64,000 nt of DNA from Dictyostelium discoideum (Eukaryota), in NCBI GenBank assembly GCA_000004695.1, contig CM000152.2, positions 544,001-608,000 on the forward strand. Direction: 5' to 3'. The position numbers and the translations under genes are program-made. Below, one piece after another: positions 1 to 64,000 of this stretch. Positions within the stretch are counted from its first letter, which is position 1; each line of letters starts with the position of its first letter. The notes beneath the pieces were generated by a model. The model did not search any database. It had not been told where the DNA came from and was given only the letters and a program-made list of their open reading frames with translations.

Positions 1-40
<40 letters not shown>

Positions 41-51
41 TTTAAACTTAC

Positions 52-1240
52 CTGACCAAACAGTTGATGCTAATTTTGTCCATGAATTATGGTATTGTTT
101 ACCATGAACTGAAATAAAACCACCAGCAGATACAGCAATACCTTTAGAGCCATAAAATGGTGCAATAGTATCAACCTTTGTTTTTGAACCATGGAAAATA
201 ATATTTATATTAGCATTATAACGACATTTTGTAGTTCCCATAATGAATTTACCTTGTACTAAGATATCTTTAACATTCATTGTTAAATTTGAATCAGCAA
301 AAATTAATTCACTTGTAGCTGGAATAACAATTCTTTGGTAAATTGCGGTTTGTGAAATTGAACATGGACTAATTAAAACTCTTTTTCCGGCTGGAATTGT
401 AATATTTTCATTTGGTTGTGGAACGAGATTATTTGACCATGTCGATGGATTATGCCAATGGACTAAATCAGAAGCAAGGTATGGACAAGTTGATAAATCT
501 TGTGGATCTAATGAAACGGATGCTTTTGGAATATTAATTAATTCAGAATCTTTGGTTATTAAATTTGGTGGTGCTACTACTGGTTTAGATGGAACAGTGA
601 TCTTCATATTTTTATAGAAAATAGTGGTATCATCATAATCCATTGCTCTTGAACGATTGACTTGAAGAATTAAAGTTGAAAGACCAAGATCAACTGGAAC
701 ACTGAAAGTAATGGTTTTACTTTTATATGTAGTTGATGAAAAATCACCGGTAAAAGTAAAAGAATACATTGGTGCTCTATAACTCCATAAAAGATAATCA
801 ATATCACCTGGTTTGTAGAATGAAAGAGTCATATTTGAATAGGTAATACCTTGAGTCAAAACTTGGCCTAATTTGAAATCAAATGAAAATTGATAATTAG
901 TATTGGCTTTAAGGGCTGGAGCTGATTGTTTTGCAACAATTAAAAAGTAATCTGGTGCCCATGCTGGAAGTGCAATAGAGAATTCACTTTCAACATCACT
1001 AACTGGTTGAAGGTTATTTGGGTCGGTCATGCTCCAATAGGCCATGTAATATAAATCATTACCGCCATATACAATATCAGAGGCTAAAGAAGTGGTTGGC
1101 AAAGCTGGAGATACTGGTGAATTGGAACTTGCTGGTGTTGGTCTCCAATTTGAATCTGTTGGACATGTATCTGATTTAACACTGCATATTGCTAAAAAAA
1201 GAATAAAAATCTTTAAAATTTTATTATTTATATTTTTCAT
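52..1240 (-). CDS. 5' exon of a secreted G8-domain-like protein; gene continues beyond window start. Hydrophobic signal peptide MKNINNKILKIFILFLAICSVKS, then a region with 8 spaced Gly and beta-helix-like motifs (STWSNNLVPQPNENITIPAGKRVLI...IIFHG...IAVSAGGFISVHGKQ) resembling G8 domains (PKHD1/CEMIP/TMEM2).
   Basis: ORF 32..1240 minus. GTAAGT donor immediately after codon ...SG|g at pos 52/51, phase 1; ATG at 1240 preceded by A-rich leader. Poly-T at 1-33 is intronic poly(A) on the minus strand. Confidence 0.5.
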
Positions 1241-1918
1241 TTCTTCTTTGTATTATTATGATTATTTTTAAAAAAACCTTGACCATTTTATATTTTTTTT
1301 TTTATCGTTTTTTTTTTTTTTGTTGATTTTTTTTTTTAAAAAAAAAATCTGTTTGGTGAAGTGGTATTTGAACATGGTTCATTTCACATTCATATCGTTT
1401 ATTTTATTTTTTTTGATTTTTTTGATTTTTTTTTTTTTTTTTTAAAAATTTTTTTTTTTTTAAAAATAATATCTTTTTGATTGAATTAACTGAAAAATGA
1501 TGAATCTATGGAATACTCTATCCAATTCTTTTCTCAGTCCAACAAGATTTTATTAAATTAACCGAAAATACCGAAAAAATGAGATTTTTATTTTATCAGA
1601 ATCACAAAAAAAAAAAAAACTTTTGGGATTTTGAAATTTGATTTATAAATTTGAACTATAATTTTATCAATAATAATAAACAATTATTTACTGCTATTTA
1701 TTACTAATTTTATTTATTATTAAAGTTATATTTGAATTTTTTCTTTGAATATTTAGGAAATATGAATCATATTATTTTAATTTTGTTTTTTTATAGAGGA
1801 ATCACAATCCAAACATTTCCAATTATTGATTAAAAAAAAAAAAATATGTTTCAATTTAAATGGTTTAAAAATGTTCAAACTAAAAAATTATTTAAACGTT
1901 CTAAAATAATAAAACACA

Positions 1919-1933
1919 GGGAAGAGCAATTTT
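1919..1933. repeat. Target-site duplication (left copy) gggaagagcaatttt; right copy at 5033-5047
   Basis: Exact 15-bp match bracketing the 3.1-kb insertion; G/C-containing, so unlikely by chance in AT-rich DNA. Confidence 0.7.
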
Positions 1934-2102
1934 GATCAAAAAAAATGTTAAAATTAAAAATTTAATAAATAAAAATTTTTTTTTTTTTAACATCACTCAA
2001 TTTGATAATAAATAAAATTTTTTTTTTTTTTTGAATTGGATAACGCAATTATTATTTGCTTCTCCTTGAGATGCTAGATCTCATTTTATTTTTTTTTTTT
2101 TT

Positions 2103-2344
2103 TTACAGGGTCTTTTTGATTAAAACATCTTTTTTGTCCAAACTTTTTTCTAAATCTTTTTTTATTTTATCGTCTGGTTCGTGATTGATGTTTATGACGT
2201 ATTTGAATTGTTTTTTTTTTAATTGAGTTTTATCCACAATTTCGCTTATTTTTTGTAGGCATTTGTGTTGCTTAATATTTGTGGTGTTGTTTGTGATTTT
2301 CATTTTATTTTCTTTCTATCTTTTTTATTTTTCTGATTAACTTG

Positions 2345-2403
<59 letters not shown>
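2103..2403 (-). repeat. Second (3') B-module copy: oligo(A)58 + 5'UTR + first 66 codons of ORF1, truncated
   Basis: Near-identical to 3840-4155, including the ttctgattaacttgggtt motif and poly-T run; ORF 2103..2303 is identical to the ORF1 N-terminus. Confidence 0.6.
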
Positions 2404-2405
<2 letters not shown>

Positions 2406-2701
2406 TTATAGAAAGTACTGAGTGAATTATTGTATTTTTTGAGATGTTTAGGAAGTTCTATTGCGGGTGTTGATGATGATTTGTGACACCCCTTGTCCTG
2501 TTTTATCAATTGGTGCGTGGTGTGTTATTTTGTTTTTATATTGTTGATTTATTGAGTAAATTTTATTTGTTTTTATATTTGTTTCAGTTAGAAGTGCTGC
2601 GTCCAGCTTGTTGTTGTCTAAAACGGTGTTTATTATGCTGGCAGATTGGATGGTGTTGGATCCTTGGACGTTCCAAACACCTATTCTTATTGTGTTTTTC
2701 T

Positions 2702-4036
2702 TTATAGTTTTATTTGGGGTAGATTTTTATCTACCTTTTGAAGTTTCTGGTTTATTTTGTCTTCTAACTGATCTTTACTTTGTTCATTGTGTTGTTGGTC
2801 TTGTGTGTTTGTGGGGTTTTTTGATTTATTGATTTGTTTTAGAATTTCCTTGTTGAAGTTGTCTATATCTTCATCCATTTTTGTTTTTATGCTTTTTTGT
2901 CCATATTCACCCAATTTTGGTTTGACTGGTGTTTTGTTGGTCTTGTTTGTTTTGTCTTGTTGTTTCTTTTTTGGTGTGTTTAACAATTTACTTGGTGAAT
3001 CGATAATTTTCGATGGTGTACCATAGGTTGGGCTGAAACTCATGATATGTTTTATTGGAGAGGAGAAGAACCATTGATTTGAAGGGATTGAAAGTGGGAA
3101 TTCTATTTTTCTTATTGCATCAGTGTTTGGGCTGGTGAAGTCGAAGATATCATTTGCCTCTCTAAGTTTTTCTTCCGTTGTTAGTCCCTTTGTTTCGCCG
3201 TGTTGTTTTATTGGTGTATTGTATGGAGATGGTGGTTCGATAGGTTTTTCTGATTTTGTTTTAATTTCTTGATTGTTTATCGATTGTGTATTGATCTCAT
3301 TCTCTATTCTTGTTAGTTCATCTACGTTTTCTAGTGATGCTTCTATTACCTTTTGAGCTGTATCATCTAGGGCCATAAATGTTTTATCATTAGATGAGGA
3401 TGTGATTGGTGGGATAATGATTGTTCTTTTTCCTTGTTTTGGTATTTGTTCTGATGTAGATTGTGGTTGTTGTTCATCTGATTGTTTTTTATTTTTGTTT
3501 TCTTCTTGATTTTCTGGTAATGAGGTTTGATCTCTCCATCCTTTGTTGGAGTGTCCAATTAATGTTAGATTGTCTAGTTCAATGATAGTGTCAAATTCTT
3601 CTACGACTCTTTTCACTGTTTTGATAATTAGAGTTTCGCCTTTAATTTCTGATTTAATTAGTTTACATCCTTCATTTTCTATTACCCATTCTATTTCTGT
3701 GAGTGATTTATACCAATCAAAATCTGTATACATATTTTTTGGTCTTAAAGTGGTTATAAATTGTCCTTTTAATTCTGCATCAAACATATTTACAAAATAG
3801 ATTACTGTACTAATACTGTCTGTGAGAATTTTGAATGTATTATTACTTTTGATTAAAACATCTTTTTTGTCCAAACTTTTTTCTAAATCTTTTTTTATTT
3901 TATCGTCTGGTTCGTGATTGATGTTTATGACGTATTTGAATTGTTTTTTTTTTAATTGAGTTTTATCCACAATTTCGCTTATTTTTTGTAGGCATTTGTG
4001 TTGCTTAATATTTGTGGTGTTGTTTGTGATTTTCAT
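2702..4036 (-). CDS. TRE5-A-like ORF1 protein (444 aa, basic N-terminus, S/T/P/Q-rich C-terminal half)
   Basis: Intact 444-aa ORF directly 3' of A/B-modules. Its N-terminal 66 aa are duplicated exactly at 2103-2303. Size matches the reported ~51 kDa ORF1p of TRE5-A; sequence identity to TRE5-A ORF1 not verifiable here. Confidence 0.55.
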   Translation of the reverse strand: MKITNNTTNIKQHKCLQKISEIVDKTQLKKKQFKYVININHEPDDKIKKDLEKSLDKKDVLIKSNNTFKILTDSISTVIYFVNMFDAELKGQFITTLRPKNMYTDFDWYKSLTEIEWVIENEGCKLIKSEIKGETLIIKTVKRVVEEFDTIIELDNLTLIGHSNKGWRDQTSLPENQEENKNKKQSDEQQPQSTSEQIPKQGKRTIIIPPITSSSNDKTFMALDDTAQKVIEASLENVDELTRIENEINTQSINNQEIKTKSEKPIEPPSPYNTPIKQHGETKGLTTEEKLREANDIFDFTSPNTDAIRKIEFPLSIPSNQWFFSSPIKHIMSFSPTYGTPSKIIDSPSKLLNTPKKKQQDKTNKTNKTPVKPKLGEYGQKSIKTKMDEDIDNFNKEILKQINKSKNPTNTQDQQHNEQSKDQLEDKINQKLQKVDKNLPQIKL

Positions 4037-4112
4037 TTTATTTTCTTTCTATCTTTTATATTTTTCTTTAAAAAGTTAAAAATCTGGAAATTTTCTGATT
4101 AACTTGGGTTCC

Positions 4113-4155
<43 letters not shown>

Positions 4156-4158
<3 letters not shown>

Positions 4159-5027
4159 TCTTTTTTATATGAAAAATGAAATAATCAAAAAAAGAGATTG
4201 TTGTTGTTGTTTGTTTTTTTCGATCTGATTATTTTTTGCTTTTTTTTTGAAAATTTTGCTACGCAAAATTCTCAAAACGAAACAAATAATAAATTACAAT
4301 AAAGTAAAAAGATGGCTTTTTAAAATAGTTTATTTATTTATTTATTTGTTTTTTAAGTCTTTTTTATATGAAAAATGAAATAATCAAAAAAAGAGATTGT
4401 TGTTGTTGTTTGTTTTTTTCGATCTGATTATTTTTTGCTTTTTTTTTGAAAATTTTGCTACGCAAAATTCTCAAAACGAAACAAATAATAAATTACAATA
4501 AAGTAAAAAGATGGCTTTTTAAAATAGTTTATTTATTTATTTATTTGTTTTTTAAGTCTTTTTTATATGAAAAATGAAATAATCAAAAAAAGAGATTGTT
4601 GTTGTTGTTTGTTTTTTTCGATCTGATTATTTTTTGCTTTTTTTTTGAAAATTTTGCTACGCAAAATTCTCAAAACGAAACAAATAATAAATTACAATAA
4701 AGTAAAAAGATGGCTTTTTAAAATAGTTTATTTATTTATTTATTTGTTTTTTAAGTCTTTTTTATATGAAAAATGAAATAATCAAAAAAAGAGATTGTTG
4801 TTGTTGTTTGTTTTTTTCGATCTGATTATTTTTTGCTTTTTTTTTGAAAATTTTGCTACGCAAAATTCTCAAAACGAAACAAATAATAAATTACAATAAA
4901 GTAAAAAGATGGCTTTTTAAAATAGTTTATTTATTTATTTATTTGTTTTTTAAGTCTTTTTTATATGAAAAATGAAATAATCAAAAAAAGAGATTGTTGT
5001 TGTTGTTTGTTTTTTTTATAATAAATA
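4156..5027 (-). repeat. Tandem array of 199-bp A-modules (4 full copies + ~75-bp partial) at the 5' end of the TRE5-A-like element
   Basis: Unit starts (aagtcttttttatatgaaaaatg...) at 4156, 4355, 4554, 4753, 4952; exact period 199 bp, copies about 99% identical. Confidence 0.8.
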
Positions 5028-5032
5028 AAATG

Positions 5033-5047
5033 GGGAAGAGCAATTTT
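5033..5047. repeat. Target-site duplication (right copy), 18 bp upstream of tRNA-His
   Basis: Identical to 1919-1933. Confidence 0.7.
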
Positions 5048-5065
5048 TGTTGAAAATATCAATTC

Positions 5066-5137
5066 GCCGTGATAGTATAGTGGTAGTACATCAGATTGTG
5101 GCTCTGTTGACCCTGGTTCGATTCCAGGTCGCGGCAC
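5066..5137 (+). tRNA. tRNA-His (anticodon GUG)
   Basis: Cloverleaf: acceptor gccgtga/tcgcggc with one G-U pair; D-arm gtat-agtggta-gtac; anticodon stem tcaga/tctgt; loop ttGTGgc; T-arm cctgg-ttcgatt-ccagg; discriminator A. No encoded G-1 (added post-transcriptionally in eukaryotes). T-run follows immediately. Confidence 0.85.
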
Positions 5138-5146
5138 TTTTTTTTA
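5138..5146 (+). terminator. Pol III terminator T-run (tttttttt) immediately 3' of tRNA-His
   Basis: 8 consecutive T directly after the discriminator base. Confidence 0.6.
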
Positions 5147-5165
5147 ATTTCCCATTTTTGAACTT

Positions 5166-5177
5166 AGGTTCGATTCC
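5166..5177 (+). promoter_or_regulatory. External B-box (exB) downstream of tRNA gene: aggttcgattcc
   Basis: Second perfect B-box consensus (GGTTCGANTCC) about 30 bp past the tRNA 3' end. Extragenic B-boxes are a known feature of many D. discoideum tRNA genes and of TRE3 targeting. Confidence 0.5.
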
Positions 5178-5279
5178 TGTTTTGGTCAAAAAATAGGAAA
5201 ATATATATTCTAAACAACAATGATATTTCACCAGATATGGATATGGATTCGCAATCAACTTTATAGCGACAACAAAATA

Positions 5280-6120
5280 CAAGACACAACATTAGACTAT
5301 GATATGATTTCAAAAAATGGTATAAATCAGCAACCTTGGACTATATAAATAAAGTTAAAAATTATAAATTATCATCAAAAGAAACACCCTCAATTTGTAA
5401 CAAAACCGAATACATCAAGCAAATTAAAAATATTAAAAACCAAATTATTAAAGAGTATTGTTTATCAAGCACAATACTACCAAATAGAGTAATTGTTGGT
5501 CAATTCATATAAATATAAAAATTTAAATCAAAAAAAATATAAATAAACAAAATAAACTACTATTATTGCTTAGGATTCAAATCTAGCAAATAATTAATAT
5601 AAAAAAAAAAAAAAAAAAAAGATTCCCATATTGAAGGATCATGAGGTTGACATAGACTATGCTAAGATTTCACAAAGGATATTTTGAATGGGATATAAAT
5701 TTGTAAAATATGACCTATCAAGAACCTTAGCATAAAGAAACGTAATGGTATTAACATCTGGGTTTGATCAATTGTATAGAGACGAACCGTCTAAAGATGA
5801 AAAGCTCTCACACTTGATTCTACTTAATAAATGGTACAAACAAGCTACTGCAGAATATATAAAAAAGAAAAAATTAAAAATTAACTCTTTCAAAAGATCT
5901 GGTTTAAAATTTTAAAGACCCAAACGATTTCCTTAAACAAATAACTAAATTAAGAAAATTAACTTACAAACTTATATTTGATAATTCAAATTAAAAAAGA
6001 ATAACTACTTTACATTTTAAAATTAAAATTCATAAATAAAACTATTAATTATTATTTATTTCCTTTAATGGATAAATACTGATTAATCAATATTAAAAAA
6101 AAGAAGTTCTAGATTGATAT
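5280..6120. other. Degenerate coding-like remnant, possibly a decayed retroelement downstream of the tRNA (TRE3-type position)
   Basis: Lower AT content than surrounding spacers. Translations give long ORF-like stretches interrupted by scattered stops (e.g. ...HEVDIDYAKISQRIF*MGYKFVKYDLSRTLA*RNVMVLTSGFDQLYRDEPSKDEKLSHLILLNKWYKQATAEYIKKK). No intact ORF. Confidence 0.25.
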
Positions 6121-6156
6121 GGATCTTCTTACTAGTCGGTTTTTGCAGCGTTTTTG

Positions 6157-6336
6157 ATTGCTTCGATGGTTTTTGATTCGATCGAGTTGTTTTTGACTTT
6201 TTGGGATGACTCACCATGACATCATTGGATTCTTAAGATACTCCGAAAGAAGCTTCTGACAACAATGTCATGGAGATCGCACCAAAAATTAAAAGACAAA
6301 TCAATTGAGTCAAAAACCATCGAAGCAACGACTCGT
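6157..6336. repeat. Long imperfect inverted repeat / potential ~180-nt hairpin
   Basis: ttgcttcgatggtttttga(t/c)tc at 6158-6180 is the reverse complement of gagtcaaaaaccatcgaagcaa at 6308-6329. Nested arms ccatgacatcattgg (6214-6228) and caatgtcatgg (6263-6273). Region is unusually GC-rich for an intergenic spacer. Confidence 0.5.
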
Positions 6337-6512
6337 TAGAACAAGAATCAAAACCACTGTAAATTGTAATGGTTGATTACTTAACTTGTTTATCATTAGC
6401 ATTACCCTAACCAATTATCTCTATAACTTGGCCAGCATTTTGTAAATGACCAGATCCAATAAAAATGATATTCTTATTTCTACCAAAAGATTGTGGAGTA
6501 AAAAATAGGTGA

Positions 6513-6551
<39 letters not shown>

Positions 6552-6724
6552 GATTGATTATTTTAAAAATCTTTGATTTTGTTGCATTGAATTCCAAACC
6601 TTGCAAAAATGTAGCTAACAATGTTAAATTGAATTACAACCTTTGAAACTGCTTTTTGGTGAAATTATTCTATTTTTTATTTTTTTATTTTTTTTTTTAT
6701 TTTTTTTACATTTTTATTATTATT

Positions 6725-6757
<33 letters not shown>

Positions 6758-6843
6758 ATTAAACATTAAAAAAAATATTCACCCTAATTAAAATATTGGT
6801 TAAAGAATATAAAATAAGGGTGAATATTATTTTTAAAAGATTA

Positions 6844-6879
<36 letters not shown>

Positions 6880-7037
6880 AACAAACTAAAATAAAAAAAT
6901 GAAAATAAAAAAAAAAAAAATGAAAAAAAATTAAAAAAAGTTTCAAAAAAATGAAAAAAAAAAAAAAATATTTATTTTAAAAAAATAAAAACAAATTAGA
7001 TATTATATATTAATATTCAAAATACAAATATAAGATA

Positions 7038-7809
7038 ATGAGTAAGGCACCAGTAAATATAGTGGATAGACCATTATCTAAAGGTAAGGGTGAAATAAAT
7101 ATTAGTTCATTTGCATTTCTTTTCTCTGAAATGATTCAATATTGTCAAGATAGAATTAAAGCAGGTCATGAACTTGAAAAAAAGTAAGAATTTTATTATT
7201 ATTTTTTTATTTTTTATTTTTTATTTTTTTTATTTTTTTATTTTTTTATAATTATCACTATTACTACTTAATACAAATACATATACATACTAACATCACT
7301 GTTAACAGATTATCAGATATGGGATATTCTATTGGACCAAGATTATTAGAATTATTATGTGTTAGAGAAAAGAATTCTAAAAGAGAAACTAAATTACTTG
7401 GTATATTATCATTCATTCATACAACAGTTTGGAAATCATTATTTGGTAAACCTGCCGATTCATTAGAAAAGAGTACAGAGGCAGATGATGAATATATGAT
7501 TTCTGATAATAATATGGTTGTAAATAAATTTATTTCTTTACCAAAACATTTAAGTAGTTTAAATTGTGCTGCTTTCGTAGCTGGTATAATTGAAGGAATT
7601 TTATGTTCCGCTGAATTTGTAATATTATCATAATAATAATCATAAATAAATAATCATAAATAATTATACTAACTATATATTTAATATTTAATATTATTAT
7701 TTTAGCCAGCAAGAGTCACAGCTCATAATGTTGCAGTTGAGGGTAAAAGATTCCCTAAAACTGTTATTTTAATTAAATTTAATCCAGAAGTTATTGAAAG
7801 AAATGCATA
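7038..7809 (+). CDS. trappc5: TRAPP complex subunit 5 (Trs31/TRAPPC5 homolog), 3 exons: 7038..7183, 7309..7618, 7706..7809
   Basis: Spliced protein [104 protein letters not shown]...[53 protein letters not shown]. It aligns along its length with human TRAPPC5 (SAFALLFSELVQHC...RETKVLGALLFVKGAVWKALFGKEADKLE...NCASFTAGIVEAVL...PAKVTAH). GTAAGA/GTAATA donors and AG acceptors keep the frame. Confidence 0.8.
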
Positions 7810-8138
7810 AATAATTATAATAATACAATTAACAACAATAAAAAAGAATTTTGTAAAATATAAAAATCATTTTTTTTTTTTTTTTTAACAAATCTAAGAT
7901 TTTAGGATTTTTTTTTTTTTTTTTTTTGTTAATTAATTTGGTGGTAATTTAATGTTTAAATTTGAATTCAATTTTTTCATCCAATTCCACCAGATTTTTT
8001 TTTTTTTTTTTTATTTTTAATTTTTTTTATTTTTTTTTTTTTTATTTTTTATTTTTTTTTTTTTTTTAATCAAATTCTAGAGAAAAAAAAAAGAAAAAAG
8101 TAAATCATTTTAAATGCACATTTTTTTAAAACAATTAA

Positions 8139-10805
<2,667 letters not shown>

Positions 10806-10944
10806 TAAAAATAAATTTAATTTAAATAATATTTTTTATTACTTTTTGGTGAAGTTTTTTTTTTGTCTTTATTTTCTTTTTTTTTTTTTTAATTTTTTTT
10901 TTTTTTTTTTTTGAAATTTCACATATCTACAAAATTTTAAAAAA

Positions 10945-11789
10945 ATGAAAGAAATAGATGATATTGTGGGACAATTGTGTGATAAAATTATTAATGAATT
11001 TCAAAAACATGATAAAAATGAAAAGTTTTTAGTATGTTTGGCAGGACCTCCAGGATCAGGAAAATCAACAATTTCAGAATCTTTAGTTAAAGAATTAAAT
11101 AAAAAATTAAAAGAAAATAATAGTAATAGTAATAATAATAATAATAATAATTCATCATCACCAGCTGTTATAATACCAATGGATGGTTATCATTTAGATA
11201 ATTGTATTTTAAAAGAAAGAGATTTATTAAATAGAAAAGGTTCACCACAAACTTTTGATATAGTTGGTTTCATTCATATGCTAAATAGATTAAAAGATCA
11301 AGGTGTAAATAATAATAATGAAAATGAAAATGAAAATAATGATATAAATAAATTATCAATTTATATACCAACATTTGATAGAGATATAGACTTATCTAAA
11401 AATGCTTCTTTTACTGTTACAACTTCAAACAGTTTATTAATTGTTGAAGGTTTGTTAATTTTTTTTTTTTTTTTTTTTTTTTTCAATTCTTATTTTAAAA
11501 AATTAATAATAATAATAACAATAATAATAAATTTTATAAAATAGGAAATTATTTATTATTAAATCAAGAACCTTGGTGTAAATTAAAAAAATTATTTAAT
11601 ATTTGTATATATGTTCAAGTAGAATTACCATGTTTAGAGAAAAGATTAATAAAAAGATGGACCACCCACAATCATAATCTTGAAGCAGCAACAACAAGAG
11701 CACTTTCAAATGATATTCCAAATGCTATATTAGTTTCTAATAATTCAAATTTAGAAAATGTTTTGGTAATTGAAAATAATGATAAATAA
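10945..11789 (+). CDS. P-loop ATP-dependent kinase of the uridine-kinase/PRK family, YFH7-like; 2 exons 10945..11449, 11545..11789
   Basis: Walker A LAGPPGSGKST. Motifs IIPMDGYHL, RKGSPQTFD, LLIVEGNYLLLNQEPW and RLIKRW align with yeast YFH7 (IVPMDGFHL...RRGSPSTFD...ILEGLYLLYDQENW...). Phase-1 intron with gtttgt donor at 11450 and ag acceptor at 11543-11544 restores the VEG|NYLLL motif. Confidence 0.7.
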
Positions 11790-14487
11790 ATAAATTAATA
11801 ATAAATAAAAAATAAAAATAAAAAAAAAAAAAAAAACAAAATTAATAAAATTTTAATAATTAATAATATAAAAATAAAAAAAAAAAAAAAATTGATATCA
11901 CATATTAAAAAAAAAAAAAAATAAAATAAAATAATAATAATAATAAAGTGGTAATAATAATATCAAAATAAAAAAAAAAAAAAAAAAAAAAATATTAATA
12001 TAAAAAAAATATATAATAATTGATGATGCAATCTACTATGATATCTTTATTTAGTTAACTTATCAAAAATTAAAAAGGTAATATTTGACAATGTCAATGT
12101 TACAAAAAATATAAATAGTTTGAAAAAAAAAAAAAAAAAAAAAAAAAACTACTGAAAATGGTGATGGTGTAGGTTTAAATCAATTATTTTTTTTTTATAT
12201 TTTTTATTTTTAATTATACAATACTTGCACAGATTATTTGATTTTAGCGATACAGTAAATTTCAAAAAAAATTTTATGAAAATGCTGGGGTTAAAATTTA
12301 ATAATTACAAATTAATAAAATTACCCCCACTAACCTCACACGTTTTTCACTTGCTCCACTTGATCCCATTCAAATAATATTTTTTTACAAATATAAAAAT
12401 AAACTGTTGAAAACGGATAAATTGTTTGAAAAAATATATAATAACTAAAAATAACAACAATAATTTATTTTACAAATAGTCGATAATTTCATTACATCAT
12501 CTAAAAATAATTTTTTTTTTCAAACCATGATCAATCATGGTAAAACAAATTGGTATTTGTTATTATTATATAAAAATAAATTAATAAAATAGTAATAAGA
12601 AGTAAATAAATTTTTTTTTTTTTTTTTTATTAAATTATTTTTATTATTATTTTTTTATTTTTTATTTTTTTAACTTTACAAAGCATATAAACTGAAAATA
12701 AATAAATTATTTAAACATATTTAACTCATTTAACTTATTTTTATTTTTTTATTTTACGATAAATTTTGGATAGCAATAAAAAAAAAAAATTTGTTATTAA
12801 AAATTTGAGGTTAAATTGTTATTAATTTCATTAAAAAAAATTAATTCAAAAAAAAAAAAATATGAGTTGTTCAATTTCATGGTGTCAAAATATTAAAAAA
12901 CATACATTAACAATATTTTAATTAACCCACAAAAACAAATTTCCAAACACAATATTAATATTCAAACTCACTTAATTATAACCCCCATTCGCTATTTTAT
13001 CAAATTCACTATTGTAATAAACTATATAAATATTATCCCCCAAATTAATTATTTGAATTGATTTTATTTTTAATTATTTTTTTATTTTTTTATTTTTTTT
13101 TTTTTTATTTAAACAGTTACACCCCACAATTTTAATTATTAATAGGCTGATTTTGTGGGTAAAAAGAGTGGTATTTTTTTGGGTGATTGTTTTAATAATC
13201 AAATTTACAAATTTACAGTAGATGATGTTTGAAATTAAATAAATTAAAAGTGTATGTTTTATTTAATTTTTTTTTTTTTTTTTTATATTGATTTTTATAT
13301 TGATTTTTTATTATTGTTAATTGTACTTTTTAATCTCTTGTTATCATCAAACTCTACACAAATAGGTTATTTACAAAATCTATTAAAATTATTCAAATAT
13401 AGGTGTGGGTTTGTTGTGTGTGAATATATTAATATAAATTTGTGATTTTGTTATTGTTTTTAAACATTACTGTTGTTTTTTTTTTTTATTTATGTGGTTT
13501 AGAGAGTTTGAGATAGTGAGGTTTTTTAATTATGATTTCATATACAATTGAAAAAATAAAAAATATTTAATAATATGATTATGCATTATTTGATGTTATG
13601 GTTGTAAACTCGTGAGGGGGTTGGTGATTTTATAGTTGTAAAAAATTTTGCAATAAAATATATTATGTAAACTGATACTTTATACTATTGGAAAAGAAAA
13701 AAAAGAAATTAATTATACATAACACCACAAACAATTTCTATTTTCAAACACACACATGTGATATTTTTAATTTTTCATAAAAATACCTTGTGTACATATA
13801 AACAGATAGTACAATAATGAAAAAAAAGTTATCTCACTCTCTATTTAAAATAATTAACACACTTTCACCAAAATTATACACCACCACCATAAATAATAAA
13901 AATAAAAAATAGAATAAAAAAAATAACAATAATGATAATAAATAATATAATGAAACATTGGGGTTGTATAAAAAAACAATTTAAAAAAATACATACATAC
14001 ACATATTATTATTGTTAAAAAAATGTATATTTTATATTGCGTAATGGTTTTGCGGTCTTTTTAAGAATATCACTAATCAAATATGATCGACAATCCAATT
14101 ATTTTTAATTTACCATACTTTATTTTTTTTAAAATTAATTTTAATTTTATTTTATTTTTATTTTTATTTTTTTGTTTATATTTTTTTTTTTTTTGTGTAA
14201 ATATTTTTTGTATAAATATTTGATTATTTTAATTTTATTTTCATCAATTCAAAAATTAACTTTTAAATTGGAATATATTTAAATAATTTAATATTTCAAT
14301 ATATTTATTTATTTTAAATAAATAAATAAAAAAAAAAAAAAAAAAAAAAAAAAAATAATATTTATTTATTAAAAAAAAAAAAAAATCATTTAAAAAAAAA
14401 AAAAAAAAAAAAAAACAAAAAAAAAAAAAGTAGGAAAAGGAATTAGTAAAAACTAAAATCATTAGTTTAAAAATTATAACGTTGAAA

Positions 14488-14805
14488 ATGAAAATTTCTA
14501 TATTTATTTTATTACTATTTATTAGTAGTATGGTAATAATATCAGTTAATGGTATGTTTATTTTTTTTTTTTTTTTTTTCTTTATTAAATAATTGGAAAT
14601 TCTAATAATTTTTTTTTTTTTTTATTTCTTTTTTTTTTTTTAATATTTAATAGCGGAAACTGAAACCATACAAACCAATACAGCATGTGATTGTGATGAT
14701 GATTGTGATGATGGAAATAGATGGTCAACAGATATGTGTTCTGCAGGTTTACTTTTTGGAAAATATTGCACTCATACTCAAATTTGTTGTGATGATGAAA
14801 GTAAA

Positions 14806-14840
<35 letters not shown>

Positions 14841-17800
14841 CCTAAACAGTTTTTTTTTTTTTTTTTTTTTTTTCAAAACAGTTTTTTTTTTTTTTTTTTC
14901 ACTCTCTAATTTTTTAAAAAAAAAAACATATAATTTTAAACTAATAAATAAACAACATACAATTTTATACTATAAATTTTATATTATATTTTATAGATGC
15001 ATGCACAATTGATAGTTGTTCAAAAACTTCAGGTTGTGTTCATACCCCAATAAATGTGGATGATAAAAATCCATGTACAATTGATTCATGTATCAAAGGT
15101 TTTATTTCACATACTCAAATCTCTTGTGATGATAAGAATGCTTGTACAATCGATAGTTGTGACTGTTCATCAGGTTGTCAAAATAAACCAATGTCCTGTG
15201 ATGATAATAATCCATGTACCGTAGATTCTTGCAATAATTCAACCGGTTGTCGTAATACCCCAATCAGTGTAGATGATAATAATCCATGCACAATAGATTC
15301 ATGTTCAAAATCAACTGGTGTAGTTCACATTCCAATCAATGTCGACGATCTTAACCCATGTACAATTGATGCATGTACCAAAGAAGGTGGTGTTACTCAT
15401 ACTCCAGTCAATGTTGATGATAATAACAAATGTACCACTGATTCATGTTCGCTATTTACAGGTATAACTCACACTGAAATCTGTTGTGATGATAATAATG
15501 CCTGTACAGATGATTCCTGCTCACCATCAACTGGTTGCGTAAATACCCCAATTTCTTGTGATGACAAAAACCCATGCACCGTAGACTCTTGCAACAATTC
15601 AACTGGTTGCTGTTATACCCCAATCAATGTTGATGACAATAATCCATGTACCATCGATGCCTGTACTAAATCAACAGGTGTCACCCACACTCCAATCAAT
15701 GTCGATGATAATAACCAATGTACAACTGATTCATGTACCAAAGAAGGTGGTGTAACTCATACTCCAGTCAATACTGATGATAACAATCCATGTACTGTTG
15801 ACTCCTGCTCACCATTTACAGGTGTTTCTCACACTCCAATCAATGTTGATGATAATAACAAATGTACAATTGATGCATGTACCAAAGAAGGTGGTGTAAC
15901 TCATACTCCAGTCAACACTGATGATAACAATGCCTGTACCCTTGATTCTTGTTCACCATTAACTGGTGTCACTCATACCCCAATAAACTGTGACGATAAA
16001 AAGGCCTGTACTGTAGATTCATGTTCAAATTCAACTGGTTGCGTAAATACTCCAATTTCCTGTGATGATAATAATCCATGTACTGTTGATACCTGTGATG
16101 ACTCAACCGGTTGTTGCAATACTCCAATCAATGTTGATGATAATAATCCATGTACCGTAGATGCCTGTACCAAATCAACAGGTGTCACTCATACCCCAGT
16201 AAATGTAGATGATAATAACAAATGTACAATTGATGCATGTACCAAAGAAGGTGGTGTAACTCATACTCCAGTCAATACTGATGATAACAATGCCTGTACT
16301 CTTGATAACTGTTCACCATTAACCGGTGTCACTCATACCCCAATAAATTGTGATGATAAAAAGGCCTGTACTGTCGACTCATGTTCAAACTCAACTGGTT
16401 GCGTAAATACTCCAATTTCCTGTGATGATAATAATCCATGTACTGTTGATTCTTGTGATGACATAACTGGTTGTTGCAATACTCCAATCAATGTTGATGA
16501 TAATAATCCATGTACCGTCGATGCCTGTACCAAATCAACAGGTGTCACTCATACCCCAGTAAATGTAGATGATAATAACAAATGTACAATTGATGCATGT
16601 ACCAAAGAAGGTGGTGTAACTCATACTCCAGTCAATACTGATGATAACAATGCCTGTACACTTGATTCCTGTTCACCATCAACTGGTGTTTCCCACACCC
16701 CAATTAACTGTGATGATAGTAATCCATGTACCGTAGACTCATGTTCAAATTCAACCGGTTGTGTAAACACTCCAGTCAATGTTGATGATAATAATCCATG
16801 TACTGTAGATGCTTGTACCAAATCAACAGGTGTCACACATACCCCAGTAAATGTAGATGATAACAACAAATGTACAATTGATGCATGTACCAAAGAAGGT
16901 GGTGTAACTCATACTCCAGTCAACACTGATGATAACAATGCCTGTACAATTGATTCTTGTTCACCATCAACCGGTATTTCCCACACCCCAATCAATTGTG
17001 ATGATAAAAAGGCCTGTACAGTTGATTCATGTTCAAATTCAACTGGTTGTGTAAATACTCCAATTTCCTGTGACGATAATAATCCATGTACTGTTGATTC
17101 TTGCGATGACTTAACTGGTTGTTGCAATACTCCAATCAATGTTGATGATAATAATCCATGTACCATCGATGCCTGTACTAAATCAACAGGTGTTACTCAT
17201 ACCCCAGTCAATGTAGATGATAATAACAAATGTACAATTGATACATGTACCAAAGAAGGTGGTGTAACTCATACTCCAGTCAATACTGATGATAACAATG
17301 CCTGTACCCTTGATTCCTGCTCACCATCAACTGGTGTTTCCCATACCCCAATAAACTGTGATGATAATAATAAATGTACTGTAGATTCATGTTCAAACTC
17401 AACTGGTTGTGTAAATACTCCAATTAACTGTGACGATAGTAATCCATGTACCGTAGACTCATGCAATAATTCAACTGGTTGTGTAAACACTCCAGTCAAT
17501 GTTGATGATAATAATCCATGTACCGTCGATGCCTGTACCAAATCAACAGGTGTTACTCATACCCCAGTCAATGTAGATGATAACAACAAATGTACAATTG
17601 ATGCATGTACCAAAGAAGGTGGTGTAACTCATACCCCAGTCAATACTGATGATAACAATGCCTGTACAATTGATGCATGTACAAAAGAAGGTGGTGTAAC
17701 TCATACTCCAGTCAATACTGATGATAACAATGCTTGTACCCTTGACTCCTGTTCACCATCAACTGGCGTTTCCCACACCCCAATTAACTGTGATGATAGT

Positions 17801-19918
17801 AATCCATGTACCGTAGACTCATGTTCAAATTCAACCGGTTGTTGCAACACTCCAATCAATGTTGATGATAATAATCCATGTACTGTAGATTCATGTACCA
17901 AACCAACAGGTGTCACTCATACCCCAGTCAATGTAGATGATAACAACAAATGTACAATTGATGCATGTACCAAAGAAGGTGGTGTAACTCATACTCCAGT
18001 CAATACTGATGATAACAATGCATGTACCCTTGATTCCTGTTCACCATCAACTGGTATTTCCCACGCTCCAATTAACTGTGATGATAGTAATCCATGTACC
18101 ATAGATTCATGCAATAATTCAACTGGTTGTTGCAACACTCCAATCAATGTTGATGATAATAATCCATGTACCGTAGATTCATGTACTAAATCAGGTGGTG
18201 TCACTCATACTCCAGTCAATGTCGATGATAATAACAAATGTACCACTGATGCATGTACTAAAGAAGGTGGTGTAACTCATACTCCAATCTCTTGTGATGA
18301 TAATAATGCCTGTACAATTGATTCATGTTCAAACTCAACTGGTTGTGTAAACACTCCAATTAGCTGTGATGATAGAAACCCATGTACTGTTGATACATGT
18401 ACAAAAGAAAAAGGTTGTCAACATTCCCCAATCGATACTGATGATAGTAATAAATGTACCATTGATGCTTGTTCTTCAACCACTGGTGTAACTCATACTT
18501 CAATTAACTGTGATGATAACAATGCTTGTACATTCGATTCATGTTCAAACTCAACTGGTTGTGTCAGTACTCCAATTTCATGTGATGATAAAAATCCATG
18601 TACCTTGGATTCTTGTGACAAAAAGACAGGTTGTTGTAATACTCCAATTAATGTTGATGATAATGACAAATGTACCACTGATTCATGTACCAAAGAAGGT
18701 GGTGTAACTCATACTCCAATCTCTTGTGACGATAACAATGCCTGTACAACTGATTCATGTTCAAAATCAACTGGTTGTGTAAATAAACCAATTTCTTGTG
18801 ATGATAGTAATCCATGTACCGTAGACTCATGTTCAAATTCAACCGGTTGTTGCAACACTCCAATCAATGTTGATGATAATAATCCATGTACCACTGACTC
18901 ATGTACCAAATCAGGTGGTGTAACTCATACTCCAGTCAATGTTGATGATAATAACAAATGTACCACAGATTCATGTACCAAAGAAGGTGGTATAACTCAT
19001 ACTCCAATCTCTTGTGATGATAATAATCCATGTACACTTGACTCATGTTCACCAACAACTGGTTGTGTAAATAAACCAATGAATGTTGATGATAATGATG
19101 CATGTACAACCGATACATGTAATAAAGATGGTACCATCACTCATACACCAATCAATACAGATGATAATAACAAATGTACATTAGATGCTTGTTCACCAAA
19201 GACTGGTGTAACTCATACACCAATCAATTGTGATGATGGAAACAAATGTACAATCAATAGTTGTTCACCATCAGTTGGTTGTATCTCAACACCAGTTTCA
19301 TGTCCAAAACCAAAAGATAAATGTTCAATCTCTCAATGTGATTCAGCCAAAGGTTGCATCGAAGTCCCAATGAATTGTACCTCTGATAAATGTAATGAAG
19401 CATCATGTTGTGATGGTGTTTGTACCTCAAAACCAATTAGCTGTCCAAAACCAAAGAATAAGTGTCAAGTTGCAAAATGTGATTTAATTAAAGGTTGTAC
19501 CGTCTCAAATGTAGTATGTGATGATGGTAATGCTTGTACCGAAGATTCATGTTGTTCAGACACTGGTAAATGTCAATTCGAACCAATCAAACTTCCAAAG
19601 AATAAAAACAAATGTATCATTTCAAAATGTGATCCAATTAAAGGTACAATCACCAACAGTACCGTAAACTGTGAATGTGATGACCTTTGTAACATTGGTG
19701 AATGTTGTGAAGATACAGGAAAATGTAATTACAGACAAAAAGATTGTGATGATAATAATCCAAAAACAGCTGATAGTTGCGATTCCAAGACTGGTAAATG
19801 TATTAACAAACCATATAATGTTATCACAAGTGGTTCTAATTTAATCTCTGGTTTAATTGGTGGTCTCATTGGTGGTGGTACAGGAGGTAAAGGTGATTGC
19901 AAAACTTGTAAAAATTAA
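14488..19918 (+). CDS. Giant secreted Cys-rich protein built from ~60 tandem 24-aa Dictyostelium CTDC repeats (ecmA/ecmB-type extracellular matrix/slime-sheath protein family); 3 exons 14488..14551, 14654..14800, 14997..19918
   Basis: Signal peptide MKISIFILLLFISSMVIISVNA. Repeats of form (N/S)(V/C)DDNNPCTxDxCxKxTGVTHTP(I/V), matching the C-T-x-D-x-C Dicty_CTDC consensus. C-terminal ~200 aa has a different Cys pattern (CPKPKDKCSISQCD...). Phase-1 introns with GTATGT/GTAAAA donors; ORF 15056..19918 is open for 1620 codons. Confidence 0.8.
15056..19250 (+). repeat. Coding tandem repeat array, 72-bp unit (24 aa) with higher-order 288/360-bp periodicity
   Basis: Reverse-strand spurious ORFs recur at 360-bp and 288-bp offsets (15973/16333, 16909/17269, 17701/17989); many near-identical blocks, e.g. 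PCTVDACTKSTGVTHTPVNVDDNNKCTIDACTKEGGVTHTPVNTDDNNACTLDSCSP. Confidence 0.85.
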
Positions 19919-20053
19919 ATAACTCTTTTTATTTAATTATATTTTAAAAAAATTCAAAAAAAATTCAAAAAAAAATTCAAGAAAAAAAAAAAACTATTTG
20001 TTTTCTTATCTAATATTTATAATTTTTAAAAATAAAAATTCATTCCAAAAATA

Positions 20054-20091
<38 letters not shown>

Positions 20092-20285
20092 TTTTTCATG
20101 GTGACTTTCACCAAAAAAAACTTGATCTGTAAATTTTGAAATTGTTTTTGGTGAGAATGATTGTTCTTGAGAACAAATAAACATAAGGCTTTCATCAACA
20201 TTATAATTATTTTATGAGAATTTCATTACAAAAAAAAATGAAAAAAAAAAAAAAAAATGAAAAAAAAAAAAAAAAATGAAAAAAA

Positions 20286-20316
<31 letters not shown>

Positions 20317-21589
20317 TGGTGAAATTCGTCAATCATATAAAATAAAATAAATTAAAAAAAAATAAAAAATATAATTTATTATATTTATCACTATAATGTA
20401 AATCAATTTTTTATTTTGGAAATAATTAAAAGTGATTTTTTTAGGGGACTTGTTCTATCGGGAAAAAAAAATTAAAATTTTTTTTTTTTTTTTTTTTTTT
20501 TGTACAACCAGATCAGAAATTTTTTACTTTTTTTGGTTTCTCTGAATCGGTGTAGATCTTTTAATCAAAAAATTCTATTTTATTTTTAGTATAAAAAGTA
20601 ATTTTTTTTTTTTTTTTTTCAGTTGATTCAAAAAAGACAAGGTTATAACTAAATAAGAAAATTAAATAAAAAAAATATTAAATAATTTACACTTTGACAA
20701 AATTAAAGAGGTAATTGTTATTTAATTTTTATTAAAAAAAAAACAAAAAAAATCCAACAAAAAACTAATTAATTGTTTTTTTTAATTAGATATCTTTTAA
20801 AAAATAGGTTGTTTTATTGCAATGTGGGGTTTTTTTTTTTTGATTGATATTTTGTTTAGTTATTAGTTTATTTAGTATGGATTGGTACTAATCCAATTGC
20901 CAGAGAATCAAACGATTTAATTCTTTTTTTTTAGATATATTTTTTAATTCTCAGGCATTGTTGATAGGTAGATTGCATATTAAACAGCTGTTTCACTATA
21001 TAATATATTTTTTTAATAAATAAAAAAAAACTTATTTATACATTAAACACAGAATAAATATGGAAATTTTCAACCAAAGTAAATTTTTAAAATACTTTTT
21101 ATAATAATATTAATAATTTTTACTAATATTAATTTTTATTATAGTTTGATTGGTATAAAACTAAAATCGAAAAATCAAAGCTAAATTATATATTGCTAAA
21201 ATCCCAAACAAAATCAGAAACATAATAAAACAAAATAAAATAAAGTAAAATAAAACAAAATAAAAAAAAATAAAATAAAATAAAGTAAAACAAAATAAAA
21301 CAAATTTATAAATTAAAAATAAAATATTAAACAAATAAACAAAAAAAAAAAACTATTTCCCATTTTTCATTTTTATTTTTTTTTCATTTTCTTTTTTTTA
21401 TTTTTATTTTTTTTTTTTAATTCTTAACTTTTATTAATTATTTCAATTATTTGTATTAATTTAAATTATTTATTTGTATTTTTTAAGATGAGTATATCAT
21501 AACTAAATAAAAAAATATAAAAAAAATAACGCATGGAAGTTTATCATAACTAAATAAAAAAATAAAAAAAAAATAACGCATGAAATCAA

Positions 21590-22050
21590 ACCAACAAACC
21601 TTTTTATCATATCCACCTATGAGGAAATTATCACCTTGTGGATGAATATCGATGGAACTAATCTATCTACAACCAGTGATTAACTTTTTGATTAATTCTT
21701 GTTTCATGAGATCATAGACACGAATTATATTTGATCGACAACAAAGAAGATTGGTTTATTTGGATGGAAATGAGTGACTTGATTTGGAGTTTTACTCTTT
21801 CTAAATGGTGATTGAGTTTCTCTTTTTGATGGATTTTAACTGGACGAGAACCTTCCTTTGGTGATGAAAAGTAGTCACCCTTATAATGCCAAGTTAAATT
21901 CTTTACAGAGAATGGATGATGAATTTCAATACGTACACCTTTTTCCAGGAGTTTTACTGTATCAGAACCAGTGACTTGATACCAATTGACAGATATATTT
22001 TGTTGTTGTTCAGTTGAAGAATAAGCTGGTGGTTTGTACTTAAGATTCAA
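21590..22050 (-). pseudogene. BOP1/Erb1 (ribosome biogenesis WD-repeat protein) pseudogene fragment with two frameshifts and an in-frame stop
   Basis: Minus-strand translation matches the human BOP1 C-terminal region across three frames. LTWHYKGDYFSS...KIHQKEKL matches VTWHGRGDYL...LIHQLSRR; FHPNKPIFFVVDQ matches [63 protein letters not shown] matches [50 protein letters not shown]. A TAG sits where BOP1 has W. Only ~150 codons of a ~700-aa protein, flanked by AT-rich spacer; weaker similarity may extend to 22200. Confidence 0.55.
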
Positions 22051-22463
22051 ACTCTTAAGAGTATTTTTATTTTTATTTTTTTAATTTTAAAATGTACTAT
22101 CAGTGACTTGAAAGGTACAACTATATGATGATAATAATTGAAATTGGAATATTAATGGGTTACCAATTTCAATGACTTTTCCAGAAAATTCACCACACAT
22201 TTTTTTTATTAAATAATACAAATATAGGTTCAATAATATTTAAATTGAAAATGGTTTGTTAACAATTACAATCAATAAGAAATTAGATTATTCAAACACA
22301 ATTAAAAAAAATTAAAAAAAAGATTATGAAAAACAAAAATATTATCATACAATTAAAATTATTAATTTATTATTATTATTTTTTTTTTTTTTTTTTTATA
22401 TTATCATTATTTTTATTATTTTTATTTTCATTTTTAGAATTTTTATTTTTAAATTTTTTATTT

Positions 22464-24419
22464 TTAGATTTTATTTTCTTTTTGTAATTTTTGTAAATGT
22501 AATTTAATATTTCCCAATGCCATAAATGATAAAGTTGGTTCAAGACTACCATAAACGATATCTAAGATTTCAGTGAGTGAAGTTTTACCAGATTTATAAG
22601 CATTTAAGATTTCTTCTTCACGAAGTAAACGATGCTTGATGTAATTATTTAAGAGGACGATTGGATCGAAATTTAAAGGACCATGAGCAGGAATTGCAAC
22701 CTTTGGACAAAGATAATTGATCATACCATGAGTGCTATCTATATATTCAACCATATCACCTGTATGAAAATCCAATACTGAACTACCGAAACCAACAATA
22801 TGATCACCAGCAATCAAAGTTTTACTATTATTCTCAAAAAGACACAAAGAATCATCAGTGTGACCAGGTGTTGAAACTATATGAAAAATTCTATCACCAC
22901 CATTACCAATGTAAAGCTTTTCATTTGTATGACAATCCAATTGTTTAATTTCAGTTGGAGTTTTAATTTCATTTAAAAAGCTATCAACACTCTCTTTATC
23001 CTTTAATTGAAAACCAGAAACTTGTACCTTTTTTAAACCACTTTCAATATTCTTTAAAGTTTTCTCATGAGCATAAATTGTTGCCTCTGGGAAATGTTTC
23101 TCTAAAATACCAATACCTTCCCAATGATCTTTATGATTATGTGTAATGAAAATTGATATATTTTTACCTTCTAATATTTTTTTATTTTCTTCTTCTTCTT
23201 CTTCTTCTTGTTGTTGTTGTTCTTCTTCTCTTTGTTCATTATTAACATTATTTGAATTTTCATCATTTTTAATTTCAATATTATTTTTAATAAACTTTTT
23301 TAAATATTTTAATAATTTCTTTTCTATTATATTACACATATGAATAGAACCTTCTTTATTTGCACCAGGATCAACTAAAAGTATATGAGTATCATTTTGA
23401 GAGATGATTAGATTGGTTGAATTGAATGGATGTAAAGTGTTTGAACGTACTGGTATACTTTCAATATGAGGAGCGAACTCCAATGGTATAGTGATACCAA
23501 GGTTATTTTTATCTTCACTGATGGTCAATAGGTCATTGTTTGTCTTTGAGAATAGTGATAACATCTTTAGGAGATATTGTGTTTCTGGTGTAATGAATTT
23601 ACGATGTGAATTGAATTCCCTCAAGAATTCCATTGGTTCCTTCCATTCCATTGAAATCTCCAATGTTTTCTCTTTGGTACCACCTGATGATGCTGGATCC
23701 GTTGGTGATATTGAATCCACTAAAATAGTCTCCAATTTATTCTTATTTATACAATTACTATCTTTAACAATTATTAAATAATAATCGAAATAACATCTCT
23801 TCACTTGTTCCAAATAATATGGTGTTACCAATGATCCTAAATAATAAATATTATCACGTTTAAATGAATTTTTATTATTAAATACTTTTTCAATTTTATC
23901 TAATTGTAATTGATTTGAATAAAATTTATTATTTAATAATAATTTTTCATTATTACAACAGTTTTTATTTGATAATGAATCTTTTTGTTGTAATTGTTGT
24001 TGTTGTTGTTGTTGTTGTTGCTCATGTAATTGAGTTGGTTCTGGTGATGTTAATGATGGGAAACCAAAGAAACTATGTGGCACAGCTTTATATAATTTAT
24101 TTATATTATTTTTAACCATTAAAACTTTATTATTATTTTCATTGTAAAATAATAAACTAGAGTATGTATTCATTTTATTATTATTATTATTATTATAGGT
24201 ATTATTATTTTTATTATATATTTTATTATTATGACAACTTTCACTATAATATCTTTTTAAAATATCTGTTTTAGGTTGTTGTTTTTGTATTTGTTGAGAA
24301 TTTAATTTAATAATATTGTTTTTTCTAAATATTTTATTACTATTATTTCCTATACTATTACAAATAGAGGTATTTATTTGTACTGTTGTCGAATAAAAAA
24401 AAGAAAAAACCTTTATCAT
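22464..24419 (-). CDS. Metallo-beta-lactamase-fold protein, LACTB2-like, with ~330-aa N/Q-rich low-complexity N-terminal extension
   Basis: HxHxDH motif FITHNHKDHWEG, then TPGHTDDS, GDHIVGFGSSVLDF, PAHGP. C-terminal ILNAYKSGKTSLTEILDIVY...GNIKLHLQKLQKENKI aligns with human LACTB2 (...HNLLLHLKKLEKEGKIF). Single 651-codon ORF. Confidence 0.75.
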   Translation of the reverse strand: MIKVFSFFYSTTVQINTSICNSIGNNSNKIFRKNNIIKLNSQQIQKQQPKTDILKRYYSESCHNNKIYNKNNNTYNNNNNNKMNTYSSLLFYNENNNKVLMVKNNINKLYKAVPHSFFGFPSLTSPEPTQLHEQQQQQQQQQLQQKDSLSNKNCCNNEKLLLNNKFYSNQLQLDKIEKVFNNKNSFKRDNIYYLGSLVTPYYLEQVKRCYFDYYLIIVKDSNCINKNKLETILVDSISPTDPASSGGTKEKTLEISMEWKEPMEFLREFNSHRKFITPETQYLLKMLSLFSKTNNDLLTISEDKNNLGITIPLEFAPHIESIPVRSNTLHPFNSTNLIISQNDTHILLVDPGANKEGSIHMCNIIEKKLLKYLKKFIKNNIEIKNDENSNNVNNEQREEEQQQQEEEEEEENKKILEGKNISIFITHNHKDHWEGIGILEKHFPEATIYAHEKTLKNIESGLKKVQVSGFQLKDKESVDSFLNEIKTPTEIKQLDCHTNEKLYIGNGGDRIFHIVSTPGHTDDSLCLFENNSKTLIAGDHIVGFGSSVLDFHTGDMVEYIDSTHGMINYLCPKVAIPAHGPLNFDPIVLLNNYIKHRLLREEEILNAYKSGKTSLTEILDIVYGSLEPTLSFMALGNIKLHLQKLQKENKI

Positions 24420-24793
24420 TTATTTTAACAACCCACTATTTTAATTTTTTTTTTTTTTTTTATTTTTTAATTATTTTGTTTTTTTTTTTTTTTATTTTAT
24501 TTTTTTTTTTTATTTTTTTTTATTTTTTTTAATACTAATATAGCCTTGGGTTGGTGGGAATATAAAAAAAACAAACCTAAAAAAAAAAAAAAAAACAATT
24601 GTTTAAATTTATCTGTTGAATTTGAGATTATTAGAATTGTTTTTTTTTTTTTTTTTATTTTTTTAAAAAATTAAAAATAATTAAAAAAAGTGAAATTTAA
24701 AAAAAAAACAAAACAAAAATAAAAAAAAAAAAATTAAAATTAGTAATAATAGATATTTTAGATATTTTTATTTAAATTATTAATTTAATATTT

Positions 24794-24914
24794 TTATTTT
24801 AAATTTAAAATTTTATGAAAATCTTTTTGTTCAAATAAATCATTATTGGTACCTAAATTTAAATTATTATTATTATTATTATTATTATTATCATTATTAT
24901 TATTATTATTTTTG

Positions 24915-24958
<44 letters not shown>

Positions 24959-26217
24959 TTTGTCATTATTATTATTACTATTATAATTAAATTTTAAAGC
25001 AGTTTGACCAAAAGTATTATCACCAAAAACATAAATATCATTATTGATTGATTGAGCTAATGTATGTTTAAAACCTGAAGTAATTTTTTTAATATTTGAT
25101 AATGATTGAATTTTCTTTGGTGAATAATGATTCTCATTTGTACCATGACCTAAAGAACCACCATCATTCCAACCCCAAGAATAAACGGAACCATCGGTGG
25201 TGATATAGAATGAATTTGCATGATCACCAGCGAAAATCGATTTAATTTTATTACCAGCAGCATTATCTCCAGTGGATTTAATTCTTTTTGGTATGTAATG
25301 ATTCAAAGTGTCATTCTCGCCATGACCTAATTGACCGAATTCGCCGTATCCAAAAGTGTAGATTTCATTATCATTGGTCAAAAACATTGAATGATAACCT
25401 CCACATGCTATATCCACTATTCTGCTCTCATTATTATTAAGTGTGAACGTTGTTATCTTTTTTGGTGTATAAATATTCTCTTTATCATTCGATCCTACAC
25501 CATGACCCAATGCACCAAAATAACCATTGCCCCAACTATACAATGAACCATCATTACCCAACAATAAATTATGGTCACTACCTGAACAAATCTTTTTAAA
25601 ATCTTTAAATATTGGATCGGTCTCTTTTAAAACTTTAATTGGTTTTGAGTAATATTCATCCTCTGATGGTGACGATGGTGATGATGATTTATCCTTTACC
25701 CTCTCTCTACCACCTAATTGATTCTTATGATTTCTACCCCATCCATAGATACCATCATCTTTAGTTACAACTAAACTATGTTCATATCCACTAACTATTG
25801 ATATAATATTATCATTGAATTTTTCAATTTTATATACCTTTTCATTATTATTATTATTATCGTCGTCATCATCAATGCTTCTACCAATACCCAATACTCC
25901 ATATTTTGATTTACCAATTGAATATAATTGATTATCATCTTTAGTTTGTAATATGATAAAATTACCACCTAAAGAAACATTACTAATCTTTTTATCGTTA
26001 TTAATTTTAATTTTGTTTGGTACTTCTGTGACTAAATTCGAATATAAACCCCAATGATAAAATTCATCGTTTTCATTGATTATACCTGAATGATAGGCAT
26101 TTGCAAATATATCCTTTGCCTTCAACCCATTCAATTTTATTGGTAACTCAGTTTCACTTATAAATTCAAATTCTTCTGTACCATCATCAAAATAAACTAT
26201 TTCATTATCATCTTCGT

Positions 26218-26249
<32 letters not shown>

Positions 26250-26338
26250 GGATCTACTATACAATTTACTTTATGATAAAAGTTAATTATTAAAAACAAT
26301 GTAAATATAAAATAAATAAAATTATTATTGTTTTTCAT
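24794..26338 (-). CDS. RCC1-repeat (7-bladed beta-propeller type) protein with N-terminal signal peptide and poly-Thr/poly-Asn tracts
   Basis: MKNNNNFIYFIFTLFLIINFYHKVNC leader. At least five RCC1-like repeats (YSWGWNDGGSLGHG, YTFGYGEFGQLGHG, YSWGNGYFGALGHG, IYGWGRNHKNQLGG, YSIGKSKYGVLGIG). 514-codon ORF. Confidence 0.65.
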
Positions 26339-26505
26339 TTTTTTTTATTTTTTTATTTTTTATTATTTGTATATATATATATATAGATATTATATATTTT
26401 TATTTATTTATTTTATTATTATTTGTTTTTAATTCATTTGTTTGATTTGTAATTAAAATAACTGAAAAAAAAAAAAAAATTTTAAAAAATTGAAAAAGCT
26501 TCGTC

Positions 26506-26559
<54 letters not shown>

Positions 26560-27284
26560 AAGTTAAGAATGACAAGACAAATCCATCCAGTCAGTTAATT
26601 ATATTTATGACTCAAATTGTACACAATAAAATATAATAAAAAATAAAAAAAAAGAAATACGGTTATTTTATATTAATTATTATTTTTTTTATTAACAAAT
26701 ATATGTAATTGGAATTAAAAAAAAAAAAGAAAAAAAAAAAAATTTAAATTTTAATATTATCCAAATAAAAAAAAGAAATCCACTGTTTGTTGAAATTAAT
26801 TGGGAAAATTTAATATTGGTAAAAAAAATTATAATAAAAATAATAAAATAATAAAAATAACAGATGGATTGGAAAATTTTTTTATTAAAAAAAAATAATA
26901 AAAATAATAAAAATTAAAAAAAAATTAAAAAATAAATAACTATATTTCAAACACAATATTTAAAACTAAATAAAAATATAAAAAAAAAAAAAAAAATAGG
27001 TAAATTATTTTTTTTTTTTTTTTTTTTTTCCATATATCCTAAAAAAACAACAAATAATATTTTTTAATTGGTTTCCAAATGAAAATAATGATGAAATTAC
27101 AAATTTCCTCAAAAATTATACCAAACCAACAACATTAACTAGTGCCACAAATGTTAAAAAATATCCAGGAATAGTTTATTAATAAAAACAATAAATAATA
27201 ATAATAATAATAAAAATAAAAAATACCACTAGGGGCTTTGGAGAAATTGATTATTATTTTATTATTATTTTATTATTATTATTT

Positions 27285-28943
27285 TTAAATTTTTACAGAT
27301 ACTAAATCACTTTCTTGTAATTTTTTATCTTTATTAAAAGTTGAAGGAATATCAATGGTTGACCAAGATTGATGAACTTGTGGTATAATGAAAGGACGTA
27401 ATTTAGCTAAACGAGTACCTTCAGTTGGGAGTTCAGAGATATCATCTATCGATGGCACAACTTCATAGCCAATTAAGACATTCTCTCTTTCTAATCTTGC
27501 TAAAGTTGCATCAATGATTGGTTGTAATTGTTGAGTTGGTTTTTGTAATGATTGCTGAGTCAATGTTATTGAAACGCAAGGTCTAATTAAAAATAGTGTT
27601 TGTTTCAATTGATGTTGTGCTTTCTTACAAGTGGCGATTGATTCACCATATTTGTGAGTTGCATTCTGTTGAAAAGCTTGTTGGTTCCATGCTAACGATT
27701 GATATAATGATACTTTGTATTGTAAGAAATTTACAAACTTTTCCAAACGATTCTCAACCAACTTCTCCTCGGTGAAATGTGAGATCAACATATCCATTGC
27801 CTCTTTATAAATATTTGCTGTATCAACTGCCAATTTAACAATTGGTTGAATTGTATTCTTTTTATATGCACGTCCAATCGTCAACTCTTGTGCTTGTCCA
27901 ATACATTGTAAATATAATGATCTTAATAAAACATCATTAAAATCTGTTGATGATTTATCACTACCTTTTAAAATTTTACCTGCATTATCATCAACAACAT
28001 CATCATCACCACCACCATCTTTTTCATCTTCACCAGATTCTGTTTTTTCTTCCTTTTTATCCTCTTCTTCTTTTTTGGAGGATGATGATAAATTTAATCT
28101 TAATTTACAAAGATAATCAAAAATACCAGCAGATTTTAAAAGAAAATCATAAACTTTTTGACGATCTTCTTCAGGTAAACCATCAGTTGGTGAACAACGA
28201 TTTGAAACGATATATTCTGAATAACCTAAATACCAAATACCAAGATTAAATAAAATACTCATATATTCAACCAATGTATCTGAGGAAGTGATTGATCTAT
28301 CTGAACCAAATACATTTGTCCAACTGAATCTTAAATTCTTTCTAATTGCATCACTACCTTTATTATTATTATTCTTTACTTTTTCATTATTAAATTTCTC
28401 TAATTTATCATCACCCTCTTCAGAGTTATACTCTTCATCATTATCTCTTGGTTGTTCATTTAATTGAAGTTTTTCAAAATTTGATACTGGAGTTGCTGTT
28501 GCTGCTGTTGTTGCTGCTGCTATATTATCAGTAGTAATTGTTGGTTGATATACTTTTGAACCAATTAACCCACCTAATAATGAACAATAAGTTTCAACTG
28601 ATTTTAATAATTCTGCTGTATCAACTATTTTATATTATTATTAATAATAATAAAAAAATTAATATAAAGTAGTTTATTTATTTATTCATATTATTCATTC
28701 ATTCATTTATTTATTTATTAATTTATTCTTACTATTTGTTAAATCTCTTGCTTTGGTTGAAAAGAAGAAATTATCGATATTATCAGAAGCATCACTTATA
28801 TCTTTAGCCAAACTAACAATGAATGGATTTGATGCTTCTTTACATAAATCAACTAATTTGCTTTTATAGTTTAATTTTGATCTCATCTTTAAACGATGAA
28901 TATAAAAGCAATAATTATCGAAAACTGGTAATGTTCCTTCCAT
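27285..28943 (-). CDS. BRO1-domain-containing protein (Alix/BROX-like), 2 exons 28943..28733 and 28615..27285 (513 aa)
   Basis: BRO1 signature LRFSWTNVFGSDRSITSSDTLVEYMSILFNLGIWY (matching F-W-D-F ... E-x-x-x-L-F-N). The 117-bp intron (gtaagaat...ttacag) joins ...DLTN to TELLKSVETYCS... in frame. Confidence 0.6.
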
Positions 28944-29252
28944 CTTTATATTTATATTTATATTTATTTATATTTATATTTATATTTATTTATTTATTAT
29001 TTATATTTATTTATTTATTTGTTTGTTTGTTTTTTTTTGTTTTTTTTTTGTTTAGCTATTTATTTATTTATTTTTTTTTATTTTTTTTTATTTTTTTTTT
29101 ATTTTTTATTTTTTTTTTAATTCCCTAAAATGACCTATTTATTTATTTAAGTAAAATAATATTTTATGTAATAAAAGAGAAAAAAAAAGAAAAATTATAT
29201 AAACCTACAATAAATAACAACAATAATAATACACCATATAAAAAAAAAAAAT

Positions 29253-29283
<31 letters not shown>

Positions 29284-29779
29284 TTAAAACTCATTTTTAT
29301 GCGATACTAAAAAAATTTTATTTAAATAAATTTTAAAAATATTTTTTTTTTTATTTTTATTTTTATTTTATTTTTTATTTTTTCTATTTTTTTTTTTTTT
29401 TTTTTCTTTTTTAAATAAATATCTATTTTTTTTTTCTTTTTTTTTCTGTTTTGTGTTCACTAAAAGATTTAGTTATTAATCAATAAAACGAAATATTGAA
29501 TTTCATTTATTGATTTTGTTGTTGGTTGTTTTTGTTGGAGTTGTTGACACACAAAATTTATTATTTTTTTTTTTTTATTTTTGATTATTTTTTTTATTTT
29601 TGGTTGTGGTGTATATTTGTGAATTTTGAAATCAACTTTGTAATTTGACAAATAAAAAAATAAAATTAATTATTTTGCAATATTTTTACTTTTTTATTTT
29701 TTTTTTTTAAATTTTTTTTTTTTTAAATTAAATTCCATTCTTAAAAAAAAAAAAAAAAAAAAAAACCACACACAAAACA

Positions 29780-32700
29780 ATGGGAAAAGTATTAATACTT
29801 TTTTTATTTGTATTATTATTAATAACTTTTATTAATTGTACTAATAATAAAATATTAAACAATGAAAACTCTTCAAATGAAGATAATGTAATAAATGTAT
29901 TTTTAATTCCACACTCTCACTGTGATTTAGGTAAAGATTAATCTTTTATTATTTAGATTTTTTATTTTTTTTTTTTATTTTTTTTTTTTTTTTTTTAAGA
30001 ATGGAATTTTATTAATTTTAATTAATTTTTAAATAGGATGGGTACAAACACTAGAAGAATATTATTCAGAAAATGTAACAGTAATTTTAGATAATGTTAT
30101 AAATACATTAATTAAAGATTCAAGTAAAAAATTTAATTGGGCAGAGATTTATTATTTTGAAACATGGTGGAATGAACAATCATCATTCCTCCAAGCTCAA
30201 GTTAGGAATTTAGTAAACAATGGACAATTATATTTTGTTGGTGGTGGTTGGGCACAAAATGATGAGGGTGCAACTCACTATCAAGCAGTTATCAATCAAA
30301 TGACATTAGGCCACCAATTTTTGTTATCAGAATTTGGCGTGGTTCCAGAGATTGGCTGGCAGATTGACCCCTTTGGACCATCAACTTTAACAGCCACACT
30401 CTTCTCATTGATGGGGTTCAAATACCATGTTATCAATAGAATAGATGAACGTATTAAATATATATACAATGATACACCCGACATTGTGGGATCGGGTTGG
30501 ATGACGACTGACAGGTCCTTCGAGTTCCAGTGGTATCCATCGCATAATGACCAAGAGCTGTCCATTTTCACACATGTGTTAGACCACCATTATAACTCGC
30601 CCTATTTGATATACCCAAATGCAAGCAACCCAAATCAGTCGTTAACTACCGGGTTCGATTTCGAGTCTGATCCCACACAAAATCCGCCCATCAATCAATC
30701 CAATATCTACGAGAGGGCAGCTGTATTTGTGGAGATCATGCAGCAACGGTCTCAATTGTACAGACATAACAATTTACTCATACCATTTGGCAATGATTTT
30801 AGATTCCAAAATGCGTCGTTGGAATTCGACAATATGGATAAACTGATCACCTACATCAATTCCAACTCGTCGTGGGGTGTCACTATTCAATACGCAACGT
30901 TGAATGAGTATTTTGAAAAGGTAGAATCCATAGAACCACCTGTTGAATACGCCGACATCGTCGGTCAGGACCTATTCGTTTATACAATGTGTTTGGCGTC
31001 GGATTACCAGGCATTCAATACTTGTGCAAATTGGTGGTCTGGCTATTACACCTCTTATCCATTACTAAAACAGACTGCAAGAGATTCTGACTCACTATTG
31101 AGAGTTGGTGAGATGTTGTACTCGTTGAGTTGTTTCTATTCAAATGGCTTCGATTTTGATTTTAATATTGGTTTCTACGCATTAAGCATGCATAGAAATG
31201 TGAGTGGAATACTAACACATCACGATGCTATCACTGGCACTGCCAAGGAGTACGTACGGGTTAACTATTTCCAAATGTTAAACGAAGCACAGTCGTTGAC
31301 TCTAGACTACAACATACCCGATTTCGTTGGATTTTTATTATCAAATAAATCATTAAATATTGATTACCAATCTAACGGTTCCTCTATATTGAATTCGACA
31401 AATCCTGGTGACATCATTGCAATCTCATTCACCAATAGTATAGCTTGGGATAGAATTGAAACCGTCTCTATAGAAATTCCATTTGTTAATATGGCCGTAT
31501 ACGACTACCAATTAAATCCAATTCAATCACAAATTGTACAACGTTTTGATAAATCAAATAATTGGTATCTTTATTTCCAAGTTGCAACACCAGCATTAGG
31601 TATTTCAACCTATTTCATTGTAATACTTTCAACAGATGGTGAAATATTAAATGATAATTCTAAAAATTTACCAACTCCAATTCAATCAATTTTATCAATT
31701 TCAAATGAATTATTATTTAATGATAATGATGATGAAACTACAACAACCACAATTGGTAATTCAAATTTTAATTTAAATTTTAAATTTGATAGAGATAATA
31801 ATAATCTTTTAACATTAAATAGCTATGATGATTTATTTAATAATAAAATTGGAATTCCAATTAGTCAACATTTAATTGAATATACATCATTAAGTGATGA
31901 TGCATATAAATTTAGAGTTCAAGGATTACCAATACCATTAACACCAATTAATCCACAATTTTATTTAACAATTGGTCCAGTTGTACAAATTGTAACTATA
32001 ATTTATAATAATAATTGTTCACAATCTTATTTAATTTATAATGATACAACTTCATTTAATCCATTTGAAACTGATAATGATAATAATAACAATTCAAGAT
32101 TAATTAAAAATGATCAATATTTTGAAATTGATAATATTGTTGCATCAGGATGGGATAAAGAGATATCAATGAAATTTACAACAAATATTAATAATCAAAA
32201 TATATTTTATACAAATAATGGTTTAGAAATTATGAAAAGACAATGGGAAATTCATTGGAATGATACTTTTATTTGGAGTGAAATCACTAGTAACTTTTAT
32301 CCAATGATTAACACTGGTTATATAGTTGATCAACAAGTTAGTGATTATCAACAGCAATTAACCATTTTATCAAAACAAACATTTGGTGCAAGTTCTCAAA
32401 CAAATGGTGAATTTGAAGTATTGTTAATTCGTCGTTCAAATTATACTCAATGGTCAGTACATGAACCAATGAATGATACAAGTAATCCTTCGTTAAGAGT
32501 GTTGTGTATATTTGGTGATCCAAATTTTAGTAATGAAATTCGAACTCCTCATTCAATATTATTTGAAAATCCATTACAACCAGTTTATTCATTAATTCCA
32601 AACTCAATACCAATTGAAAAATATATTGATACTTATAATACACTATTTAAACCATTACAAACTTCATTACCATACAATTTACATCTATTAACTTTTACAA

Positions 32701-32993
32701 AACAATGGATTGATTCACCTTCAATTATAATGAGATTAATTAATATTTATGAAATTGGTCAAAGTATTAATTTTTCAAAATCAATTAATTTTAATATTGG
32801 TAGTGGTGATAATAACAATAACAATAATAATAATAATAATAATGGTTTTTTAACTCATTATAATATTTCTCAAATTATTGAAACTACATTATCTGCAAAT
32901 TCTGAATTATCAAATCCAACAAATAATTTAGTAATTACTCTCGAACCTTTAGAAATTAAAACATTTTTATTAACATTATCACCAAAACAATAA
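29780..32993 (+). CDS. Lysosomal-type alpha-mannosidase, glycosyl hydrolase family 38; 2 exons 29780..29930, 30037..32993 (1035 aa)
   Basis: Signal peptide MGKVLILFLFVLLLITFINC. Motifs VFLIPHSHCDLGW, FVGGGWAQNDEGATHY, GWQIDPFGPS and HDAITGT are hallmarks of GH38. Phase-1 intron has gtaaag donor at 29931 and ag acceptor at 30035-30036. Several GH38 paralogs (manA-like) exist in Dictyostelium, so no symbol is assigned. Confidence 0.85.
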
Positions 32994-33193
32994 AAATTTT
33001 AATAATTATATCTTAAATGTCAAAGAAAAAAAATAATAATTAAATATTAAAATAAATTTACGAAAAAAAAAAAAATTAAAAATATAAATATAAATATAAA
33101 TATTAATAAAAAAAATAAAAAAAACAAGTGGTTCTTGTGTGTATGTGTGTGTGTCTTTACTGTTTTTATCATTTTTTATTTAAATTTTCTTCA

Positions 33194-33244
<51 letters not shown>

Positions 33245-33937
33245 CTCCATTTTTTCTATTTTAATATTAATCACCAATAAAAAATTCTAAAAAAAAAAAA
33301 AAAAAAAATGGAAATTATTGAAATTAGAATTGGAAATAATAATAATGATATTATAATATCAATTATTAAAAAATGGATAAAAGAAAATGAAATTTTTATT
33401 GAAATTAAAAATTTATTATTATCATCATCAATTATATTAAAGAAAATTGATTACTTTAATGAAATTAAAAGATTTTCGTACATTGAGTACCAAATTTATT
33501 TTAATGAAAATAAAATTAAAAACGATAAAAATTGGACATGCAAAGAATTAATACCAAACCACACAAATAATAGAATGATTTTATTTTTTGGTAATGGAAG
33601 GTAATAAGATATTTTTATGATTCTTCTGAAAAAAATAAAATTCTTTGGAAAATGTCATAAAAAAAAAAAATAAATAAAAAAAAAAATAAAAAAATAAAAA
33701 AATCTAAAAAAATAAAAAAACACTTGAAATAAAAAAAAAAAATTAACTGACACTTTTATATATAAATCTAAAATAATCAAAAAATAAAATAATATAAACC
33801 ATATATTTATATATATATATATTTAAATCTATATTAGTAAAAATAAATTAAAAGAAGAATCTTCAACTATTAAATTTATTAATAATAAAAATTATTTAAA
33901 TTCAAATAATTTTAAAAAAGTTAATATAGTTTCAATT

Positions 33938-35437
33938 ATGATTGAAAATGAAAAAATAGTTGGAGAAAATGAACCATTATTATTAAATGAAAATATAAAT
34001 ATATCAACAACAACAATAACAACTAGGAATAATAATGAAAATTTAAATAATAATAATAATTCAAAATTATCATTTTTTTTAATATTTAATGTTTCATTTT
34101 CAGTATTAAGTACATTACAATTTGGATATAATACAGGTGTTATATCACCAACTATTTTAGATATACAAACTATATTTGGATTAAATGTTAATGAAAAATC
34201 AATGTTAGTTAGTAGTGTATTATTTGGAGCAATGTTGGGATCATTTTTATCAGGATTCTTTGTTGATATTTTTGGTAGAAAAAAGACACTACTTGGAAAT
34301 AATTTATTTTATTTACTTGGACCATTGTTATGCTCAGTTGGAAAAAACTATGCAACTCTATTGATTGGTAGATTAATAACGGGTGTTGGCGTTGGTATTG
34401 CGTCATCGGTTGTGCCATTATATATTACAGAGATATCACCACCATCATTTAGAGGTTCATTAGGATTACTTAGACAAAGTACAGTGACATTGGGTATTAT
34501 GTTATCGTCATTGTTTGCCTATGGTTTATTAGTTTATTCAAATGGTTGGAGATACACATTCGCAATTGCGTCGATTCCATCACTATTTCAATTCATACTT
34601 GGTTATTGGTTTGTTGAGTCACCAAGATGGCTAGTTTCAAAGAATAGAGAGGATGAAGCTAAACAAATAATGAAAAAGATTGAACCACACGTTAGTGAAG
34701 ATTTAATAGATTTACAAATCACTAGAATTCGGTCAAGTGTTTTAGAACAAAAAGGAAATGACAACTGGTTACAGTTATTCCAATATCAGTATTTAAAAAT
34801 CTATATCATTGGTTTCGGGTTAAATATGCTTCAACAATTTGTTGGTATCAATTGTGTTATCTACTATAGTGGTATAATATTGGAGGATGCAGGGTTCGCC
34901 AAGAATGCTGCCGTGTTAATTGGTGCATTGGTTGGTATACCACAATTGGTGATGTTGTTGATATCAGTTTGGTTAATTGATAGATTCGGTAGAAAACCAT
35001 TACTACTTGTTGGTTGCATTGGTATGATCATTGGTTTGGCCGTATTGGGTTACCCATTCTATGATAACTCAAATCCAACTGGTAAAATTGATAATACTAA
35101 AAAAGGTTGGATCGCTGTTGCTGGTATGATTTTCTTTAAACTTATGTTTTCAATGGGTCTTGGTCCAATACCTGCTTTAATCGGGTCAGAGATTTTCCCT
35201 TCAAAAATTCGTGGTAAAGCAATGGCAATCTCTCAACTCTTAAATTGGGCTGCAAATTGTATTGTCAATTCAATGTATTTACATATGGTAAATTCAAAAC
35301 TTGGTCAAGCTGGTACTTTCTGGTTCTTTGGTGGTATTTCTATCATTACATTTTTCTTTGTTTTAATATTAGTACCTGAAACTAAAAATGTGCAAATTGA
35401 AGAACTTTCAAAAAGATTACTTTTAAAAAATAAATAA
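33938..35437 (+). CDS. MFS sugar (hexose/GLUT-like) transporter, 499 aa
   Basis: 12 predicted TM segments. Sugar-porter motifs GRKKTLL, VESPRWL, GxxxGPIPALIGSEIFPSKIRG and VPETKN. Single ORF. Confidence 0.8.
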   Translation: MIENEKIVGENEPLLLNENINISTTTITTRNNNENLNNNNNSKLSFFLIFNVSFSVLSTLQFGYNTGVISPTILDIQTIFGLNVNEKSMLVSSVLFGAMLGSFLSGFFVDIFGRKKTLLGNNLFYLLGPLLCSVGKNYATLLIGRLITGVGVGIASSVVPLYITEISPPSFRGSLGLLRQSTVTLGIMLSSLFAYGLLVYSNGWRYTFAIASIPSLFQFILGYWFVESPRWLVSKNREDEAKQIMKKIEPHVSEDLIDLQITRIRSSVLEQKGNDNWLQLFQYQYLKIYIIGFGLNMLQQFVGINCVIYYSGIILEDAGFAKNAAVLIGALVGIPQLVMLLISVWLIDRFGRKPLLLVGCIGMIIGLAVLGYPFYDNSNPTGKIDNTKKGWIAVAGMIFFKLMFSMGLGPIPALIGSEIFPSKIRGKAMAISQLLNWAANCIVNSMYLHMVNSKLGQAGTFWFFGGISIITFFFVLILVPETKNVQIEELSKRLLLKNK

Positions 35438-35705
35438 AATTTTATTTAGAAATAAAATAAAATAATATAAAATAAAAGATATAAAATATTTGTGTAATTA
35501 AAAAAAAAAAAAAAAAATAATTATGGAAATGATTAGAAAAAAAAATTTTTAGTCACAGTAATTAATTTTAAAAAAAATACAAATAATAATAATAAAAAAA
35601 AAAAGATTTATATAAATAGAATAAAAGTTTTTTTTTTTATTATTATTTTTTTTTTTTTTATTTATTTTTATTTTTGGATTTTAAAAAAAATTATTAATAA
35701 AATCT

Positions 35706-36766
35706 TTAAGAATTTGTTGAAAATTTGAATGAACATTTAACACAATCATAAAAAATTGTTTGACCTTCATCTGCTGATCTAGTTTGTGCTGTTTTGAAAT
35801 ACATTTTACCATGACCACATTCTGGGCATTTTTCATCAATCTTTAAAATATTATTATTTTTATTATTATTAGTATTAAATTAATAGAAAAAAATTTATTA
35901 AGAAAATTTATTTTTAAAAAACTTACAATTGCACCACGATCTTCTTCATTATCTTCTTCTTTATTTTTAATTGATTTATTAAAGAGAGAACTTTTAGTAA
36001 CAATTTTTTTATTGAGTAAATCAGCTTTACTCTTTGAGAAAGTACATAATGAACAAGTGATATGTTGTGAAAAATTCTTTGGATAATTTAAAAATGCATT
36101 GCATTGTGGACAAAAATCAGCTTTGATATTTGAAACGTATAATGATGACCATGGTGATTTTGAATCATCTGGTGATGGTTCTTTTTTAAATTTAGATTCC
36201 ATCTTTTGACTTTTTAATAATTGTTGGTGTTGTTGTTTTTGAATTGGTGTCATAATAGTTTTACTTGATTTAATTGGTGTTTTTGAATCTTCCTCTTCTT
36301 CTTCATTATCTGATTCCTCTTGTTCTTGTTTTTTTGATTTCTTTTTACTATCACCACTATCTTTATCTTTATTTTTTCTTTTTTTATCTTTTTTATTACT
36401 ATTATCCTCTTCTTCTTCTTCTTCTTGTTTTATTTCTTGTTCTTCTTCTTGTTCTTCTTCTTCATCATCAGAATCTTTTGATTTTTTAGATTTTTTAGAT
36501 TTCTTTTTTTCTTTCTTTTCTTTCTTTTTTTTCTTTTTATCTGATTCTTCATCTTGTTCATCTTCTACATTTTCTTCATCTTCTTCTTGGTCATCATTAT
36601 CATTATCTTTTTTACTCTTTTTAGATTTCTTTTCTTTTTTATCTTTCTTTTTTTTATCTTTTTTTGAATGGTTTGTTTCTTCTTCACTTTCAATTTTATC
36701 CTCTTTCAATTCAAAATCTTCTTTCTCTTCTTTTTTCTCTTTTTTAACTTTAATTTCTTTTGCCAT
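35706..36766 (-). CDS. rpa12: RNA polymerase I subunit RPA12 (ZNRD1) homolog; 2 exons 36766 (or internal ATG 36202)..35927 and 35840..35706. The long ORF adds a ~190-aa K/E/D-rich N-terminal extension of uncertain reality.
   Basis: C-terminal exon [44 protein letters not shown] nearly matches human ZNRD1 [39 protein letters not shown]. N-terminal C4 ribbon CPQCNAFL-x17-CSLC. GTAAGT donor after ...RGAI and ag acceptor before IDEK (86-bp intron). Confidence 0.75.
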
Positions 36767-37544
36767 TTTTAAAATTTAATAAAATTTCGATTTTGCCCAT
36801 CCATAACCAAAATATTAAAAAAAAAAAATTATTAAATTTGGCCGAATGAAAAAAAAAAATTTTTTTCGTTTTTTCATTTTTTTTTTTTTTTAATTTTTTT
36901 TTTTTTATTTTTATTTTTTTTTTTATTTTTATTTTTGTATTCATTTATTTATTTTTTTTTTTTTTTTGTTGGGCTATATTTAAAATGGAAATTAAATGAA
37001 AAAAATAAAATAAAATGATTTCTTAAAAAGATTTCATTTTTTTCGGATTTTAAATTAAAAAATTAATATAGTGTAAAAACTATGATTATGGAAAAGTTTA
37101 ATTAATTTTTATTTTATTTTTTTTAAATCTATTTTTATTTTTAATTTTATTTTTAATTTTATATTTCAATACTTTCTGATCTATATGGATTATCATAAAC
37201 ATATAAAAAACAAGTAAATAATAAACGTTTTATTAAAAAATATATTTATTAATAAATTAAATTTATTTTAAAATAAATCTTTTTTTTTGTGTGTGTTTAA
37301 ATTTTATTTCTTTATTATAAAATTTACCACAAAACACATATTTATTTTAAAAAAAAAAAAAAAAAATTAAAATTTTAAAAAATTGACACCCTTTTCAATT
37401 ATTTATCAATCTCTTTACATTGCCCATACATTATTTATTATTATTTTTTTTTTTTGTTTTTTTTTGTTTTTTTTTTTTTTTTCCCAACCCCCATTACGAT
37501 AATCGCCCACGAATTTAATTTAAGTTTCGGTTCCATCCATTTTT

Positions 37545-37582
<38 letters not shown>

Positions 37583-37626
37583 CTTTATTCCTTAATTTCT
37601 ATCAACCACATTAAATAATAATATTA

Positions 37627-39695
37627 ATGGCATTAAACAGTAATATAAATATCCAAGATAGTAATAATAATGATAATAATATTAATAATAATAATGAATA
37701 TAATGATTGTAATGTAGCATATTTCACCAATTCTTCAAACCAAAAAAATTATGCAGGAGGTAGTGGTAATTTTGGAGGAGCGGCTGATGAAGGGGGCGAA
37801 TCTGAATTTTCACCATCTGCAATTATAATTAATAGTAGCAACAGAGATAATAACATTAATGGTGCTGACGGCGAATATTCCCCAATAATTATAATTAACG
37901 AGAGAGATGGTGGTAATATTGATAACGATAATGAAGAACAACAACCAATAATATTACATATAAAAAGTGAAAATAAAAATAAAAATAAAAATGTATCATC
38001 AACTACTAATACTACTACTACTACCATTGGTGGTGAAATTTATAATGAAATCGATATTTATAATGAAAATTCAACCACAACCACAACAAAATCAAAAAAA
38101 AAAAAAATAACCACATTCCAAAGTGGTAATTATTTTGTAAAATTAATTTCAATTTTTAAAACACTTTTTAAAAATAAAAGAAGAATATTAGTGGGTTTTC
38201 TAGCAATAAATATTGGTTTCCCATTATATTTAGCATATAATACACCAAGTTCAATGGTTAAAATATTTGGTATGTAAAAAATTAAAATAAAAAAAAAAAA
38301 AAAAATAAAATAAAACTATTATTTGTATTAATAAATAAAAAAAATAAAAAAAAAGATGAGCATTATGATATGAATGCATCACAGTATAGTAGATTGTATT
38401 CAGTTTATGCAATACCAAATATAGTATTAGTATTTTTAGGAGGAATATTAGTAGATTTAATTGGGGTTAATAAATGTTCAATTATATGTTCAACTTTATT
38501 AACAATATCAGTTGTATTATGTGCAATATCATCTACACCAGCAAATTATGAATTACTATTATTTAGTAGAATTTTATTAGGAGTTGGTGGTGAAACTATG
38601 ATTGTTTGTATAGCAAGTTATATAACTCAATTTTTTGAAACTTCAAATCAAAGTTTATTATTTGGTCTTGAAGGTATGTGGCTTCAAATTGGATCATTAT
38701 TAGCATTCTCTGTATTACCAACACTTTACGAATCAACAAGTTTGGCTTTTTCACTTTGGTCAATTGCAATTCTAGCTATGTTTTGTACATTTTTAAATAT
38801 AATTTTTATAATTTTTCAAGAAAGACTTAAATTTAATAAAAATGAAAATGAAAATGAAAATGAAAATGAAAATGAAAATGAAAATGAAAATGAAAATGAA
38901 AATATTGAATTAATAACTACAAATGGTGCAGATTTACCAAATTCAGAAATAAATACAACAAAAGTTGAAAAAAAAGAAAAAGAAGAGGAAGAGAATGGTG
39001 ATAAATCAAAATTAATAATATTAAAAAATAAAATTAAACAAGCAATATTATTAGTGAAAACAATGCCATCAAGAGTTTGGTTACTTTGTTTAGTTTCATT
39101 TTTTGGATATTCAGGATTCTTTGGAATGGATATAATTTTCACAGATATGGCAATTGAAAAGTATGGTTACTCTGATAGGGGTGCAGCGATTATTATGGCA
39201 TTTGAAACTTTATGTACAGGTATTTCAAGTCCGTTATTTGGTTACTTTGTTAGAAAATTAGAGAGAAATATATTATCGATGGGTATTGGATTGATGATGA
39301 TGTTGCTTGGTATGCTATTAATCGTTTCAACTTCAAATAATGTTAATCCAATTGCATTTGTTGTTATGTGTGGTATGGGTTACATTTTTATGACAAATGC
39401 AATATATTCCTCAATTCCATTATTAGTCGATTCAAATAGTCAAGGTACTGCATTTGGATTAATTGGAACTTCCTATAATATTGGTATTGTAATTTTCCCT
39501 TATATCTTATCCTCAATTCGTTTATCAAGTGGTTCATATACAATCTCATTTTGGTTATTAGTATTAAGTACTTTTATTGCTTTAATTGGTTTATTATTTT
39601 TAAAATATTTTGATTCAAAAAATAATATAAATATTTCAAATCGTTTAGATAGAGGTCATTATAATTTTAATAAAATTTTAAAAATAAATAAATAA
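37627..39695 (+). CDS. Major facilitator superfamily transporter with N-rich cytoplasmic N-terminus; 2 exons 37627..38269, 38356..39695 (660 aa)
   Basis: ORFs 37627..38277 and 38370..39695 join via a phase-1 intron (gtatgt at 38270, aaag|at at 38355). The join yields the MFS TM1-loop-TM2 motif ...VKIFDEHYDMNASQYSRLYSVYAIPNIVLVFLGGILVDLIGV (G-x-L-x-D-x-x-G). 10-12 further TM segments; (GAAAAT)n-encoded NENENE tract in the central loop. Confidence 0.7.
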
Positions 39696-39850
39696 AAACT
39701 AAAAATAAGTTTGAAAAAAAAAAAAAAAAAAAAAAAAGAAATTAAAGGATTTTCTTTGGAACCTAAAAAAAAAAAAAACATATGGTCTTTTCTTTTATTT
39801 TTAAATTTTATTTTTAAATTTTTTAATTTGATGATGAATTTAATCGGATT

Positions 39851-39905
39851 TAGATTTGAATTAGATTTGAATTAGATTTGAATTAGATTTGAATTAGATT
39901 TGAAT
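39851..39905. repeat. 11-bp minisatellite (tagatttgaat)x5
   Basis: Direct reading of sequence. Confidence 0.9.
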
Positions 39906-40770
39906 TTCGATTTGTACATGTTGGTTTTTTTTTTTAGAGAATCGAAAAAAAAAAAAAAGAAAAAAAAATATATTAATTCATTGAAAAAACGTATTGGTTA
40001 TCTTCCTTTTGTAAGAAATAGGTGGGAAATTTTTTTTAATTTTTTTTTTTTCCAACCTATTTCTTTTACAGCAACAAATACATTTTTTTATTTATTTTTT
40101 ATTTATTTTTATTAAATTATTAAAATTTGAACCATTTATTTAATTATTCGTAACATTTGGGAAATTACTTGAAAAATTGGATGACGACAAACCACCCAAT
40201 AAAAAAAAAAAATAAAAATAAAAAAAAAAAAAATTGTTTTTTTGAGAAATAAAAAATAAAAAAAAATTGTTTTTTTTTATTTCATCGCGATTGGTACAAC
40301 ACCCACTCCTACCCAATCAGAGTCAAAAAAAAAAAAAAAAATAATTCACTCGTTTTTACAGTAGTATCGTTTTTTTGTGAAAATAAAATTTTATTTCAAA
40401 AGCATGTATTTTTAGGTGTTTTGTACCCGTTGTTGGAATTTCAACAGTTTGATTTTGTTAAAAAACGACAAATGAAAAAAATGATTGGTTCATTATTTTA
40501 GTGTTATTGTGATTTTTTTCAGATTGAGATTTCGGCTTTTTTTGAAATACACATCAGTTTTTAAAAACAGTTTGTGCTCAATCAAATTAAAGGATTGTGT
40601 GTTTTCATTTCCTAATATGTTGTTTTTTTTTTTTTTATCATAAGACATTATTGTAAAAGAACAAAAAACATTTACTTTTTTTTTTTATTTTATTTTTTTT
40701 TTTTATTCAAATTTTAATTTAATTTTTTTTTTTTTTTTTTTTTTTCTAATCACTTTTCACTTTTCATTTC

Positions 40771-40806
<36 letters not shown>

Positions 40807-40883
40807 CCAATAATATAATTTTAATAATCCCTTTTCATAATTTTAATTTTTTTTTTTATTTTTTTTTTTTTTTTAAATTATTA

Positions 40884-40921
<38 letters not shown>

Positions 40922-41875
40922 TTATAATTTTTCATATAACATCATAAAATACTTCTTTTTTATCATTCCCAACTAAATAAGATTTTGTCCAATAAAAAAA
41001 AAAAAAAAAAATTTACACACAATCAATAAAAGGAAGCAAAGATTTATCACAAGATTTTATTGGTTCAGAGGTTTTTTTTTTCATAAGCAATTAGATTGTA
41101 TAAAAAATTACGATTGGAAATTTTTTAAAAAAAAAAAAAAAAAAAAAAAATTATTTTTTAAAAAAAAAAAAAAAGCCATTTTTTTTTAAGAATCTTACGG
41201 ACAACCCATTATCAATATTTGGTGTTCGATAAATTAATATTGTCTCAAAAAATAATTTTCGTATTTTTTAAAAAAAAGACAGTCAGTTGATTAAGATAAT
41301 TTAAAACGCGGGTCGTCCAATCAAAAACATTTTTTCCACTTTCCAACCTTTTCTATTTTTTTTTTTTTTTTTTTTTTATAATTAAAATATTATTAAAATC
41401 AATTCAATTTATTAAAAAAAAAAAATTTTTTGGTTTTTTTTTTTTTATCCACTTTTTTTTTTTCTTTCTTTTATTATTATTATTATTTATTTTTTTATTT
41501 ATTTTTTTTCATTTTTTTTTTTTTTTATAATAAATAATTTACAACAATATTAAAAATAATTTACATTTTAAAAATTTTATTTTATTTTATTTTATTTTTT
41601 TTTTTATTTAGAAAATAATTACATAAAAATAATTGTACGCATCACCACTTTGCTCATAGTAAAAATAATAATAGTAAAATTAAAATTAATCACATCAACA
41701 AAACACCTATAATTTGAAATTAAATTGCTAAATTTATCCCCCACCCCAAATTCAAATAACAAAATTTAATTTAAATATTTTTTTATTTTTTTATTTTTTT
41801 TTTCAACAAAAATAATCACGTAATCATCCATTTCTCGTTTTTTCGCTTTTGAAAAGGACCAAAATAATAATTTTT

Positions 41876-41910
<35 letters not shown>

Positions 41911-42247
41911 TAAACAATTCATACACGACAAGGCCAGGGTTATATTTTTTATTTTTTCAAAAAAAAAATAAAAATAAAAATAAAAATAAAGGAATTAATC
42001 AACTCGTTTTGAATATTTTTTTAATTAATCAACTCGTTTTGAAATTTTTTTTTTTAAATTTTTTTTTTTTTTGTCCAAATTTAAAATTTAATCATTTCAA
42101 ATAATAACCCAATCCCCATCACTGTTCAATTTTTCAAAACCACCATATAAAAAAAAATAAAATAAAATAAAATAAATAAAAAAAAGTAACACCAATCATA
42201 ATTTATTTTGGAAAATAATACATATTTTATTTTTATTTTTATTTTCC

Positions 42248-42283
<36 letters not shown>

Positions 42284-42380
42284 TCCTATAAATTAAAAAA
42301 AAAAAAAAAAAAATTAACCATATTTATTTATTTATATATAAAATAAAATAAAATAAATAAAAAAAAAATAAAAAAAAAAA

Positions 42381-43653
42381 ATGGTAGAATCACCAAAAGT
42401 TAGAAGAACATCATCAAGTCAAAGATTATATAATAATAATATTAAATGGGTTACTGTTAGACCATCAACAGATAATAATAATAATAATAGTAGTCAAAAA
42501 AGAAGTAGTAATATAAATATTTTTACAGGTGAAAGCCACCAACCTGAAGAATTTGAAATTGAAAGCCATGGAAGTAGTAGTAGTATTGGTACAAGTTTAG
42601 ATGAATATAATCAACATTATTTACAAGCACAACAACACCAACACCAACACCAACAACATAAACATATATTTGGGTCATCATTTGTTGATTTATCCGGTTT
42701 CACACCAAATAGTTTTGAATTCAAATATCCATCAGTTGGAAATTCTCCAAGTGTAACTGTTTCATCATCATTATCACTATCATCGTCAATCATGGGTACA
42801 AGTTCTGGTAAAAGTAAATTATCATTGGACACTTGGAAACTTGCCAATCCAGATTCCACAATTACAATTAAAAAAATAAAAACAAGTCCACGTGGAAGTA
42901 AAGAAGATATTTTTAATGCTGATTCCGAACAACAACCACAATCATCACCACAATTACAATTGCCATTACATCCACAACCACAACCACAATCACAATCACA
43001 TATAACTAGTAATGCTAATGCACCACAATCTTCATTTAATAAAGTACAACCACAAGGACAAGAACCACAATCAGTTGTAAATAGAACTAGATCAAGACAA
43101 TTATCTAAACCACCAGTTTTCATTCAACAATTTCAAAATCATCATCATCAACAACAACAACAACAACAACAACATCAATTATCAACATCTCAATCATCTG
43201 CATCATCATTAATTTCACATACTCAAAGAAGATTATCAAGAGCAAAACAACATCAAGTTGAATTTAATAATAATGGTAATGGAAATAGTAATAATGGTAA
43301 TGGTGAAAAAGTACATTTACAACATGCATTGGTTTTATATAGTTTTGATGCTGATCTTGAAGAAGAATTAAATTTAATTAAAGATACTACAATCATTGTT
43401 GTTGAACAATGTGCTGACGGTTGGTGGAAAGGTAGACATTTAGATTCCACCAAAGTTGCTACTTTCCCTGCAAATTATGTTAAATTAATACCATCATTAT
43501 TACCACAAAATAATAATAATACTACTACCACATTACCATCATCGTCATCATCAACTAATACTACTACTACCACCACTAATAATAATAATACACCAACATC
43601 AATTGATCAACAAATTCAATTATTAAATAAAAAAAGATCAGAATCACTTTCAA

Positions 43654-43713
<60 letters not shown>

Positions 43714-44832
43714 GTTGTTTTAAAGATGATCCAAATATATTTTTTCCAACATTTAATAATAATTTAAGTAGTAGTAATAGTAGTAGAGTAAATACTGATA
43801 ATGGGTCAATGTCATTTAGTAAATCATCAAGATCAATTAGAAAGAATAGTTTATCATCGTCATTTAGTAGTAGTAGTAATGCATCAGCATCGATTTTATT
43901 CCAAATTAAAGTTTATGTACCACCATTTCATGAACATACAATTATATTAATAGCTGGTGGTGATACATTAAAAGATTTATTAGAGAAACTTGGTAGAAAA
44001 AAGAAAATGTTATTCAATGAATTTAAATGTAAATTAAGATATTACGATTCAAATATTGATTTACCATTGGATACTTTAATTTCATCTTTAAAAGATTCCG
44101 ATAGAAATCCATTAAAATTATTCATGTTATCATTTGACTATATTAATAAATTTAATAATATAACTACAAATATCCAACTTTCAAATTATTTTATAATTTC
44201 ATATAATAATATTAAAAATAATAATAATAATAATAATCATAATAATAATAGTATTTTACAAAAACAATGGGTTATATTTGATAATCAGTCAATTCAAATT
44301 TTTAATAGTCATACAGATCAACAACCAATTAGAATTATTGGATTGAAATATAGTAGTGTGAAACACTCAAATTCTTCTCCAAATTGTTTTATTGTTAAAA
44401 CTCCATTTAGTTTATTTAAATTCACTCATGACTATTTTAATATCGTTAATCAATGGATTGATACAATTGAGCAATCTAGGGAATACCAAGATGGTAATCC
44501 AAATTTAAAAAGAAAACAAAAGAAATTAATTATTAAATCATCAGATTCTTTATCGAATACAACTTCTTCATTATCTTTCTCTGGTCATTTCCCACCACCA
44601 ATTGATAGAAAACAACAAATTCTTGAAATTAGAAATAAAGAAATTAATAGAGTTTGTGTTGACTGTTGTTCAAAAGATCCTGAATGGGCTTCAATCTCAT
44701 TAGGTTGTTTCTTATGTGATACTTGTTGTGGTATTCATCAAAAAGTACTTCCAAATTATTCTGAAGTTTTATCAGTAATTTTAGATGATCAATGGGAAGA
44801 TATTCATATTAATGTAAGTTGAAAATAATTAA

Positions 44833-44864
<32 letters not shown>

Positions 44865-45126
44865 TGTTTAATTAAAAATTAATATTAATAAAATAAAAAA
44901 AAAAAATATATACATATTTAAAAAATAGATTTTTGATAAAATTGGTAATAATATTTCAAATCAATATTGGGAATATAATTTATTATCAAAAATTGTAAAA
45001 CCAAATAGTTTGGCATATGAAAAAGAAAATTTTATAGTTTCAAAATATAAGAAAAAAGAATTTACTCCATCAGTAAATATACCATGTCCAATTTCAATTT
45101 TTAATAATGAATTCTCTAAACAGTAA
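42381..45126 (+). CDS. ArfGAP-domain protein with SH3, RA/ubiquitin-like and PH-like domains; 2 exons 42381..44813, 44929..45126 (876 aa)
   Basis: SH3: ALVLYSFDADLEEELNLIKDTTIIVVEQCADGWWKGRHLDSTKVATFPANYVKLI. ArfGAP C4 zinc finger NRVCVDCCSKDPEWASISLGCFLCDTCCGIHQKV...DDQWEDIHIN|IFDKIGNNISNQYWEY, split by a gtaagt/ag intron. PH-like WVIFDNQSIQIF...CFIVKTPFSLFKF...WIDTIE. Long poly-Q/N/S/T linkers. Confidence 0.75.
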
Positions 45127-45783
45127 TTCATTTATTTTAATTTATTTATTTATTTATTTAATTTTTTATTATTTTTTATTTTTTTTTTTTTCTGGAAAAA
45201 AAAAAAAAAAAAAAAAAAATATATTTTTTTTTTTCCAGCCCTATATATATCCACAAAAAAAAAAAAAAAACAAAAAAAAAAAAACAAAATATATAACAAT
45301 TAATTTTTTTAAAAAAAAAAAAAAGCTTCAAATTATTAAATTTAATATAGAATTTAATTTTTAAAGATTTTAAATAAATAAATTGTTTTATGCCAATTTA
45401 TTTATTCATTTTAAAATTTTTATAGAATTTTCAAAAAAAAAAAAAAAAAATAGGATCCTCTTTTTTAATTTTTTTTACCAGTTTTTTACTTTCACCAACA
45501 ACAAAAAAAGATTCTTTTCTTCTTTTTTTTTATTTTATTTTTTTGTTTTTTTTTTTTTTTTTTTCAATTTTTTTTTTTTTTTTTTTGTTTTTTTTTTTTT
45601 TTAATTGTTTTATTTTTTAATTTTTTTTTTTTTTTTTTTTTTCATTCAAAATAATACCACCACCATAACTCATTACAACAAACTTATTAATAATCATTAA
45701 AAAAATCATTTAAATTTATAAATTTTAAAATATAAAAATCAATAGTATAATATATATATAATATAACATAAAAAAAAAAAATC

Positions 45784-48434
<2,651 letters not shown>

Positions 48435-49094
48435 ATATATCTATTCCTTTGCTTGTAAATAATTAAATAAAATTTTAAAAAAGAAATAAAATTATCAAAT
48501 CAAAAAAAAAAAAAAAAAAAAAAAAAAGTTTTAATTTTATTTATTTTTAATATGGATTTAGATAAATAGAACACTAAAAAATACACAAAATGATTTTGTA
48601 ATTATTTTGTTTTTTTTTAATGAATTAAATCATTTTTTTTTTTATTTATTTATTTATTTATTTATATGAAACATTCATATTTGACATTTTTTGGAATTAT
48701 TTAAAATAAATATATTTATAAAAAAAAAAACAATTACAAAAAATGAATGATAAATAAATTAAAAAAATAAAAAATTTGGATTGAAAAAAAAAAAATAAAA
48801 AAATAGAATGATCATATTTATTTTTTTTATTTTTTTATATCAGTTTGTGTATTTTTGAGTGCTCTTTTTATCAATACTTAATTCATATTAAAAATAAATA
48901 TAATTAAATGGTTGTTAAAAAAAAAATAAAAAAAAAAATAAATTAAAATAATTATTTTTTTTTTTTTTTAAAGAAAAATTTGAATGTTTTATCAATTGTC
49001 CAAATTCTTCGTTTTTTCATTTTTTATTTTTAATTTTTTTATTTTTATTTTTTTTTATTTTTTATTTTATTGAAAACAAATTATAAACGAAGAA

Positions 49095-50230
49095 ATGTCC
49101 AAAAAAAATAATAAGAATGACACAGTAAATTCAAAAGTTGTTAAAAAATCACAACCACCACAACAACAACAACAACAACAACAAAAAAAACAACAACAAC
49201 CAGCAAAACAACAACCAACTAAACAACAACAACCAACAAAACAACAACCAACTAAACAACAACAACAACAACCAGCAAAACAACAACCAACTAAACAACA
49301 AGCACAACAAACAACTAAATTAACAACAAAAGAAAAAACAATTAAAAAAGTAGAAGAAAAAGAAGAAAATGTTGAAACAACAAATAACCCAATGGGTATT
49401 GAAAAAGAATTATTTGAAGAGATCTCAACACTTCAAGTTGAGATTGAGAATATTGGTAACAAAGAAATGAAACAAAAATTAAAATTAGATCTTGAAAGAG
49501 ATACTCAATTATCTCCATTATATGCAGAGAGAGAAGCAATCTTAAAGAATATTCCCGAATTTTGGAGTACTTGTATTTTTAAACATCCAATCCTTTCAGC
49601 ATTAATTACTGATTCAAAAGATATATCATTTTTGAAACATTTAAATGGATTCAATGTTGAAATGAAAGAAAATGGAAATGTTAAATTCACTTTTGTAAGT
49701 TTTTTTTTAATTAAATTTTTATTTATTTTATTTGTTAATGTATTTTTTTTTTTTTTCTTTTTCTTTATAAAATTTAATATTACACCTATGCTATACAATC
49801 ATATTCTAATTCTAATTCTAATTCTAATTCTAATTCTAATTCTAATTCTAATTCTAATTCTATTTCTTACTACCAAAGACATTCACAAATAATTCATTTA
49901 TTAAAAATAAACAAATTTGGAAGGAATATGTTTTTGATACAGATGGAGTTTCAACAAGTTGTTCACCAATTCAATGGAAGAATGGAAATGTAATTATTAT
50001 TTACTATTTATTATTGTTTATTTATTTATTTACCATAAAATCCAATAAACTAATTATTTATTTATTTTAAATTAATAAAGGATATTACAAAAAAGAAAGA
50101 AGGTGAAGATCCATCTTTCTTTAGTTGGTTTTCAGATCAAGATGACCTTGAAATATTTGATATTTTCAAACATGAAATTTGGATGTTCCCAATGGATTTT
50201 TATTCTAAAAAAGTTGAAGATGACGAATAA
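49095..50230 (+). CDS. NAP/SET-family nucleosome assembly protein (SET/TAF-I-like); 3 exons 49095..49694, 49879..49989, 50081..50230 (286 aa)
   Basis: LKNIPEFWSTCIFKHPILSALITDSKD...NGFNVEMKENGNVKFTF and C-terminal DPSFFSWFSDQDDLEIFDIFKHEIWMFPMDFY align with human SET ([26 protein letters not shown]...KSGYRIDFYF...ESFFTWFTDHSD...IKDDIWPNPLQYY). Intron 1 carries a (ctaatt)11 microsatellite at 49795-49862. Q/K-rich N-terminus. Confidence 0.75.
49795..49862. repeat. (ctaatt)11 hexanucleotide microsatellite in SET-like gene intron 1
   Basis: Direct reading. Confidence 0.9.
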
Positions 50231-50340
50231 AATAATAGTTTTTTTTTTTTTTTTTTTTTGTTTGGAAAAAAAAAAAAAAAAAAAAAAAAAGAAATGTTTT
50301 ATTTTTATTTTTATTTTTTTTATTATTCATTATTATTATT

Positions 50341-50778
50341 TTAAAATTTAGAGATTAATGTTAAAGTACCTAAAAATAATGTTGATATTATTATAATTTC
50401 TTTATTTTTTGAAATCTGAGAATGAGATGAAGAGGAAGAAAAAGTTGGAGGGAATTGAGAAGTTTGATTTTTTTTTATTTCTTCAACCAATTCTAAACAC
50501 TTTTTATCTTTGATTGAACAAAATGGAATATTTATACAATTTTCACCAATACAATCTTTTGGATTATTTTGAGAATTATTAGATGAGGTATTAATAGTAC
50601 CTATTATTATTGTTATTATTTATTATATATTTTTTTTTTTTTTTTTTTTTTTAAATTATTATCATTAAATGGAAATATATATACGTTTTTTTTTTTTTTT
50701 TTTTTTTTAAAAATTAATAAAAATATTCTAATTCTACCATGTCCTATATAAAGCCATTTCCAAACAGGAATGAACACC

Positions 50779-50809
<31 letters not shown>

Positions 50810-52136
50810 ATAAATTATTTAGATATTGTTTTTTTGATTTTTATGATTTTGTTTTTGTTTTTTTTTATTTTTTTTAAAACAATCAATCCAATTTATTTAT
50901 ACAAAAAAAAAAAAAAAAAAAAAAAAAAAATAACTTGATAAAAATTCCAATTATAAAAAAAAATATAAAAAAAAAGTTTTATAAAAAATAAAATAAAATG
51001 AATAAATTAAACTTACAATCAGGAATTTGATCATGTATACAACCAATTGAAATATCACAACTATCAGTTGTACAATCATTGTTATCATCACAGGAAATTG
51101 GAGTGTGAGTTATACCTTCTTCATGGGAACATTGGTCAAATGTACAATTATTAAAATCATCAACGGGCAATTCTTTATGAATACAGCCAAGTTTACAATC
51201 ACAATTATCAATGGTACAATCATTATTGTCGTCACATGATATTGGAGTGTGAATACAACCAGTTGAATTTTTACAAGTATCAATTGTACAAACACATCTA
51301 TCATCACAAGTTCTATTAAAAAATTGACAACCCTTGTATTCATTACAAACATCAATTGTACAACTATTATAATCTTCACAAACTAAAACCGGTTGATAAA
51401 CACATTCTCCTGTCAATTGATTACACCAGTCCATTGTGCAATCATTATTATCAGTACATATTCTTCTTCTAAATGAGCATGTTCCAGTCTCAGGATTACA
51501 TATATTATCAGTACATTTATCATTATCATCACATACCACCCTCTTATGAAAGCATCCAGTCAATGGATCACAAAAATCTTTTGTACATCCATTATCATCA
51601 TCACATGAAATATTTTCATAAATACATCCAATAACTGGATCACACATTTCATTTGTACACAAATTTTCATCATTGCATGATTCGTCATTATTACAATATC
51701 TTGTTGTTGTTGTTGTTGTTGCATTTGTTTTATTTTCTAGTTGGCCTATTTTTTTTTTTTAAAAAATTTTTAATTTTGTTTATAAAAAAAAAAAAAAAAA
51801 AAAAAAAATATTTATAATAAATTAAAATATATATAAATATAATAATTTTAAAAAATAATTAGAAAATAAAAGAAGAAATTTAATTTTTAATAAAAAAAAA
51901 AAAATTAATTAATAATTACTGTAAATTTTTAATCATTATTTAATAAATATTTTTTAAAAAATAAAAATAAATAAATAAATAAATAAAAAAATAATGATTA
52001 CAAAAAAAAAATTAAAAAATAAAAAAACAAATACAAATAATTTTTATCTTTAAAGTAAAAAGAAAAAAAAATTACAAAGTTACAACATACAATTTCCCAA
52101 TTGAATAAAAATAATGAATAAAAGTATAATCATCAT
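50341..52136 (-). CDS. Second Dicty-CTDC-repeat Cys-rich secreted/membrane protein; proposed 3 exons 52136..52091, 51745..51017, 50600..50341 (344 aa) with hydrophobic C-terminus (possible GPI/TM anchor)
   Basis: Core exon (ORF 50979..51662, extendable 5' to ag at 51746-51747) carries C-T-x-D-x-C repeats (NDCTIDNCDCKLGCIH, NNDCTTDSCDISIGCIH). Upstream mini-exon encodes MMIILLFIIFIQLGN followed by gtatgt. The 3' gtaagt donor after ...IHDQIPD leads to an in-frame downstream exon ending ...EIIIISTLFLGTLTLISKF*. The two introns are long (~345 and ~415 bp), so the outer exons are less certain than the core. Confidence 0.5.
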
Positions 52137-52285
52137 TTTTATTTGACACAGTTTAATTTTCATTTTTAGAATAATATATTCTTTTTGATCAGTTCTTAAT
52201 ACTATTATTTGTAGATATATTTATACATATTAAACAAAAAAAATTAAATTTATAGAAAGGGGAAAAAAATTATTAATTGCAATAG

Positions 52286-52321
<36 letters not shown>

Positions 52322-52989
52322 TTTTTTTTTTTAATTATTTAATTATAATAAAAATTTATTGTTGATTATTATTATTATTATTATTATATTGTTATTATTA
52401 TAAATGGGTATTTAAAGATGTATTTTGTTAAAAGTTTTTTGATTGGTTAATGTAATTAGAAGCAGTTGTTTGTAATGCAATTATTTTTAAATAAGTTGTT
52501 TTTTTTAGGATTGGTAAAAAATTTGGTTTTTTTTTTTTTTTTTTGTGTATGGATAACTATTTAAAATGGAATAACTCTAATTGAAAGAAAAAACAAATTT
52601 TAAAATAATAACCAACAAACAAATTTGTTATTTATTACCAAAAACAAACAACAAACATAAAAACGACATAAAAAAAAAAAAAAAAAAATAAAATTAAACA
52701 AAAAAAAAAAAAATAAATTAATAAAATAAAATAAAAACAAACATTTTTAAATTAATTAAATCATATGTAATTTTAACTCATGTCAACATAGAATATAATT
52801 TACTCTTTAAAAAGCCGTTCATATTATTCTATTTACCCTTCAAAGTAAAATTTTAATTAAACCAAAAAATTAATAATTAAATAAAATAAAATAAAATAAA
52901 ATAAAATAAAAAAACAAAAAAAAAAAAAAAAAACAAATAATAAAAAGAAATAAAAATAATAATAAAAATAATAATAATAAAAACATTAT

Positions 52990-53022
<33 letters not shown>

Positions 53023-54251
53023 CTCAATAAAACCACACATGAACAAAAAAACACACAAAAACCACATCACCCCAACATCACCCACCTTTACGTATATATT
53101 TAGTAATAAATTTTATTTAATAGTTTTTATTATTAATATTAGTATTATTTTTATTATTATACCAAATTTAATACATCAACCCTCTCTTTTCAAGATAACT
53201 CACCAAAATTTAAAAAAAAATAAAATAATAAAAAATAGTAATATGACCTCTTTCTCACACTCTTTTTCTATTTATTTTTTTCTATTTTTTTTATTATTAA
53301 TAAAATCGGAGAGGTATATGTTGTTTTTATTTAAATCATAAAACAAGATTAAAGACGTTATTTTTACATATATGTATATCTGTGTGTGTATGTGTATGTG
53401 TGTGTTCCCTATTGATAAATCAATACTATAAAATTAAAATTAATAAAATCCACCAATATTATGAAGGAGTGTTGGTATCTTAACAGTTTATTTTTATTTT
53501 TATTTTTATTTTTATTGATTTTTTGATGATTAAATTTTTTTTTTTTTTTATCCTTTTTTTTATCCTTTTTTTTAGTCTTGATCATTAATTTTTTTTTTTT
53601 ATTTAATACTTTTTGGATTTTAATTTTCTTTTATCACCATCTTCTATCTAATATTTTATGTTTTATGATGCAAAGATCAATCAAAAAAAAAAAAAGTTAA
53701 TGATCAAGACTAAAAAAACTTAATTAATAGCTAACGACCCAAGTAAAATAACAGTTCTTTGCATTTCATTTTACTTGCTCTGTTTTAGTACTGTTTCAAA
53801 TGTCAGAAAAAAAAAAAAAAAAAAAAAAAAAACTAACAAATGGAAATAAATTTCCAAAAATGTTTTTGGTTTTTGGTTGATTAATTTTAAGATATTATCT
53901 TTATTATAATTTATTTTAATTTTTATTATAATCTTGGTTTTTAAAGAATTTTTTTTATGCGTGTGGGTTATTATTATTATTATTATTATTATTTATTAGA
54001 TTATATCTTTATAAAAATTTATTATTATTTATTTTTTATTTTTTTATTATTTATTATTTTTATTTTTATTAATAATACTATTATTATTATTATTATTAAA
54101 TAAATTAAATTGGTTTTATATTTTAGTGTACCCTTACATTTCTATCAGGGTTATAATATTATAATTATTGTAATAAAGGGTATAAATCTATAATCTGTCG
54201 TGTTTGTTGTATTTATCAGGTTTGGTGAATATGGTGATAAATGACGCAACA

Positions 54252-54316
<65 letters not shown>

Positions 54317-54655
54317 AATATATTACTAGTATTCACTGGTGTGATTATTTATTAAAAAATAATAATTAAAATAATTAAAATAATTAAAATAAATGACTAA
54401 AAAAAAAAAAAAATAAAAAAAAAAATAAAAAAAAAACAAAAACAAAAACAAAAACAAAAACAAAATAACAAGTAAAAAAAAAGAGAAAGGAAAAAAAAAA
54501 AAGAAACAAGGGAAATAAAAAATAAATAAAAAAAAAATAAAAAAAACTATAACAACAACAACTTTGTTTCAATTTAAACTATTAAATATTACTATAATAC
54601 TAAATCCACCCATTATTCCATCATAATGCCTTCATTATTATTATTATTGTTGTTG

Positions 54656-54705
<50 letters not shown>

Positions 54706-54965
54706 TGAGAAGGGAGACTTCTTTGATATTGAAAATCTATCAGGATTTGATAATGGTAATAACCATGGTGAAACTTTAATAATTTCCAAAATACATGGGT
54801 GTGTTTCATAAACATAAAATAAACTAACTGCTGCCCATATTGAAGATAGTGACCTATATTTTATTATATGATTAATTTGATTGATTAGATTAATACCGAG
54901 AGGGTGATTTTTAGATATATGTATACATTTTATTATTATTATTATTTTAATTTTATTGTGTTATT

Positions 54966-55004
<39 letters not shown>

Positions 55005-55510
55005 AAACATCTTAAAATAAATGTTGAATCTTTAAAATTATATGAAAGGATCTTTGTATCTGATGCTACAATACCAGTTTGACCGTAACATTTGGTTATC
55101 ATTTCTCTTACAATCAATTCCAATTTTTCTTTTGTAATTGATTGATAATTTCTTAATTAATAAATAAATGGAAATTTAGTGTTAGTATTGCTTGTTGTAA
55201 AATAAAAAAAAATAAAAAATAAAAAACCGAAAATATTACACTTTAATTAAAAGATAAAAATAATTTGAATGAATTGTTTGTTTTTCCATTATTATATATA
55301 TATATACTAATATATTTCAGTTGATTTTTTATATAAATCTATTATTGGTTGTTTTTTAATAAAAATAAAAATAATAAAAATAATAAAAATTTTTATCTAT
55401 ATTTAGAAGAAGTTCGAACGTTTTTGGGTTTTTTTTTTTTTTTTTTATTATTTTTGAAACTTTTAAAAAAAAAAAAATAAAAAAAAAAATAAAAAAAAAT
55501 TTTAAAAAAG

Positions 55511-55553
<43 letters not shown>

Positions 55554-55595
55554 TTTGGATTCTACTACAAAACTCATCAAAAAAAAAAGATACAA

Positions 55596-57031
55596 ATGGC
55601 TGGTATGATATTTCTTTGAAACTAATTGATACATCTATCACTATTATACCTTCTCCCCTTCTTAATGTGTTTTATATTACGATATATATGATGATATTAA
55701 CAAATAATTATTAAAATTTAAAATATATAATTCACTCAAATAAATTATAAAAAAAATAAAAATAATAATAATTATAATTGGATTGTATCATTAAAAATAA
55801 TATATATATATATATATATAATTAAATAACCATATTATAAATAGATGATAAAAAAAGAGAATTAGAGGAAACTTCTACCACCACTGAAGAAACCTCAACA
55901 GAAGATAATCATACAAAAAAGAAATTAAAAGTTGATCCAACTCCTTCAGTAGAAGACAATAATAACAAAACTACAGAAAATAAAGAAACAGAAGAAAATA
56001 AAGAACCAACAACTACTACCACCACTACTGAAGAAAAGAAAGAAGAGAAAAAAGAAGAAGAAAATAAAGAAACAACAACAACTACTACTGATGAAAAAAA
56101 AGATGATAAAAAAGAAGGTGTAGAAGAAGAAAAGAAAGAAGAAGAAAAAAAACCAACTTCAATTTTTGGTTCAGGTTCATCAATTTTTGGTTCAGGTTTC
56201 CCATCAACTGGATTTGGATCAGCATCAAATACATTTTCATTCAATTTAAATAGCACATCCTCATTTTCATTTGGATTTAATAAATCATCAACTGATTCAT
56301 CTTCCAATACTACAGGAACTAGCTTATTTGGAAATAATAACAATAATAATAATAATAATAATAATAATACTAAAAACGATGATAGCGAAAAATCTGAAAG
56401 TTCAGTTTCAAATAATGGTTGTGATGAATCTGATAATACCACATTCGAACCAATCATTCAAGCTCAAGAAGTTGAGTTAAAAACTGGTGAAGAAGATGAA
56501 ACTACTTTATGTTCTGTAATTATCTTTTTTTTTTTTTTTAGTAATTTAAATCATTTAAAATTATTAATTCCATTAATTTATTATTATTATATTAGACTAA
56601 AGGTAAATTATATATTTTACAAGATAAACAATATAAAGAAAGAGGTGTTGGTACAATTAGAGTTAATAAAGATTTAGAAGAAAAGTCTAGAATAAGTATG
56701 TATATAAATAATAATAGTAATCCACAAAATTTTAATTGAAAGAATATCGAGTATTTTTACTAACAAAATAATAATAATAAATAATAAATAAATAAATAAT
56801 AATAAATAATAACAATAAATAGTTATGAATGCTGATGGTTCAAAGAAAAATATTTTAAATGTAAACATTTTCCCAAAAATGAAAGTAACCTCACCAAATG
56901 AAAAAACTTTAACATTCATTGCATTTGAAGATGATAAAATTTGCACTTTTGTTTTAATTGCAAAACCAGAAGAAATTAAAAACTTTTCAACTGTTATAAA
57001 TAAACAAATCAGTAGCCTCGAAGTAGCTTAA
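55596..57031 (+). CDS. Nup50/Nup2-like FG-repeat protein with C-terminal Ran-binding domain; 4 exons 55596..55602, 55845..56515, 56596..56695, 56823..57031 (328 aa)
   Basis: 7-nt first exon ATGGCTG|gtatga joins to give MADDKKRELEE... (importin-alpha-binding-like N-terminus). FG repeats SIFGSGSSIFGSGF, FSFG, SLFG. RanBD KGKLYILQDKQYKERGVGTIRVNKDLEEKSRIIMNADGSKKNILNVNIFPKM...LTFIAF matches the RanBP1/Nup50 RanBD consensus (KAKLFRFD...WKERGVGDVKIL...IRLLMRRD). Confidence 0.65.
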
Positions 57032-57036
57032 AATTT

Positions 57037-57067
<31 letters not shown>

Positions 57068-57283
57068 GATTTATATTTTAAATCTGTTTTGGTTTAAAAA
57101 TTCTGGAAAAAATAATTATAACTACAAAGTGTAATAATAAGAAATTATTATTATTATGATTATTATTATTATTATTATTATTAAATGTATGGAAATTAAA
57201 AATAAATAAATAAAAAATTGATACAATAAGATTTATTACTTTTTTTCACCAAAAAAAAAAAAAAAAGTTTTGTTTATTCTATT

Positions 57284-58879
57284 TTAATCTTCTTTTTTAA
57301 TAATATGAAAATAATCAACACAATATTTCTTATATAAATCAGTACGTGATAATTTAAAAGAGATTGCTTCCAAGATTGAATAAGTTTCACTTGATGGTTG
57401 TAAATTGAATTTTGGAATTAAAGTATTGAATAGATCGTATGCCATGTCAATGTTATTACATTGACAACAGGAATCTATTAAAACATTGATTGTATTTATA
57501 TTTGGTGTGAAGTCAGTTGTAACTAAACCATCACCAATCTCTGATAACTTGTCGAAATCTGTTTCAATTGGTAACGATTCAACGATTGGTTTACCAGCTT
57601 TCATCATTAAACATTCAAAGAGATCTATCATTTCATTTAATCTATTTTGTTTACCTAATTTTATGAAAATTTGGTGAAATGTTTGTGTGGTAATTGGAGT
57701 ACCAACACCGGTCATCATTAATTGATTATCTTTTTCAATTAAAATTTCAATTGCTTTATTAACATTCTCAACTTTTAAATAACCTTCAACTAAATATTGA
57801 ATTGTATTATAATCACATAATTTGATATCCTTTGATTGAGACGACGACGACGATGATGATGATGAAATCATTAAATCATTATAAACCATTTCCATTTTAT
57901 CAATTTTATATTGTCTTGAAAAACAATTTAAAATTGAATTTAAAATTACTAAATTTTCACTATCATCATTATTTGAGCTAGTATTATAATATTCTAATGC
58001 TTTTTCAGGTTGATTGGAATTTGAATAACCAATACAAATTAATCTATTCACTCTATTTTCATCGATTTTCATTTGTTTTATTTCCATTTCTTTAATTAAT
58101 TCTAAACATTTTGAAATATCTCCATTTGATGATAATGATTCAATAAATATATAATAAGTTTCACTATTATTATTATTATTATTATCAACATCATCATTAT
58201 CAACATCAAAACGATCTAAATTTGAATTTATAAATTTAAAAACTTGTTCAACCATAATTGAATTACTACGAAGTAAATAATCACGCATAATTAAATGTGC
58301 TTGTGATAATTTGAATTTAATATTTAATGGTGAATCATGTTCATTATTATTATTATTGATTTTATTTAAATTTATACCATTTAATGATAATAATCTTTTA
58401 ATAATTTCTTTTATTCTTGATTCTTCATTTGATAATTTACCACATACTCTAACTAATGTTGTAAATGATAAATTTGATCTATCAATTGGTGAATTATTTT
58501 GAATTTCTTCACTTGCATTCTTTAATTCCTCCTTTAAAAAATCATCATTTACTAAATTTAAATAATATTCAAATTTCTTTTCAAATGTTTTACCATCATT
58601 TGGTTGTTCTTTTAAACTTGATGATACTGTTGATATTGATTCCTCTTTAACATAAGTTGTAACTTTTTTATCTATTTTACTTTTAAACCAATTAAATGTT
58701 TGTGTTTCTGGTTTTTCTGCATCATAAAAATCTTCAACTTTATTATTATTATTACTACTATTATTATTGGATGTACAAAAGCTTCTATATTTGACAATAC
58801 TTTTATTACAACCTGTTGTTGATTTTGTTGTTGTAATAACTTTAATTGTTTTTTTATTATTTAATAAATATCTTATCAT
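57284..58879 (-). CDS. Helical-repeat (PPR/TPR-like) protein, likely mitochondrial (531 aa); function unknown
   Basis: Single 531-codon ORF. Basic/hydroxylated N-terminus (MIRYLLNNKKTIKVITTTKSTTGCNKSIVKYRSF). Repeated ~35-aa amphipathic helical pairs (YYIFIESLSSNGDISKCLELIKEME..., YNTIQYLVEGYLKVENVNKAIEIL...). Assignment by pattern only. Confidence 0.4.
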   Translation of the reverse strand: MIRYLLNNKKTIKVITTTKSTTGCNKSIVKYRSFCTSNNNSSNNNNKVEDFYDAEKPETQTFNWFKSKIDKKVTTYVKEESISTVSSSLKEQPNDGKTFEKKFEYYLNLVNDDFLKEELKNASEEIQNNSPIDRSNLSFTTLVRVCGKLSNEESRIKEIIKRLLSLNGINLNKINNNNNEHDSPLNIKFKLSQAHLIMRDYLLRSNSIMVEQVFKFINSNLDRFDVDNDDVDNNNNNNSETYYIFIESLSSNGDISKCLELIKEMEIKQMKIDENRVNRLICIGYSNSNQPEKALEYYNTSSNNDDSENLVILNSILNCFSRQYKIDKMEMVYNDLMISSSSSSSSSQSKDIKLCDYNTIQYLVEGYLKVENVNKAIEILIEKDNQLMMTGVGTPITTQTFHQIFIKLGKQNRLNEMIDLFECLMMKAGKPIVESLPIETDFDKLSEIGDGLVTTDFTPNINTINVLIDSCCQCNNIDMAYDLFNTLIPKFNLQPSSETYSILEAISFKLSRTDLYKKYCVDYFHIIKKED

Positions 58880-59033
58880 GTTGTGTGTCGATTTTTTATT
58901 TTTTGAAATTTAAAAAACGAAATTTGTTTTTTGTTTTTTTTTTTTTTTTTTTAAATTTCTCTCTCTGGTTATAGTTTTTTAATTTTATTTTTTATTTTTT
59001 TATTTTTTATTTTATTTTTTTTTTATTTTTTGA

Positions 59034-59814
59034 TCAATTCGAACTATGTTTATTAATTGAATCTTTAAAAAGTTTAATAGTTTCTTTTGGATCTTGATTT
59101 GGTTTGAAAAGAGCAGAACCTGCTACAATAACGTTTGCCCCAGCTTCAGCTGCCATATCAATTGTTGATGGATCGAGACCACCATCAACTTGAATATTTA
59201 AATTTGGATATTTGGAACGGAGTGTTTTAACTTTTGGCATCATATCTTTCATGAATGATTGACCACCGAAACCAGGTTCCACTGTCATAATTAAAACGAA
59301 ATCCAATTGATCAACGTATGGGAAAACTTCTTCGATTGGAGTTTTTGGTTTAACACATAAGGCAACTTTCATACCTGCTTCTTTGATTTGTGTAATCACC
59401 TTTTGTGTAATACCTCTTGGTTCGGTTGCTTCAATATGAAATGTAATTGAGTTTGCACCTGCATTCTTAAAATCTTCAATCATTGTCTCTGGATTTGTTA
59501 CCATTAAATGACAATCAAAATAACCTTTTGTATGTTTTCTTAAACTCTTTACAATTGGTGCTCCTAATGTTAAATTTGGTACAAAATGATTATCCTTTTA
59601 TTTTTCGTTACCCAAAAAAAAAAAAAAAAAAAAAAAAATTGTTAGAAATTAATAATAATAATAAATTATAAAAAATAAAATAAAAAATAGAACTTACCAT
59701 AACATCAATATGAAGCCAATCAGCTCCACATTCTAACATATAGTTTGAATCTCTTGCTAAAAATGCAAAGTCTGATGATAATAAAGATGGACAGATAATT
59801 GGTTTTAATGACAT
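59034..59814 (-). CDS. rpe: Ribulose-phosphate 3-epimerase; 2 exons 59814..59698, 59594..59034 (225 aa)
   Basis: MSLKPIICPSLLSSDFAFLARDSNYMLECGADWLHIDVM|DNHFVPNLTLGAPIVKSLRK...FHIEATE...VEPGFGGQSFM...QVDGGL. Canonical RPE motifs (HxDxMDxxFVPN, metal-binding H/D, GFGGQ, DGG). gtaagt donor at 59697 and ag acceptor at 59596-59595 (103-bp intron). Confidence 0.85.
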
Positions 59815-60344
59815 TTTTTTTTTTTTTTTTTTTTATATTATTTATTATTAAAATAAATAGTATTAGTACTATGTATTGAAATTTAGTATTTTTTTTTTTT
59901 TTTTTTTTAAATTAAAATAAAAATTAAAAAAAAAAATAAAAATAAAAAAAAAATTCAAAAAAAAAAAAAAAAATAAAAAAAAGCAGTATTACCGAAAAGA
60001 TTAACTGTTCCTTATTTTAAAAATCCATGATTCCCGTTATTAAAATGATTGGGAACGCATATCTTTTTTTTTTTCTTATTATTCTTTTTTTTTTTTTTTT
60101 TTCTTTTCTTTTCTTTTTTTTTCTTCTTTTGGGATGCATTATAAAAAAAAAAATTTTAAAAAAAAAAAAAATTAAATTGAATTTTTTTCGGTGAATGTAC
60201 AAAATTTCCTTTTTTTGTTTTTTGTTGTCAAATTTTAATTTAATTTAATTTTTATATTTATTATTTTTTTATTTTTTTTATTTTTTTTTTTATAATATTT
60301 AATTTTTTGGAATATGACTCTATTGCCATCGTTTTTTTAATTTA

Positions 60345-60377
<33 letters not shown>

Positions 60378-60572
60378 GTCATACATAACATTATAATAAT
60401 AATAAAAAAATAGTATAATATTTATTTATTTATTTAGTTAAAAAAAAATAAAAAAATAAAAAATTATAATAAAAAAATAAAAAATAATAAAAAATAATAA
60501 AAAACCCAATATCAATCTCTTAAAACTCCCGAAACATACAATTAATAATTTATTAAAGATAAAATAAATAAA

Positions 60573-61887
60573 ATGCAAAACACAAAAACATTTACTCCAG
60601 AGGAAGTATGTTAATTATTTTTCTTTATTATATTTTTTTTAATATACTTTTATTTTTTTTTATTTTTTTTTTTTTTTTAATTATTTTCTTTTATTCTTTT
60701 TAATTTTTTTTATGTGTAATAAAATTATAAATTATAAATTTAATAAAAAAAAAGAAAAGAAAAGAAATGAGGAAATCATTTGTAAATTATTTTATTTTTA
60801 TTTTTTTAATTAAAATAATTAATTAATAAAATTAGCTAATTTTTTATAATTTTATTTATATTAGGAACAAGAAATCTCTGAAAGAGTTCAAGAATATGAA
60901 GATAAATATGGTAGTTTAGATAGAACCTCAAGAATGTTGGAACAATTAAGAGATTCACATGCTACAGGTGTTGATAATTTAATGAAATTAGGACAACAAA
61001 GTGAACAAATGAATAGAGTTGAAAAGTTAACCACTGAACAAGAGCAAATGGTAAAGGGATTGGGTAAATATAAAAAGTTTAATAAATATATGAAAAGATT
61101 CTCAAAGAAGGATAAAGAAGAGAAACCAAAACCAAACAAAAACCAAGAGATTCACAACGAGGTAAAGAGATTAAAAGTTAAGAATGAAGTAGATGTTAAA
61201 ATTTTTAATAAAAGACAAAACGATGAAAAAGAAAAAAGAGAAAAAAGATTAGATGAATATAACCAAAAGTTGAGAGAAGATCAAGCTGCAGGTAACCCAT
61301 TTTCAGAGAATGCTGATAATACAACCACCACCACCACCACTACCACTACTTCCACTACTTCCTCTACTTCTATTAGAAAAACAAGTCCAAAACAAACCAA
61401 TGGTATGACAGAGGATGAAATGTTTGAAAAGAAAGGTTTATCAAAACTTTGGAATAAAGATAATGATCCATTAAGTAAGAATGATAAGATTCAAATTAAT
61501 GATGCCATTGAAACTCAAGCATTACCAATGAATCGTTTATCAGATGAATGTATGAAAGATAATGTGATCATTCAACGTTCAACTTGGATAAAGAAACAAG
61601 ATGCTCAGTTGGATGAAATGCAAGATATCCTCTCGGATCTAAAGAATATAAGTTTGGCAACTCAAACAGAGGTACAAACTCAATCACTCAAATTGGATGA
61701 CATTGGTGCCTCAATGGATAGAGGTTCCGATTTTTCACTCAAAAAGAAATCAAAACGTTCCATTGAAAAAGAACAAAAGAAAAAAGAAAAAGAAGAAAAA
61801 GAAAAAATTAAAAAAGAAGAAAAAACTAAACAAGACATTGATAAACAAGTTAAAAAAGATTTTGGTGTTGGTGTTAGTTCAAAATAA
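60573..61887 (+). CDS. SNAP-25/SNAP-29-type Qbc-SNARE with two SNARE motifs and K/E-rich tail; 2 exons 60573..60605, 60865..61887 (351 aa)
   Basis: N-terminal Qb-like heptad (LEQLRDSHATGVDNLMKLGQQSEQMNRVEKLTTEQEQMVKG) and C-terminal Qc-like motif (DAQLDEMQDILSDLKNISLATQTEVQTQSLKLDDIGASMDRG) with central Q. First exon MQNTKTFTPEE|gtatgt joins in frame to EQEISERVQEYEDK.... Confidence 0.6.
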
Positions 61888-62212
61888 TAATAATTTTTTA
61901 ATTTTAAAATAATGTACATAATATAATATAATATAAAATATATACATTAATTTGTAATATATCTCTTTTTTTTTTTTTAGAATAATCTTTTTTTTTTTTT
62001 TTCAATAATAAAATAAAAATAAATAAATAAAAGTGGCACAATATTATTATTTAATTTTAATTTTAGAATTTTTTATTTTATTTTTTTTTTTTAATATTCT
62101 TATTTTGGGAAATCGAACAAACTATTACACAATAGATTATTATTTTGTTTTTTTTTTTTTTTTCATTTTTTTTTTCTTTTTCATTTTTTTTTTTTTTTCT
62201 TTTTTTTTTTAA

Positions 62213-63085
<873 letters not shown>

Positions 63086-63300
63086 GGAAAAAAAAATTCC
63101 TAAAATTATTTTCCTAAAAATAATATTTATTTATTTATTTGTTTGTTTGGAAGTTGTTTTTTTTTTATTTTTTTATTTCTTTTATAAATATTATAAAAAA
63201 AAAAAAAAAAACTATTTTATTTCGTAACTGATTTTGAAAAAATTTTAATAAAACTTTGGACCCAATTTTTTTGATTTTTTTTTTTAATTTTTTTTTAATT

Positions 63301-63331
<31 letters not shown>

Positions 63332-63476
63332 TTTATTTTGAACTAAATTTCATTTTATTTTAAAACTAATATCATATAATCAAAAAAAAAAAAAAAAAAA
63401 TAAAATAAAATAAAATAAAATAAAACAAAAAAATTAAAATAAAATAAAATATTTAGATAATATAGAAAAATAAAAA

Positions 63477-64000
63477 ATGGTAAACTATTATTTCTTTTTT
63501 TTTTTTTTTTTCTTTTTTTTATTTTTTATGTTTGGAAGTTTCCAACTTGTCAAAAAAAAAAATAAAAAATAAAAATAAAAATAAAAAAAACAATTGAAAA
63601 AATAAAAAAAATCAGATTATTTATAAATATTTTCAAATAATTTTTTTTTTATTTTTTTATTTTTATTTATATATAGGCGTCAAAATTAAATGAAGAAGCA
63701 CAATCAGAATTTAAAGAAGGTTTTGCATTATATGATGGAAATAAAGATGGTAAATTAGAAGCAGCTGAATTAGCTAATACACTCAGATGGTTAGGTCAAA
63801 ATCCATCACAATCAGAAATTAATGAAATTTTAAGAGAATTTGGAAGTATGTGTTTATATTTATTTGGAAAAATGTCTCTCTCTCTCTCTCTCTTCCTGTC
63901 TCTTTTTTTTATCTCGAGAAAAACAAACTAAAATAAGATTTACTAATAATTCTATAATTTATAAATTTTCATTATAGGTAATAACCAAATGGGAGTGGAT
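63477..64000 (+). CDS. EF-hand calmodulin/myosin-light-chain-like protein, 5' part (gene runs off the window end); exons 63477..63479 (ATG only), 63677..63845, 63978..>64000
   Basis: aaaaATG|gtaaac single-codon first exon, then ag|GCGTCAAAA... giving MASKLNEEAQSEFKEGFALYDGNKDGKLEAAELANTLRWLGQNPSQSEINEILREFGS|NNQMGVD. The loop DGNKDGKLEAAEL is a canonical 12-residue EF-hand. Confidence 0.55.

Follow-up and report, generated by a model that had tools for sequence, protein, structure and literature searches.

The window analysed here is a 64,000-nucleotide stretch of Dictyostelium discoideum DNA. It holds a tRNA-His(GTG) gene with a retrotransposon upstream of it in the opposite orientation, so that the two stand head-to-head. 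The retrotransposon is a copy of TRE5-A.2 in the annotated AX4 reference genome, and as such it is already known. Work on TRE5-A.2, formerly called DREb, and on the way it targets tRNA genes goes back to 1989. The features of the locus are collected in Table 1.

The HisGUG primer published for this tRNA (S1 Table, PMC5391098) matches the gene in the window. This tRNA-His has been an insertion target more than once, independently in several lineages. Among the neighbouring genes, one exon of a CEMIP-like gene, used as a protein query, returned no Dictyostelium orthologues. The neighbours of 888 aa and 199 aa have no exact-sequence entry in the protein collection searched.

Table 1 Features at the tRNA-His locus, listed from the tRNA gene outward along the minus strand.
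Feature	Positions	Strand	Basis or remark
tRNA-His(GTG)	5066-5137	+	integration landmark; internal B box GGTTCGATTCC at 5115
Right outer repeat GGGAAGAGCAATTTT	5033-5047	.	19-33 nt upstream of tRNA-His
TSD, 5'-side copy ATAATAAATAAAAT	5018-5031	.	repeat search and junction comparison
A-module array (plus-strand promoter), 4.44 x 199 bp, units mutually identical	4130-5017	-	tandem-repeat analysis
Oligo(A)39 run, boundary of A-array and B-module	4117-4155	-	sequence
5' B-module, 291 bp, includes ORF1 start codon at 4036	3826-4116	-	repeat and full-length-copy comparison
ORF1, intact, 444 aa, 51.3 kDa	2702-4036	-	ORF list
ORF2 5' remnant, first 87 codons, start of APE endonuclease domain	2466-2726	-	alignment to L003
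ORF2 3' remnant, last ~20 codons and stop, frame ...AIELPKHLKKYNNSLSTFYK then stop	2402-2465	-	equals C-terminus of the 1152-aa ORF2 of L003
Long oligo(A) run between ORF2 stop and 3' B-module	2347-2401	-	sequence
3' B-module copy, truncated at B/C junction	2114-2345	-	identity to 5' B-module
C-module 3' remainder, two stem-loops, end ...GCGTTATCCAATTC	2033-2104	-	98.8% to full-length copy 3' end
Oligo(A)14 tail of TRE5-A.2	2019-2032	-	similarity of non-orthologous copies stops here
TSD, 3'-side copy ATAATAAATAAAAT, 14 bp	2005-2018	.	adjoins oligo(A) tail
Putative stub X, 30 bp	1976-2005	-	A13 tail (1976-1988) and 17 nt TCAAATTGAGTGATGTT (1989-2005)
First TAATAAATAAAA copy, directly before T13 run	1963-1974	.	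repeat search
Old spacer between outer repeats	1934-1962	.	pre-existing intergenic sequence, shared in L016/L011 alignment
Left outer repeat GGGAAGAGCAATTTT	1919-1933	.	exact repeat; not the TRE5-A.2 TSD

Identity and layout of the element

ORF1 is identical to the AX4 gene DDB_G0278641, and a protein search finds more than 30 AX4 paralogues at 98% identity. Outside the AX4 family, the sole other match is a D. cf. discoideum protein with 66% identity. A Pfam search found no domain in ORF1. Its calculated mass agrees with the 51 kD published for the TRE5-A ORF1 protein (PMC5911963). An ORF1 protein peculiar to TRE5-A and unlike those of other elements is a mark of this family, and the window protein fits it.

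There is no ORF for a reverse transcriptase or endonuclease in the element, only the two ends of ORF2. The first of these shares 25 nt with the end of ORF1. Over the 79 residues aligned before the deletion junction, it matches the N-terminus of a full-length ORF2 at 100% identity, and beyond that the frames diverge. A full-length ORF2 of 1152 aa is found at locus L003, where it matches RVT_1 with E = 3e-33 and, weakly, Exo_endo_phos and zf-RVT. Relative to that copy, 3,133 bp are deleted (L003 12191-15323), with the breakpoint at window position 2465. The B/C junction is also shortened, to 9 nt in the window versus 84 nt in L003, a net loss of about 75 bp. What is retained of the C-module is 72-87 nt, by choice of boundary.

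TRE5-A.2 is defined by a large ORF2 deletion and a 72-bp BC deletion, after which the C-module keeps ~87 bp at its 3' terminus (PMC3159450). Both deletions of the window copy match this published definition, and it is therefore placed in the TRE5-A.2 subtype, a name that rests on agreement with published descriptions and on gene identity. The 5' UTR of TRE5-A is described as one or more ~200-bp A-modules followed by a ~290-bp B-module (PMC3159450); the window fits this plan with its 199-bp units, 291-bp B-module and ATG at 4036. The B-module then recurs, with 2114-2334 equal to 3847-4067 over 221 nt at 100% identity. The nearby oligo(A) run at 2347-2401 is 15 nt shorter in L002, the orthologous insertion.

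The C-module end ...CCAATTC, followed by A14, is common to the window and nine other copies. Counted from the 3' end, the bases C38, A35, C26 and T15 match published mutagenesis sites in four cases out of four (PMC3159450), and all of them fall in predicted stems. The folding energy of the C-module remainder is -11.3 kcal/mol (z = -3.67).

A preliminary description of this DNA, made from the sequence alone, was right on several of these points. The non-autonomous TRE5-A.2-type identity, the missing enzymatic ORFs, the intact ORF1, the second B-module copy, the module order and the head-to-head position next to tRNA-His all hold.

The window copy shows no essential difference from TRE5-A.2. It shares the AB-ORF1-BC layout, the ORF2 and B/C deletions, the C-module hairpin, the 51-kDa ORF1, the oligo(A) tail, the 14-bp target-site duplication (TSD), the head-to-head position at 48 nt from the tRNA and the low divergence of 0-4 substitutions per 2 kb. 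With TRE5-A.1 (DREa), the autonomous 5.6-kb parent, it has in common the A, B and C modules, ORF1, the ends of ORF2 and the target preference. TRE5-A.1 however has the full 1152-aa ORF2 (APE, RT, zinc finger) and the full C-module, both of which the window copy lacks. Going by the literature, the window copy, unlike TRE5-A.1, would need ORF2 protein in trans.

The published model of retrotransposition would run as follows here. RNA polymerase II would start transcription of the element in the A-module, and the ORF1 protein would tether the RNP to TFIIIB at the tRNA gene. TRE5-A.1 copies would provide ORF2 protein (endonuclease, RT, zinc finger) in trans, and this protein would recognise the C-module hairpin and carry out target-primed reverse transcription at a point some 47 bp upstream of the tRNA. 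Mobilisation in trans by the TRE5-A.1 ORF2 protein and binding of ORF1 to TFIIIB come from the experimental literature (PMC3159450, PMC5391098, PMC5911963), and the C-module hairpin is needed for retrotransposition (PMC3159450).

Ends of the element and the nested repeats

The locus contains two nested pairs of direct repeats, and the choice between them determines where the element ends. The preliminary description picked the outer pair. An exact 15-bp direct repeat, GGGAAGAGCAATTTT, does exist at 1919-1933 and 5033-5047; it occurs exactly twice in the window, where ~0.19 chance matches are expected. If it were the TSD, the element would span 1934-5032 and would have inserted 33 bp from the tRNA.

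The ends were instead located by comparison with other copies. These are unannotated copies from GCA_054883475.1; an exact protein look-up of one ORF1 paralogue gave nine loci. In nine other TRE5-A.2 copies, the similarity to the window ends at the oligo(A) tail (~2019-2023). For L003-L010 it stops at element position ~3010-3015, which is window ~2018-2023. Seven copies (L003-L008 and L010) have a TSD of 13-16 bp immediately after the oligo(A) tail. The same junction rule, applied to the window, yields a TSD that matches at 14 of 14 positions, ATAATAAATAAAAT. Judged by these junctions, the element is 2019-5017, with 1934-2017 and 5032 outside it, and the inner 14-bp repeat is the real TSD, abutting both the oligo(A) tail and the 5' end. 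Published TRE5-A TSDs are 10-16 bp long (PMC5391098, PMC9012585). ATAATAAATAAAAT is AT-only and of low complexity, and TAATAAATAAAA occurs four more times in the window, so that this TSD by itself carries less weight than a repeat with G or C would.

With the inner repeat as TSD, the distance from element to tRNA becomes 48 nt (5018-5065, up to tRNA-His +1). For the six other copies whose tRNA is mapped, the distance read from their junctions is ~45-51 nt. TRE5-A integrates 47+/-3 bp upstream of tRNA genes (PMC5391098), so 48 nt is canonical, and the 33-bp spacing once described as unusually short does not exist.

The outer repeat is also present where the element is not. L016, from a divergent related genome, has a syntenic tRNA-His site with flanks that are 84-93% identical and no match to any TRE5-A module. 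It retains both copies of GGGAAGAGCAATTTT, 63 bp apart. L011 and L015 likewise hold both copies, and window 1913-1976 is 81.5% identical to L011. Since both copies are found in L016 without TRE5-A, the outer repeat is, by this comparison of sites, an older duplication of the region upstream of tRNA-His that predates the insertion. TRE5-A.2 landed in the spacer between two pre-existing copies of GGGAAGAGCAATTTT.

These sites bear on both ways of making GGGAAGAGCAATTTT the TSD. That the repeat is exact, contains G/C, is unique in the window and brackets the element speaks for the plain version, an insertion of 1934-5032. A minus-strand 3' end at 1934 would lack an oligo(A) tail, in every non-orthologous copy the similarity has already ended 84 bp before, at the oligo(A) tail, and a perfect 14-bp TSD lies inside. 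TRE5-A copies of the reference genome are reported to lie at 37-211 bp (PMC5391098), a range that a distance of 33 bp falls short of, and the element-free L016 refutes the model, leaving it extremely improbable. The other version is a read-through transcript, from 15 nt upstream to 84 nt downstream of a source TRE5-A.2, which was retrotransposed whole and acquired GGGAAGAGCAATTTT as its new TSD. Such an event is expected to produce just the order seen here, outer-inner-element-inner-outer. Its 3' terminus would nevertheless have neither an A-tail nor the C-module with the required hairpin (PMC3159450), and the copy would lie, again, a non-canonical 33 bp from the tRNA. Genomes without the element have the spacer 1934-1976 and both outer repeats at the orthologous site, which makes these local and not transduced sequence. 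Read-through can hardly be credited.

A long TSD of ~100 bp was ruled out, as the repeat order is nested rather than tandem. An origin of the outer repeat from DGLT-A or another LTR element was also rejected: LTRs are absent, and the repeat is of the wrong length for it. Ty3 of yeast and DGLT-A of D. discoideum resemble TRE5-A in targeting TFIIIB-bound regions upstream of tRNA genes, and the outer repeat lies where DGLT-A inserts, 13-33 bp upstream. They are LTR elements with integrase chemistry and short TSDs of ~5 bp, and none of these traits is found in the window element.

The best explanation overall, and one of high confidence, is that 2019-5017 on the minus strand is a non-autonomous TRE5-A.2 inside an older spacer, with ATAATAAATAAAAT as its TSD. 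The insertion had been called recent, which is true only in a loose sense. For this speak the 0-4 substitutions over 2 kb among TRE5-A.2 copies; against it, AX4 and a second isolate have the insertion in common. The window copy differs from others by 2-4 substitutions in 2.07 kb, which makes it far younger than the 7-15% divergence of the flanks.

A putative earlier insertion

TAATAAATAAAA, contained in the TSD, is found at 1963, 2006 and 5019, with only four other occurrences on both strands of the window. The copy at 1963 is probably, to go by its position, the ancestral target and left TSD of an older insertion, here called X. The 30 bp at 1976-2005 would be what remains of X, a putative, severely 5'-truncated stub. 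In a three-way alignment neither L016 nor L011 has these 30 bp, which are flanked by TAATAAATAAAA copies. The 84 bp at 1934-2017 comprise old spacer and possibly this stub.

TRE5-A.2 probably inserted beside an earlier TRE stub at the same target, which would give a TRE-TRE tandem with three target copies. The predicted allele before both insertions is ...GGGAAGAGCAATTTTGATCAAAAAAAATGTTAAAATTAAAAATTTAATAAATAAAATGGGGAAGAGCAATTTTTGTTG..., and that with stub X alone is ...AATAAATAAAAA-T13-AACATCACTCAATTTGATAATAAATAAAATGGGG....

TREs form tandems beside one and the same tRNA gene (PMC5391098). In L003, a TRE5-A.2 separates the tRNA from an older TRE5-A.1, whose 5' end directly adjoins the TSD of the TRE5-A.2. 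The arrangement proposed here is alike in that the newcomer sits between tRNA and earlier insertion, the ~47-bp position is used again and the target is duplicated again. The difference is that the older partner would be merely a 30-bp putative stub.

The 30 bp may also be lineage-specific AT-rich intergenic sequence, with the third TAATAAATAAAA copy a low-complexity coincidence, and this is given somewhat less than an even chance. The 17-nt stub body matches nothing in the loci compared. A mismatch-tolerant search of other loci with a 16-nt body found nothing adjoining a poly(A) tail, and when the 86-bp 'extra' sequence was compared with all loci by short-word BLAST, only low-complexity T-run matches came back besides the orthologue L002. 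The motif is AT-only, with the further occurrences already noted, and an extra A after the first copy makes the repeat imperfect. A chance origin has to contend with TAATAAATAAAA directly abutting a T13 run, the geometry of a TSD beside an oligo(A) tail, with the absence of the 30 bp from L016 and L011, and with the comparable tandem in L003.

Length of the A-module array

A tandem-repeat search reports a 199-bp array of 4.5 copies with 99% matching (4130-5016). Compared directly, the 199-bp units are 100% identical to each other. The array of 4.4 units that had been described is thereby confirmed. Its supposed rarity is not, as other copies checked hold 8.4, 8.5 and 21.5 units.

The first of these is L002, the same insertion in the assembly of a second isolate, with 8.44 units. 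Arrays of 8.5 and 21.5 units belong to other TRE5-A copies, and elsewhere the range is 1.3 to 21.5; the commonest sampled copies have ~1.5, versus 4.44 in the window. Copies with identical bodies carry 1.5, 8.4 and 21.5 units. A tree of TRE5-A.2 bodies, with one informative site in 2,072 columns, does not resolve the inheritance of long arrays. The length of the A-array is unstable and not diagnostic. In a 1992 description the proximal repeat reportedly already consisted of one A-module or several, with a B-module after them. A full-text search of the literature for 'A-modules' with TRE5-A found no paper.

The 4.4 units in the window are either a polymorphism or an assembly collapse. For collapse, with a true array of ~8.4 units as in L002, the odds appear a little unfavourable. 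The AX4 reference was made from short Sanger reads, which are unable to span an 887-bp array of perfect repeats. The units are indeed fully identical, and the second assembly of the insertion has exactly four more (1,680 bp versus 883 bp). That assembly is however of another strain, with 13 substitutions in 6.2 kb of flank, so true polymorphism is equally possible, and the arrays of 1.3 to 21.5 units elsewhere establish that the length varies.

All in all, the locus has little discovery value, and the useful result is the correction of boundaries. The apparent anomalies, which were a 15-bp TSD, a 33-bp spacing and an 'expanded' array, vanish once the true ends are taken from other copies and from element-free orthologous sites. 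What may interest specialists is the repeated targeting of tRNA-His, and A-arrays that range from ~1.5 to ~21 perfect units and differ at one orthologous insertion. The 4.4 versus 8.4 units of that insertion suggest, at slightly less than even odds, that the A-module promoter array acts as a fast-evolving minisatellite after integration. If true, the length of the array could adjust how strongly the plus strand is transcribed, and thereby how non-autonomous copies compete for ORF2 protein.

Element ends and distance to the tRNA gene

The preliminary description placed the element at 1934-5032, 33 bp from tRNA-His. Comparison with other copies moves both ends. Nine loci with the commonest ORF1 variant were taken from a second D. 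discoideum assembly, GCA_054883475.1. All non-orthologous copies stop resembling the window at element position ~3010-3015, where the oligo(A) tail lies (window ~2018-2023), and not at 1934. The 3' end reads ...GCGTTATCCAATTC, then A10-A27, in 9/9 copies. At loci L003-L008 and L010, the tail is directly followed by 13-16 bp that recur as a direct repeat at the 5' end. Applied to the window, this TSD rule gives ATAATAAATAAAAT at 2005-2018 and 5018-5031 (14/14 match), and the element is therefore 2019-5017 (2,999 bp).

This leaves exactly 48 nt (5018-5065) up to the tRNA-His +1. TRE5-A inserts 47+/-3 bp from tRNA genes, with TSDs of 10-16 bp and strictly 5'-to-5' (PMC5391098, PMC9012585, PMC5911963). 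A tRNA was mapped for six further copies, which lie ~45-51 nt from it as read from their junctions, or 41-51 nt by raw BLAST starts. With the ends reset, nothing in the element's TSD length, distance or orientation departs from the canonical pattern.

Compared with the commonest start (AGATCGAAAAAAAC...), the 5' end of the window element is set back by 5-6 nt and has one ambiguous extra A, which is normal for TRE5-A copies. In three full-length copies (L006 7620, L007 7627, L010 7611) an extra G separates the TSD from the start AGATCG...; it may be cap-derived or non-templated.

Features of the window around tRNA-His
Feature	Position	Strand	Remark
tRNA-His(GTG)	5066-5137	+	ARAGORN and Rfam agree
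A-module array, 4.5 copies of 199-bp unit	4130-5016		Tandem Repeats Finder
ORF1, 444 aa	4036 to 2702	minus	
221-nt duplicate incl. ORF1 start	2114-2334 = 3847-4067		100% identity
B-module, 291 bp	3826-4116		

The outer repeat and a proposed older insertion at the site

The 15-bp repeat GGGAAGAGCAATTTT, earlier taken for the TSD, occurs exactly twice in the 64-kb window, at 1919-1933 and 5033-5047, where ~0.19 matches are expected by chance. It does not recur as a common motif there. It is not the TSD.

The orthologous locus in GCA_054883475.1 (L002) carries the same insertion with shared junctions; its flanks differ from those of the window by 13 substitutions over 6.2 kb on the right and by none over 1.9 kb on the left. 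The adjoining 888-aa protein and the TRAPPC5 protein led to more divergent syntenic loci. One of these, L016 (GCA_054859355.1), matches the window at 84-93% identity in its flanks and has a tRNA-His at the corresponding place; a search of it for TRE5-A modules matched none. It has GGGAAGAGCAATTTTT two times, 63 bp apart, with a spacer homologous to window 1934-1975. In GCA_054859385.1 (L011/L015) both repeat copies are kept, each ~24 nt, with only a 72-bp A-module fragment and A16 between them. Because both copies are present at these loci, the outer repeat is older than the arrival of TRE5-A.2, and the real TSD is the 14-bp ATAATAAATAAAAT.

L016 might be thought a deletion derivative of the same insertion. 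Only 2-4 substitutions in 2.07 kb separate the window element from other TRE5-A.2 copies, against 7-15% flank divergence; the element is thus much younger than that divergence, which excludes such a derivation. Read-through, or transduction with flanks carried along, is also excluded, since the 'transduced' sequence is the local sequence.

The old GGGAAGAGCAATTTT(T) duplication in L016 (7470-7658) has a 63-bp tandem-like appearance and ends 19 nt before the tRNA. The L011-L016 assemblies are far more divergent than is usual among conspecific isolates.

The extra 84 bp (1934-2017) begin with the old spacer between the outer repeats (1934-1975). The stretch 1976-2005 (T13 run + 17 nt), called X here, is missing from L016 and L011. 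Ahead of it, at 1963-1974, stands a third copy of TAATAAATAAAA; the TSD accounts for the other two, and only four more exist in the window. X would be an earlier, severely 5'-truncated insertion (17 nt + A13) that duplicated its target TAATAAATAAAA. TRE5-A.2 would later have landed between X and tRNA-His, duplicating the target again, so that its 14-bp TSD would take in the 5'-terminal nucleotide of X. We infer this step, as X matched nothing among the fetched loci, and consider it more probable than not.

L003 has a like geometry, with TRE5-A.2 placed before TRE5-A.1, but the distal partner there is a full element, whereas here it would be the 30-bp X. Direct tandems of TRE5-A.2 and TRE5-A.1 at a single tRNA gene are seen at L003 (7436-15869) and L004 (1807-10002), where the tRNA-proximal element has its TSD directly against the 5' end of its distal neighbour. 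TRE tandems at tRNA genes have been described (PMC5391098).

Other remnants sit at the syntenic gene. L011 7081-7167 (= L015 7226-7312) is a 72-bp 5' A-module piece followed by A16, ~45 nt from tRNA-His. It may be a full element shrunk by deletion between an internal A-run and the tail, or may have arisen by priming on that A-run. In another divergent genome, L014 7107-7483 holds 0.4 A-unit and the B-module, followed by ORF1 up to nt 209, at ~91% identity; this is a separate, 3'-truncated remnant. The tRNA-His gene is independently targeted in several lineages.

Identity of the element

The TRE5-A.2-type call is correct, judged by ORF1 family, deletions and modules against published descriptions and unnamed copies, and the element is already known. 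The 15-bp repeat, tRNA-His, 199-bp array, 444-aa ORF and 221-nt duplicate are all present in the sequence as first described. The ORF1 protein equals DDB_G0278641 with no differences, and >30 D. discoideum AX4 proteins annotated as 'hypothetical' are 98% identical to it. Its mass is 51.3 kDa, against a published 51 kD (PMC5911963). At 199 bp and 291 bp, the A unit and the B-module agree with their published lengths of 200 and 290 bp.

Full-length copies with ORF2 are also found in 2/9 of the GCA_054883475.1 loci. That ORF2 is 1152 aa stop-to-stop, with a strong RVT_1 match and weak Exo_endo_phos and zf-RVT matches in the expected order. The window element is colinear with the full-length L003 copy (10029-15869) apart from two deletions. 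At window 2465, 3,133 bp are gone, so that codon 87 of ORF2 runs into the final ~20 codons; ~75 bp are gone at the B/C junction. Up to the first junction, the remnant is the N-terminus of full-length ORF2 (IGVWNVQG...DAALLTET) at 100% identity.

Two stem-loops are predicted in the 72 nt just ahead of the tail (-11.3 kcal/mol, z = -3.67). C38, A35, C26 and T15 (numbered from the 3' end), the bases mutated by Siol et al. (PMC3159450), are all found at those positions, inside predicted stems.

The tRNA-His is the sole tRNA or Rfam match in the whole window (ARAGORN, Rfam). A second B-box, GGTTCGATTCC, the same as the internal B box at 5115, lies 30 nt downstream (5167-5177). The adjoining TRAPPC5 gene is DDB_G0278643, which, with the ORF1 identity, puts the window on chromosome 3 of AX4. 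The exact sequence of the single-exon 888-aa ORF beside it (8139-10805, +) was not found in the protein collection; the sole reported match is an 84%-identical protein, P0031, from a genome labelled D. discoideum.

Array length and mobility

At least four A-modules had been considered exceptional. The 12 arrays at the GCA_054883475.1 loci, leaving out the L009 fragment, have 1.34, 1.47 (x4), 1.54, 2.19, 2.39, 2.49, 8.44, 8.48 and 21.48 units, so the 4.44 units in the window are unremarkable. The 1992 DRE description reportedly already allowed 'one or multiple A-modules'. L002, L007 and L010 have identical bodies and arrays of 8.4, 21.5 and 1.5 units. The L007 element (3628-7901), whose 21.5 tandem A-units make up 4.3 kb of promoter repeats, lies 49 nt upstream of tRNA-Ala with a 15-bp TSD; L008 has 8.5 units upstream of tRNA-Gly.

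Full A-units in the window are mutually 100% identical. The L002 array (6226-7905; 8.44 units) has exactly four units more than the window's (4130-5017; 4.44), with identical junctions. L002 also has 15 nt fewer in the A-run that precedes the 3' B-module, and a few base differences in the 5' B-module. The difference in arrays is either a post-integration change or a collapse of perfect repeats in the reference assembly.

The A-module is a Pol II promoter producing plus-strand RNA, the TRE5-A ORF1 protein binds TFIIIB subunits, and the TRE5-A.1 ORF2 protein acts in trans by target-primed reverse transcription, for which the C-module hairpin is required; the C-module doubles as a weak antisense promoter (PMC3159450, PMC5391098, PMC5633606, PMC5911963). 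Because it retains all cis elements and an intact ORF1, the TRE5-A.2 in the window is, going by its sequence, plausibly still mobilisable.

Follow-up and report, generated by a model that had tools for sequence, protein, structure and literature searches.

What is the giant cysteine-rich repeat gene in this part of the Dictyostelium discoideum genome, and how did its array of repeats reach its present form? The window analyzed is a stretch of 64,000 nucleotides (GCA_000004695.1 CM000152.2:544001-608000), and the gene occupies positions 14488–19918 on its plus strand. The joint reading, which we consider almost certain, is that the locus is ecmA (DDB_G0277853), the DIF-1-inducible prestalk marker, that it encodes a secreted matrix repeat protein and that its array grew and was homogenized by the exchange of blocks. 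The identity, the gene model, the repeat and super-repeat architecture, the silent-site and mosaic signatures and the hairpin prediction come from this analysis; the regulation by DIF-1, DimB and MybE, the prestalk expression, the matrix location and the tensile-strength phenotype are taken from the literature. Work on the ecmA gene, historically named pDd63 or ST430, goes back to the late 1980s and includes its cloning, sequencing and knockout; the gene has served throughout as the standard marker of prestalk cells, and the 24-aa cysteine-repeat nature of its product is textbook knowledge. As an ordinary gene that had been described before, ecmA itself offers nothing new.

The coordinates given in the first-pass annotation are exact, with an ATG at 14488 and a TAA ending at 19918. 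The product length that it gave, 1,680 aa, had to be corrected, as the spliced coding sequence of 5,133 nt encodes 1,710 aa. This length agrees with that of UniProt P12729, which we take to be 1,710 aa. The gene consists of three exons and two GT..AG introns, all on the plus strand. Exon 1 (14488–14551), delimited from the sequence and a reading of the splice sites, contains the start codon and a signal-peptide-like hydrophobic N-terminus (MKISIFILLLFISSMVIISVN...). It is followed by intron 1 (14552–14653; GTATGT...AATAG), which is 102 nt long and strongly AT/T-rich and on whose removal the frame stays open. Exon 2 (14654–14800) completes the signal peptide and then encodes a Cys-rich N-terminal segment outside the repeats (aa 23–66, 7 Cys) and the start of unit 1 of the array (from 14788). 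Intron 2 (14801–14996; GTAAAA...TTATAG) is 196 nt long and carries a 32-nt repeat of a T-run and CCAAAACAG in 2.6 copies at 14818–14899 (TRF). Exon 3 (14997–19918), 4,922 nt in length and open throughout, holds everything that follows in the coding sequence, from the remainder of the array through the C-terminal module to the stop codon. The N-terminus, MKISIFILLLFISSMVIISVNA/ETET, resembles a signal peptide by eye, and the earlier description of the protein as secreted appears to be right in kind. The precursor has a mass of ~178 kDa, and the mature chain is acidic, with a calculated pI of 4.2.

The Pfam profile PF00526 (Dicty_CTDC) matched the product in 61 stretches with 1711 bits (E = 0), compared with a gathering score of 27 bits, so membership of the family holds. 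The array comprises 60 in-register 24-aa (72-nt) Dicty_CTDC units (aa 67–1505; 14788–19300, plus strand), as delineated by PF00526, the unit list, the column profile and TRF, with intron 2 lying inside unit 1. The C-T-x-D-x-C repeat of 24 aa that had been described at the outset was thus recovered in 60 units in register with a conserved core: none of the 60 units departs from D2, D3, C7, T8 or C12, and only one lacks D10. Unit 2 has 23 aa and the remaining units have 24; units 3–60 follow one another at an exact spacing of 72 nt, with no junction anomalies. TRF reported both a 72-nt period (54.5 copies, score 2028) and a 360-nt period (11 copies, score 2706).

The longer period reflects a higher-order core at units 14–46 (15917–18292, plus strand), in which seven blocks, each of 5 units (360 bp) or 4 units (288 bp), are accompanied by the singleton unit 38. 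When each unit is assigned to a type, the core reads CDEBA CDEBA FGBA FDEBA FDGBA. FGBA FGHA. Blocks are 93–96.5% identical, compared with 68% for neighboring units (lag 1). Units 14–18 and 19–23 form 360-bp blocks with 95.6% identity; among the 288-bp blocks, the identity is 96.5% for units 15–18 vs. 20–23 and 95.1% for units 24–27 vs. 39–42; and over the 144 bp of units 17–18 vs. 22–23, it reaches 99.3%. The first-pass annotation had called many units and super-units nearly identical. The 288- and 360-bp super-units do exist at the identities given; for the units, the overall mean identity is 68.5%, 28 of the 1,770 unit pairs are at least 95% identical, and two pairs (18 and 23, 40 and 54) are identical at 100%.

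Downstream of the array, the C-terminal module (aa 1506–1710; 19301–19915, plus strand) contains about seven degenerate derivatives of the 24-aa repeat and a Gly-rich tail. Three PK.K.KC...KCD..KG units alternate with CC-containing units, and the tail ends in ...GKGDCKTCKN. A distinct Cys-rich module (CPKPKxKC...) had been proposed for this region; it is present, but it is a degenerate form of the array's own repeat rather than an unrelated domain, because a profile of the 60 units finds six further matches there, in the 24-aa register (best i-E 2e-7). A search of the protein collection with the C-terminal 210 aa found no close relatives and only two weak bacterial matches.

Could the similarity between units of the same type simply reflect constraint on the protein together with a strong codon bias, in an ancient expansion that underwent no recombinational homogenization? 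The codon bias is strong (TGT 190 vs. TGC 25, GAT 193 vs. GAC 25, and CCA for 107 of 107 prolines), many protein columns are invariant, and codon usage by itself predicts that 63% of the codons would be shared at identical residues. However, we observed that units of the same type share 86.7% of these codons, compared with 69.4% for units of different types. Nor does constraint alone predict the gradient from the center of the array to its edges, where the mean best-partner identity falls from 94.5% (units 10–47) to 79% and 85%, or the discordance of the nearest relatives from slot to slot within the mosaic blocks, as in block 28–32. The A-units of six blocks differ by 0–3 nt, whereas the other slots in the same block pairs differ by 3–23 nt. 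Furthermore, unit identity peaks at lags of 4, 5, 9, 10 and 14, and these 4- and 5-unit periodicities require block duplication. On the silent-site excess, the gradient, the mosaic blocks and the periodicity, we rejected constraint as the only source of the similarity and consider it improbable. The very low divergence of the A and B units, on the other hand, could in part be due to constraint on those units and not to conversion.

Taken as signatures in the sequence, these results support an array history that would include unequal crossing-over and/or gene conversion, and the first-pass proposal of such processes is borne out for past exchange by the silent sites, the center-to-edge gradient and the mosaic blocks. 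The best blocks still differ by 3.5–7%, so that the latest exchanges need not be recent ones. The array resembles satellite-type arrays under unequal crossing-over in its nested periodicity (72 nt in 288/360 nt), its homogeneous center and its mosaic blocks. Unlike the general model of such arrays, it is protein-coding, in frame and under purifying selection, and its blocks are 93–96.5% identical and not above 99%.

Are the repeat count and the higher-order pattern products of the assembly, with blocks collapsed or mis-joined and the true gene longer or rearranged? Such an artefact would be favored by 288–360-bp blocks that are up to 96.5% identical and by an exon 3 in which only 76% of the 31-mers and 89% of the 51-mers are unique, and the in-frame loss of whole 72-nt units would be invisible in the reading frame. 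However, no exact repeat is longer than 140 nt and no 141-mer occurs twice, so that collapse would be unlikely with Sanger sequencing or long reads; between any 360-bp block and the copy most like it there are at least 15 differing positions, enough for such reads to place the block; and the exon is open over its whole length, with normal junctions between regularly spaced units 3–60. An assembly artefact was rejected on the 141-mer uniqueness, the block differences and the regular junctions, and we judge it to be very improbable. The concern about short-read collapse that had been raised for this array is weak for the sequence as given, although assemblies of reads no longer than 100 nt at a small k would still tangle, given a 31-mer uniqueness of 76%.

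As read from primer matches in the sequence, the gene at 14488–19918 is ecmA itself and not merely an ecmA-like gene. The published ecmA qPCR primers (PMC3085826, Fig. 6) each match once with 0 mismatches, at 19662–19685 (plus) and 19769–19791 (minus), and face each other across a 130-bp amplicon (19662–19791, plus strand) in the non-repetitive 3′ coding region. Similarly, the primers of an ecmA-promoter ChIP assay for DIF-1-induced DimB binding (PMC3107940) each match once, correctly oriented and with 0 mismatches, at 14035–14057 (plus) and 14071–14096 (minus), and delimit a promoter segment at 14035–14096 (plus strand). The ChIP amplicon was published as the “region −453 to −417” (PMC3107940); the forward primer begins at 14035, which is 14488 minus 453, in agreement with the published offset of −453 from the ATG, and this placement confirms the ATG at 14488. 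No differences from EcmA were detected by the tests run (primers, promoter offset and architecture). The initial assignment to the ecmA/ecmB family was correct in so far as the product is a PF00526 matrix repeat protein, but the primer matches indicate that the gene is ecmA and not just another member. Although 11 Dicty_CTDC proteins are found in D. discoideum (PMC4931340, Table 4), EcmA and EcmB are close paralogues and a second PF00526 gene lies in the same window (~50979–51745, minus strand), it is barely conceivable that the gene is instead ecmB or one of about ten other Dicty_CTDC genes, a reading largely refuted by the primer results, as neither of the ecmB-specific qPCR primers (same figure, PMC3085826) was found in the window even at 3 mismatches and the ecmA coding and promoter primers each match once, exactly and with the published spacing from the ATG.

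A homology search of the protein collection with the full protein recovered bacterial and MAG PF00526 proteins and one Physarum transcript and no dictyostelid orthologue, and neither the 1,710-aa product nor the 1,620-aa exon-3 ORF had an exact match in that collection. Consequently, the evidence for ecmA is that of four primers, taken from two papers of a single laboratory. In the literature, ecmA is listed as DDB_G0277853, with a signal peptide followed by Cys-rich repeats (PMC4406040). EcmB (ecmB, DDB_G0269132; ST310) has in common with EcmA the repeat family, the arrangement of a signal peptide and repeats, the DIF-1-inducible prestalk expression and the matrix function, and the two genes are said in the literature to stem from a recent duplication. 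The bacterial PF00526 proteins, from Myxococcota or “Deltaproteobacteria” MAGs and from Bacteroidota with PF18962 T9SS sorting domains, contain long arrays of the same 24-aa repeat and are up to ~50–55% identical to EcmA over hundreds of residues, with E values down to 1e-264. In these proteins, which are presumably surface-located or secreted, the repeats are joined to PKD-like, CHRD, IPT/TIG, LTD, proprotein convertase P-domain and T9SS C-terminal sorting domains. Unlike EcmA, they have neither its C-terminal module nor a link to DIF or prestalk regulation.

The units fall into two cysteine classes, with 36 of the 60 carrying two cysteines and 24 carrying four or five. C1 and C18 occur strictly as a pair: 24 units have both, 36 have neither, and no unit has just one of them. 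Five cysteines are found in 8 units, each of which is always followed by a two-Cys unit. In the literature summary, by comparison, EcmA has “over 20 copies” of the repeat with 5 cysteines each, which understates the array. For annotators, the analysis adds the exact 1,710-aa, three-exon model and a unit count (60 regular, ~7 degenerate) to replace the “over 20”. It also adds the explicit 4-/5-unit higher-order pattern, with evidence of past inter-block exchange, and the division into 36 and 24 units with the strict Cys1/Cys18 coupling, to which a hairpin-per-unit model, confident as a prediction, can be joined.

In this AlphaFold2 model, which covers units 14–23, the predicted fold of every 24-aa unit is a single beta-hairpin whose strands span unit positions 8–13 and 17–22; the mean pLDDT is 93.8, a value that may be optimistic, as the input alignment consisted of paralogous, overlapping slices of the same protein. 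We infer the disulfide pairing and, for the extra Cys19 in eight units, the formation of intermolecular cross-links. A PDB sequence search with the protein returned no match. Among solved structures, the best match to the predicted hairpin array was the Cys-rich region of the Entamoeba histolytica Gal/GalNAc lectin heavy chain (PDB 9gjf_H, 9gjc_H and others), with a Foldseek E of 6.8e-8 and a probability of 1.00, both of which describe local 3Di similarity. Both proteins are amoebozoan extracellular Cys-rich repeat rods. On the other hand, the global TM-score is 0.17–0.18, the rmsd is 35–47 Å and the sequence identity is 15–19%. Judged from the predicted model, the likeness is one of local building blocks, short of homology or a common function.

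Could the array still be exchanging blocks, with copy numbers that differ between strains, as the first-pass annotation had proposed? We hold it possible, though rather unlikely, that it is, that wild strains differ in the number or order of the 4- and 5-unit blocks, and that the C1/C18 coupling and the patterned placement of the five-Cys units serve a function by design and did not simply arise as blocks were duplicated. If exchange were ongoing, strains would differ in the ratio of two-Cys to four-/five-Cys units and in the count of the odd Cys19 available for intermolecular cross-links, and the mechanical properties of the sheath and stalk tube would vary heritably. Repeat numbers that vary among wild strains would make ecmA a modest case of repeat-driven variation in a matrix protein of a simple multicellular organism.

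How would such a protein work in the matrix? The literature describes prestalk expression, a location in the slime sheath and stalk tube and a tensile-strength phenotype. Morrison (1994) reportedly found that sheath mechanics are not normal in ecmA-null cells. In the mechanism that we propose, ecmA transcription in prestalk cells would be driven by a long upstream promoter, with the DimB-bound region ~450 nt 5′ of the ATG as one of its parts, and the three-exon mRNA would yield a 1,710-aa precursor with an N-terminal signal peptide. The mature EcmA would be an elongated chain of ~67 short modules, 60 regular and ~7 degenerate, with Cys7 and Cys12 in every unit and, in 24 of the 60, the strictly coupled Cys1 and Cys18 as a further pair. 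After secretion into the slime sheath and the stalk tube, EcmA, stabilized and cross-linked by disulfides, would add to the tensile strength of the cellulose-containing matrix. The array itself would have grown and been homogenized by the duplication of 4- and 5-unit blocks (288/360 bp), followed by inter-block unequal crossing-over and/or gene conversion.

The regulation of ecmA by DIF-1, DimB and MybE is known from the literature (PMC3107940 among the sources). The MybE consensus AACWGTT has 19 matches, compared with 16.9 expected, a count that is uninformative. A site matching this consensus lies at 13112, within the expected distal promoter region, and two such sites lie inside the repeat of intron 2.

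Could the repeat gene at 14488–19918 on the forward strand be ecmA itself? The exact product has no entry in the protein collection searched, and the only matches listed in a homology search were bacterial or MAG PF00526 proteins and one Physarum transcript. We probed the identity of the gene with published oligonucleotides mapped onto the window. The ecmA qPCR primers (PMC3085826, Fig. 6) each matched once, without mismatch, at 19662–19685 (+) and 19769–19791 (−), delimiting a 130 bp amplicon in the part of the 3′ coding region that is not repetitive, and none of the ecmB primers given in that figure legend was found in the window at up to three mismatches. As independent evidence, the ecmA-promoter ChIP primers, described as "region −453 to −417" (PMC3107940), matched without mismatch at 14035–14057 (+) and 14071–14096 (−); position 14035 is 453 nt upstream of 14488, so that the published promoter numbering also confirms the ecmA start codon. 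On the evidence of these exact matches without those of ecmB, the locus is ecmA of D. discoideum (DDB_G0277853 according to PMC4406040) and not merely a relative. The first-pass annotation, which had assigned the gene to the ecmA/ecmB family, was right about the family but stopped short of the gene. The ecmA gene, its product, regulation and function are all already known; the map of 4- and 5-unit blocks, the division of the units into two cysteine classes and the model of one hairpin per unit refine its description.

The window has a G+C content of ~20% overall, rising to 34–38% at 16–20 kb, and one long forward-strand ORF spans 15056–19918. By our reading of the 5′ end, ecmA has three exons (14488–14551, 14654–14800 and 14997–19918, all +), separated by introns at 14552–14653 (GTATGT..AATAG) and 14801–14996 (GTAAAA..TTATAG). 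Both gene ends from the first pass, 14488 and 19918, proved exact, but the spliced CDS of 5,133 nt encodes 1,710 aa rather than the 1,680 aa proposed. The product has a calculated mass of 178 kDa and a calculated mature-chain pI of 4.2, and 12.6% of its residues are Cys; its N-terminus, MKISIFILLLFISSMVIISVNA and then ETET, reads like a signal peptide that could be cleaved off. Intron 2 contains 2.6 copies (14818–14899, 96% identity) of a 32-nt unit made up of a T-run of ~23 and then CCAAAACAG, each copy terminating in a polypyrimidine tract plus AG, like a 3′ splice site. The MybE consensus AACWGTT has 19 matches in the window, two of which (14845 and 14877) lie inside these copies; both they and the splice-like ends are probably incidental.

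PF00526 (Dicty_CTDC) is the Pfam family of the 24-aa repeat and is named after ecmA. The Pfam search that had been singled out as decisive for membership matched 61 stretches of the product and scored 1711 bits, where 27 bits is the cut-off. With the register anchored at the DD...CT.D.C motif, 60 in-register units span aa 67–1505, each of 24 aa except unit 2 (23 aa), with exact 72-nt spacing across units 3–60 and with D2, D3, C7, T8 and C12 invariant (60/60). Tandem Repeats Finder returned 54.5 copies at a 72-nt period and 11 copies at a 360-nt period, the latter scoring higher, and the mean nucleotide identity between units was 68% at lag 1, with peaks at lags 5, 4, 9, 10 and 14. Clustering at ~86% identity gave the unit-type string .....A...BA.ACDEBACDEBAFGBAFDEBAFDGBA.FGBAFGHAD....A.GHA...., from which the blocks CDEBA, CDEBA, FGBA, FDEBA, FDGBA, FGBA and FGHA can be read. 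Both of the super-units reported from the first pass are present, as 4-unit (288 bp) and 5-unit (360 bp) blocks. Units 14–18 and 19–23 are 95.6% identical over 360 bp, 15–18 and 20–23 96.5% over 288 bp, 24–27 and 39–42 95.1% over 288 bp, 19–23 and 28–32 93.1% over 360 bp, and 17–18 and 22–23 99.3% over 144 bp. The description "nearly identical" suits single units, two pairs of which are fully identical (18 = 23 and 40 = 54), but the blocks agree at 93–96.5%.

Identical residues share a codon in 86.7% of cases between units of the same type, compared with 69.4% between units of different types and 63% predicted from codon usage; the similarity is therefore more than protein constraint plus codon bias. 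A homogeneous centre with divergent edges is the classic gradient under unequal exchange, and the mean best-partner identity was 94.5% for units 10–47, 79% for units 1–9 and 85% for units 48–60. Furthermore, block 28–32 is a mosaic, in which the first unit is nearest to block 24–27, the B unit to block 33–37, and the two Cys-rich units to blocks 14–23. The A-units of six blocks are 0–3 nt apart, compared with 3–23 nt at the other places in the same block pairs, and 15 of the 16 differences between blocks 14–18 and 19–23 fall within the first 216 nt (P = 0.003 in a binomial test, uncorrected for the choice of segment). Codon sharing, the gradient and the mosaic blocks support a history of repeated past exchange by unequal crossing-over or conversion; the first-pass annotation had put this process forward as ongoing, which goes further than the three results.

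Could the repeat count have been altered by collapse in the assembly? An in-frame loss of whole units would leave no trace, and only 76% of the 31-mers of exon 3 are unique, so a small-k short-read assembly could tangle here. However, the longest exact repeat in exon 3 is 140 nt, all 141-mers and 98.3% of 100-mers are unique, the reading frame is open throughout the 4.9-kb exon, and no fewer than 15 positions distinguish each 360-bp block from the copy closest to it. Given the unique 141-mers and at least 15 differences per block, Sanger-length or longer reads can place every block, and collapse is unlikely.

In the C-terminal module (aa 1506–1710), three PK.K.KC...KCD..KG units alternate with units that contain CC, and a Gly-rich tail follows. 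A profile of the 60 regular units matched it six times in the 24-aa register (best independent E 2e-7 and 3e-7), so that the module, previously called distinct, derives from the same repeat in degenerate form. The protein collection, which apparently lacks dictyostelid proteomes, yielded no close relatives of the module.

The cysteines follow a more ordered pattern than the "5 cysteines each" of the literature summary would suggest. In 35 units only C7 and C12 are present, and unit 2 adds C24 owing to its 23-aa register; C1, C7, C12 and C18 occur in 15 units, with C19 in a further 8 and with C14 in 1. C1 and C18 are jointly present in 24 of the 60 units, jointly absent in 36 and never single, recently duplicated units being non-independent observations in this count. 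Such strict coupling suggests that the disulfides in Cys-rich units would be either C7–C12 plus C1–C18 or C1–C7 plus C12–C18; C19, left over by either pairing, might then form intermolecular links. For units 14–23, an AlphaFold2 model whose alignment consisted of paralogous slices of the same array confidently predicts one β-hairpin per unit (strands 8–13 and 17–22, 9-residue linkers), with a mean pLDDT of 93.8; its pTM of 0.55 fits an elongated chain. A sequence search of the PDB with EcmA found no matching entry. By Foldseek, the closest solved fold was the Cys-rich region in the heavy chain of the Gal/GalNAc lectin of Entamoeba histolytica (E 6.8e-8; TM 0.17, 15–19% identity), which the modelled hairpins resemble only locally.

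Among DIF-1-inducible prestalk genes ecmA is the prototype, with a cap-site-distal (ecmO) promoter region directing expression in pstO cells and a cap-site-proximal (ecmA) region in pstA cells, and its promoter is bound by DimB and MybE (literature including PMC3085826 and PMC3107940). Short CA/GT-rich, relatively G+C-rich islands punctuate the AT-rich sequence at 12900–13640 (~−1590 to −850 from the ATG), where the distal region is expected; examples are ACCCACAAAAACAAATTTCCAAACACA (~12926), AACAGTTACACCCCACAA (~13112), TTTTGTGGGTAAAAAGAGTGG (~13152), GGTGTGGGTTTGTTGTGTGTG (~13402) and GAGGGGGTTGGTG (~13615).

The neighbouring genes are ordinary and unrelated to ecmA, and include a G8-domain protein (32–1240, −), tRNA-His(GTG) (5066–5137, +), a metallo-beta-lactamase-fold protein (22464–24419, −), an RCC1-repeat protein (24794–26338, −), a BRO1-domain protein (27285–28274, −), a GH38 alpha-mannosidase (30300–32993, +), two MFS/sugar transporters (33938–35437 and 38370–39695, +), an SH3+ArfGAP protein (42381–44822, +), a protein kinase (46072–46692, +) and a PPR protein (57284–58879, −). 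The segment 2001–4000 is strongly AT-skewed (−0.455), and its G+C is raised to 0.29; a 444-aa ORF at 2702–4036 (−), without a match in Pfam, may be coding sequence that is of low complexity or rich in repeats.

Another PF00526 gene, much shorter than ecmA, lies ~31 kb downstream of it (50979–51745, −). Its listed ORF of 227 aa has 7 Pfam stretches (185.7 bits), and on the upstream side the frame continues open across a Thr-run (NATTTTTTRYC). This gene is not a recent copy, as exon 3 of ecmA shares no 25-mer with any other part of the window. Among the matches listed from 5.8 billion protein clusters, the best to EcmA are bacterial, including Myxococcota/"Deltaproteobacteria" MAG proteins, with identities of up to 50–55% across hundreds of residues. 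Others of these bacterial proteins pair the repeat with PKD-like, CHRD, IPT/TIG, LTD or T9SS sorting domains. Despite its name, the Dictyostelium repeat is thus plentiful in bacteria, including fruiting-body-forming myxobacteria.

Follow-up and report, generated by a model that had tools for sequence, protein, structure and literature searches.

A decaying partial copy of bop1 next to the insertion-polymorphic repeat X in Dictyostelium discoideum

In the window, as we call the 64-kb stretch of Dictyostelium discoideum DNA analysed here, positions 22063-21583 (minus strand, 481 nt) are a partial DNA copy of the species' own bop1 that is non-functional and decays neutrally; it corresponds to codons 526-536 and about 581-734 of 833. 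The fragment is an ordinary pseudogene with an instructive origin, as it adjoins a dispersed repeat, X, which in some isolates also lies beside the parent gene. We favour an origin by template-switching ectopic repair at the DNA level, out of the bop1-linked copy of X (X_b); its direction and the number of events we infer. Taken together, a non-functional bop1 fragment, its capture from X_b by such repair and the spurious nature of gene model DDB_G0278251 form a joint explanation to which we give about an even chance. The core of the first-pass annotation, which saw in this intergenic spacer a decaying, frameshifted piece of an essential and otherwise single gene, is supported, with the intact parent located elsewhere. 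Table 1 lists the features of the locus.

Table 1. Positions, within the window, of the bop1-derived pieces, their lesions, the gene model and the window copy of repeat X (X_w)
Feature	Positions	Strand	Basis or remark
Gene model DDB_G0278251	20516..22200	-	Exons 22200-22108, 22053-21796, 20557-20516; protein P0002 mapped by tblastn
133-nt filler, from left native flank to bop1 pieces	22064..22196	-	Absent from ACTFIW orthologous locus; no bop1 homology
Upstream bop1 piece	22031..22063	-	AX4 BOP1 residues 526-536 (YSLEVESEVQT); 30/33 nt as in parent; colinear with main block
Stop TAA	22057-22055	-	In upstream bop1 piece
Stop TAA	22042-22040	-	In upstream bop1 piece
CAAACC microhomology at 134-nt deletion junction	22031..22036	-	Parent: two direct CAAACC motifs 134 nt apart; window: one
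Deletion of 134 nt, frameshifting	Junction CAAACC 22036-22031	-	Parent codons 537 to about 581 lost
Main bop1 block, WD40 region	21583..22030	-	Residues about 581-734; 95.2% identity, ungapped columns
Deletion of 6 nt, in frame	21867/21866	-	Alignment to parent
Deletion of 7 nt, frameshifting	21827/21826	-	Alignment to parent
Deletion of 1 nt, frameshifting	21733/21732	-	Alignment to parent
Stop TAG	21665-21663	-	TAC (Tyr) in D. discoideum parent
Two tandem 47-nt units, TTCCATGCGTT...ATGATATAC	21491..21584	-	5'-terminal repeat of X; 94% identical (repeat search)
Body of X (X_w)	20318..21490	-	Non-coding; colinear with X copies at bop1 of ACTFIR/ACTFIW
A(29) run (T-run on + strand)	20289..20317	-	Homology to bop1-linked X copies stops here
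Segment of ~200 bp, only in AX4-type X_w	20091..20288	-	Between A(29) and terminal A(32); four-way alignment, junction comparison
Terminal A(32) run of inserted block	20059..20090	-	Native sequence resumes beyond

The minus-strand homology of about 150 codons that had been noticed from the letters alone is borne out and lies far above chance: the frame-corrected peptide of 154 residues matched Erb1/BOP1 structures with E=3.6e-35, whereas the top WD40 protein other than Erb1 reached E=2.5e-3, and D. discoideum BOP1 as a tblastn query against the window gave E=2.5e-70. The similarity is therefore specific to BOP1 and not confined to generic WD40 motifs. The tblastn segments, in three frames, show 81, 91 and 92% amino-acid identity to D. 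discoideum BOP1; at the nucleotide level, blastn of the fragment against the parent gene gave 92.5-92.7% identity over 468 columns, or about 95% when only ungapped columns are counted. The limits first proposed for the fragment, 21590-22200, had to be moved. A continuation of bop1 homology into 22064-22260 ('exon 1'), suspected by eye, was ruled out by shuffling tests, which detected none in 22064-22196 (DNA z=-1.3; protein z=0.3).

The remainder of the gene is indeed missing, as had been claimed: tblastn and blastn searches with the full-length parent found no other bop1 parts in the whole 64-kb window, and no intact bop1 can be rebuilt here. BOP1/Erb1 proteins combine a BOP1NT domain (PF08145) with a WD40 propeller. 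The fragment stems from the WD40 region; it lacks the promoter-proximal part with the start, BOP1NT, most propeller blades and the 3' end with the C-terminus, nowhere holds a complete C-terminal propeller in one open frame, and is not a functional member of the family. Absent at the 3' side are the final 99 codons together with the stop and the flank next to it; X follows instead, without a tail.

The search for an intact paralog, proposed by the first-pass annotation, was carried out: an exhaustive HMMER search yielding full-length dictyostelid BOP1 identified the parent as XP_640451.1/Q54TD8. It lies about 4.4 Mb from the fragment on the same chromosome (at about 5.076 Mb, with the fragment locus at about 0.65 Mb, in one chromosome record), its synteny is conserved, and it carries the BOP1NT domain, as do its orthologs. 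Its sole intron follows residue 209, upstream of the copied interval, so that intron loss gives no information on a retrocopy origin. The fragment nests within D. discoideum sensu stricto, sister to the bop1 alleles that have X beside them; at all 8 sites with a fixed difference between D. discoideum and the three species D. citrinum, D. dimigraforme and D. firmibasis, it carries the D. discoideum state, and a derived G in alignment column 252 is common to the fragment and to isolates ACTFIR and ACTFIW. The AX4-type arrangement recurs with 99.7-99.8% identity in an independent chromosome-level assembly, which refutes a chimera of the reference assembly. A chance WD40-like resemblance is refuted by some 450 nt at 95% nucleotide identity to the organism's own bop1 and by the BOP1-specific protein match. 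Nothing except the low complexity of the surrounding DNA speaks for an artefact of either kind, and the probability of one is practically nil.

What is left of bop1, about 165 codons or some 20% of the gene in two pieces, is interrupted by three stops and four deletions. The homology had been described as jumping across three reading frames. The jumps are real; there are, however, four frame contexts, set apart by the deletions of 134, 7 and 1 nt. Likewise, the TAG that had been reported at a conserved tryptophan exists, and two aligned yeast Erb1 sequences do have Trp there, but the D. discoideum parent has Tyr; nor is it the only stop, since two TAA codons were found in addition, and the upstream piece now translates as YS*EFES*VQT. 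All 16 of the 16 polarisable substitutions fall on the fragment's own branch, whose divergence is 3.6-4.5%; they comprise 15 non-synonymous changes, one stop and no synonymous change, with no sign of purifying selection. For comparison, the bop1 orthologs of D. discoideum and D. citrinum differ in the same columns by 28 synonymous and 3 non-synonymous changes (Fisher p=6e-10 against the fragment). Judged by its sequence, the fragment would play no part in ribosome biogenesis. Like a duplicated (non-processed) pseudogene, it is a partial copy of a specific working parent elsewhere in the genome, with frameshifts, stops and a neutral pattern of decay, and has neither promoter nor complete ORF. 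Unlike such pseudogenes, it comprises only a fifth of the gene, lies outside any large segmental duplication, and its position is tied to the edge of X, which also neighbours the parent in some haplotypes.

The AX4 annotation carries here a 'hypothetical protein' (DDB_G0278251, UniProt Q54YG1), which we judge to be an annotation artefact. Its start codon and 'exon 1' are provided by the filler, which has an A-rich end, and a separate annotation of another assembly drew a model (P0393) with an incompatible exon structure. We consider it very improbable that DDB_G0278251 is a genuine gene for a WD-like protein of 131 residues or specifies a functional RNA, i.e. an antisense or siRNA source regulating bop1. 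The protein is annotated both in AX4 and in a second assembly, and the orientations of the neighbouring genes make read-through transcription conceivable on either strand: the fragment lies downstream of, and co-oriented with, a metallo-beta-lactamase-fold gene and opposite a convergent CTDC gene. Yet the 'introns' do nothing but hop frameshifts or reach 1.2 kb into X, and the two annotations disagree. Pfam recognised no domain in P0002 and, in P0393, a WD40 match below threshold only; about 1.5 WD40 blades are too few for a propeller; the substitution pattern described above does not fit a gene under constraint; and the whole segment is missing in ACTFIW and D. cf. discoideum. Moreover, gathering-threshold and permissive Rfam scans of the region gave no family match, and neither the locus tag nor any BOP1 pseudogene of Dictyostelium turned up in a search of the literature.

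Repeat X occupies 1.5 kb of the window (about 21584-20059); it is non-coding, about 15% GC and terminated by an A-run. At its 5' end stand head-to-tail two 47-nt units (21491-21537 and 21538-21584), the first of which joins directly to bop1 codon 734 with a TT microhomology at 21583/21584. These are the direct repeat that had been put at 40 bp; the repeat is real, its size was not, and it does not flank the fragment, as had been thought, but abuts one side only. Past the terminal A(32), the native DNA of AX4 continues with TTAATTATTTT.GGAATGA, as it does in ACTFIW and D. cf. discoideum. The ~200-bp segment preceding this run is confined to AX4-type X_w; by the alignment, it seems to have been deleted in two different ways in the remaining copies of X. 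Searches of X revealed only short low-complexity ORFs, in place of terminal inverted repeats only low-complexity matches between A/T-runs, and no clean target-site duplication. Comparison of the junctions with the unoccupied site in D. cf. discoideum brought no direct repeat to light; flanks so AT-rich and low in complexity would mask short duplications. An X-specific 21-mer had no match in metagenome contigs, and among the loci examined it occurred only in L001, L003 and L008.

A second copy of X (X_b) was found 240 bp downstream of bop1, in the same orientation, in isolates ACTFIR and ACTFIW; L001 and L008 are the only loci with X beside bop1, and the 5' ends of their copies are homologous to the 47-nt units. 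The AX4-type bop1 locus has no X_b and a spacer of 487 bp, and X_b is also missing from the bop1 locus of D. cf. discoideum and of four other species. At the fragment locus, ACTFIW has X, with a body colinear to that of AX4, and no bop1 pieces, whereas D. cf. discoideum has neither and shows an empty spacer of 443 bp. As is typical of transposable elements, X thus occurs at two unrelated loci and is polymorphic for presence and absence against empty sites. Since X_w lies at the fragment site and X_b beside bop1, while ACTFIW has X without the pieces and D. cf. discoideum neither, X links the two loci. The suggestion of a repeat-linked transposon capture is correct in so far as the repeat connects this locus to bop1; the repeats are not, however, transposon footprints on both sides of the fragment. 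Two simpler placements of X were rejected. It is not the ordinary 3' flank of bop1, as in a simple segmental duplicate, because the AX4-type parent locus and six other genomes lack it there, and the empty site in D. cf. discoideum rules out that it is native to the fragment locus. The vicinity of X and fragment is no proof of a co-copied flank either, because X is present independently at the locus in ACTFIW. The two X_w copies, of AX4 and ACTFIW, group together against X_b (46 sites in favour, 2 in conflict), and X_w and X_b are about 10% apart. The 702 bp specific to AX4, consisting of filler, bop1 pieces and units, sit exactly between the shared left flank and the 5' end of X_w; complete 5' units occur in X_b and in the X_w of AX4, but not in that of ACTFIW.

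Of the earlier alternatives, segmental duplicate or retro-copy, we favour the DNA-level duplicate and regard a retrocopy as unlikely. The favoured repair would have started from a locus that already contained X as X_w and no bop1 sequence, as ACTFIW still does. A DNA break at the 5' junction of X_w may have been repaired ectopically with X_b, on the same chromosome, as template. Synthesis would then have left X_b toward bop1, changing template several times at microhomologies in the manner of SDSA or MMBIR: it would have slipped back by 47 nt, which produced the tandem unit, jumped about 540 nt to reach codon 734, and skipped 134 nt from one CAAACC motif to the other. Finally, the product would have been connected, through 133 nt of filler, to the opposite end of the break, and point mutations and small deletions would have built up afterwards in the captured pieces. 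As the present AX4-type genome has no X_b, the capture must on this model date to a genome with the X_b haplotype, and the loci must have reassorted later. We count the microhomologies at the junctions, CAAACC and TT, for template-switching repair. The features of templated insertions made by SDSA with template switching or by MMBIR/FoSTeS are well established, and the locus shares with them these microhomologies, several colinear skips within a single donor, a local duplication by back-slipping, filler at the distal join and access through homology supplied by a dispersed repeat. It differs in that the pathway is deduced from the product, with no conversion tract in X: the 5' part of AX4 X_w has no X_b-like tract, which is compatible with invasion at the extreme end and no positive support. 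We know of no documented case of such template-switching break repair in Dictyostelium.

Some observations count against this repair model, among them the missing conversion tract and the absence of X_b from the present AX4-type genome. The jump from X to bop1 sets off from the extreme 5' terminus of an X unit, for which a chromosomal template gives no obvious explanation; two independent insertions of X are needed; and divergence estimates in DNA this rich in AT scatter too much to put the events in order. No source of the filler was found among 11 loci or elsewhere in the window.

The main rival, to our mind possible and yet doubtful, is a single co-duplication followed by deletions. Here, a contiguous X-bearing stretch of bop1, from codon 526 through the 3' flank and the whole of X_b, would have been copied into this convergent spacer, creating X_w; the AX4 lineage would afterwards have lost 134 and about 540 nt internally and duplicated 47 nt in tandem, and ACTFIW would have lost 702 bp. 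Both loci are colinear and in the same orientation, and just one insertion of X from elsewhere would be required. AX4 X_w seems fuller at both ends, with the ~200-bp 3' segment best read as ancestral, and the per-branch divergence of the fragment resembles half of the X_w-X_b distance. The price is a series of coincident breakpoints: the copy must stop exactly at the terminal A-run of X, the 540-nt deletion at the 5' end of X, and the ACTFIW deletion must have the insertion junction and the last full unit as its exact limits. In addition, X_b would have to predate X_w, yet neither the AX4-type strain nor D. cf. discoideum nor any of the four other species has it.

An RNA-mediated origin, which we rate as quite improbable, could have taken two forms: reverse transcription of a bop1-X_b read-through transcript with 5' truncation inside bop1 (5' transduction by X as a non-autonomous poly(A) retroposon), or a switch of the reverse transcriptase from X RNA to bop1 mRNA. 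Long A-runs end X at both loci and homology stops there, the fragment is 5'-truncated, and bop1 meets an X unit precisely at its 5' end, where the terminal unit is repeated, as would be expected had a template molecule run out there; furthermore, reverse transcriptase genes are abundant in D. discoideum (PMC4683709). Against this, runs of 20-30 A abound in D. discoideum DNA, which makes that of X ambiguous, the fragment is joined to X where an mRNA copy would have its 3' end and poly(A) tail, and the insert shows no target-site duplication. If template switching alone is assumed, X_b would lie beside bop1 by an unexplained coincidence. Siol et al. 2011 reported that D. discoideum has no processed pseudogenes and that the active non-LTR retroelement TRE5-A needs its own 3' module (C-module) and targets sites ~50 bp upstream of tRNA genes (PMC3159450). 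The fragment is not inserted within about 50-150 bp of a tRNA gene, as TRE5 and TRE3 elements would be: the only tRNA gene of the window, tRNA-His (5066-5137), is 15 kb off, and loci L001, L003, L005 and L008, the bop1 loci among them, contain none. In this respect the locus differs from known poly(A) retroelements of Dictyostelium. One could also suppose that X, so far uncharacterised, belongs to the non-autonomous mobile elements, has been active recently and inserts away from tRNA genes, and that it carried bop1 along by 5' transduction or by template switching of reverse transcriptase at the 5' end of X RNA; we hold this to be improbable, but if true, no earlier gene fragment of retro-origin would be on record for this genome, which reportedly has no processed pseudogenes.

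Capture of gene fragments by Pack-MULEs, Helitrons and L1 5'/3' transduction is well established. As in those systems, a piece of a host gene is attached here to a dispersed, insertion-polymorphic repeat, another copy of which neighbours the source gene; unlike them, X has no terminal inverted repeats, ORF or clear target-site duplication, and the fragment lies outside X.

For practical purposes, DDB_G0278251 and its counterpart ACTFIT_010004 merit re-annotation as a bop1 pseudogene fragment, by which a spurious 'orphan' would leave the D. discoideum proteome. Reads or probes for bop1 residues 581-734 cross-map with the fragment at 95% identity; 19-20 diagnostic mismatches and the deletions tell the two apart. 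X is flagged as an insertion-polymorphic element deserving characterisation. Duplicates of gene fragments are rare in the compact D. discoideum genome. Four states are available here for comparison, namely an unoccupied site, X alone, X together with the fragment, and a donor haplotype carrying X beside bop1; the locus is thereby unusually informative and a tractable natural example of how a dispersed repeat may mediate the ectopic capture of pieces of an essential gene.

BOP1-like peptides, which the first-pass annotation had reported in several reading frames, were recovered in differing frames by translating the minus strand. The frame-corrected peptide of 154 aa matched Erb1/BOP1 chains of the PDB with E=3.6e-35 to about 6e-30. 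Because the best WD40 protein outside this family, coatomer alpha, scored merely E=2.5e-3, the match is specific to Erb1/BOP1 and not confined to generic WD40 motifs; Pfam by itself detected just one WD40 repeat, at threshold. Base-level alignment to the parent gene assigned window 22063-21583 to bop1 and resolved two parts, with four deletions and three stops (see table). The TAG said to replace a conserved tryptophan is present, but the codon in the D. discoideum parent is TAC (Tyr), and tryptophan occurs at this position in two aligned yeast Erb1 sequences. Upstream of the fragment (22064-22260), bop1 homology was undetectable (DNA z=-1.3, protein z=0.3), and full-length BOP1 as query found no further piece within the 64-kb window. 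We regard the stretch, with near certainty, as a bop1 pseudogene fragment.

Features of the bop1 fragment, repeat X and their surroundings (window coordinates unless a locus is named)
Feature	Coordinates	Strand	Remarks
Short bop1 piece, 33 nt	22063-22031	-	residues 526-536; 30/33 nt as in parent; reads YS*EFES*VQT
Main bop1 block, 448 nt	22030-21583	-	residues about 581-734; 95.2% identity over ungapped columns
134-nt frameshifting deletion	junction 22036-22031	-	between two direct CAAACC motifs
6-nt in-frame deletion	21867/21866	-	alignment to parent
7-nt deletion	21827/21826	-	alignment to parent
1-nt deletion	21733/21732	-	alignment to parent
Stops	22057-22055, 22042-22040, 21665-21663	-	alignment to parent
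Dicty_CTDC repeat protein gene	15056-19918	+	one side of spacer; giant protein, 61 repeats detected
Metallo-beta-lactamase-fold protein gene DDB_G0278253	24419-22464	-	other side of spacer; unbroken 651-aa ORF
tRNA-His (GTG)	5066-5137	+	sole tRNA or Rfam match in 64-kb window
X, AX4 window locus	20059-21584	-	window copy
X, ACTFIR bop1 locus	L001 about 6892-8165		
X, ACTFIW bop1 locus	L008 about 6880-8200		
X, ACTFIW window locus	L010 about 9225-10435		
DDB_G0278251 model piece 1	22200-22108	-	ATG + 31 codons of unrelated sequence
DDB_G0278251 model piece 2	22053-21796	-	one frame of bop1 block
DDB_G0278251 model piece 3	20557-20516	-	14-codon exon, 1.2 kb distant

The window is chromosome-3-type sequence of D. 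discoideum, and its positions 19000-25000 are 99.8% identical to an independent chromosome-level assembly of AX4 type (GCA_054883475.1, CM142509.1). The fragment sits in a spacer of 2545 bp between convergent genes. Two further D. discoideum assemblies model the metallo-beta-lactamase-fold protein with 651-656 aa, against 569 aa in AX4 (XP_642242.1), where a false intron or an incorrect start is probable. The Dicty_CTDC gene is called with 1696 aa in the AX4-type assembly and D. cf. discoideum and with 1864 aa in ACTFIW, which suggests repeat-number polymorphism. Inside an 813-aa ORF (42381-44822), window 43133-43173 matches exactly 41 nt of the 5' part of the bop1 coding region (4463-4503 of the AX4-type bop1 locus, L005); we assume a shared simple codon repeat and not homology.

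Initial word-index protein searches yielded short proteins only. An exhaustive HMMER search led to the full-length BOP1 of Polysphondylium violaceum (P0123) and from there to the named orthologs, including that of D. discoideum. The intact paralog presumed to exist elsewhere is XP_640451.1/Q54TD8 ("Ribosome biogenesis protein BOP1 homolog", 833 aa), encoded at 5,075,955-5,078,563 of CM142509.1; the fragment (about 649,331-650,034 of this record) lies about 4.4 Mb away in the opposite orientation. The only intron of the parent follows residue 209 and is not part of the copied interval, and the gene order UQ_con, La, 175-aa gene, bop1, DEAD-box helicase is kept in eight genomes.

In a nine-sequence alignment with 445 clean columns, the fragment differs from three D. 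discoideum alleles at 19-20 positions (4.3-4.5%), from D. cf. discoideum at 23 (5.2%), from D. citrinum, D. dimigraforme and D. firmibasis at 42-51 (9.4-11.5%), and from D. purpureum at 96 (21.6%). All 16 polarisable changes fall on the fragment branch, leaving the parental one without any; 15 are non-synonymous, one creates a stop and 0 are synonymous, compared with 28 synonymous and 3 non-synonymous changes between the functional orthologs of D. discoideum and D. citrinum in the same columns (Fisher p=6e-10). The fragment carries the D. discoideum state at 8/8 sites fixed differently in three sibling species, and at four of the five sites that set all three D. discoideum alleles apart from D. 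cf. discoideum, the state being clearly derived at two of these four (columns 242 and 452). A neighbour-joining tree places it within D. discoideum s.s., beside the alleles of ACTFIR and ACTFIW, with which it has the derived G at column 252 in common. Substitution pattern, derived sites and tree position therefore identify a young, species-specific copy without constraint, in agreement with the proposed decay.

Over the 4 kb upstream of bop1, ACTFIR and ACTFIW differ by just 0.8% from each other and by about 3.1-3.3% from the AX4-type strain, a value not far below their 4.6-4.8% distance to D. cf. discoideum. This comparison points to deep haplotype structure inside the named species.

Past the fragment, colinear homology to the ACTFIR bop1 locus goes on: window about 21574-20290 corresponds to about 1.27 kb downstream of bop1 (89% identity over ungapped columns). 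An ordinary bop1 flank was ruled out for this sequence, termed X, as the bop1-to-helicase spacer is long only in ACTFIR (1760 bp) and ACTFIW (1816 bp); it measures 487 bp in the AX4-type strain, 610 bp in D. cf. discoideum, 259 bp in D. citrinum, 318 bp in D. dimigraforme, 300 bp in D. firmibasis and 424 bp in D. purpureum. Given this variation, X is a discrete insertion, polymorphic within D. discoideum, and it occupies two unrelated chromosome-3 loci. X is non-coding, with about 1.2-1.5 kb, a GC content of about 15% and only short, low-complexity ORFs; neither real inverted termini nor an Rfam match were found. Reviews catalogue the DNA transposon families described from Dictyostelium (Tdd, DDT, thug) and its retroelements (PMC5633606). 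An X-specific 21-mer was confined to the bop1 loci of ACTFIR and ACTFIW and the AX4-type window locus among the loci examined for it, and was absent throughout the metagenome collection.

The 5' end of X carries 47-nt tandem units. The direct repeat previously described as 40 bp is real and consists of two such units (21491-21537 and 21538-21584, 94% identical); being homologous to the 5' end of the bop1-linked copy (X_b), they belong to X and are not transposon footprints around the fragment. The 3' end has long A-runs: X_b, which begins 240 bp past the bop1 stop codon, closes with about 28 A. These runs, and a junction placed precisely at the 5' end of X, would be explained by a read-through transcript or 5' transduction. 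Against such an RNA route stand the findings of Siol et al. 2011 (PMC3159450), who report processed pseudogenes to be lacking in D. discoideum and TRE5-A to depend on a 3' module of its own and to insert about 50 bp upstream of tRNA genes; no tRNA gene is close to either locus, and no target-site duplication is visible, although short ones would be masked by the AT-rich, low-complexity flanks. Of the two origins first offered, segmental duplicate or retro-copy, a duplicate at the DNA level is favoured.

In a four-way alignment of X (923 common columns), 46 sites group the two window-locus copies (X_w) against the two X_b copies and 2 conflict. Distances are 7.8% between X_w copies, 9-10% between X_w and X_b, and 2.1% between X_b copies; the X_w copies of AX4 and ACTFIW are therefore orthologues of each other, with X_b as their old paralogue. 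AX4 X_w alone has about 200 bp more (20091-20288) between A(29) (20289-20317) and a terminal A(32) (20059-20090); ACTFIW X_w and the bop1-linked copies look like two different deletions of this segment. It overlaps a 52-aa ORF (20026-20184, minus strand).

The 90% cluster that contains the adjacent metallo-beta-lactamase-fold protein gave access to the orthologous locus in two more genomes. In D. cf. discoideum the spacer measures just 443 bp and holds no X and no bop1 sequence, which makes the entire block (about 2.15 kb) an insertion. In ACTFIW (1607 bp) X is present but window 22193-21492 is missing, and with it the 133-nt stretch upstream of the bop1 pieces, these two pieces themselves and the two complete 47-nt units. 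There the left flank common to both genomes reaches ...AAAAAAAATGTG(T/A)GG, followed directly by the X 5' end (A)TTCATCTTTAAAAAT (window 21491 onward). The chief alternative to the template-switching model given below is that one event co-duplicated bop1 from codon 526 onward, its flank and X_b into the spacer; deletions would have followed, including a 702-bp loss in ACTFIW. The greater completeness of AX4 X_w at both ends speaks for it; the several coincident breakpoints it requires speak against it.

The bop1 pieces abut the exact 5' edge of X_w in the orientation of bop1 upstream of X_b, and a derived site is common to the fragment and the alleles that carry X_b. A juxtaposition by chance can be neglected; the two loci are linked by X. 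We tentatively prefer capture by template switching over its rivals, at an even chance or slightly less. A break at the X_w 5' junction would have undergone ectopic repair templated by X_b; synthesis would have left X_b, entered the bop1 region and changed template at microhomologies through a 47-nt back-slip, a jump to codon 734 over about 540 nt and the 134-nt skip at CAAACC. The product would then have been joined to the opposite end through 133 nt of filler, for which neither the rest of the window nor 11 other loci offered a source. Template switching needs no breakpoint coincidence at the X right end or at the left flank. An X_b-like conversion tract was sought in AX4 X_w with a negative result, which does not discriminate between the models, and divergence estimates in such AT-rich DNA are too noisy for ordering events.

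The locus is catalogued as a protein: the region yields a 131-aa translation with exactly the sequence of "hypothetical protein DDB_G0278251 [D. discoideum AX4]" (XP_642241.1, UniProt Q54YG1), which a 6.36-Mb contig carries. ACTFIT_010004 (133 aa), from a different assembly, is modelled differently, with introns jumping the frameshifts and the TAG. The former has no Pfam match and the latter a sole, sub-threshold WD40 match; the locus tag DDB_G0278251 was not mentioned in the literature searched. Both are artefacts of gene prediction on a pseudogene.

The fragment lacks every feature that defines a functional BOP1/Erb1 gene and shows, as a decaying duplicate does, specific homology to an intact parent and neutral decay with disabling mutations. 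In kind it is a duplicated, non-processed pseudogene fragment and not a new kind of system. Less ordinary are its proposed repeat-mediated origin, its polymorphism across isolates and its cataloguing as a protein; its value lies in improved annotation and in the natural example it offers of how a repeat may mediate the capture of a gene fragment.
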